Source: Thermoanaerobaculia bacterium | Lineage (GTDB): Bacteria; Acidobacteriota; Thermoanaerobaculia; Multivoradales; Multivoraceae | Length of the DNA: 64,000 nt | NCBI GenBank assembly: GCA_963664405.1 | Contig: OY761158.1 | Span: forward strand, 4,804,556 to 4,868,555 | Direction of reading: 5' to 3' | Shown: one piece after another, positions 1 through 64,000 of the stretch | Layout: each line of letters opens with the position of its first letter | How positions within the stretch are numbered: position 1 is the first letter of the stretch | Position numbers and translations under genes: made by a program | Notes under the pieces: model-generated | What the model saw: the letters and a program-made list of their open reading frames with translations, nothing else | Told to the model about the DNA's origin: nothing | Database searches by the model: none

Positions 1-12
1 CCAAGTCCGTTC

Positions 13-465
13 TCAAGGCCGACTTCCCGACTTTGAGAATGTTCGAATCCGCCTAAACCCCGCAACCCGGGGATGCTTGCGCTGCAGGTCGCGCAGGAGA
101 TCGATGATCTGCGCCTGCACCGAGACGTCGAGCGCCGACGTCGGCTCGTCCAGGAAGATGATCTCCGGGCGAAAGATGATGGCCCTCGCGATGGCGATTC
201 GCTGACGCTGGCCGCCGGAGAACTCGTGCGGGTAACGATCCTGGGCATCGGCATCGAGCCCAACCTCCTGCAAGGTTTCTCGGACAAGCTTGCGGCGCGC
301 ATCCGCCGAAATCGCGCTTCGGTGGATCTTCAAACCCGCCTCGACGATCTGATTCACCGACAGCCTCGGCGGCAGGCTGCCGTACGGATCCTGGAAGACG
401 ATCTGCTCCTTACTTACTTTGCTCCCTTTGCCGCGAGCGAGTGCGGCCTCGGCACCACATTGTCA
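13..465 (-). pseudogene. Internal fragment of an oligopeptide/dipeptide ABC transporter ATP-binding protein (OppF/DppF-like). Walker A region and C-terminal third are missing.
   Basis: Frame reads ...[25 protein letters not shown]...[15 protein letters not shown]...[11 protein letters not shown]..., i.e. Q-loop, ABC signature and Walker B only. Upstream frame hits a stop ~465 and overlaps the XRE gene in another frame. Sequence after DLQRKH no longer resembles an ABC ATPase. Confidence 0.6.
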
Positions 466-767
466 CTGCTCGTCTGTCGTTTCCGCGGCATCCTGAGCTT
501 CACGTCTAGCGAGCCACCCAGCGCCTCGGAAATCTTTACCATGGTTCCGAGGGTGGGGTTGGCGTTCGTATCGAGGAGCTGCCCAACCCAGGCCCGGGAG
601 CATCCGAGTCGACGTGCGAGCTCGGCTTGAGTAATCCCCTGCGCCGTCATTGCGTCGTGTACACGGGTAACGAACTCAAGTTTCGCCCCCTCGACCTTGT
701 AGTCGATGCTCTCTCGCATTTCGCGGAGCATCTCCTGGTAATTTGTCATCGTTCTCCTTACCTCCAT
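414..767 (-). CDS. XRE-family HTH protein, antitoxin-like partner of the upstream Gp49/DUF891 toxin remnant
   Basis: HTH motif [21 protein letters not shown]. Length ~110 aa. Sits directly downstream of a DUF891-like ORF. Confidence 0.6.
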
Positions 768-1050
768 TCCGCCTCTTCCGAGACTCCAACTTCTTCAATC
801 TCTGACGCTCTCTCCCTTAGGTATCTTTCGCGCACCTTCTGAGCCTTCTCGATCTCGTTCGGCGGTGTCTTGACTCTCGCTCGGCTATCAGATTCGCGGG
901 TCCTACCGTCGTCGCCTTCTCCATCAGCCGCAACATCTTCTCGCCCAGCGGGCTGGTACTGATCGCTTCCAGCGTGGGACAACGACCTTGGCCGTCGCAT
1001 ACCGCAATCACTCTCCAGATGCGCCCAATCGCTATCGTTTCGGTTTTCAA
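758..1050 (-). pseudogene. Gp49/DUF891 (HigB/RelE-like) toxin, apparently frameshifted (two overlapping ORFs 817-1050 and 758-1000)
   Basis: C-terminal frame ...[18 protein letters not shown] matches the DUF891 C-terminal KTPkxEIelAkkRlkeY motif. The N-terminal part lies in another frame. Position upstream of an XRE gene fits a TA operon. Confidence 0.35.
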
Positions 1051-1099
1051 GGTGCCCTCGACCCTCTCTCCTTGGTCAAGGATAATCTTGACACCAGGG

Positions 1100-1509
1100 A
1101 GAGACTACGTCAAGGCAAAACTTGACCATTGGAATGCGACTAGGGCCTGCCTCGCCGAGGGTCTCGAGGCGGCGCATGAGAAAGGTGTGGTGCATCGCGA
1201 CCTGAAGCCAGCGAACATCAAGCTCGGTCCGGACGCCTCGGCGGTGAAGATCCTGGACTTCGGTCTGGCCAAGGCGATGGCCCCGGAGATGGAGCTCTCC
1301 CGGTCTTCTCCGTGGGCGCTCCCGAAGTGCTCTTCGACATGTCGCCATACTCGCAGGCCGTTGGGTGGAGCTATGCTCCGGCGCCGGACGGGCCACGCTT
1401 CATGCTGATGAAGCCGGCGGCGCCGAGCGGCCCTGGCGTAGCGCAGTCGGAGATCGTGATCGTGCAGAATTGGTTCGAGGAGCTCGAACGGCTCGTGCCG
1501 ACCGATTAA
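1100..1509 (+). pseudogene. Remnant of a eukaryotic-like Ser/Thr protein kinase (catalytic loop and DFG retained, internal deletion and frameshift, beta-propeller-type C-terminus retained)
   Basis: [11 protein letters not shown] and ILDFGLAKA motifs are followed by a frame change to GAPEVLF...[17 protein letters not shown]...IVIVQNWFEELERLVP, the typical C-terminal end of PD40/WD-propeller-fused kinases. Confidence 0.5.
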
Positions 1510-1645
1510 GGCCGGGAACCGATTGGAGGCGTTGAAGGGGAACCGCAAAGGTCAGCACAGCATTCGGATCAACTCACAGTGGCGCATCTGTTTTCGATGG
1601 GTGCGCAGCGATGCACATAACGTCGAGATCGTTGACTACCACTGA
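1505..1645 (+). pseudogene. higB: C-terminal fragment of HigB toxin (RelE/ParE superfamily). N-terminal ~50 aa missing.
   Basis: Frame reads AGNRLEALKGNRKGQHSIRINSQWRICFRWVRSDAHNVEIVDYH*, a near-canonical HigB C-terminus. Upstream residues in frame do not resemble HigB. It is followed 8 nt later by higA. Confidence 0.6.
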
Positions 1646-1652
1646 GGTAAAC

Positions 1653-1958
1653 ATGCCAAGGCAGCAGAAACTGGACCCGATTCATCCTGGAGAGTTCCTG
1701 CTAGAGGAGTTCATGAGGCCGATGGGTATCACGACCAATCGGTTGGCCAGGCACCTGGGTGTTCCGCCGGGGCGGATCAGCGCCATCACCAACGCCAAGC
1801 GCTCGATCAGCGCCGACACTGCGCTCAGACTGGGCAAGTATTTCGGCGTCTCTGCAGAGGTCTGGACAGGTCTGCAGGCTGACTTCGATCTGAGAGTCGC
1901 GCGACGCGAGGTCGGCGAGGAGATCGAAGAGCGCGTTCACGAACACCAAGTTGCTTGA
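1653..1958 (+). CDS. higA: HigA antitoxin (XRE HTH)
   Basis: IHPGEFLLEEFMRPMGIT...LARHLGVPPGRISAITNAKRSISADTALRLGKYFGVSAEVWTGLQ is the HigA family signature. Start taken at MPRQQ because the upstream in-frame M overlaps the higB remnant. Confidence 0.75.
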   Translation: MPRQQKLDPIHPGEFLLEEFMRPMGITTNRLARHLGVPPGRISAITNAKRSISADTALRLGKYFGVSAEVWTGLQADFDLRVARREVGEEIEERVHEHQVA

Positions 1959-2039
1959 GGGCTGCTACTGAGCCCCAGGTAGCCTCCGGCACCCGAAGGC
2001 TACCTGGGGCCGCGGCGGCCACCCCGACCCGCGTGAGCC

Positions 2040-3866
2040 TTATCGCGGTATCAACCAGATCGGCGACGACCAGGCGCGCTCTTGATGCGTGCTCGCAAGA
2101 CCGGGTCGAGGCGGCGTGCCTGCGCGCACGGCCTCCCAGGTCGACCAGCGGCAGGTCGGATTCTCGAGCGCGCGTACGTAATAGAAAGCACGTTGACTGC
2201 GGTCGAAGTCTGGATCCGTCCAGAGTGTTTTGAGCTGCGCCGCGCCGAGGTCGGCGCTGACGCTGCAGTCTGCAAGATCCACCTCAGCGCCGTTCTCAGG
2301 GCAGCGATGGGTCTTGGGGTCGACCTCGAGACCGTCCGAGCAGGCCACGTCGTAGACCCGCTCCTGCGGCCGGCCGTCTTCGATCCAGCCCTTGATCACC
2401 TGCAGACGCTGGAGTTTCGCGGCCTCGGGGTCCTGCATCGCCCACACCAGGAACTGGGGTGCGCCGCGGCGCCGGGCAGGGAGGTCGGCGCCCATCGGCA
2501 CACCGTGCTGGTAGGCTTTTGCCATCAGATCCTTGTCTTCGAGCGCATCGCCCTTGAAGTCGTAGCTGCCGAAGAAGCGCACCCGGATGCGCGGTCCGCT
2601 GGTGGCGAAGGTCTCCTTGCGGCGGAACGCGTCGTAGATCGCTTCGCGAGTGTTCTCGTCGGCCCAGACGCCCGCGAGGCCCGAGGCGCCCCAGGTCGGC
2701 AACCTGGCAGCCCTTCCCGTGGTCTGTGAAACGTCGCCCCAGGTCTTGGCACCCCCCGGGGGCACCGAGCCGCGCCGCTCCGGCGTCGCATCTTTGAGCC
2801 CGAGCTTGCTGAAGAACTTCGACTCTTCGTACGCCCCGCCCCCATTATGGCCGTCGGTCGAGCCGATCATCCCGAACCGGTAGGGGTTGAAGCCCTCGTT
2901 CTCCTCGAGCTCGAGCCCGGTCAGGTAGGCGTCGCGCACATAGCTGCCACGAACGTACTCGGGCTTCCTGTTGGCGGGGGGGAGATACTCGATCCCGAAG
3001 TCGGCCCACTCGTCGTTGGTGGAGAGCAGGGGGTGTGTCTCCGAAGTGCCCTTGATCTGCGTGACCTCGACCAGTGGCTCATTGCGCATCCGCACCCGGG
3101 CGTAGGCCGCGTCGAAGGGCTCGCCCGAATTCTTCTGGCGCGCGAACTTATGGCCGGCGCTTTGGTTCGAGTTGTGGGGAATCGCTAGCGCTTCGATGCC
3201 CTCTGCGCGCAAGCCCTCGAGCCAGTCCCACAGATCCTCGGGGTTCGGCGAGTCGAGTCGAGAGAAGGGTACCTCCGGCGCTTTCGCACTGCGGAAAATG
3301 ACATTGCGGTGTTGATTGCCCCCATCGGTCTCCGATGACGTGTATTCGTAGGCGACGAAGGTGGTGAGCTTGCCCGGCTCGTAGTTTCGCTCCGCCGACG
3401 CGATGATCTCCCGCCAAGCCGAGCGTGTGGCCTCCGGGTCGGGGTGGGCGGCAAGGAACTGTATGCCTTTGGTCGTCGAGGCGTCGTCATAGATCAGATT
3501 CGTCGGATCGAAGAAGCGGCGGCCGTCGGGATGGTTCGCCAGCGGATGATCAGGATCCATCATCGCCCACCACCGGCCGAGATAGAAGCCGTGGTCGGTG
3601 ACCGCGTAGAAATCGAGCGGACGATCGAGCTGGATATCGAAGCCGGCGGGATGTTGGATCGCCTCCCCGCGGGCATACCGGTAAGCGTCGTCGGGTGTCG
3701 AGCGGGTGCCGAAGGTGAACGCGTCCAAGGAAAAGGCGGTATGGATGTGCAGATCACCGAAGTAGGCTTGGCGGTGCTCCGCGGCTTGTGCGCTCTGCGA
3801 AAAAGCCGCGAGGTACGCGACGAGCAGAATACTGATTCTCGGCGACATCGTCTTCTTCTCCTTCAC
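2040..3866 (-). CDS. Secreted DUF3604 domain protein (PHP-like metal-dependent hydrolase fold)
   Basis: Signal peptide (…AFSQSAQA/AE). YFGDLHIHTAFSLDAF metal-binding motif. 608 aa. Confidence 0.65.
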   Translation of the reverse strand: MKEKKTMSPRISILLVAYLAAFSQSAQAAEHRQAYFGDLHIHTAFSLDAFTFGTRSTPDDAYRYARGEAIQHPAGFDIQLDRPLDFYAVTDHGFYLGRWWAMMDPDHPLANHPDGRRFFDPTNLIYDDASTTKGIQFLAAHPDPEATRSAWREIIASAERNYEPGKLTTFVAYEYTSSETDGGNQHRNVIFRSAKAPEVPFSRLDSPNPEDLWDWLEGLRAEGIEALAIPHNSNQSAGHKFARQKNSGEPFDAAYARVRMRNEPLVEVTQIKGTSETHPLLSTNDEWADFGIEYLPPANRKPEYVRGSYVRDAYLTGLELEENEGFNPYRFGMIGSTDGHNGGGAYEESKFFSKLGLKDATPERRGSVPPGGAKTWGDVSQTTGRAARLPTWGASGLAGVWADENTREAIYDAFRRKETFATSGPRIRVRFFGSYDFKGDALEDKDLMAKAYQHGVPMGADLPARRRGAPQFLVWAMQDPEAAKLQRLQVIKGWIEDGRPQERVYDVACSDGLEVDPKTHRCPENGAEVDLADCSVSADLGAAQLKTLWTDPDFDRSQRAFYYVRALENPTCRWSTWEAVRAGTPPRPGLASTHQERAWSSPIWLIPR

Positions 3867-3943
3867 CTAGGACGGGAGCTCAAGGGTAGTGCAATAGCGT
3901 GCGAAATGGCTACCGCCCTTTGGTCACCTCTGGCAGCCGCCCC

Positions 3944-4252
3944 TCAGCGGCTTTCAAGCGAGAACACTTCGACCTGCCGTTCGAGTTCGGTGCCCAGGCG
4001 ATCGCGCTCGACCTCCAGATCGTAGCGCGACTGAAGGTTGAGCCAGAGCGCTTCCGAGGTGCCGAAGAACCGTGCCAGGCGGAGAGCTGTGTCTGCAGAG
4101 ATGCGCCGCTTGCCGTGCACGATCTCGTTGATCCGACGAGGAGAGACGCTCAGGCCCTTCGCGAGCCGATATTGGCTCAGGCCCATTGGTTTGAGAAATT
4201 CTTCGAGCAGCACTTCACCAGGATGAATGGGTTCGAAGATCTTCTTGTCCAT
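3944..4252 (-). CDS. higA: Second HigA-family antitoxin/regulator with no higB upstream
   Basis: IHPGEVLLEEFLKPMGLSQYRLAKGLSVSPRRINEIVHGKRRISADTALRLARFFGTSEALWLNLQ. ~50% identical to the 1653-1958 copy. Confidence 0.75.
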   Translation of the reverse strand: MDKKIFEPIHPGEVLLEEFLKPMGLSQYRLAKGLSVSPRRINEIVHGKRRISADTALRLARFFGTSEALWLNLQSRYDLEVERDRLGTELERQVEVFSLESR

Positions 4253-4285
4253 GTCGTTGAGATCTTCCAGAGATCCTCTGCACCG

Positions 4286-4322
4286 TAACGTGGCGCGTTA
4301 TTAACGTCAAGCGTTAAGGCCC
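4286..4322. promoter_or_regulatory. Two tandem palindromes (TAACG-N5-CGTTA and TTAACG-N5-CGTTAA) in the promoter region of the second higA. Putative HigA operator.
   Basis: Plus-strand sequence TAACGTGGCGCGTTATTAACGTCAAGCGTTAA lies 34-70 nt upstream of the higA start. Confidence 0.45.
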
Positions 4323-4479
4323 TGTCTCGGCGTCTACCGGAGCTTGCCACTTCCGCTCAACTACCTAGCCATTAAGGGACGTGATCGGACGTGAGGACCT
4401 TGCTGGAGCGCTCAGCTACCCATCGACACTCGAACTGCTAGATGCCGAAGGCGGCCTCGTTTCTTCGCTCCTACGCGTC

Positions 4480-5529
4480 TCAGAACCTCCCTTCGCGCAC
4501 CTGGTCCTTCGCCCGCTCAGGACTCAGGTGAACGACCTTGCCAGGCGACACGCTCTCATTCTCGGGTAGCGGCACATCGCCCTTCTCCTTCCCCTTCTCG
4601 ACCACGCTTTTGAGCCCCCGAAGCCGCTTCGATCCTTCGATGGCTTCGCCTTCCGAGTAGTACTCAAACCAAGGGAGCCCGGCTTCGTTGTAGGTGTTGG
4701 AGGTCGGTGGCACAGTCGGCGGCGCGACACCCGTGATCGACTGCCACACCATCGAGTTGGCGATGTGCGTAAAGCAGCGCCCGCCCGCTTCGGTATCCCA
4801 ATCCTCGAGCTCGAAGGGATCGTCGTAGATCTCCTGACGCATGCGCCCGCCCGGGGCGAGTGCCATGCTCGGGGAAGCTTCCGGCGATAGGCAGTAGTCG
4901 TTCTCGACGCTGCCAAAGACGTTCATCCTGGCCCTTTCGCGGCTCACCGGAAAACGCCGATCGAACACGTCTCGCTTCATCGGATAGGCGAGGATCTGAA
5001 TGCCCCCGTATTCGGCCTCGTCGGTGAGTTGTTCCTCGGCCGAGTAGCCGGCCCCAAGAGGCATCGCCACGAATTGCCGGATCACGCCCTTCTCGACGCA
5101 GAAGCCGTCGAGCCAAGGTTGCTCGGGAGCCACCATGTAGTCCTGGGGTTTGCCGTGCAGCCGCTCCGACCAGCGCTCGCCGCTGACCGCGTCGATCTTG
5201 CCTGCCGCGATCTTGATAGCGAAAGGGTAGTTCCCCTGGCGCGAGACGAAGGCCGTATCGAAATTGAGCCACATCGCCTCCGACTGGTACATCGGCAGCA
5301 TGACGCCTCCGTGCTCGAGCCACTCTCCCGGCACGCTGTCACCGAAGTCGTCGACATGACGGATGGGGAAGCGCCCCAGACCTGGTGGCAGTGGGTAATC
5401 ATCGCCGTCGTCGGGGATGCGCAGCGTGCGCTGAAAGTCGATCGACAATCGAGCCTGCGGGTGGACCTCCGGGAACGTGAAAACGAGTGAGTCGCCCTTG
5501 AGTTGGATCATCCTTTTCCTCCTTACCAT
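4480..5529 (-). CDS. Hypothetical protein (349 aa), translationally coupled to the upstream XRE regulator
   Basis: Non-repetitive composition and plausible codon usage. 7-nt overlap with the XRE gene. No motif I can assign. Confidence 0.55.
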   Translation of the reverse strand: MVRRKRMIQLKGDSLVFTFPEVHPQARLSIDFQRTLRIPDDGDDYPLPPGLGRFPIRHVDDFGDSVPGEWLEHGGVMLPMYQSEAMWLNFDTAFVSRQGNYPFAIKIAAGKIDAVSGERWSERLHGKPQDYMVAPEQPWLDGFCVEKGVIRQFVAMPLGAGYSAEEQLTDEAEYGGIQILAYPMKRDVFDRRFPVSRERARMNVFGSVENDYCLSPEASPSMALAPGGRMRQEIYDDPFELEDWDTEAGGRCFTHIANSMVWQSITGVAPPTVPPTSNTYNEAGLPWFEYYSEGEAIEGSKRLRGLKSVVEKGKEKGDVPLPENESVSPGKVVHLSPERAKDQVREGRF

Positions 5530-5876
5530 TTGCCGTCGCGGACCTCGCGCACGATCCGCAGCACTGCGTGATCGGGCTGGTCCTTGAGCTCACGAATAAG
5601 CTGCCCGAAGAGTTGCGGCCGTCGACAGATCAGCTCCTGCAGATCGCTCGACACCTTGCCCGCCATCGCCAAGAGCACATCGGGATCTTCATCGAGCTCG
5701 CGAGCAAGTGCCACGATCTTCTTTTCAGAAGGCGGTGCCTCTTGGCCCCGCTCTACTTTGCTCAGGTACGAGGGCTCGACCTCGATCCGCGCCGCTACCT
5801 TTCGCAGTGAGAAAGATCGGTCTTCGTTTCGAAGTGCTTCTCGCCGTTCGCGTATGTAATTACCGAATCTCTTCAT
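5523..5876 (-). CDS. XRE-family HTH transcriptional regulator
   Basis: SLRKVAARIEVEPSYLSKVERG HTH. Start taken at MKRFGNY. A palindrome lies immediately upstream. Confidence 0.6.
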   Translation of the reverse strand: MKRFGNYIRERREALRNEDRSFSLRKVAARIEVEPSYLSKVERGQEAPPSEKKIVALARELDEDPDVLLAMAGKVSSDLQELICRRPQLFGQLIRELKDQPDHAVLRIVREVRDGKW

Positions 5877-5879
5877 GAA

Positions 5880-5900
5880 TGTGTAGTGTATACTACATAC
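5880..5900. promoter_or_regulatory. AT-rich near-perfect 16-bp palindrome TGTAGTGTATACTACA at the XRE start. Putative autoregulatory operator/promoter.
   Basis: The sequence TGTGTAGTGTATACTACATACTATACACA is AT-rich within a ~65% GC context. It contains the nested inverted repeats TGTAGTGT/ATACTACA and TGTATA...TATACA. Confidence 0.4.
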
Positions 5901-6007
5901 TATACACAATCAAGCCTATGCCGCTCTTCCAGATCACGATTCGGCAGCTCACGGGCGGTGCAGACAGGAGCTTGAAGGGATCGTTGGGGGAACGCGGAGC
6001 GACCCCC

Positions 6008-6673
6008 CTAGATCTCCCCGCTCAACGACCGGACATGCTGTACAAGCTCAGACTGAGAGCTGACTCCCAGCTTCGAAAACAGTGACCGCAGATGGCTCCT
6101 GACAGTGCTAGGTGAGATGTGTAGGTCATTCGCAATCGCCCCAACCCGAGCACCCGCGAGAAGCTCCGAGAGCACGTCTTTCTCTCTCGGCGACAAGTCA
6201 GCAAGGCCAGGGTGGTTGAGTAAGTGCCGAGTAGCACCACCCGACGAGCGGGCCAGTAGCTCGAGCTCGAGGGCGATGTAGTGCAGCCTCTCGGCGAGCT
6301 CGGCCGGCCCGGCGCCGAGCTGTCGGGCGCTCCAGATGCGCTCGAGTGTCACGTGCAGGCCCTCGACAAACTCCACCGAGCCGTCTTCGCGGAGCTCCCG
6401 GCGATTGAAGATGTCGAGGAGGGGCACCGTGGCGCCGTCTTTCCTGAGCCCCATCGTCATGATGAGCCTCTGGTTGCCCTCGTTGTAGCCGTCTATGTGC
6501 TCGCTGAGCAGGGGCACCAACTCGGCCGCCATGAATTCCGAGACGTGATGCCCCACCATCTCGTCTCTGCTGTAGTCGAGGATCGACAACTCGGCGTCGT
6601 TGACCTCCAGAACCACCCCGTCCCCGGTTCTGCGGTACCAGCCGACGTTCAGAAGGTTCCAGTGATCATCCAT
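6008..6673 (-). CDS. LuxR-family transcriptional regulator with N-terminal PAS-like domain
   Basis: C-terminal LSPREKDVLSELLAGARVGAIANDLHISPSTVRSHLRSLFSKLGV is a LuxR/GerE HTH. Confidence 0.7.
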   Translation of the reverse strand: MDDHWNLLNVGWYRRTGDGVVLEVNDAELSILDYSRDEMVGHHVSEFMAAELVPLLSEHIDGYNEGNQRLIMTMGLRKDGATVPLLDIFNRRELREDGSVEFVEGLHVTLERIWSARQLGAGPAELAERLHYIALELELLARSSGGATRHLLNHPGLADLSPREKDVLSELLAGARVGAIANDLHISPSTVRSHLRSLFSKLGVSSQSELVQHVRSLSGEI

Positions 6674-7142
6674 TTCAGACTAGGTATTTGGTTAGTTATC
6701 GACGTTTCGCCCCATTGCTATTTCGGGTAAGGTCCTTTACAGACAAGCACTTCAGCCCGCATCGAGGATAGCACTCGAGGCATGTCTCTAATGTGGTGGT
6801 GGGTGGCAGGGGAGGTTCTGGCGGCCCATGATTCCACCCGACGTACCCCCTGCCATCGGGGCGCTACGGCTGCTCGACAAGACTGGCAAGTGCGGGGTTA
6901 AGGCCACTTGGACAGCACTCCCGCAAGGGGATTAGCCGCCTTGGACGTGGAGCTCTGATTCTCTCTGCTAACGTGGTCCGAATCCATCCAGCTTCAGGGC
7001 CTTGCAGCCTTCAAGGCAGGAGAGAATCGCCCAGTCTGAGGTCGGTGCAAAAGACATGAGCCTAGGTCGACACTGGGACCGAGCCGAGAATGCTCGGCGC
7101 GTGGCTACTGGATCCTGGGGCCAGAGGTCGACCTGACCCGGC

Positions 7143-10100
7143 ATGGCCATCGAACGGCCCGCTTCCCACCTCCCAAGAGCACCTGTAACTGAAGAGTCTA
7201 GTAGAGCTATGACCCACCCCATCCACCGGCGCTACTACGCGGAGGACCTTGTCCGCCGCCGCCGCGCCGGTGAGGCCCGGCGGTATGCCTCGTCGCAGCG
7301 TCAAGGCCGGATCGATGCAAACCCCCACCAGATCGACGCTGTCATGTTCGCGCTGGGTCGGATTCCTGACGGCGGGTGCATCCTTGCCGATGAGGTCGGT
7401 CTCGGAAAGACCATCGAAGCAGGGCTCGTGATGGCGCAGATGTTGTCGGAAGGGGCCGAGAGGATTCTCCTAGTGCTTCCTCGCGCCCTGCTCGGCCAGT
7501 GGCAGGATGAGCTCTACACGTTGTTTGGCATGACGGCGATCGAGGCCGACGCCAACGACGCAGACCTCAACGCACCGGGAGTTTTTCTCGCGGGACGCGA
7601 ATGGGCAGGAACTGAGAGGGGCTCGAGCAAGCTCACCAGTGGGCCCCCATTTGACCTCGTGATCATCGATGAGGCCCACGAGGTTTTCGCGGGCATCTAC
7701 CGGCGCTTCGATCGGCATGGGGCGTATCGAGCCGACAGCCCGTATGCGATGACCGCCCACCGCGTCCAGCTCCTCATCGGGCCCTCCCCTGTGCTCCTTC
7801 TCACCGCGACCCCCATGCAGAACTCGCTCAACGAGCTGTGGGGCCTGGTGCAATACATCGACCGCACCAACACCCTGCTCGGGCACCAGCCCACCTTCAA
7901 GGCGCTCTTCTGCGAAGACCCAAGCGGCCGGCGCATCGTGCCGGAGCAGTCTCTCGAGCTTCAACGCCGGCTCGGCTCCGTGGTGCAGCGAACCCTCCGC
8001 CGCCAGGCGCAGGAATTTCTCGACAAGCCCTTCGTCCATCGACAGACCAAGCTCTTCGAGTACACCATGACCCCAGAAGAGCGTGCGCTCTACGACGACG
8101 TCACCGCCTACCTGCTCGAGCCGACTCTGTTCGCGTTCCGCGGCCGCTCGCGGCAGCTCCTCCTCATCGGTTTCCATCGCCGCATGGCCTCGTCGACGGC
8201 GGCCCTCGCACAGAGCCTCGAACAAGTCGCCAAGCGTCTGCGTGGGATTCTCAAAGGAGTCGCGGAGGCCGATCTGCCCGACATCCGTTTCGAATTCCTT
8301 GCCGACCTCGAAGACGAGCTCGACGTCCCCGAGTCTGAGGACGTCGAAGTCGAGCCCCAGCCCGAAGGCGTGAGAGCCGAGCTGGCGCGTGTCGAGGACT
8401 TCGTGCGCCGAGCCCAGGACCTTCCCCACGACAGCAAGGCGGAAAGCCTCGTCCAGGCAGTCCGAGCACTCGGCGAACGCGAGGAAGGTAGCGACAAGGT
8501 GGTGATCTTCACCGAGTCCCTGGTAACGCAGCAGTTCCTCCGCACTCTGCTGATCGACAAAGCTGGGCTCAGCGACGAGGACATCACTCTCTTCAGCGGC
8601 ACCAACGAGACTCCTCGTGCTCGCGAAGCTCTCGAGCAATGGCAAGAGGATGTGGGCAAGAACCTCGCTCCTCATGCTAAGCCCAGCAAGAAGGTCGCGA
8701 TTCGCCTGGCGCTCGTCCACGACTTCAAGACCCGCTCCCGCGTCCTCATCTCGACCGAAGCGGGCGCGAAGGGTCTCAACCTGCAGTTCTGCGACACTAT
8801 CGTCAACTACGACCTGCCCTGGAACCCCCAGCGCATCGAGCAGCGCATCGGCCGCTGCCACCGCTACGGCCAGAAGCACGACGTCACCGTCATCAACTTC
8901 CTGGCATCGGACAACGAGGCCCAGCGCCTCACTTTCGACATCCTCAGCCAGAAACTAGAGCTCTTCGGAGCCGTCCTTGGCATGTCCGACGAAGTACTCC
9001 ACCAGCCCGGAAGCGACGGCAACTCGCAGCTGGGAATGGCGCTCGGGCCCGACTTCGAAAGTCAGCTCAACAAGATCTGGGATCGCGCGCGCTCCGTCGA
9101 GGAGGTCGAAGAAGAGCTGCGCAAGCTGCGCGATTCGATGGACGATCGGCGACGCGAGCTGGAAGAAGTTCACGAGCGGACCGTTGGTCTGATCGAGAGC
9201 CGGCTCGACGAATCGGTACACCAGGTTTTCCGCCGCATCCGCGACGAGCTGCCGGCTACTCTCGCCGAGCTCGACAAGGAGCTCGAGCGGGTCGCGCTCA
9301 GCTACCTCGAAGCCGCCGATGCCCCTCACCAGGTTCGCGAAAGCGGCGAACGGCGCATCATCGAGCTCTGGCGAGATCCTCGGTTGCCCGAACCACTCGC
9401 TTCGGGCCTTACCATCGCTGTGGGCGGCTCCAGCGGCCTCGAGGATCTCGAGCCTCTTCACACCAGCCACCCCTTGATCGAGGCGGCTCTCGCCGAGGCA
9501 CGTGAAGCCGGGTCTGGCAACTTCCGGCTGCGCTTCGAGCTCGGCGAGAATTCCTCGGAGATCCTCCAGCAACGCCGTGGCTCGCGTGGCCGTCTCGCCC
9601 TGACCAAGGTGTCCTATGACGGCTTCGAGCGAGAGGATCGCCTCATCGCGACGGCGATCTTCGAAGACTCTGACGTCCTCCGCCCGGCAGAAGCCGCCCA
9701 TGAGTTCCTCCAGCTCCCCTGCACTGAGCTGCCGGCCTCGGTCCCCGAGTGGTCGCTCACCGCCGAGGAGCTCGACGAAGTCGTTGATGAAGAGGTCTTC
9801 CTCGACCAGTCGGCGGCGGCGCAGCGCGACCAGGCGAGCTTCGAGAAGTCGATCGACCAGCTCGACCAATACATGGAAGATCGCGCCCTCCTGCTACGGC
9901 GCAACCGCGCCGACCTCACCGGGCGCATCGAGACCGCTGAAGCCAAGCGTGACGGCGCGCTCGGCGCCGACGCGCGCAACGACGCAGAAGAGAAGCTCAA
10001 GAAGCTCGAGCTCGAGGCGGAGGAGATCGACGCGTCCCTCGATCGAGTCGCTACTCGCCAAGACCCCGACTACGAGAAATGGAAGAAACACGCCCACACC

Positions 10101-10160
10101 AGGCGCTATCGATCACCCGAGGCCGAGCGCCTTTTCAGCGTTGAGTTCGAGCTCGCGTGA
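7143..10160 (+). CDS. SNF2-family helicase with ~400-aa coiled-coil-rich C-terminal extension (alternative start 7209)
   Basis: [15 protein letters not shown] (motif I), DLVIIDEAH (II), [16 protein letters not shown] (III) and helicase-C [41 protein letters not shown] (V/VI). GTGA overlap with the next gene. Confidence 0.8.
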   Translation: [1005 protein letters not shown]

Positions 10161-11314
10161 CCAACCAGGAGACAGAAGACGTGGCTCTCAAGCTTCTCCA
10201 CACCGCCGACTGGCACCTCGGTCGCCGCTTCCCCATGTTCAACGAAGACCAAGAGCGGGGGCTGACGCGCGCTCGCCGCGACGTCGTCGGGCGGATTCTC
10301 GATCTCGCTGAGAGTCGCGGCGTCGATGCTGTCCTCTGCGCCGGGGATCTCTTCGACGAGCCTGCACCCGCCGAGGAGTGGTGGAGCGCCGTGCTCGACG
10401 AGCTCCGCTCACGCAGTGACTGGACCAGGCCCGCCTTCCTTCTGCCAGGCAACCACGACCCGCTCCTCCCCAACTCCGTCTATCAGACCGGGCATCCCTT
10501 CCGCGAAAGCCTGCCAAGCTACGTGCACGTCATCGATCGAGAGGACTACGAATTCCAGATCTCGGACCAAGCCGTTCTCTACTCCACCCCCTGCCGCTCT
10601 CATGCGGGCCAGCTAGACCCGACAGCGCGCATTCCCATGCGCGAACCCGGCGACGAACGCATCCGCATTGGCTTGGTACACGGCCAAACCTTTGACATGG
10701 AAGGGCACCAGACCAACTTCCCCATCGATCCGCAAGCCGCGAAGGAGCGAGGCCTCGACTATCTCGCCCTCGGCGACACCCACGCCTTCCGCGAGCTCCA
10801 GAACGCGGGAGAGCCTCCTGTCGTCTACCCAGGGGCTCCGGAACAGGCAAAGTTTGGTGAAACGGACACTGGCCACGTAGCAGTTGTCTTCTTCCCACTC
10901 GATCGGGGCCGCTTCGCATTAGTCGAGAAGCAGGCCGTTGGCGCCTGGCAGTGGCGTGAGCAAACTTGCTCATCCATTGAGGAGCTCCGCTCCCTGCGTA
11001 ACGACGACACTCTCAGAAAGTGTGTTCTGCGACTCCAGGTCAACATGACCGCTCCGCTGAAGGAGTACGACGAGGCCGAGCGAATCCTAAGAGAGTTGGA
11101 GGGCTCCCTCTCGGCACATCCTCGGGTCGGTGTCCTCGAGGTCGATCGGAAGAGTCTCCGACTCGAGAGCCCGAGCATCGACGACTTCCCCGAGCTCCCT
11201 CCGGTCCTCCAGTCCGTCGTTGAGCGTTTGAACGCTCGTGCCGGCCAAGAGCCCGAGAAAGCCGAGCGTGCTCTTCACTACCTATATGAGCTGGTGAAAG
11301 GGAGTAGCGCCTGA
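10157..11314 (+). CDS. SbcD/Mre11-family calcineurin-like phosphoesterase (YhaO-like)
   Basis: LLHTADWHLG, GDLFD, GNHD, LVHGQ and ALGDTH phosphoesterase motifs I-V. TGATG overlap with the next gene. Confidence 0.8.
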   Translation: MTNQETEDVALKLLHTADWHLGRRFPMFNEDQERGLTRARRDVVGRILDLAESRGVDAVLCAGDLFDEPAPAEEWWSAVLDELRSRSDWTRPAFLLPGNHDPLLPNSVYQTGHPFRESLPSYVHVIDREDYEFQISDQAVLYSTPCRSHAGQLDPTARIPMREPGDERIRIGLVHGQTFDMEGHQTNFPIDPQAAKERGLDYLALGDTHAFRELQNAGEPPVVYPGAPEQAKFGETDTGHVAVVFFPLDRGRFALVEKQAVGAWQWREQTCSSIEELRSLRNDDTLRKCVLRLQVNMTAPLKEYDEAERILRELEGSLSAHPRVGVLEVDRKSLRLESPSIDDFPELPPVLQSVVERLNARAGQEPEKAERALHYLYELVKGSSA

Positions 11315-14300
11315 TGTGGCTTCGGAAGCTCCATGTGCGCTCTTTCGCCGGCATCAAGGAGGCAGAAGTCAACCTCGAACCAAACCTCAACGTTCTCTAC
11401 GGGCCCAACGAGCTCGGCAAGTCGACTCTCCTGCAGGCGATCCGAGCGGCCCTGCTTCTGCCCCACAGCTCCGCCAGGCACCGACCCTTCATCGATTGGC
11501 ATGACGACCGGCCGCCCAGAGTCACCCTTACTTTCGAGACGGAGGAGCAGCGCATCTGGAGGGTGCAAAAGAGCTTTGGAGCCGGCGCCGACGGCTCGAG
11601 CCTCCTCGAGTTCTCGCGCGACGGCCTGAGCTTTAGTCTCGACTGCAAAGGCCGCGAAGTCGATGGCAAGCTCCGCGAGTTGCTCAGTTGGGGCGCCGGC
11701 TCCCCCGGCGGCAGCAAGGCACGAGCCGCAGGCTGGCCCGACACCTTTCTCAGTACCGCTCTGCTTGGATCACAGGATGAAGTTTCTGCGATTCTCGACA
11801 AGGGGCTGGAAGGCGACCTCGACGAATCGGGCAAAGACCTCATCGCGCGCTCTCTCCAAGCAATCGCGGAAAGCCCCGTGTTCAGAAGCGTTCTCGAGAG
11901 AGCTCAGGAGAAAGTTGAGAGGGCCTACACGGCCACAGGGAAAAAGAGCAGAGCGAAGGGCTCGCCCTGGATGGGAAGCCAGGAGCGCATCAGGCTCCGC
12001 CAGGAGTCTCTGGAGAGTATTCAGCGCCTTGCCGACAACAGCAGCGCGGCGAAGCTCGAGATGGAGAAACTGCAAGAGCTGCTTCAACAAGCGGAGCTGG
12101 AGCAGAGCGAGGCTGCTGGCGGGCTCCAGGAGATAGAAACCGCTCATTCACAACAGGAGGCTTGGGTCGCCGCGTCCCGACTCCTCGCCGCGGCGACCGA
12201 AGAACGCGATCGCATCCTCGGTCTTCACAAGGCAGTCGAGACGACCCAGGCTGAGATCGATCAGGCAAAGAGCGAATTCTCCATCGCCGAGGAAACAAAG
12301 AAGGGTGCCGAAGCGGACCTCCTCGCCGCACAAACGGAACACCAGCAGGCTAGGCAAAGAATCCTCGATCTCGAGAGTGACGATGTTGAGCAGAAGCGCA
12401 AGATTCGCAGGCAAGAGATCGAAAAGAGCGTCCTCGAGCTGGAAGGTAGGCAGAAAGACGCCCAGCGCGAGGTGGAGCTCGCGAAAGACGCCCTAGCTAA
12501 GGAGCGCGAAGTCAGTGAGCTGGGAAGCCGCATCTCAAGCTTAGAGAAGCAACTGTCTGAAGCCCGATCCCTCGTTGAAACCGCGCGAACGGAAATCAAG
12601 AAGGAGAGGCAAGAGCTCAGCGAGATGACGCTCTACGAGAAGCTCCGCGCCTACCAATCGTCTAGCCAAGCCCTCACGAGCGCCAACAAGGCCAGAGACA
12701 ACGCAGCAGAGCTCCGCACCCAAGCTGGGGCCATGAAAGACAAGGCTCGTACCTTCCGCAGCGAGGTGGCAGCCCTCGGTCTGCCAACCGATGACGCCCT
12801 CCGCGAGTTGGCAGCGTTAGAACGGGAGCTCGAAATCGCAGAGGCGAAGGTTCAGATCGAGCTCTCTCTTCTCATTCGCCCTCTTCGTGAAATCGAGATC
12901 AGTATCGACACCGGCGATCGCCCCACAGAAACCCGTAAGATCAGCAGCCCGGAGACGTTCGAAGCCCAAGGTGTTCTCCGTGCTCAGATCGGCGACGCGG
13001 CAGATATCGAAGTATCCGGCGGCAACGCCGATCAGCGCCAGGAGGCAGCCGACGCTAGACTACGATGGGAGAGGACCTCAGCACCCCTTTTCGAGAAGTT
13101 CGGAGTCTCGACCCGGGTAGATCTCGAGAGTAGCTGCCGCTCGGAGAGCGAGAAACTAGTCGAGGTCGAGCGGATCGAAGGAGAGGCCGCAAACCTGGAG
13201 GCAAGAGCCGAAGGGCTCGGGCATGCCGGAAGCCAACTGGAAGAGCTGGAGGCCAAGGCGGAGACCTCCAAGCGATCCTTGGAGCTCGCCCTTCCAGAGG
13301 GGATTGCTCTCGAAGAGCTCGAATCGCGCTTCGAGGGAGTCGAGCAGGGCGAGCTTGATCGACAAGAGCTGGAAGACCGAATCGCTACCAAGGAAGAGCA
13401 GGCGCAGATCCTAGAAACGAAGATAGCGGTGGACGAGGGACAGCTCGAATCCCAGAAGGAGGAGCTCGAAGCTCAGAAGCGTGAGAGCGCCGAAGCCCGC
13501 GACAAGTTACCCGACGATCCACAGAAGGTGTTCGAGCGAGCGACGTACTTACTCGGGGAGTACGAGAAAAACCTCCAGGCGGACTCCGCCGAGCTCGAGG
13601 TCCTCGATGGCTTCGCCGAGACTGAGACGGCCGAGGCACGCGTGGCGCAGGACTCTGCTTCCAAAGCCGTTGAGACTGCTAACGAATGTGCGCGATCGGC
13701 AGACAGCGCCAGAAATGCGGCCAAGCAACGGGTCGACAGCCTGGAAGGAGAGCTCCGCGCTCGTGAGGCAGCCGCGGAAGTGGAGGACATGACCGCCTCA
13801 CTAGCACTCGTCGAGGATAGAGAGAAGGCGCTCGCCGACCTGCCAGAATCTACGTCCCAGGTCGACGAGGAACAGCTCACCTACGCCAGATCAGAGGTTG
13901 AGCTTGCAAAGAAGGAGCTCGACAGGTTGCGGCAAGAATTCAGCAAGCAAGAGGGCGCTCTCGAGCAGGTGGGGGGCCAGTACGTCGACGAGAAGACGTC
14001 GGAAGCCGAGGAAGCTCTCATCGCCGCCACGAGAGAAGAGCAGGACGTCGAGCTCGAGTACGCCTCCTGGCAACTACTGCTCGAAACGCTCAAAGAGGCA
14101 GAAAGCGAAGACGCCGTCCATCTCGGTAACTCCCTTGTCGTCCCCATCAGCGAGAACATGAAAGAGCTCACCCGCGGGCGCTACGACAAAGTCTCGCTCG
14201 GCCCCAAACTCTCCGGCACGTCGGTCTCGCTCGACGGCTCGGATCGAGAGCTCGATCTCCTCTCGATCGGCACTCGCGATCAGCTCGCCACCCTCATCCG

Positions 14301-14547
14301 CCTCGCCGTTGCCCAAGCGGTAAAGAGTGCCCTCGTACTAGATGACCAGCTCGTCCAAAGCGACCCCAAGCGTATGGAGTGGCTGACTGAGCTCATGTAC
14401 AAGTGCGCCGATGACTTCCAGGTAGTCGTGTTCACCTGCCGGCCGGAAGAGTACGAGCTACCGAACCAGACAGCGAGAGCCAACTGGGTGAACCTCGAGA
14501 AAGTCGTGGAAAGAACGCAGCCCTTGCAACTCGAGACATCCGAGTAG
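11314..14547 (+). CDS. SbcC/Rad50-like SMC-family ATPase (YhaN-like), 1077 aa
   Basis: N-terminal Walker A VLYGPNELGKSTLLQAI. ~800 aa of E/K/A/L-rich coiled coil. C-terminal signature/Walker B region LSIGTRDQLATLIRLA...ALVLDDQLV. Confidence 0.75.
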   Translation: MWLRKLHVRSFAGIKEAEVNLEPNLNVLYGPNELGKSTLLQAIRAALLLPHSSARHRPFIDWHDDRPPRVTLTFETEEQRIWRVQKSFGAGADGSSLLEFSRDGLSFSLDCKGREVDGKLRELLSWGAGSPGGSKARAAGWPDTFLSTALLGSQDEVSAILDKGLEGDLDESGKDLIARSLQAIAESPVFRSVLERAQEKVERAYTATGKKSRAKGSPWMGSQERIRLRQESLESIQRLADNSSAAKLEMEKLQELLQQAELEQSEAAGGLQEIETAHSQQEAWVAASRLLAAATEERDRILGLHKAVETTQAEIDQAKSEFSIAEETKKGAEADLLAAQTEHQQARQRILDLESDDVEQKRKIRRQEIEKSVLELEGRQKDAQREVELAKDALAKEREVSELGSRISSLEKQLSEARSLVETARTEIKKERQELSEMTLYEKLRAYQSSSQALTSANKARDNAAELRTQAGAMKDKARTFRSEVAALGLPTDDALRELAALERELEIAEAKVQIELSLLIRPLREIEISIDTGDRPTETRKISSPETFEAQGVLRAQIGDAADIEVSGGNADQRQEAADARLRWERTSAPLFEKFGVSTRVDLESSCRSESEKLVEVERIEGEAANLEARAEGLGHAGSQLEELEAKAETSKRSLELALPEGIALEELESRFEGVEQGELDRQELEDRIATKEEQAQILETKIAVDEGQLESQKEELEAQKRESAEARDKLPDDPQKVFERATYLLGEYEKNLQADSAELEVLDGFAETETAEARVAQDSASKAVETANECARSADSARNAAKQRVDSLEGELRAREAAAEVEDMTASLALVEDREKALADLPESTSQVDEEQLTYARSEVELAKKELDRLRQEFSKQEGALEQVGGQYVDEKTSEAEEALIAATREEQDVELEYASWQLLLETLKEAESEDAVHLGNSLVVPISENMKELTRGRYDKVSLGPKLSGTSVSLDGSDRELDLLSIGTRDQLATLIRLAVAQAVKSALVLDDQLVQSDPKRMEWLTELMYKCADDFQVVVFTCRPEEYELPNQTARANWVNLEKVVERTQPLQLETSE

Positions 14548-14700
14548 ACTCCTAACAGTCCCTGGAACCCAAGTGAGAGTGCCCGATGTATTCAGGCGCT
14601 ATCCACCGAATGGGCTCAGATCTCGCGTATCTCAGGTCGCCGGTGCATCCTGAAGGCACTGTCAAGTTGGCCTCGGTCGAGATAAGCTTCGGCTTGTTGA

Positions 14701-14952
14701 ATGTCCGTCGGCTCGGAGTCAGTGGGCACACGTCACCTGCGCACGACCAATCCAATTGAGTCGACCTTTGCGACCGTCAAGCTGCGCACCAAGAGGACCA
14801 AAGGGTGCGGCAGTCGAACCGCTTGCCTCACCATGGTCTTCCAGCTCGCCAGGTCCGCCGAAAGGCGATGGCGAGCTCTCAATGCAGCCAGCCTCTTACC
14901 TGATGTCTTACGAGGAACCGAGTTCGTCGATGGAGTAATACAAGCCGCCTGA
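14701..14952 (+). pseudogene. C-terminal fragment of a mutator-type (IS256-family-like) transposase, bracketed by IS6-type inverted repeats at 14655-14670 and 14970-14986
   Basis: LRTTNPIESTFATVKLRTKRTKGCGSRTACLTMVFQLA matches the mutator TTNxIESxN...K..G.F motif region. No N-terminal part is present. Confidence 0.4.
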
Positions 14953-14960
14953 CTCGAACC

Positions 14961-15166
14961 TCAGAGCACAACTTTTGACAGTATCTCGGTGGGAATTGCA
15001 CCCACTGAGAATCGCCGGCTTTTCACGGCGCACCAGAATCGGTAGTAGAGCCAGACGGCATAGCTGATGATGTCGGGCGGGAACCGGTGGCCGCGGTAGC
15101 TGGTTTGTCGCTCATCATCGGTCCAGTCCGACGGCGACCGCCTCAACTTGACAATGCCAGCGACGT
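14961..15166 (-). mobile_element. Solo 5' end (~200 bp: IR plus first ~55 codons of the transposase) of an IS6-family element
   Basis: YRGHRFPPDIISYAVWLYYRF is an IS6/IS26-type transposase N-terminus. Terminal IR GGCATTGTCAAGTTG (as RC) at 15150-15164. Confidence 0.5.
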
Positions 15167-15826
15167 GGCCGAGGTGCCATACAGGCCTTGGGAGGAGCCG
15201 AGCCGCCGTTGCGGGTAACCAATAGCGCTAAAGCAACCGGCCTTGGGAGCGGGAGTGTGCGTTGCCCACCGACTCAGCCCAGACGCGTCACGCTTTTAGC
15301 GCCGAAAGGTACTCGCCCTGAGGTGCCAGCGCCTATGCGGGTTCAAGCTCGGTAGGATCCGTGATGAACAGGCGAAGCTGCCTGCGCAGGCGCGGGAAAC
15401 ACCTCGACGGTTCGTCGAACGAGAGAGCCACTACCTCTGGGGAAGGCGCTCTTTGCTCTCTGTTTGGAAAGAAGAGGCGAAGCCCTTCTGGTTCGTGACT
15501 TCCGATAGCCGATCTGCACCGGCCGGGCAAGATAGGATGGGCAGCGTCGAATGGAATACCTTACCCCCTATCAAGCACCGTCGACTCCTGGGCGATTCAT
15601 GGACATCACACTCCGCGAAGCGTGCCCTCCTCTGGAAGACGCCCAGCCAGTTTCGCGTTCCTTCCGCAACCTCCAGGCAAACCGCGAGCACATCCACATG
15701 ATGGTGGTAGGAGGGCATGAGTCCACTCGCTAGTCGCACCTACTCGAACGCCTCTTGCGAGAGAGGGTGGCCCCCAGGCCTGCCGTCGACTGACGTGCCC
15801 CTTCCCGGCTCCATAGAGGGTCGTCC

Positions 15827-18774
15827 ATGACGGAACCAGGGACCGACCCGGACCGCGAGAAGGGAATCTCGCTATACAAGTTTCTTCTCGAGTTGACCAG
15901 ACTTCGTACGAGGGTCGTCCACTCGATTGACGATTACCCGACGAGGACGATTTTCTTGGGAGATGTGCCGATCGACCATCGGTGTCGCTCCGGCCTATGG
16001 GTTCGTGAGGGACTGCCAGAGGATGGTCGGCAGGACTTGCTCCCGCGGGCCGATGACTGCTGGCTGGAAGTCGACAAGCCGGACTTGGCGCCCCCTCCGA
16101 AACCGAGTGAGAGCCTCCGGCCCTGGATTGTTGAAGAGCAACTTCACGATTCGAAACTGGACTTCCCCGAACTGCGAGCGGAGCGGCTGTTACTCGACGA
16201 GAACGGCGACGCGACAACGATCGAGCTGAGCAACGAACCGGGTGTCGAGGATGACTGGAACCACTTTGTTGAGGAAGAGTGGTGGCCCTGGGCCGCGCGA
16301 GATCGACGGCTACGACCCCTTCAAGATCTCTATGCCAAGCTCTTCTCAATTCACCAGGCGCTTGGTCTCGAGGGGGAGCGGTACGAGCTCCTTGTCGGAC
16401 AGGGCCTGCTCGCCTGGAAGTCGGCTGGCGGTCTCGATGTAAAGAGGCATCTTCTTGTTGCGTCGGCTGCGATTCAGCATGACGCCGACCGCGGCATCAT
16501 CACGGTGGGCCCCGCCGGCGACGGCCCTGACCTGCGTCTTGAAGAAGAGATGGTCCCGCCAGAGCAGCGTCCGTCCGTGTTGGGCCGAGGCGATGTCGAC
16601 GACCTTCGGCAGTCGGTTGGGGACCAGATCTTCACACCGGTCCCGGTCGATCGCCTCCTTCGGACCTGGGTACAGGACGCGGATGCTGCCGGCCAATACT
16701 CCGAGTCCCTTTCTCCACCTCCGCGCAGTGCGGAACCGATCGTCCACCTTGCACCCGCACTCGTGCTGCGTGAGCGAACCGACCGTTCCTTCCTTAGAGC
16801 TTTCGAAGAGATCCTCGAACAGCTTGAGGCGGGCGAGCCCGTTCCTGAGGGGCTGAAGCGTTTCGTAACCGCCGCCGATGCATGGAATCCAGGTTCAGGG
16901 GGCAGCCCCTCGGGAGGGAGTGCCGCGGGGAGCTCGGAGATCTACTTCCCCCTCCCCGCAAACGCTGAACAACGCGAGATCGTAGATCGCCTTGGCCGCC
17001 GGCCAGGTGTCCTCGTTCAAGGGCCCCCAGGCACCGGTAAGTCCCACACGATCGTCAATCTAATCTGCCACCTCCTTGCGACCGGTCAAAGGGTTCTGGT
17101 GACGAGTCACACGGCCCGTGCCCTGGCTGTTATTCAGAGACTGCTGCAGAAACGAGTCGCGGTGATCGCGCCTCTTGCCGTCGTCGCCATGGGCAACGAC
17201 CGTGACTCTCTTGAGGCGATGGAAGGGTCTGTCCAGGGCATCACCAGTCGTCAGAATTCTTGGGACCCTAGGGTTGCGCAGCGCACAATCGAATCTCAGG
17301 TAGAGAGGCTCGACGAAGCTCGCCGGCTCAAAGCTTCCACGCTGACGCGACTGAGGGAATTACGTGAGCAGGAGACTCTGCGTCAGGGGTTGCGCTTCGG
17401 CTCCTACAGCGGGACTCTCGGGCAGATTGCATCGCAGCTTCGCTCCGAGGAGGAGGAACTTGGCTGGTTGGCGGAAGCCGTTGGCGGCGAGGCCTCTCCC
17501 CTCTTAGCACCGCAGAGTTCGGCCGGCTTCTCGGGCTTCTCCGCTCTCCAGCCATCGACGCTGCAGAAGAGAGGGGGGTCGAAACCTCAGACCCTTCGGC
17601 TCTCCCGCGCCCCGAGGATCTGCAGAGACTCGCTGAACTCGAGCAAGAAGCTGAGCTAGCTGACCAGGCAGTCGAAGGGCTGCACTCGCATCCCGTGTTC
17701 GCGCCGCTTGCGAGTCTTGAGGACGAAGACCGAAAGTCCGTAGGTACGAAGCTCGAGACGCTCCTTGACGGTGCGAGGCTGGTGGGGAACCACCTCCAAG
17801 AATGGACCGAGCACGCCGTTCACCAGGTCCTTGGTGACCGCGATCGGGTCTGGCGACAGCTACTCGCGGCGACAGAATCGCACCTGAAGCGGATTGGAGA
17901 CCGTGCGCCCTGGGCTGATGAGAACCCAATGCTCGAGGGTACGGGGCGCCACCCGGACGCAATCGCTTCTGATACGCGAGAGGTGATTAAGCACTTCGAG
18001 GCCGGAAAAGGTTGGGGCCTTGGTCCGTTCGCCAGATCTCGGATCAAGGCCTGCCGCTATCTTCGGGAGGTGAGGATCGGAGGGCGTCCCTGTCGTGCAC
18101 TTGAGAGTCTTCGTGACCTCGCCTCTTGGCTTGATGTCGACCGTGAATGCCGCGACCTGAACCTTCTCTGGCGCGAGCACACGAATCTCTCTGGGAAGCC
18201 TTTCTGTGTTCAGGTCTCGGAGTATGGGGACCTCTGCGAACCTCTGGCCTCGGTGCTCGATCTCTACGAAGTACGCGATGAGGCCCGTGCCGCTTATCAG
18301 AAACACGGTTTGGCTGAACCGACGTGGCACGACCTCAAAGATGTGGAGGGCCATCTGTCAGCACTGCGGGCCGCAGATGCTCGGGCTCGGAGGGAAACAG
18401 TTCGCCAGCGAGCAGGGGACCTCCGAGGCCGCCTCCAGACTGTGCGAGCCGTGGGCAAGGCGCCTTCAGAGGTGGGTAGTCTGCTTAGCGCCTTCGAGGA
18501 GCGGGACGTTCGCGCCTTTCGAGAGGCGAGGGAAGCGCTGGAAAGACTGCACGGGCTGTTGCTCGAAGCCGATGAGCGGCGAGCCCTACTCGACCGACTG
18601 CGATCTGCGCTTCCTGAGACCGCGGCCCAGCTCGAGGCGACCTTCCATGACGAGCCGTGGTCCCGCCGGGCTCAGACCCTGGAGAGGGCCTGGCGGTGGG
18701 GAGCCTGCCGAGCATGGGTGAGAGTGAGCACGATAATCGATGGGAATGTTGGCCATTCTGAGCACGGTAGGTGA
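15827..18774 (+). pseudogene. N-terminal ~980 aa of a giant DUF4011/AAA_11 (Upf1/DNA2-like SF1) helicase. Frameshifted near 17500-17600 and interrupted downstream by IS256.
   Basis: Walker A VQGPPGTGKSHTIVNLICHLLATGQRVLVTSHT. The frame switches between ORF 15827-17659 and ORF 17695-18774 (...LAELEQEAELADQAVEGLHSHPVFAPLAS continues in the other frame). Confidence 0.65.
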
Positions 18775-18827
18775 GGGAAGGGTGTTTGGTCCCTCAAGTA
18801 GTGTGCTCAAGACTAGGTCCGTCGGCA

Positions 18828-20242
18828 TCATCCCCGCCGAAGGCGGGCCGTCGGGGATCCGTCCCGAATGCTGTGGAAATTGAGAATGGCGTAACCTCCT
18901 AGTGGTCAAACACATCGCCGGTTAGGGCGAACGGAGGATTACGCCATGGTGGAGAATATCAACGAGGAAGGGGAAGCTGCACGCTTCCGTCAGGACATTC
19001 GTTCGTTGTTACGCGAGCGTGTTCGTGCGGCGATCGAGATCACACTCGAGGAAGAGCTGTCCGAGGCGCTGGGCTGCAGCGCCTACGAGCGTTCAGGCGA
19101 GCGTGCGGGCTATCGCAACGGCAAGCAGCGTCGTCTGATCACGACGGCGTGTGGGTCGAAGGAACTGGACATTCCACGAGGACGGCTAGTCGGCGAGGAT
19201 GGGGCCAGCGTAGAGTTTCGCAGTGCGATCGTGCCGCGTTACGCTCGTCGTACGCAGGAGGTCGATGACGCGATCCTGGGTGCGTATCTGGCTGGCGCTA
19301 ACAGCCGCCGGATCAAGAAGGCATTGGCTCCGCTGCTGGGTGAGGAGCACCTGTCCAAGAGCGCAGTTTCGCGTGTGGTGTCTCGGCTGAAGGAGCTTTT
19401 TGCTCGCTGGAGTGAGCGCGATCTGTCGGAGGAGTCCTACGTGCTTCTGTTTCTCGATGGCTTTCACCTGAAGGTCCGCTTGGCCCGTCGAGTGGTCTCG
19501 GTACCGGTGCTGGTGGTGCTGGGTGTGACTCCGGACGGCACCAAGGTGCTGGTGGCCTTACGTTTAGCCGCGAGCGAGGCCGCCGAGCACTGGAAGTGGC
19601 TGATCGAGGATCTGAAGGCCCGAGGTCTTCAGGCTCCGCGCTACCTGGTCACGGATGGCCACAAAGGGCTGGCCGCGGCGCTGAAGGCTTGGCCTGAGGT
19701 CAAAGTCCAGCGCTGCGTCCAACACAAGTGGGAGAATCTGAAGAAACACTGCCCGGTGCACGCACACGACGAGCTGCGGCGTGACTGGCACTCGATCGTA
19801 CGAGCCGAGGACGCGGCACAGGCCCGCAAGGCCTACGCGGCGTTCGTCACCAAGTGGTCGCGACTAGTCCCGGCGGTGGCTCGCAGCCTTGAGGAGGCAG
19901 GGTTCCAGCTACTGACCTTCTACGAGCTCCCCAAATCGCTGTGGAGTTCGGTGCGCACGACCAACGCTCTGGAGAACCTGAACCGCGAGTTTCGTCGCCG
20001 CACTAAAACCCAGGGCTCCTTTGCCACCGAGGCTGCCGGCGTCACGCTCCTCTGGGGGCTCGTCGCCTTCGGGCAGATACACCTGCGAAGGATTAACGGC
20101 TACCGGGCGCTTCAGCTCCTGCTCGAGGTTGAGAGGGCCGCGTAAACGGTAGGATTTAGCAAAAGACGACTCGGAGGACTACGCCTGAACCCATTTCCAC
20201 AAAAAACGGGACACATCCGCCGTCGGGGCCTGACGCGCAGTC
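18828..20242 (+). mobile_element. IS256-family insertion sequence (~1.4 kb) with imperfect ~35-bp terminal inverted repeats, inserted in the giant helicase gene
   Basis: Left end ...GTCCCGAATGCTGTGGAAATTGAGAATGGCGTAACCTCC. The reverse complement of the right end reads GTCCCGTTTTTTGTGGAAATGGGTTCAGGCGTAGTCCTCC. Transposase ORF lies inside. Confidence 0.7.
18946..20145 (+). CDS. IS256-family (mutator-type) transposase
   Basis: DDE region LLFLDGFHLKV...LVTDGHKGL...RTTNALENLNREFRRRTK. 399 aa. Confidence 0.85.
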   Translation: MVENINEEGEAARFRQDIRSLLRERVRAAIEITLEEELSEALGCSAYERSGERAGYRNGKQRRLITTACGSKELDIPRGRLVGEDGASVEFRSAIVPRYARRTQEVDDAILGAYLAGANSRRIKKALAPLLGEEHLSKSAVSRVVSRLKELFARWSERDLSEESYVLLFLDGFHLKVRLARRVVSVPVLVVLGVTPDGTKVLVALRLAASEAAEHWKWLIEDLKARGLQAPRYLVTDGHKGLAAALKAWPEVKVQRCVQHKWENLKKHCPVHAHDELRRDWHSIVRAEDAAQARKAYAAFVTKWSRLVPAVARSLEEAGFQLLTFYELPKSLWSSVRTTNALENLNREFRRRTKTQGSFATEAAGVTLLWGLVAFGQIHLRRINGYRALQLLLEVERAA

Positions 20243-20530
20243 CATACTTGTTCTTTCGCTGATCACGCTGAACGAGGGCTGACACGCAGCGATGGGATGA
20301 ACGGCACGCTATCTGATGGGCGATCGAGGCGGTTCGCCGAGCTTCCATCGCGCTTGGGCCCCTGGTTGCGCCCTCAGATACCTTGAACGGAACACCCATT
20401 CCCACCAGACAACGTGATCGGGTTTCCTCGAATCGCCATCAAATACTGTGAACAAGACCGTCTGAGGCAAGTGGCAGCGAAACGCAGCTTCGGCTAAGTC
20501 CTTCAAAAGGCTACGCGACCATCACTTATC

Positions 20531-22849
20531 GTGATCGGACCGCCATCGATTATCGTGCTCACTCTCACATGGGTGGGGGAATTTGCCGATCCGAAAGCGG
20601 CTCAACGCTTGACCGCGAGTCTCGAGCAGGCGCGGGCCGAAGAGTCGAGTGCGATAGCTGAGCTCGCTGCAGCTAAAGCTTGGTCCTTCTGTTTCGAGCG
20701 AATGACGGACCACGAACGCCAACACCTCGTCGCTTGGTCAAAGGCGGTAAGGAATCTCGGAAAAGGCACGGGGAAGTACGCCCCACAGCATCGGCGGAAT
20801 GCGCGCGAACACATGAATGAGTGCCGGTCCGCCATTCCCGCTTGGGTCATGCCTCTCTATCGTATTGTCGAGACAGTGAAGCCCGGCTCGGATCTGTTCG
20901 ACGTGGCTATCATCGATGAGGCCAGCCAGTCGGGGCCCGAAGCGCTGATCCTGCCTTATCTCGCTAAGCAGCTAGTGGTAGTCGGCGATGACAAACAGAT
21001 CAGCCCCTCCTACGTCGGCCTGAATCGTGCGGGAGTTGCTCAACTGCGGCGGACCTACCTTCAGGACCTGCCACACCCCGACGCGTTTGGCGTTGACCAT
21101 AGTTTCTTTGATCTTGCCGAGATTCAGTACGAGGGTCGAATTCGATTGCATGAGCACTTCCGCTGTATGCCAGAGATCATTCAGTTCTCCAACAATCTCT
21201 GCTATGCAGCGGAGCCGCTCACTCCTCTCCGCCAGTTCGCTGCCGGTCGCTTGACTCCGGTTGTGGAAGCGGTGCGAGTGGGTGGCGGCTACATAAAGGG
21301 CACTGGGAGCAAACAGATCAACCAGCCCGAGGCCGAGGCACTGGTGGCGAAGATTGAAGAACTCCACGCTGATGAGAGGTATGAGGGGAAGACGTTTGGG
21401 GTCCTCTCCCTCTTAGGTCACGGCCAGCATGGCCTGATCGAGAGGATGCTCCTTGAGCGTCTTGGAACGAAGGCAATCCGCGATCGACAGCTCGTCTGCG
21501 GTCAGCCCTCCGCATTCCAGGGCGATGAGCGCGACGTCATGTTCCTTAGCCTGGTCTCGGCCGCAGTCGAAGGACAGCGCATCAAGACCCTGAGCGGCGA
21601 AAGCGACAAGCAGCGCTTCAACGTAGCGGCGAGTCGGGCGAGGGACCAAATGTTCCTGTTCCACAGCGCCGGCATCGATGACCTAGGGCGAAACTGTCTC
21701 AGGCGGGCTCTTTTGAGCTACTGCTTGAACCCGCGCGTTGAGATGAGTGGGGATTCAGGTGTCGATGTAGAGCGCCTTCGCCATCAGGCCAGAACCGTCG
21801 CCCGGACGATCAATCCCAGCAATGCCCCCAACCCCTTCGGTAGCTGGTTCGAGGTCGATGTCTTCTTGAAGATCGTCGGCGCCGGTTTCCGTGTACTCCC
21901 TCAGTACGAGGTCAATGGGTACTTTATCGATCTCGTCGTCGAGGGCCTACAGGGGCGGCTGGCCGTTGAGTGTGACGGGGACCACTGGCACGGCCCCAAA
22001 CAGTGGGATGCTGATACGGCGCGGCAGCGAGACTTGGAGCGCTGTGGTTGGCGATTCAAACGTCTTGGCGAGTCTGTCTTTCGGTTAGATGAAGACAGCG
22101 CGCTTGAAGGGCTTTGGGCCGAGTTGAAGATGCTGGGGATACGCACCATGGCCCAGGAGATCGATATCCCGGAAGGCGGGGAAGAAAGCGAGCCTGCAGA
22201 GTCTCTTCATACCCCCGCTGAGACTCGCTCGCCCCCCAGCCGAGTTGGTCCTGTCGAGACAAGGCTGCCGGCTGGATCTCGTGCTGACGCGCCGGCTGCT
22301 CATCTTCGCGGGCTGAGCGACGGTGAAAGTCTCTCGCCCGCAGAAGAAGACGCTCGAAGCTCTCCGAGATCTCCCCTTCTTCCAGATCCTACCGAAACCG
22401 CACCCTCAGGGTTGGTCGATGGCTTGCTGGCATTGATTGAAGAGGAGGGGCCGATCGAGGAGACAGCCCTCTTCCAGCGCTTCGTGAAGGCAGCAGGCAG
22501 GCATCGGGTGAGAGCGGCCCGACAACCTCTGGAGAACGCCGTCGAAATTGCGCTGCTGCGTGGGTTGATCGAAGTGTCGGCCGAGCGGTCGGAAAGGAAT
22601 TCAGAGGAGAGAGTTCTGAGGAAGAGTGGCACGCCATTGGTACGAGTTCGCCTGCTGGGCAGCCGCCGCCTCCTTGAAGTTCCCCCTTCCGAGTTGAGGG
22701 CTGTGATGCAGGATCTCCATGAGAAGCAGCCGTGGCTTGCCGGGGAGAACCTCTATCGAGCGCTGCTCACGTTCTACGGCGCAAAGAAGCTCACGACGGG
22801 GATCAGAGAGAGATTGAGTTTCGTTGAGTCGGGCCTCAGTGAGCTTTGA
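20531..22849 (+). pseudogene. C-terminal 772 aa of the same giant helicase (AAA_11 Walker B/AAA_12, DUF559-like endonuclease domain, DUF3320)
   Basis: DVAIIDEASQ...VVVGDDKQISP, HFRCMPEIIQFSNNLCY, LSLVSAAVEGQ. Then YFIDLVVEGLQGRLAVECDGDHWHGPKQWDADTARQRDLERCGWRF (Vsr/DUF559-like), and a C-terminal DUF3320-like region. Confidence 0.65.
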
Positions 22850-23044
22850 GGGGTGTTCCCCCGGGCACTGTCAAGTGGAGGCGCTGACTGGCAGACTACG
22901 CAGATGAATGCCAAACCACCGAGCTACGATGGATACCGGTTTCCGACCGAGATCATCAGCCACGCCGTCTGGCTCTACTATCGCTTCTGGTGCGCCGTGA
23001 AAAGCCTGCGATTCTCAGTGGGTGCAATTCCCATGCGTATTCCG

Positions 23045-23160
23045 GTCCATCGTGATCACTGATTCCGCTCGAAGCTGATCATCGATTCCGGTGAAGGTGA
23101 TCACGGATTCCGATCATGGTGATCACCGATTCCGGTGATGGTGATCACTCGTCGGTAGCG
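23045..23160 (+). repeat. 4-5 tandem ~22-bp direct repeats (GTGATCACNGATTCCG...). Typical multiple terminal repeats of an IS21-family left end.
   Basis: Sequence tgatcactgattccg / tgatcatcgattccg / gtgatcacggattccg / gtgatcaccgattccg / gtgatcactcg lies directly upstream of istA. Confidence 0.45.
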
Positions 23161-23205
23161 AGATCGAGCATCCTATGTCCTTCGCTTGAGAAGGAGGACA
23201 GAAGG

Positions 23206-24430
23206 ATGGCGGCAAGGAAGCTATCGATGAGGAAGATCCGCGAGATTCTGCGACTGAAGTACGAGGTGGGGCTTTCGCACCGGGCGATAGCTCGGTCGCT
23301 GACGATTGGTGTGGGGACGGTGTCGGCGTACGCCAAGCGTGCCCGGCTTGCTGGTTTGAGCTGGCCGTTGGACGAGGAGCTGGACGATGCGGCTTTGGAG
23401 GTGCGTTTCTTCGGTGCTCGCCAGCCGCCCTTGGGTCCGAGACCGCAGCCGGCGGTGGCGCAGATCCACGAGGAGCTCAGGCGCCCGGGGGTCACGCTGC
23501 ACCTGCTGTGGATGGAGTATCTTGAGACACACCCGGACGGCTACCGCTACAGCCAGTTTTGTGAGATCTATCGGCGGTGGGTAAAGAAACTGCATCCGAC
23601 GATGCGCCAGCGCCACAAGGCTGGCGAGAAGGTGTTTGTCGACTACTCGGGCAAGAGACCCCACATCGTCGACCCCGTCACCGGAGAGTGGATCGCTGTC
23701 GAGCTCTTCGTGGGCTGTCTGGGCGCATCCAGCTACGTCTATGCCGAAGCCACCCGCAGCCAGGGGCTCGACTCCTGGATGGCGTCGCACACGCGGATGC
23801 TGGCCTACTTTGGCGGCTCGGCCGAGATCTGGGTCCCTGACAATCTAAAGAGCGGCATAACGACGCCCTGCCGCTACGAGGCGGGGGGTGAACCGGACCT
23901 ATCAGGATTTTGCCGATCACTACGGAGCCGTAGTCATCCCGGCCCGGGTCAGGCGCCCTCGTGACAAGTCGAAAGTCGAGGCCTCCGTGCTGGTGGCCCA
24001 GCGCTGGATTCTGGCCGCCTTGCGCGATCACACATTCTTCAGCCTCTCGGCGCTGAATGAAGCCATCCGCGAGAAGCTGGAGGTGCTCAACCACCGGCCG
24101 ATGAAACACCTGGGTGCCTCTCGCCGAGAGCTCTTCGAGCGGCTGGATCGACCGGCGCTCAAGCCTCTGCCGGTGGAGTCCTACCAGAAGGCCTATTGGA
24201 AGCCGTGCCGGGTCTCGATCGACTACCACGTCGAGGTCGCCCGTAACTACTACAGCGTGCCCTACCAGCTCGTCTCCGAAGAAGTCGAAGCGCGCTTCAC
24301 GGCGACGATCGTCGAGGTCTACTTCAAATCCAAGAGGGTGGCCTCGCACCCACGGCTCCGCGGCCGCAAACACGCCGCCGGGACCACGCACCCGGACCGC
24401 CGTTCCGGCGGGATGATGCCGACCTCCTGA
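23206..24430 (+). pseudogene. istA: IS21-family transposase IstA, frameshifted near 23880. No istB follows.
   Basis: N-terminal HTH MAARKLSMRKIREILRLKYEVGLSHRAIARSL. Catalytic region FVDYSGKRP. The ORF continues in another frame: NRTYQDFADHYGAVVIPARVRRPRDKSKVE. Confidence 0.65.
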
Positions 24431-24924
24431 AGAAGGGCTAGCTCTCCCGCGGTCGCGAAGCCCTCAGCTCACTCCATCCCGGAAACTGCGCTCGCAGCCA
24501 ACGGGATGCGCTTTCTCGCAGCCATCAACAAGGGCCAAGGGGCAGAGCCGGTGGTGCTGGTGACCGACAAGCCAAGGAGCGATGGCGCGGCGCACCGAAC
24601 GACCATGCCTTCGGTTCGGCACGACACGACGCATTACGCGAACAACCGAGCCGAGGTCTCGCACCAGTGCACTCGACAGCGAGAGCGGCAGATGCGTAGA
24701 TTCAAGTCACCAGGCCAAGCACAACGCTTCCTCTCAGCCCGCGGAGCGATCCAGAACCTCTTCCGGGTTGGCCGGCACCTCGTGAGCTCTGCCAACCACC
24801 GCACGTTGCGCGATCGTTCCTTCGTTGTCTGGCGGCAGGTGACGTGTGTCTGCTGAATCCGAGACGAGCAGTCCTCAAAAGGCCCCATCTCGCTCCTGCC
24901 GGAACAAGTTGACAACACCTTCTG

Positions 24925-25085
24925 GACGATTCTCCGGCGCCGATGGAGTCATTGGGCGCACGCGCTCGTGATCGTGCAGCCCGAGACCGTCGTCCGCTGG
25001 CACCGGCAGGGATTCAGGTTGTACTGGCGGTGGAAGAGCCGAAATGGGAGTGGTGGACAACCGAGCCAGTCCGAGGCGCTATGGT
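24925..25085 (+). pseudogene. Short fragment of an IS481/IS3-like transposase N-terminal region
   Basis: Frame reads ...WAHALVIVQPETVVRWHRQGFRLYWRWKSRNGSGGQP, resembling the VxPxTxLRWHRxLVRRxW motif of IS481-type integrases. Interrupted by a stop. Confidence 0.3.
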
Positions 25086-25415
25086 GATTGGGTGGCGATT
25101 CGCTGGTATCGTAGCGATCTACTTGTGAATTGCGGTTGCCGATACTTGAGAGTGGTTCTGGCTGGCACTTTTCTGACAGTTGCGTAATCTGCCCCAGCGG
25201 ATGGCAATGCGTCTCAAAGAGGATCTCACCAGCGAGTGTCGACGATGAAGAGACCGAGGTGGGGGATGGAGCGAGCCGTCTACCGGGCATGGCGAGCGGT
25301 TGAACTGGCGTTACGTGACCGAAGTGGCTCGGCACAACGGGAGAGGAGTCGCAGATGGGGACTGCCACCGGAACTTTGGGATAGGGTTTCTCGCCCCTCG
25401 CGAGAGACGCAATGA

Positions 25416-28400
25416 TTGAGCAGCTGTGAGACACCACCGATGACGGACAACTCGCAGCATGGGCCTTCAGGGTTCGCAGGACTGTTCCTTGCCAAACTTC
25501 CCATCGATGGGTCGGCCCTTGGAAATTCGACCCTCCGGAAAGAGCTGCGCTGGCCTGAGTCACGCTATTGGGAAATCCGCGATGACCTGCTTCGCCAAGG
25601 CCTAATCCAGAGAGGCCGCGGCCGCGGTGGAAGCGTGAGACTCTCGAGCGCCAGACCACCGAATCTCAGTGAAGTCACCACGATCAAACAACCCGGGTTA
25701 TCCATCGTGGGCGCTCTTTCGACCTACCCGGACGCCGCCTTGGATCGCCTGGCGCGGGACAAGGTCGACGAAGTCTCAAATCTTCGTTTCCCGCGGGAGG
25801 TGTTGATTCGTGAGATCGCCACGGCACTTTCCTCGCTGAGCTACGTAGCGAAGGTCTTGGCACCATCTCGACCGCCGACGTATGCCTGCCTGAAGCTATT
25901 GATGGACGCATCTGAACTACAACTTCCGGTGAACGGTTTTAGGCGCCTTGTCCTCGCCGAGACGGATGCGCTGACCAAGCGGGCCGACGACGAAAAGGCG
26001 CTACCGGCCAACAAGAGCTACCAACTCTATCGGCGAATGCTCTTCGCGGCCTGGGAGGACGATGGTCGGGTTGATCGAAGCGAAGCTTTGCTCCTCGCAG
26101 CTCTTAGAACAGAACTCGGCATCTGGACTCGTGAGCACCTATTGCTAGAGCATCATTCCGACGTGAGGCCGATCTGGGACTCTCCAACTTGTTACGAAGA
26201 AGCTCTGAAACTTCTTCTGTCCACCGGTCTAATAGTCATCCACGAAGACTTCTACGCGTTGCCCCAGGAGGTTGGCTCCCAGATCAGGAGAGTTTGGGGC
26301 ATCGATCTCGAGGACTCTGCCTATGAAGCGCTATTGCTTAACCTGAGAGGCCGACACCTGCGTCGCGCACTTGAAGCAGCGAAACTCCCATTGTCAGGTT
26401 CAAAGGAGGAACGAGCAGAACGACTGATTCAATCTCTCGTTCCACCCGCGGAAGTGCTTGAGACACTCCACATCCTTGAGCTCAAGCAGCTTTGTCGAGA
26501 CCTTTCATTACCATCGAGCGGCCTCAAGAAGGATCTGATCAGCAGCGTCATTGACTATTTCGACACCGGATTGCATCTGGCGCAAATCACGGGAGTTCCC
26601 GATCCTCGCCCCGTGCTTCCGGCCGAGCCCGAGCCGAGGGTACTCAACCACTCACAGCTGACGTTGCTGCTTGAGCAGCTGAGAGGCGATCTTCTCTACG
26701 ATCTCCTAGCAGCTCATCGACTTCGCAGAAGTGGGCCGAAGGCGGAGCGAATCGAGCGCCTTGTGAGATGCCCCCTGTCGGAGCGAACGCTTCTGTCGGA
26801 TTTGAGGCGTACTGACCTGACTGAGCTTTGCAAAAAACTCCGCATCGCGATCTCTGGCGTCAAGGAGGAGATCGTGGATAGGCTAATCAACTGGGCGTCG
26901 TTCATGTCACAGCAGCCGGTGGTCGCTCTGGCCGAGCGCGGCGGCGAGACCGAGGCCGCTACACCAGCCGGTCCCCCAGCGAATCACGTTGCACCACCAA
27001 GCGAGAGCGGACATAGGGTTATGGAGCGATCGCAGGAAGAGAGAGCAGCCGCCCCCGCCGGGCTCAGTGAAATCAGAGAACGCTTTGGCGAGCTGGAGGA
27101 TGATCAGCAAGTGATCCTCGCTTTGCTGAGAGAGGCGAAGTCTCTAACCGAGCTGGAGATCGAGCGGGCGGCCCATAACCACGGTCTGAGCTGGTTCTTG
27201 ACCAAGGCCCACATGGCCGATCTACTGGCCCAGCTCCGACAACAAGGCAAGAACGTTCTCCGTGTGAGAGGTACTGGCAGCGCGAATGTCTACGAGTGGT
27301 CAAGGGCCGCAGACGACCATGAGAATGGCCTCGAGCGGTCTGCTGCACGCGACGTGATCGATGCATTGAGGCAAGGAGTTGTTCCGCAGCGTCACCTAGA
27401 TCTCTTAGCCGTAGGCCAAGATGAAGCACGCAGCCATTTGACCGAGCTGTTCGAACACGTCGAAAAGGGGCGCTCAGAGTTCAAGTTCGTACGTGGAGCG
27501 TACGGCGCAGGGAAGACCTTTCTTTGTTCTTGGTTATGCGAACGAGCTTTCGAACACGACTTCGCGATCTCAGCCGTCCGCATCGGTCCCGACCAACCAC
27601 TATCGGATCTTCCTGTCTTTTTCTCATGCCTGATTGATGGTCTACGTACACCAGAGAAGCGTGACGGCTCCGCGTTGGCAGACATTCTGGAGTCGTGGCT
27701 ACTCGCCGTCCATCAACGGACGGCCAGGCTCGATGCACCCGCGGCCACGGGGCTCGAAGGCGAGCGGGATCTCAGATCGCTCGTCGAGGTTCGAATCGGG
27801 GAGAAGCTGGCTCAACTCGCAGACATCGACCCGGGCATAGCGCCCGCACTCCGCGCCTTCTATAAAGCACGAGTTGAGGGTAACCATGACACGGCAGCGA
27901 ACGCGCTCACGTGGTTCAGAGGCAGTCGTCTTCTCGCAGCGAGCGCCCTTCGGTCGATTGGCGTTCGCGGGCAGCTAACCGCCGACGAAGTATTCCCAAG
28001 AATGCGAGCGCTTCTCCAGGTGATTGCCGAAGGGCGACTCCGTGGCCTGGTCTTGGTTGTGGATGAGATCGAACTGGTCCGACGGTTTCCTCATGCGAGA
28101 CAGCGTGAGCAGGCCTACGAGACGCTTCGCCTGTTGATCGACGAGTGTGGCACGAACAATCTTCCCGGTTGCCTCTTGATCTGCACTGGTACAGATCAAC
28201 TTTTCGAGGACGAGCGATATGGAATCAAGAGCTATCAAGCTCTGGCAGATCGCGTTGAAAATCCCCGCGGCACTGAAGGTCCAGCTAGTGTTAGGCAACC
28301 GATCTTGCTGCTCGATCCGCTGGATTCGGAGCGACTACTTGAGGTTGCAGAACGAGTGCGAGACATACACGGCAGCGCATACGACTGGCCAGCAGAGGAG

Positions 28401-28616
28401 AGAGTGCCGACCGCTGTTCTAGAGCGAGTGGCTCGGGAATGGACCGCGTTTGGAGCCGAGGAAGTGGGTCGATTGCCACGCGAGTTCCTGCGCAATGTTG
28501 TTAACCTTCTCGACCTCTGCGAGGAGCGACAGGATGTACCTGCGGAGAGCTTCCTTCTAGAGCCTTCGACGCTGCGAGACTCTGCGTCATCGGTTCTGGC
28601 GCTTCTGCAGAAGTAA
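25416..28616 (+). CDS. Multidomain P-loop ATPase: N-terminal winged helix, TerB-like segment (tentative), three SAP motifs, C-terminal DUF2791 (BrxD-like RecA/KaiC-type) ATPase
   Basis: Walker A FKFVRGAYGAGKTFL and Walker B GLVLVVDEIE in the C-terminal ~450 aa. SAP-like LKQLCRDLSLPSSGLKKDLISSVIDYF and LTELCKKLRIAISGVKEEIVDRLINW. TerB-like AAWEDDGRVDRSEALLLAALRTELGI. Confidence 0.55.
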   Translation: MSSCETPPMTDNSQHGPSGFAGLFLAKLPIDGSALGNSTLRKELRWPESRYWEIRDDLLRQGLIQRGRGRGGSVRLSSARPPNLSEVTTIKQPGLSIVGALSTYPDAALDRLARDKVDEVSNLRFPREVLIREIATALSSLSYVAKVLAPSRPPTYACLKLLMDASELQLPVNGFRRLVLAETDALTKRADDEKALPANKSYQLYRRMLFAAWEDDGRVDRSEALLLAALRTELGIWTREHLLLEHHSDVRPIWDSPTCYEEALKLLLSTGLIVIHEDFYALPQEVGSQIRRVWGIDLEDSAYEALLLNLRGRHLRRALEAAKLPLSGSKEERAERLIQSLVPPAEVLETLHILELKQLCRDLSLPSSGLKKDLISSVIDYFDTGLHLAQITGVPDPRPVLPAEPEPRVLNHSQLTLLLEQLRGDLLYDLLAAHRLRRSGPKAERIERLVRCPLSERTLLSDLRRTDLTELCKKLRIAISGVKEEIVDRLINWASFMSQQPVVALAERGGETEAATPAGPPANHVAPPSESGHRVMERSQEERAAAPAGLSEIRERFGELEDDQQVILALLREAKSLTELEIERAAHNHGLSWFLTKAHMADLLAQLRQQGKNVLRVRGTGSANVYEWSRAADDHENGLERSAARDVIDALRQGVVPQRHLDLLAVGQDEARSHLTELFEHVEKGRSEFKFVRGAYGAGKTFLCSWLCERAFEHDFAISAVRIGPDQPLSDLPVFFSCLIDGLRTPEKRDGSALADILESWLLAVHQRTARLDAPAATGLEGERDLRSLVEVRIGEKLAQLADIDPGIAPALRAFYKARVEGNHDTAANALTWFRGSRLLAASALRSIGVRGQLTADEVFPRMRALLQVIAEGRLRGLVLVVDEIELVRRFPHARQREQAYETLRLLIDECGTNNLPGCLLICTGTDQLFEDERYGIKSYQALADRVENPRGTEGPASVRQPILLLDPLDSERLLEVAERVRDIHGSAYDWPAEERVPTAVLERVAREWTAFGAEEVGRLPREFLRNVVNLLDLCEERQDVPAESFLLEPSTLRDSASSVLALLQK

Positions 28617-28708
28617 ACCGCTGCCTTCCCCAGAACGGTTTGGGCAGATGCTCACGCTTGGCGCTCTCTGGTCGACCATTTAGCCAAGTCATGACCGACG
28701 GGCTCGGT

Positions 28709-30940
28709 TCACTCACGAGCGGATTGGCCAAGGAGATGGAGCAATCCAGAGCAGTCCAGTGTCTGCTCGACAAGGGCGGAAGCCCAGAGTCCCCTAGGCA
28801 AACACTTTGCGAAGGCTGAAAAGAGCGACAGCGGTTGAGATTCCTCCAACATTGCCATCAGAGCCGCCTGTGCCTCCCTGACTGGCTGTTCGCGCAGACT
28901 ACCCAGAGCATGCTTGAGCTTGGTAAGCAGGACTCCTGCCCCCTGCGGACCGTTTTTCACGTTCACCTCCTTGTACGTGGCGTGAGCGTTGCCGAGACTC
29001 AAGGCAGTCAAGTATCGAGCGAGTGTTCGATTGATTCGATCTCCCCCGTAAGTCAGGATCGATGCGGAACCTGCGGAGGTCGCGTCGATGACGATCTCTC
29101 CCGGTCGCCATCGACGGTCCGATGCCTCTAGCTGGAGGGAACAGAGCGCTTTTCTGCCCTTCTCAGAGACAAAGGCAGGGACGTCTCCGCCATGGAGCAT
29201 CCGGCCTACCGCCTGGGCGGTTTCCAGCGGTACACCTGGACCCCCGAAACTGTGCCAAGCCGGTGCGGCTCCGTCACTCGAAGGTCGAGCCCGCACCACG
29301 TGCGCCTTGGCATCTACACCGTCGGCGCGCCACAGCTTTCCACCGAGGACGAAGTGGAAGGGCACCTCAAGAGCTTCAACGAATCCGGCGTCAAGAGTGC
29401 CAACAGCTTCCCTACCGTTGTGGACTTCATAGAGCGGAGCGCTGTCGAACACTGCAAAGAGCCGCCTCCAGTTAGCGGCCAAGAACTCGCTCTCTGCTCG
29501 ATCGCCAACCACGAGGTGCTCATCTATCGTACGAAGATACGATTCCCTCACCATATTCTCGACAAGAGCGTCGAATTCCTGGCGACTGATCCCAGAGAAG
29601 CAATACGCGGGGCCGAGAGTCTCCCACGCCAGCGAAGGTCTAACACCGAAGTGCTGTAGAGCCAGACACAGAAGTTGATGCGCCATAAGATGGAAGGCTC
29701 GCCGAGGCAACAGAAGTGCCTCTGTCTGGCCCTCTAGGCCGAGCTGAACAGCGGCGGTCAGCAGGGCGACCTCCCCGCTCGTGACACAGAATCCACGAAA
29801 GAAGTGCAGCCCTCCTTGTCGGCGACCGGTGCGGCCGATTCGCTGAAGAAAGGCCCCTGGGCTCGCCAGAACTCCCATCTGGATGACGCGATCGAGGGCG
29901 CCGATGTCAATGCCCAGCTCGAGCGTTGAAGTGCTTATGATGGCGTCGAGCCCTTTGACGGACCTTAGTTGGATCAGTTGTTCAGCTTCTTCGCGGAAGA
30001 ACCTACTGACCGACGAGTGGTGGGTTCGAATGTTGATCGGTCGCGCCGACGGCGCGAGATGGCGAGTCTTTACAAAGGCAGCGGCGAGATTCTCGGCTCT
30101 CTTCCGAGACGACACGAAAATGATCGATCGACTTCCTGGTAGAAGATCTCGAACTGCTAGAAACCGACGGAACTCGCCACGCTCCTGGCCAGGCGTCCTT
30201 TCATCGTCTGCATTCTTGTCAAAAAGACAGACTTCAACATCCCGCCTTTCCGATCCCTGAAGCCTCCCGCTGATTTGGACTCGCCTAGCGGGACGACGGT
30301 TAGCACCACTAATCCACGATGCCATGGCCTCAGGGTTTCCAATTGTTGCACTCAGCGCGATTCGCTGCGGCTTGTCGAGGCTCGGTGCGACTGCGCGCTC
30401 GACTCTCTGAAGAAGAGACAAGAGGTGCCCCCCTCGGTCTCCGGCGGCAAAGTTGTGGGCCTCATCTACGACAATGCTTTGGAGATGCACGAACAGTTGT
30501 TGCCAGTTCTCCCTGCGCAGAAGGATTGCTTCCAGAGATTCCGGGGTTGTCAGCAGCAAATCAGGTGGTTTCTGCAGAGCTGTCAGTTTCTCCCGAAAGG
30601 CGACATCGCCGTGCCACTTGAAGGCAGTGAGCCCGCAAGCAGAGGCATACAGTTCTCCGCGTCCCTCCAGGTTGTTCAGAAGGGCTCTGAGTGGTGCTAG
30701 GTATAGAATGCGGACGCTCTCTCCGGAGCCCTCAGTCGCCCTTGTCAGACATGGGAAGAGAACTGCCTCTGTCTTGCCACCCGCTGTAGGCGCTTCAACG
30801 AGACAGTCATTGCCATCAAGGATGATTGGGATCGCAGCTCGCTGGATCTCGGATAGCCCTCGCCAGGTAGTGGATTCCACCCACCGCTGAAGGCCCGGGT
30901 GCAGCGTCGCTAACACATCATTGGATGTAGGGGGGATCAC
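28709..30940 (-). CDS. Lhr-like DEAD/DEAH-box helicase (BrxHI-like), 743 aa, convergent with the DUF2791 ATPase
   Basis: LVEAPTAGGKTEA (motif I), IVVDEAHNF (II), helicase-C ISTSTLELGIDIGALDRVIQMG...QRIGRTGR, then a DEAD-associated C-terminal domain. Confidence 0.7.
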   Translation of the reverse strand: MIPPTSNDVLATLHPGLQRWVESTTWRGLSEIQRAAIPIILDGNDCLVEAPTAGGKTEAVLFPCLTRATEGSGESVRILYLAPLRALLNNLEGRGELYASACGLTAFKWHGDVAFREKLTALQKPPDLLLTTPESLEAILLRRENWQQLFVHLQSIVVDEAHNFAAGDRGGHLLSLLQRVERAVAPSLDKPQRIALSATIGNPEAMASWISGANRRPARRVQISGRLQGSERRDVEVCLFDKNADDERTPGQERGEFRRFLAVRDLLPGSRSIIFVSSRKRAENLAAAFVKTRHLAPSARPINIRTHHSSVSRFFREEAEQLIQLRSVKGLDAIISTSTLELGIDIGALDRVIQMGVLASPGAFLQRIGRTGRRQGGLHFFRGFCVTSGEVALLTAAVQLGLEGQTEALLLPRRAFHLMAHQLLCLALQHFGVRPSLAWETLGPAYCFSGISRQEFDALVENMVRESYLRTIDEHLVVGDRAESEFLAANWRRLFAVFDSAPLYEVHNGREAVGTLDAGFVEALEVPFHFVLGGKLWRADGVDAKAHVVRARPSSDGAAPAWHSFGGPGVPLETAQAVGRMLHGGDVPAFVSEKGRKALCSLQLEASDRRWRPGEIVIDATSAGSASILTYGGDRINRTLARYLTALSLGNAHATYKEVNVKNGPQGAGVLLTKLKHALGSLREQPVREAQAALMAMLEESQPLSLFSAFAKCLPRGLWASALVEQTLDCSGLLHLLGQSARE

Positions 30941-31211
30941 GTCGATCTCGCTTCCTGGTACGTCGCAAAGCGCCTCGCTAGGATGTCGCGACCGGGCCGA
31001 ACAGCGTGGCAGAAGGATCCGCTTGACGTGGGTCTCTTGTTGTCCAAGGCGGAGAATAGGTCCGGCGTGCTCATCTCGGACTACCCCGCGCAGGTGAGCA
31101 CGAGGAATTCAAGAGTATGGGGCATCACCCAAGGCTACGCCGTTTAGGCTCGCGATGGCCGATGGCTTCCGCGCCGATTCAGCTGCCTCGGCCGAGCTTT
31201 TGCGCCATACG

Positions 31212-31314
31212 GCGTGGCTGATGATCTCGGGCGGAAACCGGTTGCGGCGGTAGCTGGGTGTGCTGCTCTTCATGAGCAGACTCTGCCACCCGTCGGCTCA
31301 AATTGACAGTACCC
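31212..31314 (-). mobile_element. Third IS6-family solo end (IR GGTACTGTCAATTTG plus ~20 transposase codons)
   Basis: Frame reads ...YRRNRFPPEIISHAVW, then diverges. Confidence 0.4.
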
Positions 31315-31387
31315 AAGAAGCGATCACGAAGGCAACGGCGGAGGGCACCGCGTTTCCTAAGCGCCGCTGACACGACTAGGGCTCCGC

Positions 31388-31756
31388 ATGCCTTTCTACG
31401 CCGGCGACCGAAATGATCACCGAACCGGTGTGGACTTCCTCACTCACCTCACGACTCAGGCCAAGCGATCTCTTAGCAAGAGGGGGGAGGACGCGAAGGG
31501 AAGAGACGTGTGGGTCAAGAGAGAGGATTCGACACGAACATGGAAAGAATGTATTGACCTTCTCGTGACTCACGGCAACCTCGCATCCCACGGCGGCACC
31601 GTGACCCTGGCCGAAACGAAGCGGCTTATCGAAACCTGCGAGAAAGCGCTAACGGCCTTGCGCTGCGACGTGTGCGACGAGCTTGTGTGGACCGTTCCTA
31701 GTGGCCAGGACTTTGAGTGTGGCTGCGGGGATGTGCGTTGGAAATGGTCGTTCTAG
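31388..31756 (+). CDS. Hypothetical small protein with C-terminal Zn-ribbon-like CxxC...CxC
   Basis: ALRCDVCDELVWTVPSGQDFECGCGDVRW. Tail-to-tail 4-nt overlap with the next gene. Confidence 0.3.
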   Translation: MPFYAGDRNDHRTGVDFLTHLTTQAKRSLSKRGEDAKGRDVWVKREDSTRTWKECIDLLVTHGNLASHGGTVTLAETKRLIETCEKALTALRCDVCDELVWTVPSGQDFECGCGDVRWKWSF

Positions 31757-32178
31757 TTCACATCCTTCAGACTCAACACATACTCGAATCGATCACTCTC
31801 CTCCGAGAGAGCGTGCACGTAGAGCTCGAGCTCGTTCGAATCGAGGTGCTCTGCGAGATGCCGGACTCGTGAGATCAGGTTATCGTCTTCGTCGAAAGTG
31901 AAGGTGACGATGTTGCTTTCGGCGTTTCGCATCCAGCACCGCACCGTGAGTAGATCTTTGCTGCGGCGATTCCTCGCTACGTCGGGACTCGCCACCACGA
32001 CGGTGCTGAGCACGACATGCTCGCGGTCGATGCTGAAGCCGATGTCCTGATGACGATTCCCCACGGGGACACGGAGGAGGTCCTCATCGGGGCGCAGACG
32101 CCATTTGGGGTCCTGCTGCGCCGCTACACTTTCGAGCATGGAGCGGAGCACTGCCAGGTTCACGACGGCTCCTCCCAA
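31753..32178 (-). CDS. Hypothetical protein (141 aa) immediately downstream of the helicase-C protein
   Basis: ORF with normal composition overlapping the upstream gene end. No motif assigned. Confidence 0.3.
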   Translation of the reverse strand: MGGAVVNLAVLRSMLESVAAQQDPKWRLRPDEDLLRVPVGNRHQDIGFSIDREHVVLSTVVVASPDVARNRRSKDLLTVRCWMRNAESNIVTFTFDEDDNLISRVRHLAEHLDSNELELYVHALSEESDRFEYVLSLKDVN

Positions 32179-34067
32179 AGGTCTTGGCCGGCCTCAGCGT
32201 CCCGGGCGAGGAGGACCTCTTCGATCCAGTCGGCTTGCAGAGTGACTTCACGTACGAGCGCCTCGACTTCTTCGTACTGGCTTGTTTCGGGATGGAAGAG
32301 AAGGCTCGCCTCGACGGCAATATGGTGACTCTTGTGACGTAGATCACGGTGCGCACAAACTCGAGCGTGACCTAGAGTGCGCTGTAGGTCGTGGAGCTCG
32401 GCAACTGTTTCCTGGTCGGAAAGGTCTACGAGACCGACCGGGCTCTCGCAGCGGATGAGGGTCGCGTCGCCGAGGGCGCGAGAGCGCAGAGCGAGGCGAA
32501 AGAACTGGTGGCGAACACCTTCGGCCTTCGGGGCGATCCCGCGAGGTGCGAGCCTGCGCCCGTGGAAGAGCAGCAGGCCCTCTCTCTGATTACTTCCGAC
32601 CTCGGGCTCTCGCACGTCCAGGGCCTGGACGAGTCGCTTCCAGATCGATTCGAAGTGATTGCTGAGTGTCTCGATGGGGATCGGAGTCGCCGCCTTCTGG
32701 CCGAGCTCTCCCCGCAACCAGTCCTGCCTTACAGGGAACGCCGACTCGAGTGGGCCCTGTGGGGGGGACAACTCGGGCAGCCCCGCGATCATCTCCACGT
32801 TCTTGTCGATCGTGGACTGGTACTGAGCGTGCTCGACGTCACGTCGGTGCATCAAGCGCATAAAGCGGTCGAGCCGATCGAGCACCCTTCTCACCTGTAA
32901 GACTTCGATCGTGTCGGCCAGATGCGGGTAGAGCACCTGGATCTTCTCTTCAGGCTCGGCCGGGGTGTCACGGCCGTCGAGCTGGCGTTGAACAAGGCTG
33001 CCGATTCGATCGATGCGGCCTGTGCGTTGTTCCATTGACGAGGGCGTCCAGGCGATGCCGTAATGCACGACGTTGCGGCAGAAGGTGTGGAGATCTTCGC
33101 CTTCCTGGAGGACGTCGGTCGAGATGAGGACTAGGGGGAAGCCGGGCATCCGGAATTGGCCCACGAGCCTCTTGCTCACGCCGCCCGACATGCGGCCCAC
33201 GGGAGCCTGATGCTGGAGAGAGCGTCCGAAGATCTCGCTCAGTTCGGCGAGCCTTGCAGTCGGAACCTGCGAGAAGTTGACCGCGAGCAGGGTGTCGAAC
33301 GCTCCGGCCGCGCCGTGTAGCTCGTAGAAGGCATGGAAGCCGCGCTCCGTGCGCTGACGGTTGAGAAGCTCGACGAAAGCGCGAGCCGGCCCACCCTCCT
33401 GAGTATCGGTGGAAGGTGCCGGACGGAGTTCAAAGGAGCCAGCCTCGCGCATGGCGAGTAGGTAGAGATCGATGTAGGCCCCTCCGAGGCGTGCCATCGC
33501 GCTCAAGAGCTCACGGCGCTGTTCGCTCTCACGCAAGCGCTGTGGGAATGGGAGGTTGCGGGCATCGGGCCAGAGCATGGCTCGGAGCTCGGGCCGCTTG
33601 ACGAGCTCGGTGAAGAATGTAGTGACACCGATCTGCGAGCTCGCCTCGGGGAACCCGGGCGGCGCTTCTTCGTGTTGTCCCTTGAAGTCGGGGAAGCGTC
33701 CTCTGAGAACGACCGCGGCTTCTTCGGCTGCCAGACCCCCGGCGTTGTCGAGCAGAAAGAGTGCTGCGGCCTGGTAGCACTCAAAGACGTAGTAGCGCGG
33801 GTACCCTGTGGCTCGCCTTGTGCGGCGCCGGAAGTGTGCCCAAGCTAACTGGCTCAGCTCGGCTTCGACTGAGTGCCTGTGCCTGTTGAGTACCTCGGCG
33901 AGGCGTTGGAGTGGTAAGGCTGGGCGGCCGAGCAGTCGGGCGACGTAATCGTCTTCAAAGAGGGTGCTGTAAGCGGCGGCGATATTGCTGAGACGGTTCT
34001 TTTGGAAGGCCGCGCCGGACAATATGCCGGGCGGACCCCAGCAGTCTTCAGCTGCCAAGGGTGCCAC
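32160..34067 (-). CDS. SF2 helicase C-terminal-domain protein lacking an identifiable Walker A/DEAD N-terminal ATPase domain (likely 5'-truncated helicase)
   Basis: PLVLISTDVLQEGEDLH and QRTGRIDRIGS (motifs V/VI). No GKT/S or DExx in the first 290 aa. No coding sequence upstream of the start. Confidence 0.45.
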   Translation of the reverse strand: MAPLAAEDCWGPPGILSGAAFQKNRLSNIAAAYSTLFEDDYVARLLGRPALPLQRLAEVLNRHRHSVEAELSQLAWAHFRRRTRRATGYPRYYVFECYQAAALFLLDNAGGLAAEEAAVVLRGRFPDFKGQHEEAPPGFPEASSQIGVTTFFTELVKRPELRAMLWPDARNLPFPQRLRESEQRRELLSAMARLGGAYIDLYLLAMREAGSFELRPAPSTDTQEGGPARAFVELLNRQRTERGFHAFYELHGAAGAFDTLLAVNFSQVPTARLAELSEIFGRSLQHQAPVGRMSGGVSKRLVGQFRMPGFPLVLISTDVLQEGEDLHTFCRNVVHYGIAWTPSSMEQRTGRIDRIGSLVQRQLDGRDTPAEPEEKIQVLYPHLADTIEVLQVRRVLDRLDRFMRLMHRRDVEHAQYQSTIDKNVEMIAGLPELSPPQGPLESAFPVRQDWLRGELGQKAATPIPIETLSNHFESIWKRLVQALDVREPEVGSNQREGLLLFHGRRLAPRGIAPKAEGVRHQFFRLALRSRALGDATLIRCESPVGLVDLSDQETVAELHDLQRTLGHARVCAHRDLRHKSHHIAVEASLLFHPETSQYEEVEALVREVTLQADWIEEVLLARDAEAGQDLWEEPS

Positions 34068-34322
34068 CCGAATATTCCCAGCCCAGCTAGCTCGGGCGCT
34101 CAGATGTTCGTGAGATCATCCAGGGGCGGTTCGTATTGTCTACCGCGTCGAGCCGAGCCGAGATGTGCATTCTCACTGTCAGGCGTTCAAGCTGGCTGTC
34201 TTACGCATCCAAAGCGAAGTAGTGGTGCGACCTAGGCTTGAGCATGTCAATGGCAGTGCAGCATCACTTCCCGAGAGCAGTGAGTGAAATGTCAGCACCT
34301 TGTACAGCAGAGGCACTGAGTT

Positions 34323-34802
34323 GTGGGGCTTGAAGCCGCCGTCTACTGCGATTGCTTTGAACGAGGCGACCTCAAGGTCCAGCCTCGGCCAGAATGGGGG
34401 GTCTATGTTGCAGAAAACGGATCCAGAGAAACCACCGCTACGGATCTCGATCTACAAACAGCTTTCGATTGTTGGGACCGCGACCAAGCCTGCTGCCACG
34501 AGGGTGGCGTTTTTCTTGCCCACTACATCGGCAATATTGGTCTTGTTGGGGTGTTTCGTGAGCTCATCGGCGAGCATCCGAATGACTTCCCACTAATACT
34601 GGAGAAAGTCATTTACAGTGGCAGTCATTGCGGGGACTATCTGGTAGTTGGAGAGGTAGAGGCAATGCAGGCGGAGGTTGAAAGGATCGCTCACGTTCAT
34701 TCCCAAGACGAAGAAGCTGAACAGTGGCTCCGCGGTTTCGAAGCACAGATGCGTGAGCTGGTTGGATGCGCATTGCGAGTCAAGAGGCCCATAGCATTCT
34801 AG
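34323..34802 (+). CDS. Hypothetical protein (159 aa)
   Basis: ORF with balanced composition. No motif assigned. Confidence 0.25.
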   Translation: MGLEAAVYCDCFERGDLKVQPRPEWGVYVAENGSRETTATDLDLQTAFDCWDRDQACCHEGGVFLAHYIGNIGLVGVFRELIGEHPNDFPLILEKVIYSGSHCGDYLVVGEVEAMQAEVERIAHVHSQDEEAEQWLRGFEAQMRELVGCALRVKRPIAF

Positions 34803-34871
34803 AGCTCGGACAAGGTATTCCAAGACCTCCTGCCGATGGCGGTTGATCCACGCGGCATCTTCGACCCGGGG

Positions 34872-34988
34872 ACTTCACGCAAACTCGTCCCGAAACGGAC
34901 TCAGGAATCGCCTCTCGGCTGACCAGTCCGTGACCGCGAAGACCACGTCAGAGAACGCCCCTCGGAACTCGCCCTCGAGCACCGTTGA
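34872..34988. repeat. ~115-bp direct repeat, copy 1. Duplicate of the 3' end of the PARG-like gene, here abutting an ARH fragment.
   Basis: TTCACGCAAACTCGTCCCGAAACGGACTCAGGAATCGCCTC...GGAACTCGCCCTCGAGC is ~92% identical to 36926-37042. Confidence 0.6.
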
Positions 34989-34989
34989 C

Positions 34990-35160
34990 ACCCGCGACAA
35001 CGACCCTGTCGGCGCGATCGTTGGCGCTCTCGTAGGTGCGCAGCATGGCGCGAGTTCACTGCCCGACCGGTGGCTCGACGGGCTGCTGGGCCGCACCGGT
35101 GCCGACGATGACGGGCGAGTTCAGGAGTTAGTGGAGCTGGCAGTGCAGAGGTGGTGCTAA
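34990..35160 (+). pseudogene. C-terminal fragment of an ADP-ribosylglycohydrolase (ARH/DraG family)
   Basis: DPVGAIVGALVGAQHGASSLPDRWLDGL matches the ARH C-terminal DTxxAIAGALxGAxxGxxxIPxRWL motif. No N-terminal part is present. Confidence 0.5.
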
Positions 35161-35222
35161 AGACACTGGCGATCGACGTGGTGGCCAGGAGCGCGCCGCA
35201 GACGCCACCAGTCGAAATCGTA

Positions 35223-36284
35223 CTAGGGAGCGGACAAGCGGCCCAAAGCAAGCTCAATCAGGCGGTCATCGAACATCCGGAGCTTACGTTCTGCCACGCG
35301 TCGGTCCCCGGGCCACGAGGATAGCCCCTCCTTAATATCCCTCAGCTCGGGTCGCCTACCCTCGCGGCTAAGCAACCAGTCAACAGAGGCGAGCAGCTCC
35401 AAACCAAGCGGAGACTCGAATCCGTCGATCTTCTTCGCGGTTCGCTCGAGAGCTTCAAGGTAGGGCTTCGCTTCCGATCTCAGATACGCCGCTAGGCGCT
35501 CCCTCTTCGAGTCGTTGAACGCGATCAGGTCGGTCGGCCTAGCATCGGCGATCCGCAGTTGCGAATGGAGGTAGCTGCCGTCCAGGCTATCGAGGAGATG
35601 CCTGAGTCGTTCAGCGTAGGGGCCGTACCTGTTCGCGGTGAACTGCAATTCGAGAGGGTTGTTCAGGCGGCAGGCGCTGATCTCACGCTCAAGAAACCAG
35701 GCTAGTTTCTGGATCTCTAGCAGCGAGCAGTCGATTCCAAGGATCCAGTATCGGCGGACGAGCTCGGCGATGAGAGCTCGCGCAGGCGTCAATTTCTCAG
35801 CACCCGCCCTCTTGGCTACGTTCTGGTACTCAAGGGTTGGTTCGTAGATCCGTACTTCGACATCAGGAAGATCGGCCAGGGTCCGCTCGATGAGCGGTCG
35901 AACAGTCGACCATGCCAGCCCTCCGTTGCCGCAACCCAACGGCGGAATGGCGATGGATTGGATCGTATTCTCGTTTACGACGGACTTTAGGTCCTCGAGG
36001 CCGGCCTCGATCCACTCGATCCGGGTCGCGGTTCGCCAATGCTGCTTTGTAGGGAGGTTGATGATCCATCGTGGCCCTATCAGCTCGGCACGTTCGGTAA
36101 CGAATACTCGGCCGACCTCGACCTCCCCTCGCTTGCAGGCAGCTGCGTAGGCGCGGAAGTTCTCGGGGAAGGCTTCTTTGAACATCAAGGCAATTCCCTT
36201 CCCCATGACACCGACTGTGTTGACCGGGTTGACCAGAGCCTCTACGTCGGCTTCGAGAAGATTGCCCTTTGTATAGTGGAGCAT
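35223..36284 (-). CDS. darG: DarG antitoxin (N-terminal macrodomain, C-terminal DarT-binding domain), 353 aa
   Basis: [32 protein letters not shown] macrodomain. Length matches DarG. TGATG overlap with the darT remnant upstream. Confidence 0.7.
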
Positions 36285-36684
36285 CAGAAGTACCAGCCAG
36301 GCTGAACGACGGTCTTGAGCTCTAGACCGCGCTTGGAGGCCTCAGCGTCGATCGCGGTCTTCACCTCAGAAGTGTAGCAAGCCAGGCCCTCGAGGGCCGC
36401 GAAGGGTACGTGCCTATGCGCAAGTGCTTCGGCCTGGTACCCCTCGGAGGGACCGGCACCTCTCGATGACTCCGCTTCTCTATGAGCTCGGCACTTCCTA
36501 TGGCGGCGAAGTTCGCGTCCTTGATGTCCGATCGACTGCAGTGGAGCCCATTCTTCAAGATCCAGGGCACGTTGGATCTATGGGTGATCCGGAAAATGAG
36601 CGCCTTGCCGGCGGTGAGGGTTTCGTTGAGGGGCCTCGCCATAGCTGCCGATAGGAGTTTAGCTCCCGGAGTGAGCCGGCGCAC
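36283..36684 (-). pseudogene. darT: DarT (DUF4433 DNA ADP-ribosyltransferase toxin), frameshifted and ~90 aa too short
   Basis: N-terminal frame LIFRITHRSNVPWILKNGLHCSRSDI (DUF4433 start). After VPVPP the frame is lost. The C-terminal frame ends ...VVQPGWYF* overlapping the darG start. Total span is only ~120-134 codons. Confidence 0.55.
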
Positions 36685-36925
36685 GTGCCCCTGCTCAGAA
36701 CAGATCCGGCTGAGCGCTCAACCGGTTGGAACACTGGATCTCATGAGCCTGCGCGACTTGGACGGCTGCCTCAACGAAGAGGTTGCCACCTTACGGGGAA
36801 CCCTTCCCATGGGAACTCAGTCCTTCTCTACCTCCGGCCCTATCACCCGGTAACCTCGGTTGCGAGGCGCTCTGCCAATTTCAATTCCCTTCTCACGAGG
36901 CGCCCGGCCTCCTAGCGCGGCGGGA

Positions 36926-37042
36926 ACTTCACCCAAACTCGTCCCGAAACGGACCCAGGAATCGCCTCCCGAGCGACCAGTCCGTGACCGCGAAGACCAC
37001 GTCGGAGAACGCCCCCTGGAACTCGCCCTCGAGCGCCCTTCG
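36926..37042. repeat. ~115-bp direct repeat, copy 2 (authentic 3' end of the PARG-like gene)
   Basis: See copy 1. Confidence 0.6.
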
Positions 37043-37606
37043 GAAGTCGGCGGCGCACCGTCTCGCATCGTTCCCGAACGCTCCACAGCCCCAGGCCCCC
37101 AGGACGAGAGCCGAGTGCTCGTATGCCCTCGCGACGGCCAGCACTCGATGGATACGCCGCTCCAGGAGATCTCCGGCTTCGGGCTGACCGATGGCGGGAG
37201 CGTAGGGCGCCGCGCAGGTCAGGAAGCTGAGAAGCCAGGGTTGCTCGAGCTCTTCTCCGGCGTCGAGACGAAAGACGGGGACGTGAGGGGAGTAGATGGC
37301 CCAGTCGGTAGAGTCCGGCCGCGCGCGCGCAGCGTGTTCGGGATACATCGGATCGCCGACCAGAGTCGTGTGCAGTGCGCTCGACCGGCACAGCACCTCC
37401 TCCTGCGCCCGCGCACCGCTGAGGAAGCCGCCGCCAGGTGAGATGCCGTTGGCAAAGTTCAGGGCGAGAGGCTGGTGACCGCTCTCGACGAGTCGACGTG
37501 ATGCTCCCAGTGTCGTCTCGTTGACGACCTGAACCCGGGTTTCCGGAAGCACGGACTTCTCGAGCTGCGGAAGAGGCGCGTCCGGCGGGATGCTGACCTT
37601 TGTCAA
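36929..37606 (-). CDS. Bacterial-type poly(ADP-ribose) glycohydrolase-like macrodomain protein (DUF2263/TIGR02452-like)
   Basis: LALNFANGISPGGGFLSGARAQEEVLCRSSAL matches the microbial PARG GGG-X6-8-QEE signature. Confidence 0.55.
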   Translation of the reverse strand: MTKVSIPPDAPLPQLEKSVLPETRVQVVNETTLGASRRLVESGHQPLALNFANGISPGGGFLSGARAQEEVLCRSSALHTTLVGDPMYPEHAARARPDSTDWAIYSPHVPVFRLDAGEELEQPWLLSFLTCAAPYAPAIGQPEAGDLLERRIHRVLAVARAYEHSALVLGAWGCGAFGNDARRCAADFRRALEGEFQGAFSDVVFAVTDWSLGRRFLGPFRDEFG

Positions 37607-37813
37607 CGGCGCTTAAGAAGCGCGCGATCCCGGCTTTCTGACCGCGTTTCCTGCTGAGAGTCTCTTCAGCATCATCGTCGCGCGCGAGCGCGCGAGCAGC
37701 GTGGCAGGTGGGAGTATGGGGAGACCGGCGGGGGCGACTCCAAGCAAGGTGACCGCCCACCGCCGGAAGGCCTGGGGTATGACGCCCCAGAAGAGGGAGT
37801 ATTCCGCCTGCGG

Positions 37814-38100
37814 GTGGCGAAGTCCAGGCCGAAGGAGGCCTGGGCCGTGCGCCGCCGTCCCGATTGTCGCCGTTTCGTTTGCGATCGTTGCCGGCAAGCT
37901 GTCTACATTTGCTCTTGGTGCGATCGCGGCCATCGTTATTGCACGCCGGAGTGCCGGGATGAGGCTCGGCGCCACAGCCTTCGCGGGGCCGGGCGTCGCT
38001 ATCAGCAGACGCCGCGAGGGCGCCGCTTGCATGCTCGTCGTCAGCAGGCCTATCGAGATCGCAAGCAGCAAGGCTCAAAGAAAGTGACGCATCACAGTTG
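37814..38100 (+). CDS. Possible small Cys/Arg-rich Zn-binding protein upstream of istA (very tentative)
   Basis: CDRCRQAVYICSWCDRGHRYCTPECRDEARRHSLRGAGRRYQQTPRGRRLHARRQQAYRDRKQQ. Regular Cys spacing, but could be a GC-rich artefact. Confidence 0.2.
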
Positions 38101-38177
38101 CCGCACCGGGGGCTGCCCTGCGACGGTGGCGTCATGGCCCACCGCGCCGCTTCCGTTGTTTTTGCAAGGCTTGTCCG

Positions 38178-39794
38178 TTGGAGGTCGGAACGAGGAGCTT
38201 CTCTGCAGGCTGTGCCGCCATCCTTGCGAGCCGATTGTCCGCCACGACTTCTTGCGATCGCGCCGAGTACGCCCGGTGCGCAGGCGGGCGCGGGATGATC
38301 TCTCCCGAGCTCGCCGCCGAGATCCGCCGTCTCTATGAGTCGGAGGGCTGGCGGCGCAACACGATCGCCCGCCATCTGGGAATCCATCACTCGACGGTCA
38401 CTCGAGTCCTTCGACGCGAAGGGCTGAGCCGGCCTCGATCGCCGCGACGAGCGTCCATGGTCGATCGCTTCGTCCCCTTCATCCAGGAAGTCTTTGAGCG
38501 CTACCCGGAGCTGCCGGCGAGCGTGCTCTACGAGATGGTCAAGAAGCGTGACTATCCCGGTGGGGAGGATCACTTCCGCCACTGCATTGCCGAGCTCGGC
38601 CTGCGCCCCCGCAAGGCGCCTGAGGCTTTCTTTGTGCTCCGTACGCTTGCCGGCGAACAGGCCCAGGTGGACTGGGCTCACTTCGGCACCCGAAAGGTCG
38701 ATGGCGGAGAGCGCCGTCTCTACGCCTTCGTCATGGTGCTGAGCTACTCGCGAGCTCTCTTTCTGCACTTCTTCTACGACGCTCGTCTGCCGAGCTTCCT
38801 GACCGGGCATGTCCTCGCCTTCTCCTTCTTTGAGGGTCTGGCCAAGATCCACCTCTACGACAATCTGCGCAGCGCTGTGCTCGAGCGGCGCCGCAGCGCC
38901 ATTCGCTTTCATCCACGGCTTCTCGAGCTCGCCGACTTCTACGGCTTTGATCCAAGGCCCGTTGCTCCCAGACGAGGAAATGAAAAAGGTCGCGTCGAAC
39001 GAGCCATTCGTTTTGTCAGAACTTCCTTCTTTCCGCTGCGTCGCACCTGGGACAGAGAAGCGCTGAACCGGGACGCTCTGGAGTGGTGTCGCGACCGAGC
39101 GATGAAGCGCCCGTGGCCCCAGGACCGGCGTCGCACCGTCGAGCAGGCCTATCTCGAGGAGCGCTCTCATCTCGTGAGCCTTCCGGCGCAGCCTTTCCCC
39201 TGCCACGAATGGGTCGAGCGGATCACGCGGCGCACTCCTTACCTGAGCTTCGATGCGAATCGCTACTCGATCCCGCATGATCGCATCGCCCGCTCGCTAC
39301 AGATCGCCGCAGACCCGGAGCGTGTGCGCATCTTCGATCGCGAGCAGCTCATCGCCGAGCACACAAGGTCCTGGGACAAGGGCCAGATCATCGAAGACCC
39401 CCGTCACCTAGAAGAGCTGGAACGACAGAAACGCGAGGCACGTACACAGCGCGGCCAGGACTACCTGCTGCGTACGGTGCCCCAGGCCGAAGAGCTCCTG
39501 CGGGAGCTGGCCCGACGGCAGAGACGACTCTCGAGTGCCGTCGCCAGACTCCTCGAGCTCCTTGCCGAGAGTGGACCCAGGGAGCTTGCAGTGGCGATCG
39601 ACGAGGCCCTCGAAAAAGGATCCCCGCATCCCGAAGCGGTGCGACTCATCCTCGATCGTCGGCGCCACGAGCGGGGACTCCTACCCGCGCTGCCTGTCCA
39701 GCTCCCCGACGATCCCAGGATCCGGGAGCTCACGGTCACTCCCCATGCACTGGCCGACTACGACAACCCCAACGACGAGGAGGACGACGAATGA
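38178..39794 (+). CDS. istA: IS21-family transposase IstA (intact). Likely true start ~38295 (MISPELAAEIRRLY).
   Basis: HTH IARHLGIHHSTVTRVL. DDE region VDWAHFG...YAFVMVLSYSRALF...HLYDN. Confidence 0.8.
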   Translation: MEVGTRSFSAGCAAILASRLSATTSCDRAEYARCAGGRGMISPELAAEIRRLYESEGWRRNTIARHLGIHHSTVTRVLRREGLSRPRSPRRASMVDRFVPFIQEVFERYPELPASVLYEMVKKRDYPGGEDHFRHCIAELGLRPRKAPEAFFVLRTLAGEQAQVDWAHFGTRKVDGGERRLYAFVMVLSYSRALFLHFFYDARLPSFLTGHVLAFSFFEGLAKIHLYDNLRSAVLERRRSAIRFHPRLLELADFYGFDPRPVAPRRGNEKGRVERAIRFVRTSFFPLRRTWDREALNRDALEWCRDRAMKRPWPQDRRRTVEQAYLEERSHLVSLPAQPFPCHEWVERITRRTPYLSFDANRYSIPHDRIARSLQIAADPERVRIFDREQLIAEHTRSWDKGQIIEDPRHLEELERQKREARTQRGQDYLLRTVPQAEELLRELARRQRRLSSAVARLLELLAESGPRELAVAIDEALEKGSPHPEAVRLILDRRRHERGLLPALPVQLPDDPRIRELTVTPHALADYDNPNDEEDDE

Positions 39795-40564
39795 ACAACA
39801 CCGACCAAGAGCGTGCCACAGCCCTGAAACTCCATGGCCTCCTAGCCCACTGGGATGAGGTCGCCAACCAACCCTGGCTCCCCGACCTGCTCGACTGGGA
39901 AGAGCAGGAGCGAGCCCGTCGCGGACTGGAGCGACGCCTGGGTCGGGCCCGGCTCGGCACCTTCAAGCCGCTGGCCGACTTCGACTGGAATTGGCCCAAG
40001 AAGATCGACCGCGAGCAGATCGAAGATCTCTTTCGGCTCGAGTGGCTCGCCCGAGGGCACAACGCTGTCTTGATAGGGCCAAACGGCATCGGCAAGACGC
40101 TCATTGCCAAGAATCTCGCCCATCAAGCCGTACTACGTGGAGCCACCGCCCGATTCCTCACCGCCTCGGAGCTGCTCAACACCCTCGCCGAACAAGACTC
40201 CTCGACCAGCCTTCAGCGCAAGCTCGCGCTCTTTGCGCGCCCATCCCTGCTCTGCATTGACGAGCTCGGATATCTGTCCTACGACACGCGCCACGCCGAT
40301 CTACTTTTCGAGGTCGTTTCCCGCAGGTACGAAAATAAGTCCCTTCTCATCACCACAAACAAGTCCTTTGGAGAATGGGGAGAGGTCTTCCCCAACGCTA
40401 CTACCGTCGTCACCATCGTCGATCGCCTCGTCCATCGCTGCGAGCTCGTCAACATCGAGGGCGATTCCTATCGGCTCAAGGAGTCCAAGGAGCACGCCAA
40501 GAAGCGCGCTTCGGCCCGCCGAAGCGGCACTCGCCCTCGACGGCGCAGTGCGAAGACCTCGTGA
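39791..40564 (+). CDS. istB: IS21-family helper ATPase IstB
   Basis: NAVLIGPNGIGKTLIAKNLA Walker A. LLCIDELGY Walker B. 4-nt overlap with istA. Confidence 0.85.
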   Translation: MNNTDQERATALKLHGLLAHWDEVANQPWLPDLLDWEEQERARRGLERRLGRARLGTFKPLADFDWNWPKKIDREQIEDLFRLEWLARGHNAVLIGPNGIGKTLIAKNLAHQAVLRGATARFLTASELLNTLAEQDSSTSLQRKLALFARPSLLCIDELGYLSYDTRHADLLFEVVSRRYENKSLLITTNKSFGEWGEVFPNATTVVTIVDRLVHRCELVNIEGDSYRLKESKEHAKKRASARRSGTRPRRRSAKTS

Positions 40565-40914
40565 TCCGACAGGAGTATCGCGCCGAGCTCATCCGCCTCT
40601 ACCTCGACGCTCCTAAAACCCCGCCTAGACCTCGGCGCCGAGACTGGGCCATCGCCGACAAGCTCTATCAAGCCAACGTCCCCCTCGAAGAGCTTGCCCA
40701 TGCCATTCGACTCGCCACCTTGCGACGGCGCCTCAGCACCGATCCGCTGCCGCAGATTCACTCACTTGCCTACTACCGCTCCGTACATCGAGCCCTGACC
40801 AACGACGAGCTCGACCCTCAATACGTCCGCTACATCCTCCTTCGGCACCGGTCCCTTCTCGAGGAGGATGAAACCAAAAGCGCCACTACACAGCCGGAAT
40901 CCCGCACTTTATGA
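40560..40914 (+). CDS. Hypothetical ~118-aa ORF with GTG start overlapping the istB stop (possible IS passenger gene)
   Basis: Frame reads VIRQEYRAELIRLYLDAPKTPPRPRRRDWAIADKLYQANVPLEELAHAIRLATLRRRL... Non-repetitive. GTGA overlap with istB. Confidence 0.3.
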
Positions 40915-41136
40915 CCGCCGATAACAACCTTGGATGCCCGCGCGACGTCGACCTGATGACTCCAGTCCACGCGCTTGCCCGTCGGGGAGATGTAGCTCCC
41001 TCGGGAGACCGCCTCGACGGCGGATCTGCCGAGGGCGGCGGCCGTGTCGCGGGGGATGTCCAGTTCCCGCCGGCAAGCGTCGGCCATCGTGTCCGAGTCG
41101 GAACAGGGGAGTATCTTCAGCAACGGCAGTTCCCTC

Positions 41137-41562
41137 TCATCTGCCAAGCCAACTCTCCAAAGCCGCGAGCTGACCTGGTAGCGGAGCGATCCGTGCTCCC
41201 AAGGAGCGCAGCTTCGCCACCGCATCCTGCGCCGCGAGCCCCTCGCGGCGCGCCAGGTACGCAGCTAGCACCACCCCCGTTCGCTCTCGGCCCGCCCGAC
41301 AGTGGACGTACATCCCGTCGATCCGATCGTGGTGTCTCGACAGCACCTGCCAAGACCGATCGAGAGTCTCCGGGCTTGGTGCATTCATATCCACGATCGG
41401 TAGGCTGACGCGCTCGATGCCGCACCACCGAGTCGCCGCGACCGCCTCACGTCCGTAGCGTCCGGTGCTATTCCGAACAACGTACGGCTTGTAGAGGTGC
41501 GACCCACTTCGAAGCGCTGGATCTCGTTTGCCCAAGTATCTGCGAAGTGCCTGTTGCGTCAA
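41137..41562 (-). CDS. Dual-specificity/Tyr protein phosphatase-like protein (CX5R motif)
   Basis: VHCRAGRERTGVVLAAYL contains HC-X5-R. 4-nt overlap with the upstream gene. Confidence 0.5.
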   Translation of the reverse strand: MTQQALRRYLGKRDPALRSGSHLYKPYVVRNSTGRYGREAVAATRWCGIERVSLPIVDMNAPSPETLDRSWQVLSRHHDRIDGMYVHCRAGRERTGVVLAAYLARREGLAAQDAVAKLRSLGARIAPLPGQLAALESWLGR

Positions 41563-42359
41563 TCAAGTGGCAGCGAAGTCTGTTGCTGCCTCGGCGGCCA
41601 AAACGTGCCGAGCACGAGCCATGTGTTGTGCGGGAAGTAGGTGCCGACGAAGAACCTGGTGTCTCTGCCTGGGGCGCATATCTCGTCCAAGAACTTCTTC
41701 TTCACTGATTCAGCAGCCGCCTCGTCGTTTCCAAGTCGCTCCCTCTCCTTGAGGAACAGAACCCCCAGTTCCCAATCCTCGTTGAGCATCTCGTGAGGCT
41801 TTGGACTGTCTTCGCACTCGAACACGTATTTGAACTTGAATGGAATCTTCGCGAGAGGCTTGGGTGGCGGTCCGAAGAGACGGGTCTGGGAGTAGATCTT
41901 CTGCCACTCGGGCTTCCACTCCGGATCAGCAGGCTCCACTTTCAGGTCGACTACGCGCGAGGGACGCACCACTCCAAGTGACGTTTGATCTTGCTCGTAG
42001 AGGGCTCGCAGTTCGAGTATCGTTCGGTGCGGCAGTGCGTCGATGATGGCCCGTCGGCTTGCCCAAGCGTTTTCGGTGCCTAGCGGCGGTGCGACGACTT
42101 CGATCGAATCAAGCAGAGGTCGACGACTCTCTCGACGATGGTCGTTGCCGGCTCCGCTGAGCTCGAGGTCGACATCGATCCACTGGTACTTCCGAAACCG
42201 CTGATCCGGTGGTCGGTATCGGTAGTCAATCGGATAAAGCCTTACCCAGTCGAGGGCCTCGGTCACGCCTGCCGTACAGACGACCTCATCGTATCTGGCT
42301 GAAGGGTGCGGGTAGGTCATGACCGTGATCAGTACGCGGAGTCGTTCGATGTCACCCAT
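41559..42359 (-). CDS. Hypothetical protein (266 aa), middle gene of a translationally coupled trio
   Basis: Overlaps both neighbours by 4-8 nt. No motif assigned. Confidence 0.45.
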   Translation of the reverse strand: MGDIERLRVLITVMTYPHPSARYDEVVCTAGVTEALDWVRLYPIDYRYRPPDQRFRKYQWIDVDLELSGAGNDHRRESRRPLLDSIEVVAPPLGTENAWASRRAIIDALPHRTILELRALYEQDQTSLGVVRPSRVVDLKVEPADPEWKPEWQKIYSQTRLFGPPPKPLAKIPFKFKYVFECEDSPKPHEMLNEDWELGVLFLKERERLGNDEAAAESVKKKFLDEICAPGRDTRFFVGTYFPHNTWLVLGTFWPPRQQQTSLPLD

Positions 42360-43239
42360 CGATTGTCAACTCAGGCTGGCCTTGGAGCCGCAGGTCGAGC
42401 ATGGGCATCTGCAGCCGGCTGGCCATCTTCGCCGCAAGTCGATGCCGATGGCAGTGTGCAGGTAGCCTCTCTGAGCAGAGGAGAACAGAGGCACTGCTGG
42501 TCATCAGCTCCTCGAGAGAGCTTAGTTGCCTGGAGGCCTTGGCTAGGACGTCGGTCTCATACCGCTCGAAGAGGCGAGGCAGATCCTCAATTCGGAGATC
42601 TCTTCGCCATTCTCCGGGGATGCCAAGCGTAGGAAAGTGCTCATACCGTAGGCCCAGGTTCTCGCAGAGGCGGCTGAGCGTGCTGCGATGAAAACCGTAG
42701 CGTCTAGAGATCGGATTGTGTCGCGTGTCGATGAGAGTCTGGATGCCGTTTCGAAGGAGCAGATTCAGCAGGCCGTCGACAGGGAGACCTTCATAGCCAA
42801 CGGTATAGATCGCAGGCGCGGCCGTAGGCCGAAGCATCCGTCGGCGCCTTCGGTCTCGAGCATTCACCGTGTACCACGGATAACGCTTGTAGATACTGGC
42901 GATCAGTTCGTCCGTAGAACGGTTCCCAAGCTCCTCCACGAAGGCCCGGATCGCCTTAGCATGACCGGGCGTTGGGCGAGGTCGAGCTCGTTGGCCGTAA
43001 GGAGTCAGCCGCAGTCGATCGCTTTGGGTCTTGACGATACCTTTCGATTCGAGCTTGCTGAGCTCGTGGTAGAGAACGAAAGAGAAGGGCCCGAATCTGT
43101 AAGGTACGAAGTCGTAGAAGCGATCCTCGAATCCCAGATCATGTCTCAAGAGGAACACAGACTTCACAAGTCGAAGAAGGTCTACTGGACCGCCGGAAGC
43201 GGCAAGTAGTTCGAGTATAAGCCTTTGTCGATTAAGCAC
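42352..43239 (-). CDS. Fusion of an N-terminal Panacea-like (DUF4065-like, tentative) domain with a C-terminal DUF488 domain
   Basis: N-terminal LLRLVKSVFLLRHDL...YDFVPYRFGPFSFVLYHELSKLESKGIV. C-terminal IYTVGYEGLPVDGLLNLLLRNGIQTLIDTRHNPISRRYGFHRSTLSRLCENLGLRY...ASVLLCSERLPAHCHRHRLA (DUF488). Confidence 0.45.
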   Translation of the reverse strand: MLNRQRLILELLAASGGPVDLLRLVKSVFLLRHDLGFEDRFYDFVPYRFGPFSFVLYHELSKLESKGIVKTQSDRLRLTPYGQRARPRPTPGHAKAIRAFVEELGNRSTDELIASIYKRYPWYTVNARDRRRRRMLRPTAAPAIYTVGYEGLPVDGLLNLLLRNGIQTLIDTRHNPISRRYGFHRSTLSRLCENLGLRYEHFPTLGIPGEWRRDLRIEDLPRLFERYETDVLAKASRQLSSLEELMTSSASVLLCSERLPAHCHRHRLAAKMASRLQMPMLDLRLQGQPELTIDG

Positions 43240-43470
43240 TTAGGACTTCCATCCAGCTTCTCTATCTAGGAGCCTAACGTTGGAGATTGTCTCATGAGCA
43301 AGGCTTCGAGAGGTAGGCTGAGTCCTCGCATTTCTGAGCAGTTCCTCCTCTGATGAAGACGCAATCGAGGCTGAGAACCTTGCTGGGGCCTTGGGTCGCG
43401 TCAGACCGCGGGTCTCGGATCGCTGCTCCGATGAAGAGGGTGGCACCTCCTATGGGGTAACGCGCTGGAC

Positions 43471-44301
43471 TCAATCTTCGAGCATCCGCTCATGCCCGGA
43501 AGGACACTGTCCCCGAATGCAGTCGTGAAAGCCATCTTCGAACACATCCCAGCTGATCCAGTGGTCGCCACAGTAGCTTGCCTTACATTTCGGGCAGTAG
43601 AAGGATGCCCATTCGAGATTGAGCTCGTAGATGGATTGGGCGTCCTTTCGGAGGAGCGCGTCGCGCAGTCTCTCGAACTGGTCCGACTTGATTCGGCCTC
43701 CTAGGTGGCTGGTAAAACTCACGCGCTTGATCTCTGGGCTTGCAGATGTGCCCATCAACTGAATCGTGCCGGCGGACTTGTTGCAGATCGCGCAGTTGAA
43801 CTCGGCTTCGGCGATCGGCGCTGCGTCGGCTTCGTCAGCCTGCGCTGCGGGACGCCTAATCTCCTCTACATACGCGTCGACGATGTCCACGAACTTCGAA
43901 TGACCAATCAGTAGCTCTGCCCCGCAACTTCGGAGAAGGACCAGCGGGAGGCCAACATCACCTGCCTTGCTGGCCATTGCCTCGACGAGATCGTTGTACT
44001 CCTCGAGCCAGGGGAGGAACGATTCACCCATGTGGGCCAGTCGGTCAGCCAGGTAGCTGGTCTTCGTCTCCTCCGTCTCCGACAGACGGGCCGCGACAAA
44101 GACCTCCAATTCGTTTCGACAGAAACGCTCGAAAGTTGAATCGAAGGAGTCCAGCAGGCCCTGAATGTTTGAAGTGTCGTGACCCGATGCCAATAGGTGG
44201 GCCAGCTCGGCCTTGATGAAGCCGACGTTGACACGGATCCAGACAACGTGTCGCTGCCAGCTTGCAGCGAGAGCGGAGGTGCGATTGACGGCTTCGCCCA
44301 T
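43471..44301 (-). CDS. Hypothetical protein with C-terminal Cys-rich Zn-ribbon-like region
   Basis: FNCAICNKS...FYCPKCKASYCGDHW...HDCIRGQCPSGH. 25 nt downstream of the HD gene. Confidence 0.4.
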   Translation of the reverse strand: MGEAVNRTSALAASWQRHVVWIRVNVGFIKAELAHLLASGHDTSNIQGLLDSFDSTFERFCRNELEVFVAARLSETEETKTSYLADRLAHMGESFLPWLEEYNDLVEAMASKAGDVGLPLVLLRSCGAELLIGHSKFVDIVDAYVEEIRRPAAQADEADAAPIAEAEFNCAICNKSAGTIQLMGTSASPEIKRVSFTSHLGGRIKSDQFERLRDALLRKDAQSIYELNLEWASFYCPKCKASYCGDHWISWDVFEDGFHDCIRGQCPSGHERMLED

Positions 44302-44325
44302 GATCGTGCTCCGGCTGGCGAGCCC

Positions 44326-44922
44326 TCACGCCAGTGGTGCACCTCGAAGCTCTTCCAGCGACCGCCTCAGCTCCGCCACGAGCGATGGATGGCTCTTTCC
44401 CATTCGATCTCGATAGACCTCGTAGAGCGACTCGTAGTACCAGAGGGTCATCTTCTTCGGCTTCCCGAAGCGGCGCCAGATCTTGCCGGCGATCTGATCG
44501 TGATCGCGCCGGATGGCGCCGAGGTTGTGGACTTTGTCGGCAAGTGAGACCAGGAGGAAGTCTTTCGACCTGGCTGTTCTCAAATGTTCGATGTAGCTCG
44601 TCTTCCGCTGCTTCCACGCCGGTTTGGGGTCCTCGAAGGTGTCGGTGCAGGCCTCCACCATCCTGGCCACGCGTTTGCCGAATAGGTGCTCGATCTCTTT
44701 GAGAGTAGCTTCGCCGCCCTGGTCTTCGGGTGCGTCGTGTAGCAGGGCGGCGATCGCCTGGTCTTCGTCGCCGCCGTGCTCGAGAACGATGGCGGTGACA
44801 GCCAGAAGATGCGCGAAGTAGGGGATCTCTGTGCCCTTCCTCTTCTGGCCATGGTGCAGCCCCCTCGCGTAGGCGAGAGCCTCCGTGAATCGGGGTCCTG
44901 GATCTTTCGTCATTGCTTCCAT
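44326..44922 (-). CDS. HD-domain (p)ppGpp-hydrolase-like small alarmone hydrolase (RelA/SpoT HD family)
   Basis: ARGLHHGQKRKGTEIPYFAHLLAVTAIVLEHGGDEDQAIAALLHDAPED matches AHxGQxRKxGxPYxxHxLxVAxIL...AALLHDxxED. Start chosen at MEAMTKD. Confidence 0.6.
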   Translation of the reverse strand: MEAMTKDPGPRFTEALAYARGLHHGQKRKGTEIPYFAHLLAVTAIVLEHGGDEDQAIAALLHDAPEDQGGEATLKEIEHLFGKRVARMVEACTDTFEDPKPAWKQRKTSYIEHLRTARSKDFLLVSLADKVHNLGAIRRDHDQIAGKIWRRFGKPKKMTLWYYESLYEVYRDRMGKSHPSLVAELRRSLEELRGAPLA

Positions 44923-45198
44923 TATAGGGAGCGGCCGCGGGGACGGGCTCGTAGCCAGCTGGGCTGAAGTTTCTCGACTTTTTCTCCCAGAACACTTGAC
45001 AAGGTTTTTCGGGCCTTTCGGTCCCCACCGTGATGTCGCTTCTAGAACCGGTCGCAGGGCCACCAGCTTCTCCTGTGCGGGGCGTCCGAAGACGGGCAGA
45101 AGATTTGCCCTTTGTCGGCCCGCGTTCGGCCTCGCATGGGAGCTTCAAGTCCCTCGAAAAACAGGGGTTATGATGGTTCGATCGACCTGGAGAGAACG

Positions 45199-46506
45199 AT
45201 GAGACAAGAACCCACCGCCCTATCGCCCAGCCCCGTTCCGCCGCTCCCCGAGTGCCCTGTCGAAGACCTCGGCGAACAGATCGCCGAGCTGTCAGCCCAG
45301 ATTCAGGCGGCAAACTACTGCCTTCTGGTACTGATCCGTCAATTCGACGACCGAGGCGGTTGGAACGTGGGCTTCGCCTCCTGCGCCCACTGGCTCAACT
45401 GGCGCACAGGCCTGGCCCTCGGGGCGTCGCGCGAGAAGGTTCGCGTGGCCCATGCGCTGGGCGAGCTGCCGCTTCTGAGCGAGTCGATGAGCCGAGGCGA
45501 GCTGTCGTACTCGAAGATTCGTGCACTGACCCGGGTCGCAACGCCGGAGAACGAAGAGGAGCTCCTCACCTTTGCGCGCTGCGGGAGTGCAGCCCATGTC
45601 GAGAGGCTGGTGCGAGCGTGGCGGCGGGTCGATCGGATCGCGGACCAGGAGGAAGAGCAGCGACGACACGCGAGCCGATCGGTCGATGCCTTCTTCGACG
45701 ACGACGGCATGCTTGTGATCAGAGGCCGTCTCGATGCCGAGGCGGGCGCGGTGGTGATGCGGGCGTTGGAGGCGGCTTCGGAAGCTCTCTACCAATCGAC
45801 GGAAGAGAAGGTCGAGATCCCAGTCGGTCAACGCCGGGCTGATGCCCTTCAACTCCTCGCTGAGAGCGCCCTCGCGCACGAGCTCGATCGCGGCACTTCT
45901 GGCGACCGCTATCAGGTGGTGGTGCACGTCGATGCCGAGACTCTGGCCGACGCCGACAGCTCGGGGATCTCGGTGCTCGAGGATGGGCAGCACGTTCCCG
46001 CGGGAACGTCGCAGCGCCTGGCCTGCGACGCCGGCAAGGTGGTGGTGCGCCACGCCAGAGACGGCACGGTGCTCGACGTGGGGCGCAAGACGCGCACTGT
46101 CTCACCCGCCATTCGCCGTGCCTTGAATACCAGAGACCAGATCTGCCGCTTTCCGGGGTGCCAGTCGAAGTTCTGCGAGGCCCATCACGTCAAACACTGG
46201 GCACAGGGGGGGGAAACTCGTCTCGATAACCTGGTTCTGCTGTGTCGGCGCCACCACCGAGCCGTTCATGAGGAGGGCTTTTCGATGAAGCTCGCGGAGG
46301 GCGAGGTCTCCTTCTACTGGCCGAATGGGCGGCCCATGCCACAGGCGCCGTCGGCTCCAACGTTGGCAGGTGAGCCTTTGGAGCTGCTCCTGCGCCTCCT
46401 TGAGCAACAAGGAATCAAGATCGATGCGGAGAGCGGGCTTCCGGATTGGGATGGGGAGTCTTTCGACCTCGAGTGGGCGGTCGACGCTCTGCGATTGATC
46501 AATTGA
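45199..46506 (+). CDS. DUF222-HNH endonuclease (REP13E12-like repeat-family protein)
   Basis: N-terminal DUF222-like AANYCLLVLIRQFDDRGGW. HNH: CRFPGCQSKFCEAHHVKHWAQGGETRLDNLVLLCRRHHRAVHEEGF. Its last ~55 codons recur 3 more times in the window. Confidence 0.7.
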   Translation: MRQEPTALSPSPVPPLPECPVEDLGEQIAELSAQIQAANYCLLVLIRQFDDRGGWNVGFASCAHWLNWRTGLALGASREKVRVAHALGELPLLSESMSRGELSYSKIRALTRVATPENEEELLTFARCGSAAHVERLVRAWRRVDRIADQEEEQRRHASRSVDAFFDDDGMLVIRGRLDAEAGAVVMRALEAASEALYQSTEEKVEIPVGQRRADALQLLAESALAHELDRGTSGDRYQVVVHVDAETLADADSSGISVLEDGQHVPAGTSQRLACDAGKVVVRHARDGTVLDVGRKTRTVSPAIRRALNTRDQICRFPGCQSKFCEAHHVKHWAQGGETRLDNLVLLCRRHHRAVHEEGFSMKLAEGEVSFYWPNGRPMPQAPSAPTLAGEPLELLLRLLEQQGIKIDAESGLPDWDGESFDLEWAVDALRLIN

Positions 46507-46590
46507 GGCACGAGCTCTGACCTACCTAGCCGGGCACCTGAGAGGAGCGCGAGGAGGCCGCGGTATCGTCCTCTCTGATAGGGTTTTGGC

Positions 46591-46791
46591 ATGACTAGGG
46601 TAGCCGAGTTGGAGCGGGCCGTTCGTGACCTGTCTCCCGAGGATCTCCGCCGATTCCGCGAGTGGTTTGTCGAGTTCGATGCCGAGCTCTGGGAACGTCA
46701 GCTTGAGCGCGACATCGACGCCGGCCGACTCGATAGTCTTTCCGAAGAGGCCCGGACCGAGCACCGTGAGGGGCGCACCCGGCCTCTGTGA
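46591..46791 (+). CDS. Small 66-aa protein resembling the putative addiction-module component family (Unstab_antitox/TIGR02574-like). Orphan.
   Basis: ELERAVRDLSPEDLRRFREWFVEFDAELWERQLERDIDAGRLDSLSEEA. A ~170-bp copy of its 5' part recurs at 48595-48765. Confidence 0.4.
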   Translation: MTRVAELERAVRDLSPEDLRRFREWFVEFDAELWERQLERDIDAGRLDSLSEEARTEHREGRTRPL

Positions 46792-46839
46792 ATCATTTCG
46801 CAACCGAGCGGCTCATCTCCTAGCCTGGCCCGGGCGGCG

Positions 46840-47002
46840 CATGCCACAGGCGCCTTCGACGCCAATGTTGGCGGGTGAGCCCCTGGAGCTGCTGCTGCGC
46901 CACCTCGAGCGGCAGGGGATCAAAGTCGACGATTCGAGTGGGCTTCCTGATTGGGATGGGAGTCTTTCGATCTCGAGTGGGCGGTCGATTCTCTGCGGTT
47001 GA
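46840..47002 (+). repeat. Isolated copy of the last ~160 bp of the DUF222-HNH gene (no gene body)
   Basis: ATGCCACAGGCGCC...TTGGCGGGTGAGCCCCTGGAGCTGCTGCTGCGCCACCTCGAGCGGCAGGGGATCAAAGTCGAC...TGATCAACTGA. Confidence 0.65.
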
Positions 47003-47082
47003 TCAACTGACACTCGGCGGGCGCTCCGAGCGCATCGCCGCACGCGAGGGGAGCGCACCCGTAAACCGGTCGGAGGGATGTT

Positions 47083-47421
47083 TCATCGGCGGGCGCTCTC
47101 GGTCTCCGCCATCACCCAGTCCCGGTAGTCGTCGTTCACGTACGCGACCTCTACGCCAAGGATGGCTGGCACCTCGTACGGGTGCAGCGCCTTGACCTGC
47201 TCGATCACCCTCTCGTATAGGGCGGCGCGAGTTCTCAGGCGCAGCGGAACCTCTGTTTTCCGCTCGATCTGACCCTCCCACCGATAGGTGCTGCGGATCG
47301 CCGGGTAGATGTTCGAGGCCGCGACGAGCCGGTCGCCGAGGAGGTGCTCCGAAATAGCCTCGGCAACTGCCTCGTCCGGGCAGTTGATCCATATGTCGAC
47401 GATGTCCATGGCTTCAGTCAT
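47083..47421 (-). CDS. cutA: CutA divalent-cation tolerance protein
   Basis: IWINCPDEAVAEAISEHLLGDRLVAASNIYPAIRSTYRWEGQIE...LHPYEVPAI. Confidence 0.75.
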   Translation of the reverse strand: MTEAMDIVDIWINCPDEAVAEAISEHLLGDRLVAASNIYPAIRSTYRWEGQIERKTEVPLRLRTRAALYERVIEQVKALHPYEVPAILGVEVAYVNDDYRDWVMAETESARR

Positions 47422-47444
47422 GCCCGAACACCGAGGAGGACTCC

Positions 47445-48542
47445 TTATGAACCGGGTTTGCCCACGATTTTGCGCACCATCTCTCGGATGACGGGACTTT
47501 GCTCTCGAATATTCAGTACGGAGGTTGCCGTCATGATCACCCCTGCCACTTCGAATTCAAAGTCTATCCAGGGAGTCGTTCCCCCGGCCCCGGGATCGGC
47601 GACTTCGAGAATGTTGCCTTCGCTGTCCACGCGAAGAATCCACGAGCCAAGTCCATATCCGAGAAAGCTGGCCCCGCGCCCGGCGGCGTAGGCGACTTCC
47701 GCCCCATGGGTCTGATCGACTCGCAGCATTTCATGCACCGAGTCGGAGGAGAGCACGCGTTTGCCTTCGAACACTCCGTCGTTCGCCAACATGCGCATGA
47801 ACCTGATGTAGTCGTTCAGCGTAGTTGCGATGCCGCCGGCAATGTGAGGGTTGAGGGTTGGCCGCGAATCGAAGTGAGAGCCGATCAGGCTTCCCCGCTC
47901 CGTTCCATTCTCGACGTAGACGAGGTTCCCATGGTAGGTGTCGGCCAGACCGAGCGGGCCGGTGAGCTTCTCGCCGAAAATCTGATGCCAGGGCTTCCCA
48001 GTGGCCATCTCGGCTACCCGAGCCGCAGTCTGGAAGTGCCATCCGCCGTATTGGAACTTCTCTCCGGGAGGATGCAAAAGATCCACATCCGCCACTCTTT
48101 CGACGCACTGCTTCAGGGTGATGGACGTGTCTTTGAGCCAATTCCGCGGAATCGAATTGGAGATCCCGGTCATGCACGACAAACCATGGCGGATGGTCAT
48201 TGACGCTTTGTCGCCGGTAAACAGCGGAATGTAGTCCGAAACTTTGGCATCGAGCGAAAAGACGCCGTCGTCCACCAGAGCCAAGACCGGCGTGACCGCG
48301 AACCACTTGGAAGCCGAGGCGATGGGCAATACGGTGTCGGCTTGGAACGCGCCGAAAACTTCCTTGTAAATGACGCGGTCGTTTTTGATCAGCGCCATGG
48401 CCGCGCCTTTCATAGCCCTCTCATCCACCATCCGCTGGACGAATTCAGTCACCGAAGAGAAGTCGTAGCGTGCGTCCGCAGGATGGGCCGCGCTGGAAAC
48501 GGCAAGAAGCAAGACCAGAAGACCCGGGATGACTCTCGACAC
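47445..48542 (-). CDS. Secreted beta-lactamase-family serine hydrolase
   Basis: Signal peptide. SxxK motif IASASKWF. 365 aa. Confidence 0.7.
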   Translation of the reverse strand: MSRVIPGLLVLLLAVSSAAHPADARYDFSSVTEFVQRMVDERAMKGAAMALIKNDRVIYKEVFGAFQADTVLPIASASKWFAVTPVLALVDDGVFSLDAKVSDYIPLFTGDKASMTIRHGLSCMTGISNSIPRNWLKDTSITLKQCVERVADVDLLHPPGEKFQYGGWHFQTAARVAEMATGKPWHQIFGEKLTGPLGLADTYHGNLVYVENGTERGSLIGSHFDSRPTLNPHIAGGIATTLNDYIRFMRMLANDGVFEGKRVLSSDSVHEMLRVDQTHGAEVAYAAGRGASFLGYGLGSWILRVDSEGNILEVADPGAGGTTPWIDFEFEVAGVIMTATSVLNIREQSPVIREMVRKIVGKPGS

Positions 48543-48594
48543 GAGCTGCCTCCTTTCTGAGGTTGCGACGGTTCAGTACAGGCTATCAATCTAC

Positions 48595-48765
48595 CCGGCT
48601 TCGTCCTCTCTGATAGGTTTTTGGAGCCGAGTTGGAGCGGGCTGTTCGTGATCTGTCACCCGAGGATCTCCGCCGATTTCGCGAGTGGTTTGTCGAGTTC
48701 GACTCCGAGCTCTGGGAACGGCAGCTCGAGCGCGACATTGACGCCGGCCGGCTCGCTCGAAGACC
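48595..48765 (+). repeat. Second copy of the ~170-bp repeat covering the 5' part of the 46591 small ORF (start-codon region deleted)
   Basis: CGTCCTCTCTGATAGGTTTTTGG...AGCCGAGTTGGAGCGGGCTGTTCGTGATCTGTCACCCGAGGATCTCCGCCGATTTCGCGAGTGGTTTGTCGAGTTCGA... Confidence 0.6.
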
Positions 48766-48975
48766 AGCTGCCGATTGTCGTCGGGGAGAGCCGGTCGCGG
48801 CCGATCGTCCTGAGATGATGCCGCCTGGGAGAGGACGGCGATCAACAGGGTCGTCGATGCGAAATGTCTGATCGTGCTTTCCATGAGATCTCGATCCTAC
48901 CGGCTAGAAGGTGAGCACTACCCGGGTGTAGCGACCGGCTCTGGTATCTACTGTACGTGATAATGTACAGAAGCC

Positions 48976-49257
48976 ATGGCGACCGAAACTCTTTCGCTGA
49001 CTGAGATGAGACCGCGCTTGTCAGAGCTCCTGGCCCGCGCCCACGAGCAATTCGACCGATTCGTGATCACCCGTAGGGGTCGAGCAGAGGCCGTTTTGCT
49101 CTCGGCCGAGGAGTTCGATGGACTCCTGGAGACCCTCGAGATCCTGTCGGACGAGAGCCTGGTCGGAAGACTCGTCGAGGCGGACGAAGAGATGTCCACA
49201 AGCGGTGGCTACTCCCTCGAGGAGGTACGGCAGGACCTGGCCAGTGGCCGAGGTTAG
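48976..49257 (+). CDS. Phd/YefM-family antitoxin
   Basis: MATETLSLTEMRPRLSELLARAHEQFDRFVITRRGRAEAVLLSAEEFDGLLETLEIL. Confidence 0.75.
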   Translation: MATETLSLTEMRPRLSELLARAHEQFDRFVITRRGRAEAVLLSAEEFDGLLETLEILSDESLVGRLVEADEEMSTSGGYSLEEVRQDLASGRG

Positions 49258-49504
49258 GCTGTCGAGCAACGCGCGGAAGAGCTACTTCAGGCTCGCTCGG
49301 AGCGACCGACGACTCTTCAAGAGGGTCGACCGTGCTCTCGAGCGTATCGGAGAGGAACCGGAGGCTGGGAAGCCACTGGCCGGCCCTCTTGCAGGTCACC
49401 GATCGTTTCGGGTGGGCTCGTTGCGCATCGTGTACCGCATCGAAGAACAACGGTTGCTCGTACTGGTGCTCGACATCGCCGAGCGAGGAGGCGTGTACCG
49501 TTGA
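49240..49504 (+). CDS. RelE/ParE-family toxin (GTG start overlapping the antitoxin 3' end)
   Basis: ...LAGPLAGHRSFRVGSLRIVYRIEEQRLLVLVLDIAERGGVY matches the RelE C-terminal pattern G.YR.RVGDYRIIY.I.D..L.V.V..I.HR. Confidence 0.65.
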
Positions 49505-49569
49505 GCCATTGGTATCGGAGGGCGTGAGCAGTGAGCGGAGCAAGTGACAGTAGGACTGAGGGAGAGGCT

Positions 49570-51033
49570 ATGAAACGGATCTGGTTCCTTTTGGGCGTTC
49601 TGAGTGTGGCTACGGCGGCTGGTGCCGATGGGGGCAAGGACTGCCGCAACCTATACCGGATGACGGACCTCAGTTATGCGGTCGAGCCGGGCCGCGTGAT
49701 TGGCGCCGAGGGCACAACACCCGCGCATTGCAGAGTGCGGGCTGTTGTAAACCGTGCGATCCAAGTCGAGGTGCGGATGCCAATCGAGGGTTGGAACGGC
49801 CGTTTCATGTTCTCGACGGTGGGCGGCTATGCCGGGACGATTGGCGATACCCGGAGCCTGTTGGGGCGCGGCTTCGCCATGGCGTCCACGGATACAGGGC
49901 ACACGACTGTCGACGCGGAATTCATGCTGCAACCGGAGGCGCTACTCGACTATGCCTATCGCGGCGTCCATCTGGCGACGGCGTTTGCGAAGACCACGAT
50001 CAAAACGTTCTACGGCGGCGAGATCGAATACTCCTACTTGAAGGGATGTTCGAATGGCGGGCGCGCGGCGCTGCTCGAAGCCATTCGCTTCCCCGACGAC
50101 TACGACGGGATCATCGCCGGCGCGCCGGCGTTCCGCTTCCAGGAGTTCATGCCTTGGATGATCGAGGTCGCACGCCGGCAGCAACGTCATCCTCTCGATG
50201 AGGATGCGCTCCAGGTGCTCGACGACGCATCCAGGGCCGCTTGCGACTCGCTTGATGGTGTGACGGACGGCGTGATCAACGATCCGCGTCACTGCAGCGA
50301 GGAGGTCTACGACATCGACGAGCTTGCGTGCCGCGTGGGTCAGACCGAGGGGTGCCTGAGCAAAGGCCAGATCGAGACGGCGCGGTTCATCTATCAAGAC
50401 CAGATCGATAGCGCGGGCGACATCGTCTCTCCCGGTGTACTGCCCGGCGCGGAGGGCGCGGGAGATTGGGCATTCTGGATGCTGCCCAACGCTCAGCGAC
50501 AGACCTCGGTGATCGACGCGCTGAGCGGCGGGCTCAAAAACTATCTGAAGGATCCCGAGTTCGATCTCGACGGTTTCGACACCGCTGACGATCGAGCGCT
50601 TCTCGATGACATGGCGTCCTACATGGATGTGCAAAGTGCGGACCTCACTGAGTTTCGAGAACACGGCGGCAAGTTATTGATGTATCAAGGTTGGAACGAC
50701 TGGCCGCTCCGGCCGCAGCGCGCGATCGAGTATCTTGCGGAGGCGCAGGCAGTACACGGTGGGCCGCGCGAAACGGCGGAGTTTTTCCGCCTCTTTATGG
50801 TGCCGGGGATAGTACATTGCTCGCGCGGTCCCGGGGCCTGGGTAACCGACTACGTCGATCCGCTCGTCAAGTGGCGCGAGGAAGGCCGCGTGCCGGAAAG
50901 TATTGTCGCGTCGCGTCCGGCGGGAGATGACGGGGGCGATAGCGGATTCACGCGGCCGCTCTGCACATATCCGAAGCTTGCGCAATACAAGGGAGGCGAC
51001 CTCGCGCATGCAGATAGTTACGAGTGTAATTAG
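49570..51033 (+). CDS. Secreted tannase/feruloyl-esterase-family alpha/beta hydrolase
   Basis: Signal peptide MKRIWFLLGVLSVATAAGA. Nucleophile elbow GCSNGGR. Confidence 0.65.
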   Translation: MKRIWFLLGVLSVATAAGADGGKDCRNLYRMTDLSYAVEPGRVIGAEGTTPAHCRVRAVVNRAIQVEVRMPIEGWNGRFMFSTVGGYAGTIGDTRSLLGRGFAMASTDTGHTTVDAEFMLQPEALLDYAYRGVHLATAFAKTTIKTFYGGEIEYSYLKGCSNGGRAALLEAIRFPDDYDGIIAGAPAFRFQEFMPWMIEVARRQQRHPLDEDALQVLDDASRAACDSLDGVTDGVINDPRHCSEEVYDIDELACRVGQTEGCLSKGQIETARFIYQDQIDSAGDIVSPGVLPGAEGAGDWAFWMLPNAQRQTSVIDALSGGLKNYLKDPEFDLDGFDTADDRALLDDMASYMDVQSADLTEFREHGGKLLMYQGWNDWPLRPQRAIEYLAEAQAVHGGPRETAEFFRLFMVPGIVHCSRGPGAWVTDYVDPLVKWREEGRVPESIVASRPAGDDGGDSGFTRPLCTYPKLAQYKGGDLAHADSYECN

Positions 51034-51416
51034 ACGAAATGGCGACACGAGACCTTAGCGAACGCTCTAGAATCCCGCAGTGTTTTCTGTGGTCACTGCT
51101 CGCCCTTGGGCTGTGTGACGAGGCCGATGCTGCGAGCGGTTTCTCCTGTACCGAGGTCCTTGGCTTCTCACAGTCGGTGGAGTGGTTCGGTGGGTTCTCT
51201 CTGGCCCGGCAGCCGCCGGCTGCCAAAGGTGCCACCCGTTTGTTGACCGGTCTTCGCTGAGTCCGCACCTGTACCTCTGTTACACATTTTGGACGGCCCT
51301 TGCTCGCGAACCGCGTAGACCGGAGTGCAAAGAGCACCAGTGTGCGCCCTCAGCACGGCTTGCCGAGTACCTGCGGAGACCAGCCGGCAGCCAGAGTCGG
51401 GTAAGGTACGGCGAAC

Positions 51417-52544
51417 ATGGACGACAGCGACCTCAAACCACTGAGCCGGGTCGCTACCGACAAGACCGGGCAAGAGGTTGTGGTCCGTACGATCTTGCTC
51501 CGCGACCTCACTCAAGAGGACCTGGAGCGTATGGTGGAGCTCCTGCAGGTGGTCTTCGACGGCTGGCCGGCCTTCGACCCGGGGGTAACGGCGGTTGACC
51601 ACCTTCGCTGGAAGATCGAGACCCCCTTCGCCGGCGTCGCCGCAATCGCGGCGGAGATCGAGGGGGAGCTGGTCGGCTCGGTCACGGTCTTTACACTGCG
51701 GGCGAAAGTCGGCGATCGCGAGTTCCCGCGAACGCGCAGCCTCGACTACGCCGTTCACCCCGACTTCCGCGGCAGGGGTATTGCCAGTGCCATCAGCCCG
51801 GTGATCCAAGACGCAGTGCCGTCACCAAGGCTGCGAATTTCGGAGACGCACAGCCAAGAGCTTCTTCATCTCTTGCACAAGAGCGGGGCTCAGGTTGTCG
51901 CCAATCCGGTGCGACCTCTCCGCTGTCAGCTGGGCATGCCCGACACCAAGACGAGGGAGACAACGAGCGGGCTTCTGATGGCGCTGGGAACCGCAGCGAT
52001 GGGGCTTGGCAATAGGCTTCGGTACCGCCGCCGCCATTCTTCGACTCCCAGACCCAAGACCCTGACCCGATTCGACGAGCGCTTCGATGTCTTCTGGGAG
52101 AGCGTTCGAGAGCAATTCGACGTCATCCTGGTCCGCACTCATGACTACCTCAACTGGCGTTACTGCGACCCGCGAGGGGGCGAATCCATCGTCCGTGTTG
52201 TCGAGAACCAGGACCGTGTGCTGGGCTACGCAGTGCTCAAGATGCAGGGTGCCGAGGCCGCGTTCGCCGACGTTCTCGTCCTACCAGAACGGCTCGACGT
52301 CGTTGACGCGCTGATCGCCGACGGGTTGGAGATACTGCGCGAAGACGGCGTGAAGAGCGTGATCTGCTGGCTACCCGAGCGTCATCCTTACCGTCACACC
52401 CTGCTCGGGCGCAGTTTCGTACAAGCCCGCCAAAGAGTCCTTCTGACGACTCGTCCGGGCTACCTTCCCGACGACGCGGATGCGATATTGAACCGACCAG
52501 AGCTACGCTTCCACTATTCGCTCGGGGACTCGGACTGGGTCTAG
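51417..52544 (+). CDS. GNAT-family N-acetyltransferase domain protein
   Basis: AVHPDFRGRGIASAI acetyl-CoA binding motif. Confidence 0.55.
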   Translation: MDDSDLKPLSRVATDKTGQEVVVRTILLRDLTQEDLERMVELLQVVFDGWPAFDPGVTAVDHLRWKIETPFAGVAAIAAEIEGELVGSVTVFTLRAKVGDREFPRTRSLDYAVHPDFRGRGIASAISPVIQDAVPSPRLRISETHSQELLHLLHKSGAQVVANPVRPLRCQLGMPDTKTRETTSGLLMALGTAAMGLGNRLRYRRRHSSTPRPKTLTRFDERFDVFWESVREQFDVILVRTHDYLNWRYCDPRGGESIVRVVENQDRVLGYAVLKMQGAEAAFADVLVLPERLDVVDALIADGLEILREDGVKSVICWLPERHPYRHTLLGRSFVQARQRVLLTTRPGYLPDDADAILNRPELRFHYSLGDSDWV

Positions 52545-52690
52545 GCCGAGTCGCTCGAACGCCCTTACCGAGGTGAGTTTGTGAGCATCATCAGACGCAT
52601 TACCGTCCAGGACCTACAGCTACGAGCTCGATGACTTCGGTTCGCCCATGGGAACCTACTCACTCGTCTGTCTCCTTGTCGTTTTCGCTT

Positions 52691-53785
52691 CTACTCGGGC
52701 CGACTGTTTCTCGGAATAAAGCCAAAGATGATGTCCGTGTTCGCCAGATAGCCGTCTTTACTCTGAATGAGCAGTTCTTGCTGTATCAACCAGTTCACGT
52801 CTCGGGTGACCGTCTTATCGGTCTTGTTTCGATACGCCTCTTCGATTCGGGGACTTACCGTCCTAATCCTGGCCTTCCTCACCGCCTCGCCCAGCCATGA
52901 GAGATCGAGCAGTAGGTCCCGCTTCCGTGTGTCAGATGGAGAGATCTTGTCCTCGAAGACTTCGTGCACGTAGTCCCGCCAAGCCAATCCGATCTGGTAG
53001 GCCTGCACCTCTCGCAACTGCCCTTGGAGTTGGTCGACGAGGCCCTCGACCGCGTACAGCAAAAACGGGACAACGTCCCCTCCTGACTCGCTGGCACGGG
53101 CAAGCTCCCGCAGGTATCGCTCTCTCGTCAGGTTGTAGTGATTGCTCAGAAGGTGGGCTGCTGGGGTAGGTGCGCCCGCACCGATGAGGATGAAGAACTC
53201 GATCAGTCGAGCCGTGCGCCCGTTGCCATCGCCGAAGGGGTGAATCCAGGCTATGTAGAGGTGGGCTAAGACGGCGCTGAGAATCCCAGACACCAGATCC
53301 TGAGGCTGTGCCAGCTCGTTCAGCCAGCTGCAAAGCTTCTCTACCAGATACGGGCAGTCTTGCCACGGCGCTCCGCGATAGCCCGAAACGACAACCGAGT
53401 GCTTGCAGTACTTTCCGGGCTCTACTTCTTCGCTTAGCTCCAGATCGCGAAGGACCTGGGCGTTGAACTCCCGGACGGCGTCGGGAGAAAGCGGCGATCG
53501 CGACTGGCCCACCAGGGCTACTAGTTCCTTGGCCAGCTCTGTACAGGCATACGCAATATTCTCCACCTCCTGCTTCAAGTAGGCCTGGGACGGAGGGAGG
53601 TCCAGCTCATTGGACAGGATCTTCTTGACCTGCTCCTCGTCGAGCGTATTGCCTTCGATGGCAGTGGAACCGCCAACGCCCTTCGCCAAATAAAGGAGGT
53701 GAAGCTGCTGAGCTTCAGACGGCTTCAGAGGAATCTGAGCTATCGCCTCACACTTGGCCTTCGCTTCCCCGAGAAGCATCCACAA
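52691..53785 (-). CDS. Fic/DOC-family protein
   Basis: Fic motif HPFGDGNGRTARL. Confidence 0.8.
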   Translation of the reverse strand: MWMLLGEAKAKCEAIAQIPLKPSEAQQLHLLYLAKGVGGSTAIEGNTLDEEQVKKILSNELDLPPSQAYLKQEVENIAYACTELAKELVALVGQSRSPLSPDAVREFNAQVLRDLELSEEVEPGKYCKHSVVVSGYRGAPWQDCPYLVEKLCSWLNELAQPQDLVSGILSAVLAHLYIAWIHPFGDGNGRTARLIEFFILIGAGAPTPAAHLLSNHYNLTRERYLRELARASESGGDVVPFLLYAVEGLVDQLQGQLREVQAYQIGLAWRDYVHEVFEDKISPSDTRKRDLLLDLSWLGEAVRKARIRTVSPRIEEAYRNKTDKTVTRDVNWLIQQELLIQSKDGYLANTDIIFGFIPRNSRPE

Positions 53786-53894
53786 CTTTCCGGGGAGGCT
53801 CCCAACATTCAGATGGAAGCTGATCCAGGGGTGTGTTCTCGCGTACTCGCGGTCAATATTTGCTGATAAATCTGACGTGTTATGTCCCTCCTAA

Positions 53895-54569
53895 GTGACT
53901 CCATTGGGAATAGATAGTATACACGGTAACCATCTCGATGTCCCCAAACCTGTTAGAAATCTGCGAAGGAATCTTGGGCCATCGTGGGCCATCGCGGACT
54001 CACCCCTTCGTTACCGGATCGCCCACGTTGAATTTGCTCACCCGGCCGGTTCTGCCATCGCAGGTCAAGAGGTACACGGTACGACCCCGGCAATCGGCGA
54101 ACAGACCTACAAGGGAGTCTTCGCCCTCACGATCGTCGCCTCCATCGTCATGATGGTGTTCGGGTGGCGAGCGATTACACCGACCGCCGTCTACAGAGCA
54201 TCCGCCTGGGGGTACGCCGCCGCCGAGCTGCTGGTGTTCGTCGCGCTGGTTCTCTTCGTGGCCTCAGGACTCCCCAGCAATCTCAAGCGAGCGGTTCGTC
54301 ATCCTCAGTTGAGCGGCCTCGTTGTGTGGAGCGGCGCTCATCTGCTCGCGAACGGAGATCGGCGCTCCTTGGTCCTCTTTGGGGGCCTCGGGTTGTGGGC
54401 CATCCTGGCGATGATGTTCACCAACCGCCGCGACGGTGCGTGGGAGAAACCGGAGCCCGTGCCGATGGCGAGCGAGCTCAAGCCTCTTCTGATAGCGGCC
54501 GGCTCCTGGGCGGCCCTCTTCTTCGTACACCCCTACTTCGCGGGCGTTTCCCTTTCCCTCGCCTGGTGA
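53895..54569 (+). CDS. NnrU-family membrane protein. The first ~65 codons do not look like NnrU (possible 5' disruption).
   Basis: RHPQLSGLVVWSGAHLLANGDRRSLVLFGGLGLWAI matches the NnrU HPMLxGVxLWAxxHLLANGD motif. Confidence 0.45.
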   Translation: MTPLGIDSIHGNHLDVPKPVRNLRRNLGPSWAIADSPLRYRIAHVEFAHPAGSAIAGQEVHGTTPAIGEQTYKGVFALTIVASIVMMVFGWRAITPTAVYRASAWGYAAAELLVFVALVLFVASGLPSNLKRAVRHPQLSGLVVWSGAHLLANGDRRSLVLFGGLGLWAILAMMFTNRRDGAWEKPEPVPMASELKPLLIAAGSWAALFFVHPYFAGVSLSLAW

Positions 54570-54609
54570 GCCTTCGGCTGGCAACGGGCACCTGCGACTA
54601 CGACCGTGG

Positions 54610-54770
54610 CCGCCGATGCCACAGGCGCCTTCAGCGCCAATGTTGGCGGGTGAGCATCTCGAGCTGCTCCTGCGCCTTCTCGAGCGGCAGGGGATCAAGG
54701 TCGATGATTCGAGCGGGCCTCCGGATTGGGATGGGGAGTCGTTCGATCTCGAGTGGGCGAGGTATTCACC
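54610..54770 (+). repeat. Third isolated copy of the DUF222-HNH gene 3' end, truncated before the stop
   Basis: GATGCCACAGGCGCCTTCAGCGCCAATGTTGGCGGGTGAGCATCTCGAGCTGCTCCTGCGCCTTCTCGAGCGGCAGGGGATCAAGGTCGATGATTCGAGCGGGCCTCCGGATTGGGATGGGGAG... Confidence 0.65.
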
Positions 54771-54868
54771 CTCGATTGCGTCTCTATCTACTGGAGATGG
54801 ACAGTCAAGGGGTGTGCAAGATGAGTCGTACTACGACCATGGTCTCAAGACCATGGTACGTTAGATGG

Positions 54869-55126
54869 ATGCAGACGATTGCGATCTCCAAGTTCAAGGC
54901 CCGGTGCCTGGCGATTCTCGAGGAGGTTCGCCGCACGGGGGAACCGGTGAGAGTCACGCGCTTCGGCAGGCCGGTGGCGGAGATCGTCCCACCCGTGCCG
55001 TCCGAGGACGAGGGGGAGTGGATGGGTCGCTGGCGTGCTGAGATGCGGATCGTGGGAGACGTCGTCTCGCCGGTGATCCCACCTGAGACCTGGGAGGCGT
55101 TGGGCGAGAAGCCTTCCGATCTATGA
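54869..55126 (+). CDS. Phd/YefM-type antitoxin (VapB-like) of the downstream VapC
   Basis: MQTIAISKFKARCLAILEEVRRTGEPVRVTRFGRPVAEIVP. ATGA overlap with vapC. Confidence 0.65.
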   Translation: MQTIAISKFKARCLAILEEVRRTGEPVRVTRFGRPVAEIVPPVPSEDEGEWMGRWRAEMRIVGDVVSPVIPPETWEALGEKPSDL

Positions 55127-55521
55127 GACTGCTTCTCGATACCCACGTCTGGATCTGGAGTCTGGTCGAGCCGGAGCAGCTGCGTGCGGAGACGCGATCC
55201 GCGCTCTCCGACCCCGCGTCTGAGCTCTACCTGTCTCCCATCTCGGTATGGGAGCTCTTGCTGCTCGTGGAGAGGGGGCGAATCGAGCTAGCCCAGGATC
55301 TAGAGCCGGAGCAGTGGGTGGCAAGCACGTTGGCGACGACTCCGTTGAGAGAGGCGCCGCTCACATGGAAGATCGCGAGTCGCAGCCGCTCACTCGACCT
55401 TGCCACCGACGATCCGGCCGATCGATTCCTCGCCGCGACGGCTGCCGAACGCAAGCTGACTCTGGTTACAGCCGATCGGCAGCTGCTCAGCTGCGCCGAG
55501 ATCTCGACCCTGCCGGCTTGA
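55123..55521 (+). CDS. vapC: VapC PIN-domain toxin
   Basis: MRLLLDTHVWIW...LSPISVWELL...ADRFLAATAAERKLTLVTAD. Confidence 0.8.
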   Translation: MRLLLDTHVWIWSLVEPEQLRAETRSALSDPASELYLSPISVWELLLLVERGRIELAQDLEPEQWVASTLATTPLREAPLTWKIASRSRSLDLATDDPADRFLAATAAERKLTLVTADRQLLSCAEISTLPA

Positions 55522-55597
55522 GCACCGCTGCGAGCGAGTCGGCGGGCCTGCCGCACGCGCGGCGTTGTTGACCGTGATCTATGATGCATGCTGACCA

Positions 55598-57226
55598 GTG
55601 GGGCTCAGACCGGCAGGGACTGTGATGAAGAAGGGGATCGTATCGACGCCGCAGCCCGAAGCAACTGAGGCCGGGATCGAGGCTTTGCGGCGTGGCGGCA
55701 ATGCGGTCGACGCGGCCATCGTAACGGCGCTCGTGCAGGGTGTTGTCGATCCCCAGATGTGCGGCATCGCCGGCTTCGGCAGCATGCAGATCTATCTCCC
55801 CAAAGCCGGCGTCCACACCTTCATCGACTTCCACGGCAAGACTCCCGCCGCGGCCACGCCGGAGATGTGGGAGGACCTGATCGTCGGCGAGGCGCGGGAC
55901 GGCTTCGGCTTCTTCTTGAAGGATCACGTCAACGACGTCGGCTATCAGTCGATCACCGTGCCGGGTAGTCTCAAGGCCTACTTCGAGGCGCAGACCGAGC
56001 ACGGCCGCATGGACTGGGCAGACGTGGTGGCACCGGCTATCGCTCATGCCGAGGCGGGCGTGATGATCCGCCCTCACATGCGGTTCTTCTGGACACACGA
56101 CGACCGCAGCGGGCGCGTGCTGACAGAGGAGCGCCTGCGCTTCACCGAAGCAGGGCGGCGCATCTACTTCCACCCCGACGGCCGCCTCAAGGGATTGGGC
56201 GACACATTGAAGAATCCCGAAATGGCGGCGGCTTTGCGGCGCATCGCCAAGGACGGAGCGGACGTGTTCTATCGCGGTGAGATCTCGGACGCCATCTCCG
56301 CCGACATGAAGGCCCACGGCGGGCTGCTCTCGGGCGAGGATCTCGCGACCTACGAGACGCGACGCGTCGACCCACTGTGGGGCGAGTTCCGCGGCTATCG
56401 GGTCGCCAGCAACCGGCCGCCCGGCGGTGGCGTAATGCTGATCGAGATGTTGCAGATCCTCGAGAACTTCGATCTCGAAGGCATGGGGCACAACAGCGTC
56501 GACTACGTCCGCACGCTGTGCGAGGCGATGAAGCGGGCGACCTCGGACAAGGACGAGCACGTCGGCGACCCCGACTTTGTCGACGTGCCGCTCGACCGGC
56601 TCACCGACAAGGCCTATGCTGCCGAGCTCGCGGCCAGCATCAAGGCGGGCGACGTGGCTTCGGTGGAGCGCTACTCGGCCGACGCGTCGCACACCACCCA
56701 CATCGCCATCGTCGATGCGGAGGGAAACGCGGTGTCGATGACCCACTCCCTGGGCATGCCTTCCGGGGTGATCACGGAGGGGCTGGGGTTCATGTACAAC
56801 GGCTGCATGGGGGTGTTCGATCCCCGCCCCGGTCGCGCCGGGTCGATCGCGCCGGGCAAGGCGCGGTTCAGCTCCATCTGCCCCACGATGGTCTTCGAGG
56901 GCGACGATCCGGTGCTGGTGATTGGCGCTCCCGGCGGCACCCAGATCGCCATGGGCGTCTTGCAGGCGACACTGAACGCACTCGAGTTCGACATGCCGAT
57001 CACCGACGCGATCATGGCACCGCGATTCTCCGCCACCAGCAATGCCATCGACGTCTCGAACCGGATCCCGCGATACGTGACGCGCGCGTTGGAGGCGCAG
57101 GGGTACGACATCGTGCGGAGCTATCTGAGCTACGGTTTCGCTGCCGTGCACGGGCTCAGACGGCAGAACGGAGAGTGGGCAGGGGCGGCGGACCCCGGCC
57201 ACGACGGCATGGCGTTGGCGGAGTGA
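55598..57226 (+). CDS. ggt: Gamma-glutamyltransferase
   Basis: GNAVDAAIVTALVQGVVDPQMCGIAGFGSM and catalytic Thr region SHTTHIAIVDAEGNAVSMTHSLG. Confidence 0.8.
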   Translation: MGLRPAGTVMKKGIVSTPQPEATEAGIEALRRGGNAVDAAIVTALVQGVVDPQMCGIAGFGSMQIYLPKAGVHTFIDFHGKTPAAATPEMWEDLIVGEARDGFGFFLKDHVNDVGYQSITVPGSLKAYFEAQTEHGRMDWADVVAPAIAHAEAGVMIRPHMRFFWTHDDRSGRVLTEERLRFTEAGRRIYFHPDGRLKGLGDTLKNPEMAAALRRIAKDGADVFYRGEISDAISADMKAHGGLLSGEDLATYETRRVDPLWGEFRGYRVASNRPPGGGVMLIEMLQILENFDLEGMGHNSVDYVRTLCEAMKRATSDKDEHVGDPDFVDVPLDRLTDKAYAAELAASIKAGDVASVERYSADASHTTHIAIVDAEGNAVSMTHSLGMPSGVITEGLGFMYNGCMGVFDPRPGRAGSIAPGKARFSSICPTMVFEGDDPVLVIGAPGGTQIAMGVLQATLNALEFDMPITDAIMAPRFSATSNAIDVSNRIPRYVTRALEAQGYDIVRSYLSYGFAAVHGLRRQNGEWAGAADPGHDGMALAE

Positions 57227-57265
57227 TCATCGGCGGCTGAGAGCCCTTCCCGGATCAACGCGACG

Positions 57266-58003
57266 TCAGTCTTGCGAGGCGAGTCTCTTCACCAGGCGAT
57301 AGAGGAACTCGTGCCCCTCGTAGAAAGACTCGACCAGCAGGCGCTCGTCCTGACCGTGGATGCGGATGTCGTTGCGATCGACGAAGAGGCCTGACACGCC
57401 GTAGGTGGGGATTCCGGCGTTGCGCATCTTGGCACCGTCGGTGGCGCCGGTCGTCATGGTCGGGAGAACGACGACGCCAGGCCACATCTCCTCGGTGGTG
57501 ATCTCGATGGCGCCGAGGATCTCGTCGGTCAGCGGGGAAGGATCGCTGGGTCTTCCGCCACCCTGAAAGGTGATCTCGATCTCGGGGTTGTCGACCGTGG
57601 AGATCAGCGCCTCGAGCACGTCGTGCGGGTCGGTGCCGGGCATCATGCGGCTGTTGACCACGGCCTGAGCGGTCTGCGGCAGGGCGTTGGGAGCGTGTCC
57701 TCCTTCGAGGATCGTGGGTACGACCGTGGTTCGCAACTGTGCGTTCAGCACCGGATCCGCCGCCAGACGCTCCAACGCCTCGGGGTCGGGCGGTTCTTCG
57801 AGGATCGCCCGGATGTCCTTACCCTTCTGCCCGGGTGTGATCTCGGCGAGACGCTCGAGTCCCAGGCGCATGACGGGATTCAGCTCCACCGGGAACGAGT
57901 ACTCCCGGATCGCAAGAAGTGCTGTGGCGAGGTCGTAGATGGCGTTGTCCCGGCGTGGTAGCGAGGAGTGCCCACCGAGCAGGACAAGCGCACCAGCCGT
58001 CAA
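57266..58003 (-). pseudogene. C-terminal half of an M20-family metallopeptidase. The N-terminal metal-binding half is absent.
   Basis: Dimerisation/C-terminal catalytic region with HGQDERL. Only 30 nt separate its first codon from the amidase stop, so no room for the missing ~200 aa. Confidence 0.45.
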
Positions 58004-58033
58004 CCGAGTGTCGGGGTCCAGGGTCTTTCGTCA

Positions 58034-59482
58034 TCACGACCTCCCGGCGATGAGACTCGGCACCAGCGTGTGCCATTCGGTCGCTTGCTCGTAGGTATTG
58101 CCGATCCGGCACAAGGTTGGCTCAGTGAGGCGATCGCCGAGAAGTTGAAGTGTGAGCGGCACTCCGTCGGGGTTGGTGCCGCAGGGGAGGGACACGGTGG
58201 GGGTACCTGCGAAATCGGACGGTGCGGTGAACTGGAGCTGAATGTGCTCCATCAACGGGCCGAAGCCGTCCATGCCGCCGTATTGCACCGCCTCGTCGGC
58301 GGGGAATGGCACGCCTCCACTGGGCCCCGCCACCGCATCGACCCCGGCAAGGGCGGAACGGAAGCGCTCGTTGAAGGCGGCCCGGCGCTCGCTCGCTGTC
58401 GCGTACGCCGCGTCGGTCACCGACGCTCCAACGGCGAGGAACTCACGGAAGTACTCACCATACTCGTCCGCCTGCGAAGGGTAGTGCTCGCCGTGGGCGG
58501 CGTGCGCCTCGCGGGAGCAGATGGTGAACCAGGCGTCGACGAGATCGGGCGGGAAGGCGGGCATCTCGACCTCGACCACCTCGGCACCCTCCTGCTCGAG
58601 GACGCCCAGCGCCTCCTCGATCGCGCTCACCAGGCCCGGATCGACGTCGGTGCTCGCCCAGGCGCGGTCGTAGCCGATGCGTGTCCCCCCGACACCGGAG
58701 TCGATGTGCTCGAGCAGATCGAAGACAGGGCCCGGCAACGACGTCGGATCCTCGGCGTCGGGGCCCGCAATCGCCTGCAGCACGGCGGCCGCGTCGCCCA
58801 CGCGCCGCGCCAGGGGACCGACGTGGTCGAGGCTCTCGGCAAGCGGCAGGACGCCATGTCGGCTGACGAGCCCATAGGTGGGCTTGAGGCCGACCACGCC
58901 GTTCGCCATGGCCGGATAGCGGATGGAGCCACCCGTATCGGTTCCGAGGGCGGCGAAGCAGAGGCCCGCCGCGGTCGCGACGCCTGCGCCGCTCGACGAC
59001 ACTCCTGCCCACAGGCGATCGTCCCAGGGGTTGCGGGGAACCGGAAAGCTGCGGTGGTAGCCGCCCATGGCACCCTCGGTCGTGGTCAGCTTGCCCAGAA
59101 GAACCGCCCCGGCCTGGGCCAGCTTCGCGACCACGGTAGCGTCGTGGTCCGGCACGAAGCTCCTCAGAAAGGCGTGACCGCCCATGGTGCGTGTGCCACG
59201 CGTGTAGCAGAGGTCCTTGACCGCGACGGGCATGCCGTGCAGTGGCCCGTGCCAGTCACCCGCGGCGATCTCCTCCTCCGCCCGGCGGGCCGCGGCCCGG
59301 GCCTCGTCCGCCATCACCGTGGCGTAGCTGTGCAGCGACGCGTCGACGGTGGAGAGGCGATCCAGCATGGTCTCCGTCAAGGAGACCGGCGAGAGCTCGC
59401 CCGACCTCAGGCGCTCGGCGGTGTCGAGGAGGCTCGCAAAGTGAAGTGGCGTCTCTCGCGATTCAGGACCTCTCTCGTTCAT
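58034..59482 (-). CDS. Amidase-signature-family amidase
   Basis: [32 protein letters not shown] (GGSS[GS]G motif). Confidence 0.8.
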   Translation of the reverse strand: [482 protein letters not shown]

Positions 59483-59639
59483 GCCTTCTCCTTGTCGGGT
59501 TCACTTGGCAATACCAGCGTGCTTTTCTGATCATCTCATCTGCGCCATTGGTGAAGATTTCTCGACTTTCTTCACCGCAACCCTTGACAGGTTTTTTCGA
59601 CCCCTTCTCTACGAATCGAGCGAAGAGAAAGTGGAGATT

Positions 59640-60160
59640 CTAGCCGCCCAACGACGGCCTGACGGCTTGCAGCTCATGGCCGAAAGCGCCCTCGCGCACG
59701 AGCTCGACCGGGGCAGTTCGGGTGACCGGTATCAAGTTGTGATGCACGTTGACGAGAAGGTCCTGGCCGACTCCGAGGCTGGTGGCGTTTCGGTCCTCGA
59801 GGATGGGCAGCACGTTCCCGCGGGAACGTCTCAGCGACTCGCCTGCGATGCCGGAAAGGTGGTCGTGCGCCATGCCCGCGATGGCACGGTTCTCGACGTC
59901 GGGCGCAGAACCCGTACGACTTCACACTGGGCCCAGGCGGAGAAACCAGCCTCGACAACCTCGCTCTGCTGTGTCGATGCCACCATCGATGGCGCAGGCG
60001 CCTCGGCCGCCGAAGTGGGCGGGGGAGCCGCTCGAGCTCCTCTTGCACCAGCTCGAGGAACAGGGGATCAAGATCGACGATGACGGCGGCCTGCCCGATT
60101 GGGATGGAGAGTCTCTCGATCTCGCGTGGGCGGTCGATGCCCTGCGATTGATCAATTGAA
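59640..60160 (+). pseudogene. Truncated second copy of the DUF222-HNH gene (internal deletion removing the HNH motif, 3' end retained)
   Basis: ...LMAESALAHELDRGSSGDRYQVVMHVDEKVLADSEAGGVSVLEDGQHVPAGTSQRLACDAGKVVVRHARDGTVLDVGRRTRT... then frame loss. Ends ...GLPDWDGESLDLAWAVDALRLIN*, matching the end of the 45199-46506 gene. Confidence 0.6.
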
Positions 60161-60356
60161 GCCAGATGGTCCTTCGGCCGCCACGGGTGCCACCCGTTTA
60201 TTGGCCTGGTCTTCTCGGAGTCGCTACCTGCCTCTACCTTACAAACATTCAGGTGGCACCTGGCTCGCGAACAGAGGTAGCCCAGTCAGAGCGAAGACAA
60301 GCTCTGGGGCGGTGAGACGGTCCAAGTCGACGCGTCTGTGCCAAGTTGGAACCCCG

Positions 60357-60599
60357 TCAGTGGCAATGGCTGTGCGCCTGCGACCAGATCTGACCGGGCG
60401 GGCAGATCGAGGCTTCCGCGTCTTCGCTCAGGCGGAACGACGAAGCGAGCGCCAGCGCCAGCACCACCACCACTGCCGCCACAATGAGCCATTGAACGTT
60501 GGACAGCCCTCCACTCTTCCGCACGCAACATGCTTTGAACTTCTTGCCACTACCGCAGGGGCAGGGCTCGTTGCGCCCGACTTTGTTTGTTGTGGCCAT
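60357..60599 (-). CDS. Small SEC-C-motif protein with C-terminal hydrophobic helix
   Basis: [17 protein letters not shown]. Confidence 0.5.
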
Positions 60600-61046
60600 C
60601 GGCTCGAGGTCTCTGGATCTATCGCGAGAGCGCCGAGATCATATCGCCCGAGCAGCAGCGGTGGCTGATCGCAAGACCCATCCTTAACGCTATCCCACGT
60701 TTCGCTCCGCGGGAAGGAGTGTCGGTAGCCGAGCGCAACCGGGAGACCTTGGCCTCGCCGGGCAACGCGCCATCCCGGCCGCTGCCGCTCGCGAAACGCG
60801 AGCCGGGGGCGAGCACCGTGAGGGGCGCACCGGCCTCTGTGAATCACTTCGCAACCGAGCGCTTCGCCCTCCTCAAAGAAAACCTTTGGCGTCCTTCGCT
60901 GCACCTCAGGAGGGTTGGCCAACCCTACACGCGGTGATGCTATTGTCTACTGAGATTACGTAGAAGCGATTCGCGCAGCTTGATTCGGGCGGGCCTCCGG
61001 CACTGCTGCCGGTAGTAGGGGCTAACCACAATGGAGGGCGATCGTC

Positions 61047-61367
61047 ATGCCGAAGTTCCTGATAGAAGCTTCCTACTCAGCCGAGGGTGCGAAGGGACTG
61101 CTGGAAGAAGGAGGGAGTGGTCGTAGGGCGGCCATCGAACAGGCAATGGAGGGCCTCGGAGGGCGCGTCGAGGCGCTTTACTTCGCCTTGGAGGGCTCCC
61201 GTGCCTACATGATCATGGAGGCACCGGATGCCGCCTCCGTTGCAGCGCTCAGTCTCGCAGCTAGTGCTGCCGGCGTGGCGACAGTCTCGACCGTTCCCCT
61301 CCTGACACCAGAGGAGATGGACGAAGCGTGCCAGAAGGCAGTCAACTATCGTCCTCCAGGCGGCTAG
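61047..61367 (+). CDS. GYD-domain protein
   Basis: MPKFLIEASYSAEGAKGLLEEGGSGRRAAIEQAMEGLGGRVEALYFALEGSRAYMIMEAPD. Confidence 0.6.
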   Translation: MPKFLIEASYSAEGAKGLLEEGGSGRRAAIEQAMEGLGGRVEALYFALEGSRAYMIMEAPDAASVAALSLAASAAGVATVSTVPLLTPEEMDEACQKAVNYRPPGG

Positions 61368-61412
61368 CCGCGCACCGTTCGCCTCGACGGCGGAGAGACC
61401 GCGTCCTCGACG

Positions 61413-62567
61413 TTAGGCCGTGACGAAACCAAAGTTCTCGCGCTCGAGCGGTCGGCTGACCGGTTGCCGCATCAGCTCGAGGGCGCCGACCTCGCTGAGA
61501 AAGTCATCCAACCTGCGACGCGATCCGGGGTCGAGATCGTCGTAGAAGGTCTTGGTCTTCTGGTGCTCCCAAACCATGTTCGCGCGGATCGGCACTTTTA
61601 GCCGGACCCCGTAGACGGAAACCTCATGGCTGGCCAGAGAGCCATTGCCGCGCATCGCCGGCACTCGCTCGCCTGGGCCGATCTCCGGATGTGCCTCCAG
61701 CCAGTCCGCCAGCGATGTGATCGTCTGACCAAGCTCGACGGCAAAATCTTCGACGGCGTGCAGGAGGATCGCCTCGAGCGTCGCCGGTAGGGCATCGTCG
61801 CGGAACAGCGTTGTCGGGCAATCATGGAACTCGGGCGACGGGCCCGGTGACATCATCCGCTCGGTCCAGCGGAACAGGTTCGGCGCGATGCGTTTCATCA
61901 GGCTTGAGGGATAGGGATCGCGGGCCATGTGCCCATAAAACGGCCCCATGAAGGCGTAATCGGCCAGCGTCGGATGCCCGCCAAGCAGAAAGGGATGCTC
62001 TTCGAAATGTCGGTTGAGCAGGGTCATCAAGGTCTCGCAGGCTGCGTCGATCGCATCCATCGTCTCCGGCACCAAACCCATTATCGGCAGGTTGCCCTGA
62101 ATGCGTTGTGCGATTTTCTTGCCGAAAGCGATCTGTTCTTCCTCGGGCCCCCTGGGACGGATGGTTCGGCCGAACTCGTGATGGATGAAGGCCAAGTTCT
62201 CTTCCAGAAACGACCAGCGGAAATGTAGGCCGGGGCGGATCAAACTGTGGGAGGCGTAGACCGCCAGGAAGCGGGCGGCCCAACCGAGAACAGCGGTGTC
62301 CGGATAGGCCGGCGGCGTGGCAAAGCGCGGCTCCAGGTAATCGATAATCTCGACAGTGTCCTGAATGATGGCGCCGTCCGGTGTCTCCAGGATGGGAATG
62401 ACGTCATACCCCACAGTCACCCGTGCGCGCTCGCGATATCCGCGGTCGGCGTTCGGACGCTCCACATAGGGCACCCGCTTGGCCAGCAGATAGGCCCGGG
62501 CTTTGGCCGAGTAGTAGGAACATTCGGCTGCGTAGAGAATGTAGGGTGCGGTCATGGCGGGAGCCAT
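61413..62567 (-). CDS. Glutathione S-transferase-family protein (thioredoxin-like N-domain plus GST C-domain). Start MAPAMTAPY, TGATG overlap with the DUF1330 gene.
   Basis: YILYAAECSYYSAKARAYLLAKRVPY N-terminal GST/Grx-like fold. The long N-terminal extension in the ORF track overlaps the upstream gene. Confidence 0.5.
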   Translation of the reverse strand: MAPAMTAPYILYAAECSYYSAKARAYLLAKRVPYVERPNADRGYRERARVTVGYDVIPILETPDGAIIQDTVEIIDYLEPRFATPPAYPDTAVLGWAARFLAVYASHSLIRPGLHFRWSFLEENLAFIHHEFGRTIRPRGPEEEQIAFGKKIAQRIQGNLPIMGLVPETMDAIDAACETLMTLLNRHFEEHPFLLGGHPTLADYAFMGPFYGHMARDPYPSSLMKRIAPNLFRWTERMMSPGPSPEFHDCPTTLFRDDALPATLEAILLHAVEDFAVELGQTITSLADWLEAHPEIGPGERVPAMRGNGSLASHEVSVYGVRLKVPIRANMVWEHQKTKTFYDDLDPGSRRRLDDFLSEVGALELMRQPVSRPLERENFGFVTA

Positions 62568-63076
62568 CAGGCCGTCAGCTCTGTAGGCGTCAGCGCGTAG
62601 AGGACGGCGTGCTCCAGCACATCGGTTCGGAGGTGCGAGATCTCTGCGTATTCGGGTGAGCCGGCCATCGCGAGGAACTTGTCGACACTCGGGTACTCCA
62701 CCAGGGCCACGATGTCCCACTCCTGCTCGCCGAGGAGCAATTCGCGGCACTGGCCGACGAAGATCAGTCGGGTTCCGGGGGCGTGCTGTTGCGACGGCCC
62801 GTCGAAAGCCTCGGCGTAGGGGGCGATCGACGCCCCTTCTTTGAGCTTCATCAGGTTGAGCATCACCACCGGCTTCTCGCCCAGCGCTTGGCGGAGCCGC
62901 TGCAGGCGCATCCCACGCTCCTGCTCGCTGACCCCGCCACCGGGTCGGGCCTCTTGCGCTCCAACCTCTTCGATGGCGACGAGCTGGCTGCTGAGTCCGA
63001 GGGCGAGTCCGGTGCCGAGACCACGGCTGACCAGGTCGCGGCGAGTCGATTGGGTCGAGGGGGTCGCTTCTTTCAT
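62567..63076 (-). CDS. DUF1330-domain protein with Tat-type signal peptide
   Basis: STRRDLVSRGLGTGLALGL twin-arginine motif. Confidence 0.5.
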   Translation of the reverse strand: MKEATPSTQSTRRDLVSRGLGTGLALGLSSQLVAIEEVGAQEARPGGGVSEQERGMRLQRLRQALGEKPVVMLNLMKLKEGASIAPYAEAFDGPSQQHAPGTRLIFVGQCRELLLGEQEWDIVALVEYPSVDKFLAMAGSPEYAEISHLRTDVLEHAVLYALTPTELTA

Positions 63077-63171
63077 TGGCTCAGAACCTCACTTTCTTCG
63101 CTGCAGGATCACTAGCCATGGCGCAGATAGAGAAACGCTCCCAGCTACCGAGCATCCAGGACGATGTTCAG

Positions 63172-63363
63172 CTAGCTCCTATCGGGCGTCTTGGCGGGCT
63201 CTCGCTCCTTCGCCAGGCCTCGAAGCGCTTCGTTGACCGCCTCGGACGTGGGAAATACCTTGGCCACGTCGGGCGCTAACACGACGATTTTCTCGCCGCC
63301 GCTCGTCAACCGATCGGTGTATTTTCCCCGAATGCCCTTCGAAAAATCGTACTCGTCACGCAT
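63172..63363 (-). CDS. brnA: BrnA antitoxin
   Basis: MRDEYDFSKGIRGKY N-terminus is typical of BrnA. Confidence 0.6.
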   Translation of the reverse strand: MRDEYDFSKGIRGKYTDRLTSGGEKIVVLAPDVAKVFPTSEAVNEALRGLAKEREPAKTPDRS

Positions 63364-63365
63364 AG

Positions 63366-63656
63366 TCAGAACTCTTCATACTGGCGGCGCTCTCGCCTCG
63401 TGGCCGTGCGCGCGCTTATCAGCCGTATTCTATCGCCTCGATCGGTATGGGCGACGACGAGCAACCGGTTGCGGTTCGAGAACCCCAGAAGTATCCGCCG
63501 TTCCTCTTGGTCGGAGTGCTCGGGATCAGGGATGGTCAAGGAGAGGCGGTCGCGGAAGCTGGACGTCGCCTCCTGGAACGCCACGCCGTGTTTCTGGAGG
63601 TTCTCGACCGCTTTCATCGTGTCCCACTCGAAAGCAACTCTCGGACTCTTTCCCAC
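63366..63656 (-). CDS. brnT: BrnT toxin
   Basis: FEWDTMKAVENLQKHGVAFQEA...LLVVAHTDRGDRIRLISARTATRRERRQYE matches the BrnT family. Confidence 0.65.
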   Translation of the reverse strand: MGKSPRVAFEWDTMKAVENLQKHGVAFQEATSSFRDRLSLTIPDPEHSDQEERRILLGFSNRNRLLVVAHTDRGDRIRLISARTATRRERRQYEEF

Positions 63657-64000
63657 TGTCGCGTGACGCCTCCACCAATGGAGACGTGATCGCGAGTGGC
63701 AACCTTGCTGCGACCCCGATTTCGGGAGCTCCGGAGCTCGAGGGGGCTACGTAGTTCTTCTGTCTTCAGAAGAAGAGCTTCTCAGCATCGCCGGCATCCA
63801 TCTGCGGGAGATCATGGGCTACTGTTTCATCGCCCTATTCTGGAGCGGTATCGTGTTCTCGATATAACCGAAGAGCAGGGTCAGAACGATCTGGTTGGTG
63901 AAGGTGAGGAGATCCCAGAAGGAGTCTCCCCACGACTCGAGAGCCGACTGGGCCGGGTAGCCGGCTACACCGATGGCGAGAGCGAAGGTGAGAAGCGAGA

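Follow-up and report, generated by a model that had tools for sequence, protein, structure and literature searches.

Results

Organization of the locus

The window, a 64,000-nucleotide stretch of a 2.97-Mb contig from a metagenome assembly (ENA ERZ28669063), derives from a Thermoanaerobaculia-like acidobacterium. A first-pass annotation, made from the letters alone, had placed four ADP-ribose-related items side by side in it: a decayed darT toxin gene, an intact darG antitoxin gene, a PARG-like macrodomain gene, and a piece of an ARH/DraG-type ADP-ribosylglycohydrolase gene. We found all four where they had been placed, and the PARG, DarG and ARH sequences all lie within 2.7 kb. The surroundings form a defence island, with BrxD/SngB-like, BrxHI/SngC-like and PDC-M19 genes recognized by PADLOC. 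As a possible ADP-ribosyltransferase partner for PARG, the gene pair immediately upstream of it was considered and rejected: PADLOC assigns the pair to its candidate system PDC-M19 (DUF488 plus partner). No Rfam match and no tRNA (as an integration site) was found at the locus, where promoter and terminator signals did not rise above chance. An exact look-up of the DarG and PARG products of the window in other assemblies returned only the source contig and its duplicate.

A 295-bp deletion in darT

The product of darT is normally a ~217-aa ssDNA thymidine ADP-ribosyltransferase. In the window, darT is present as two remnants on the reverse strand. The 5′ remnant (36442–36642) begins with an ATG at 36642 and retains 67 native codons; it matches Pfam DarT over profile positions 1–56 of 201 (4.6e-10) and PADLOC DarT (2e-13). 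Its frame continues past the junction to a stop at 36361. The 3′ remnant (36284–36441), identified by three-frame translation, keeps the original frame through YQAEALAHRHVPF and a terminal QPGWYF to the TGA stop (36286–36284), is out of frame relative to the 5′ remnant, and is 99% identical to positions 454–611 of an intact allele.

This intact allele lies on L002, a contig from a related strain that is 99% identical to the window and comes from a separate metagenome sample (JGI 3300027997, Ga0255057_10061042). Its DarT is full length (NCBIfam toxin_DarT 225 bits, cutoff 150; Pfam DarT 1–201 of 201). In the alignment, nucleotides 1–158 of L002 match the 5′ remnant (157/158), nucleotides 159–453 are absent from the window, and the other flank matches at 1214 of 1224 positions, which sets the deletion junction between 36442 and 36441. 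The missing 295 bp (3n + 1) correspond to 98 codons plus one nucleotide, and this single out-of-frame deletion accounts for both features remarked on earlier, namely that darT reads in two frames and is ~90 aa short. The deletion is flanked by CCGAGnGGTAC direct repeats (10/11 nt) and probably arose in one microhomology-mediated event between the two. It looks recent, since both flanks are 99% identical to the intact allele.

The deletion removes ~98 central residues, a stretch that in an alignment with Thermus DarT corresponds to its conserved YVPFYFxPRSPML and FTDRH segments, and also shifts the glutamate of the conserved QAE motif out of frame. A full DUF4433/PF14487 domain with its catalytic glutamate in frame is thus missing from the window: only profile positions 1–56 are in frame, and the QAE glutamate falls within the out-of-frame 3′ remnant. 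This glutamate aligns to the alanine-substituted position of the Thermus DarT crystal construct 7OMV, and E160A in Thermus aquaticus DarT abolishes toxicity (PMC5179494). With the central residues gone and the glutamate out of frame, an active DarT toxin would not be possible. From the sequence, we therefore infer that the DarT of the window is inactive, and the comparison with L002 (295-bp deletion, frameshift) bears out the earlier description of a dead toxin.

darG encodes an intact orphan antitoxin

Directly downstream, darG (35223–36284, reverse strand) is an uninterrupted 353-aa ORF that scores above the cutoff of curated models (NCBIfam antitoxin_DarG NF048014, 430.9 bits, cutoff 250; Pfam Macro, 2.4e-23; PADLOC DarG, 5.9e-122), in agreement with its first annotation as intact. 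Its predicted product combines an N-terminal TARG1-like macrodomain, including the catalytic lysine, with a C-terminal DarT-binding domain: residues 1–150 match PDB 5M31 (7e-55), and residues 180–350 match 7YK3_B (2.5e-17). Lys80 is present within NLPTKQHW (PTKQHW), and K80A inactivates Thermus aquaticus DarG (PMC5179494). The protein is 99% identical to P0001, and the gene differs from that of L002 by six synonymous and four non-synonymous changes.

The TGATG overlap was located at 36286–36282, with one base common to the TGA stop of darT and the ATG of darG. A bicistronic darT-darG arrangement with such a stop/start overlap is also present in L002, L003 and L004. In the window, translation of the darT remnant would now end 77 nt short of the darG ATG, without overlap, and darG translation may therefore have dropped after the deletion.

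An IS21-family element splits the PARG gene

The PARG-like ORF (37606–36929, reverse strand) is a true member of the TIGR02452/PF10021 family: it scores 189.9 bits with TIGR02452 (cutoff 50) and 5.5e-31 with PF10021, and contains GGGFLSGARAQEE, a GGG-X7-QEE version of the GGG-X6-8-QEE catalytic loop of bacterial-type PARGs. It is not an intact gene. The maximal ORF comprises 225 aa versus 288–295 aa in homologues, and it spans profile positions 51–145 only, because an IS21-family element that the first-pass annotation had overlooked splits the gene. The 3′ part (36929–37600, reverse strand) holds codons 65–287 and the stop (tblastn with P0122 residues 65–291, 78% identity, 2.6e-117). The 5′ part (40927–41123, reverse strand) starts with a TTG codon at 41123, which follows GAGAGGGA, and comprises codons 1–64 (41123–40932) and the duplicated target (tblastn with P0122 residues 1–68, 59% identity, 1.3e-18). 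Loss of the N-terminus by a nearby frameshift was also considered and rejected, as the 64 codons in question are still present 3.3 kb away, across the element.

The insertion sequence itself (37601–40926, forward strand, 3,326 bp) carries istA (38178–39794) and istB (39791–40564), whose products match Pfam rve plus Mu-transpos_C_2 (1.6e-23) and IstB_IS21 (3.6e-60). Its terminal inverted repeats are imperfect (TGTCAACGGCG.. and ..CGCCGATAACA), and the 5-bp target ACCTT is duplicated, with copies at 37596–37600 and 40927–40931; the element thus has the IstA transposase, IstB ATPase, terminal inverted repeats and short target duplication of the IS21 family. Removing the element and one target copy in silico restored a continuous 287-aa PARG ORF that matches PF10021 over positions 4–145 of 146 (125.9 bits, 2.1e-36) and Thermomonospora curvata PARG (PDB 3SIG) at 2e-49. 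PARG would thus have been a complete, stand-alone TIGR02452 gene until the element entered at codons 65–66.

An ARH tail joined to a second PARG tail

On the other side of darG lies the ARH/DraG-type remnant (34987–35160, forward strand). It was rightly called a C-terminal fragment of this family, and consists of the last 57 codons only, ~15% of the gene. Homologous ARH proteins of 369–376 aa align to it over residues 310–365 (tblastn, 68–75% identity, 3e-18). In place of a complete ~287-position PF03747 (ADP_ribosyl_GH) domain, it matches positions 262–287 of 287 at 24.1 bits (3.4e-5), just under the gathering cutoff of 26.2. No further part of an ARH gene turned up in the window in a tblastn search with full-length homologues.

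At 34986|34987 the ARH tail is joined, in head-to-head orientation, to a second TIGR02452 3′ fragment (34867–34986, reverse strand), which had likewise gone unreported. It consists of the last ~35 codons, ending ..LEGEFRGAFSDVVFAVTDWSAERRFLSPFRDEFA*, the stop, and 8 nt past it (tblastn with P0122 residues 253–287, 1.5e-11). This fragment is a direct repeat of 36921–37040, with 108 identities over 120 nt (90%) at a spacing of 2054. An origin by tandem duplication of the entire PARG-darTG-ARH unit was rejected, because the similarity ends 8 nt past the stop and the flanking sequences downstream are different. The two tails meet at what is probably one illegitimate-recombination junction, for which two origins fit. 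Either a ~2-kb foreign segment (PARG 3′ end, darT, darG and ARH tail) could have entered at the 3′ end of a resident PARG gene, with PARG homology as its anchor, or a deletion could have occurred between a divergent PARG/ARH gene pair.

Given that the window comes from a metagenome assembly, and that L002, from a separate sample, represents a close relative whose darT is intact, the deletion, the insertion or the PARG′/ARH′ junction might be a mis-assembly of a mixed population, or a minority variant. We consider this extremely unlikely. The direct repeat flanking the deletion, and the matched inverted repeats and perfect target duplication of the insertion sequence, are hallmarks of biological events rather than of mis-assembly; moreover, the contig is 2.97 Mb long, and an identical truncated 207-aa PARG product is found on a second, 6.78-Mb contig.

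PARG, DarTG and ARH are not linked in the other species surveyed

The co-location of these families had been read as remnants of a larger ADP-ribosylation-based conflict system. On that reading PARG, DarTG and ARH once formed one cooperative system that combined a single writer with several erasers or immunity enzymes, and whose parts are all in decay as a result of the writer's death. The comparative evidence speaks against it. Neither PARG nor ARH was found within 10 kb of DarG at any of 80 loci from other species (1.35 Mb, tblastn and purpose-built HMMs), in a sample of 80 species representatives and a few metagenome contigs that includes no long-flank relative with >76% DarG identity. DarT, DarG and PARG were likewise absent from ARH loci (0/10), and none of the other families was seen on the six PARG homologue contigs examined, which represent four distinct contexts. 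PARG homologues stand alone, and their neighbours vary but are mostly housekeeping genes. When proteins were searched with the ARH tail, the matches were limited to short ARH pieces, either split or at contig edges, and darG was absent from the two contexts checked. Overall, no ancestral PARG/ARH/darTG linkage was detected in the metagenome scan (ARH tail), the protein search (ARH tail), the genome scan (DarG) or the PARG contexts, and conserved co-occurrence of the three families in independent genomes was not observed.

What speaks for a cooperative system is the presence of three ADP-ribose-hydrolase families within 2.7 kb, together with the defence-island character of the whole neighbourhood and one ARH homologue (L105) near BREX-type genes. 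In addition, darG-ARH adjacency, although shared only by the near-identical strain L002, exists there with an ARH part that is only ~84–88% identical, and hence on two diverged backgrounds. Against this, PARG was killed by an independent, apparently recent insertion and bears no other lesion, unlike what a long period of relaxed selection following the loss of the toxin would leave behind, and DarTG is self-sufficient as a two-gene system (PMC5179494). Taken with the absence of linkage at DarG and ARH loci and the stand-alone, housekeeping-associated PARG homologues, we regard a former cooperative system as very unlikely.

A chance co-occurrence of PARG, DarG and ARH within 2.7 kb nevertheless looks unlikely, and the ARH 3′ end adjoins darG in L002, so some lineage-specific functional grouping is possible. 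In its fullest form, DarTG in this Thermoanaerobaculia lineage would be functionally embedded between PARG and ARH, several ADP-ribose erasers would reinforce DarG or extend its range, for instance by conferring immunity to other ADP-ribosylating toxins, and the orphan DarG would now be retained against foreign DarT; we find this combination highly improbable.

Defective darT genes recur beside full-length darG

A defective darT adjoins a full-length darG at ~8 of 78 DarG loci elsewhere (~10%; L029, L038, L046, L070, L077, L082, L094 and L100), and the darT genes of L082 and L100 have internal deletions of the same kind as that in the window. This share suggests that toxin-first decay is a common, recurrent fate among the DarG loci examined.

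Such recurrence could also indicate that selection maintains darG as an orphan antitoxin that neutralises DarT from phages, plasmids, other islands, or a second DarT in the genome, with a dead darT as the stable end state. In line with this, darG retains its full ORF and catalytic Lys80, most of its differences from the intact-allele strain are synonymous (six versus four), and phages are documented to carry orphan antitoxin-like enzymes that counter DarTG1 (PMC11825919). However, ten substitutions are too few for inferring selection, the overlap-based translational coupling of darG to darT is gone, and no second DarT was incidentally noticed within the 64-kb window. Because the 99% identity of the flanks to the intact allele marks a recent deletion, an intact darG is also expected under neutrality, and its persistence requires no special function. 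Retention by selection is unlikely in our judgement, if less so than a former cooperative system.

Discussion

Collectively, our results indicate that the locus is very probably a DarTG2-type toxin-antitoxin/defence module in terminal decay that sits in a defence island, beside unrelated genes broken by separate events. To our knowledge, loss of the toxin first is the sole viable route for losing a toxin-antitoxin pair, and darG would now be an orphan antitoxin after such a loss. The ADP-ribose theme is a local juxtaposition in one lineage, the product of ordinary gene decay, and not a conserved multi-component machine. The DarTG module with its dead toxin and intact antitoxin, and the assignment of the PARG and ARH families, thus stand as first annotated, whereas the larger system does not.

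The locus carries an annotation lesson, in that a thematic cluster resolves into three or four independent lesions (deletion, IS insertion, recombination scar) around a standard DarTG module. Because the intact allele is available and the excision site of the IS is precisely defined, it offers a clean, dated example of toxin-first DarTG decay, and it opens no new mechanistic question. The ~10% share of broken darT genes matters where genome surveys count DarTG as active defence.

Among known systems, the T. curvata PARG (DUF2263/TIGR02452) aligns with the reconstructed protein over residues 28–285, with GGGFLSGARAQEE against GGGFLSGAHAQEE; unlike that gene, the one in the window is interrupted, and a second 3′ fragment (paralogue or allele) lies 2 kb away. 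The ARH remnant closely resembles ~370-aa members of the ARH/DraG family (PF03747) over its 57 residues; unlike these, it is without the first ~310 residues and the bulk of PF03747, and so cannot be an enzyme. The insertion sequence resembles the IS21 family in its tandem istA (rve plus Mu-transposase C) and istB (IstB_IS21 ATPase) genes and its TG..CA ends, as well as in the imperfect repeats at its termini and the 5-bp duplication of its target, but is rather long (3.3 kb) and has two extra ORFs without a family assignment. With orphan antitoxins and the toxin-first decay of chromosomal loci, including phage anti-DarTG1 enzymes (PMC11825919), the window shares an intact antitoxin beside a disabled toxin, whereas any role of its own for this DarG would be hypothetical. 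The closest likeness is to DarTG (DarT2/DarG2) of Thermus aquaticus and Mycobacterium tuberculosis (Jankevicius et al., 2016; PMC5179494). Unlike these, darT in the window lacks 295 bp (~98 residues) and is frameshifted, and the module is not predicted to be a functional pair; what it has in common with them is the darT-darG order with overlapping stop and start, a macrodomain similar to those of T. aquaticus (5M31, 7e-55) and M. tuberculosis DarG (5M3I, 1e-49) with the shared PTKxHW lysine, and a C-terminal domain that aligns with the 7YK3 chain formed by the C-terminal part of M. tuberculosis DarG.

darT carries a single 295-bp deletion upstream of an intact darG

We investigated a toxin-antitoxin pair in which, according to the first-pass annotation, darG is intact while darT reads in two frames and falls ~90 aa short; both descriptions held. 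darG (36284..35223; genes lie on the minus strand unless another strand is given) encodes a 353-aa protein that scored 430.9 bits with the antitoxin-DarG equivalog model of NCBIfam (cutoff 250) and matched PADLOC DarG at 5.9e-122. Its residues 1-150 resemble the crystallized DarG macrodomains of Thermus aquaticus (7e-55) and M. tuberculosis (1e-49), and residues 180-350 resemble the C-terminal chain of M. tuberculosis DarG from the co-crystal with DarT (7YK3_B, 2.5e-17). The PTKQHW motif holds Lys80, and a K80A substitution renders T. aquaticus DarG inactive (PMC5179494). The stop codon of darT and the start codon of darG share one base within TGATG. The nearest DarG relatives in genomes belong to Thermoanaerobaculia (Acidobacteriota) MAGs, at ≤76% identity.

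The 5' piece of darT matched Pfam DarT positions 1-56 of 201 (4.6e-10), and three-frame translation placed the 3' piece, ending in QPGWYF and a stop, in another frame. By contrast, a 1.8-kb JGI contig from a related strain (L002), whose DarG is 99% identical to that of the window, encodes a complete DarT (Pfam 1-201/201, 1.2e-52; NCBIfam toxin_DarT 225 bits, cutoff 150). The two alleles share 157/158 identities over the darT 5' part and 1214/1224 from the darT 3' part through darG; nothing in the window corresponds to L002 nucleotides 159-453. This single deletion of 295 bp (98 codons plus one nucleotide) therefore accounts for the two frames and the missing ~90 aa together. The gap is edged by CCGAGGGGTAC and CCGAGCGGTAC, of which a single copy is left, the hallmark of a microhomology-mediated deletion.

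The lost segment runs LDNYISFYFTPFSPML...FTDRHAY...DPGKTER, and the frame shift falls before the conserved YQAE, whose glutamate aligns with the catalytic position substituted by alanine in the crystallized Thermus DarT. The E160A substitution abolishes the toxicity of T. aquaticus DarT (PMC5179494). Judged from its sequence, the toxin of the window is dead, and the deletion is evolutionarily recent. DarG would still be a competent ADP-ribosyl-thymidine glycohydrolase, now without its cognate toxin. Its translation may be lowered, because ribosomes on the darT remnant would stop 77 nt upstream (36361) and not at TGATG. darG and the L002 allele differ by six synonymous and four conservative non-synonymous changes. 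Adaptive retention of an orphan antitoxin is conceivable, if rather unlikely; DarG persistence probably reflects recency, not necessarily selection.

Toxin-first decay recurs among DarTG loci

We surveyed 80 DarG loci with ±10 kb of flank (1.35 Mb in all), drawn from different species: 70 carry a full-length, single-frame DarT, and two more are cut by contig ends. At the other eight, darT was defective or missing beside a full-length darG: reduced to a 26-aa tail (L029), 5'-truncated (L046), lacking the N-terminal motif (L038), frameshifted (L070 and L077), with a frame change and a missing segment (L094), or internally deleted (L082, Zooshikella harenae WH53, 5302-5499; L100, 2656-3120). The deletions in L082 and L100 are bounded much as in the window, and likewise spare the first ~55 residues together with the 3' end. 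An Aegiribacteria MAG is among the species concerned. Toxin-first decay of DarTG is thus recurrent, and the window is a further instance of a common fate.

An IS21-family element splits the PARG gene

The neighboring gene had been read as a PARG-like macrodomain gene; the family assignment stands, but the gene is broken. The product of ORF 37606..36929 truly belongs to TIGR02452/PF10021 and contains GGGFLSGARAQEE, yet spans profile positions 51-145 only, whereas homologues have 288-295 aa. A full-length homologue matched in two pieces by tblastn (residues 1-68 at 41123..40920; residues 65-291 at 37600..36920), between which lies a 3,326-bp IS21-family element (37601-40926) with istA (rve and Mu-transposase C) and istB (IstB_IS21, 3.6e-60). 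Its inverted ends (TGTCAACGGCG../..CGCCGATAACA) match imperfectly, and the 5-bp target duplication, ACCTT, is perfect. In silico removal of the element and one ACCTT restored an unbroken 287-aa ORF, starting at a TTG preceded by GAGAGGGA. The rebuilt protein covers PF10021 positions 4-145 of 146 and aligns with T. curvata PARG over residues 28-285 (2e-49), catalytic loop included. The gene was therefore whole before a single IS insertion at codons 65-66, apparently a recent one.

The element also bears two plus-strand ORFs without a family match, a Cys-rich one of 174 aa upstream of istA (37814-38338) and one of 117-179 aa after istB (40375/40561-40914). We also noted that TIGR02452 homologues 75-80% identical to the window protein (P0122-P0240) occur in MAGs whose labels name very different phyla (Limnocylindrales, Gemmatimonadaceae, Blastocatellia, Binatia, and Methylohalobius), reflecting either unusually high conservation or frequent transfer.

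A recombination junction joins PARG and ARH remnants

The C-terminal ARH fragment reported beside darG was recovered at 34987..35160 (plus strand); it corresponds to residues 310-365 of 369-376-aa ARH proteins (68-75% identity, 3e-18), and no further ARH sequence was found elsewhere in the 64-kb window. Directly to its left, the PARG 3' end (36921-37040) recurs at 34867-34986 (minus strand) as a direct repeat of 120 nt (90%), which codes for the final ~35 residues and the stop. This PARG tail and the ARH remnant, both truncated, abut head to head at 34986|34987, a single illegitimate-recombination junction. Likeness between the PARG tails stops 8 nt past the stop codon and the downstream flanks differ, so the block as a whole did not arise by simple tandem duplication. 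The sequence is compatible with two histories: a ~2-kb segment (PARG 3' end, spacer, darT, darG, ARH tail) may have inserted into a resident PARG 3' region, with PARG homology anchoring one side and an illegitimate join on the other, or a deletion may have taken the 5' halves of divergently oriented PARG and ARH genes. That the darT deletion, the IS insertion, or this junction is an assembly artefact is most improbable.

In L002, too, an ARH 3' end follows darG. Identity between L002 and the window falls from ~99% (darT-darG) to about 84-88% (ARH tail) at window ~35177 (L002 1717), inside the darG-ARH spacer. So abrupt a drop indicates a recombination breakpoint and a cassette-like swapping of darTG between diverged backgrounds.

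The neighborhood is a typical defense island

A BrxD/SngB-like ATPase gene (25416-28616, 1066 aa, 4.8e-85) adjoins one for a BrxHI/SngC-like Lhr helicase (28709-30940, 743 aa, 1.3e-149). The SNF2-like ORF at 32160-34067 (minus strand, 635 aa) holds only the helicase-C half known from SNF2-type defense proteins (PDC-M27C, ZacC, and DrmD) and may be a 5'-truncated gene, because profile positions 729-848 of 892 fall at its residues 286-408. Between it and the PARG tail, a 159-aa ORF (34323-34802, plus strand), uncalled in the ENA annotation and lying within a stretch of lower GC (0.56-0.57), had no Pfam, NCBIfam, or PADLOC match. Two overlapping genes that match a PADLOC candidate defense system, PDC-M19 (41559-43239, minus strand; A, a DUF488 protein, 5e-73; B, 266 aa, 1.6e-76), come immediately upstream of the 5' piece of PARG; they are flanked by genes for a DUF8328 protein (43471-44301, minus), a small RelA/SpoT-type HD_4 hydrolase (44326-45063, minus), and a DUF222-HNH endonuclease (45112-46506, plus).

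PARG, DarTG, and ARH are not conserved neighbors

The first-pass annotation had taken these genes as remnants of a larger ADP-ribosylation-based conflict system, which predicts that the three families travel together. Neither PARG nor ARH lay within ±10 kb of darG at any of the 80 DarG loci, searched by tblastn and with our own HMMs (PARG from 100+ sequences, ARH from seven), and none of 10 metagenomic ARH loci contained DarT, DarG, or PARG. PARG homologues stood alone on six contigs in four distinct contexts, beside cation efflux/EF-P, LexA-like, DinB/RibD/DnaG, or GyrA/SSB genes. The closest ARH-tail proteins were split or contig-edge calls, with no darG nearby in the two contexts checked. 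The closest on a long contig (L105, 3654-4722) is split into 284-aa and 83-aa calls, and BrxE- and BrxB-like genes lie a few kb away.

The sole support for linkage is L002, a strain of the same lineage; a lineage-specific island of several ADP-ribose erasers is improbable. The toxin-antitoxin part of the earlier interpretation is right; the larger system finds no support. The feature adds an ordinary new example to kinds already known, namely DarTG2, bacterial PARG, ARH, and IS21.
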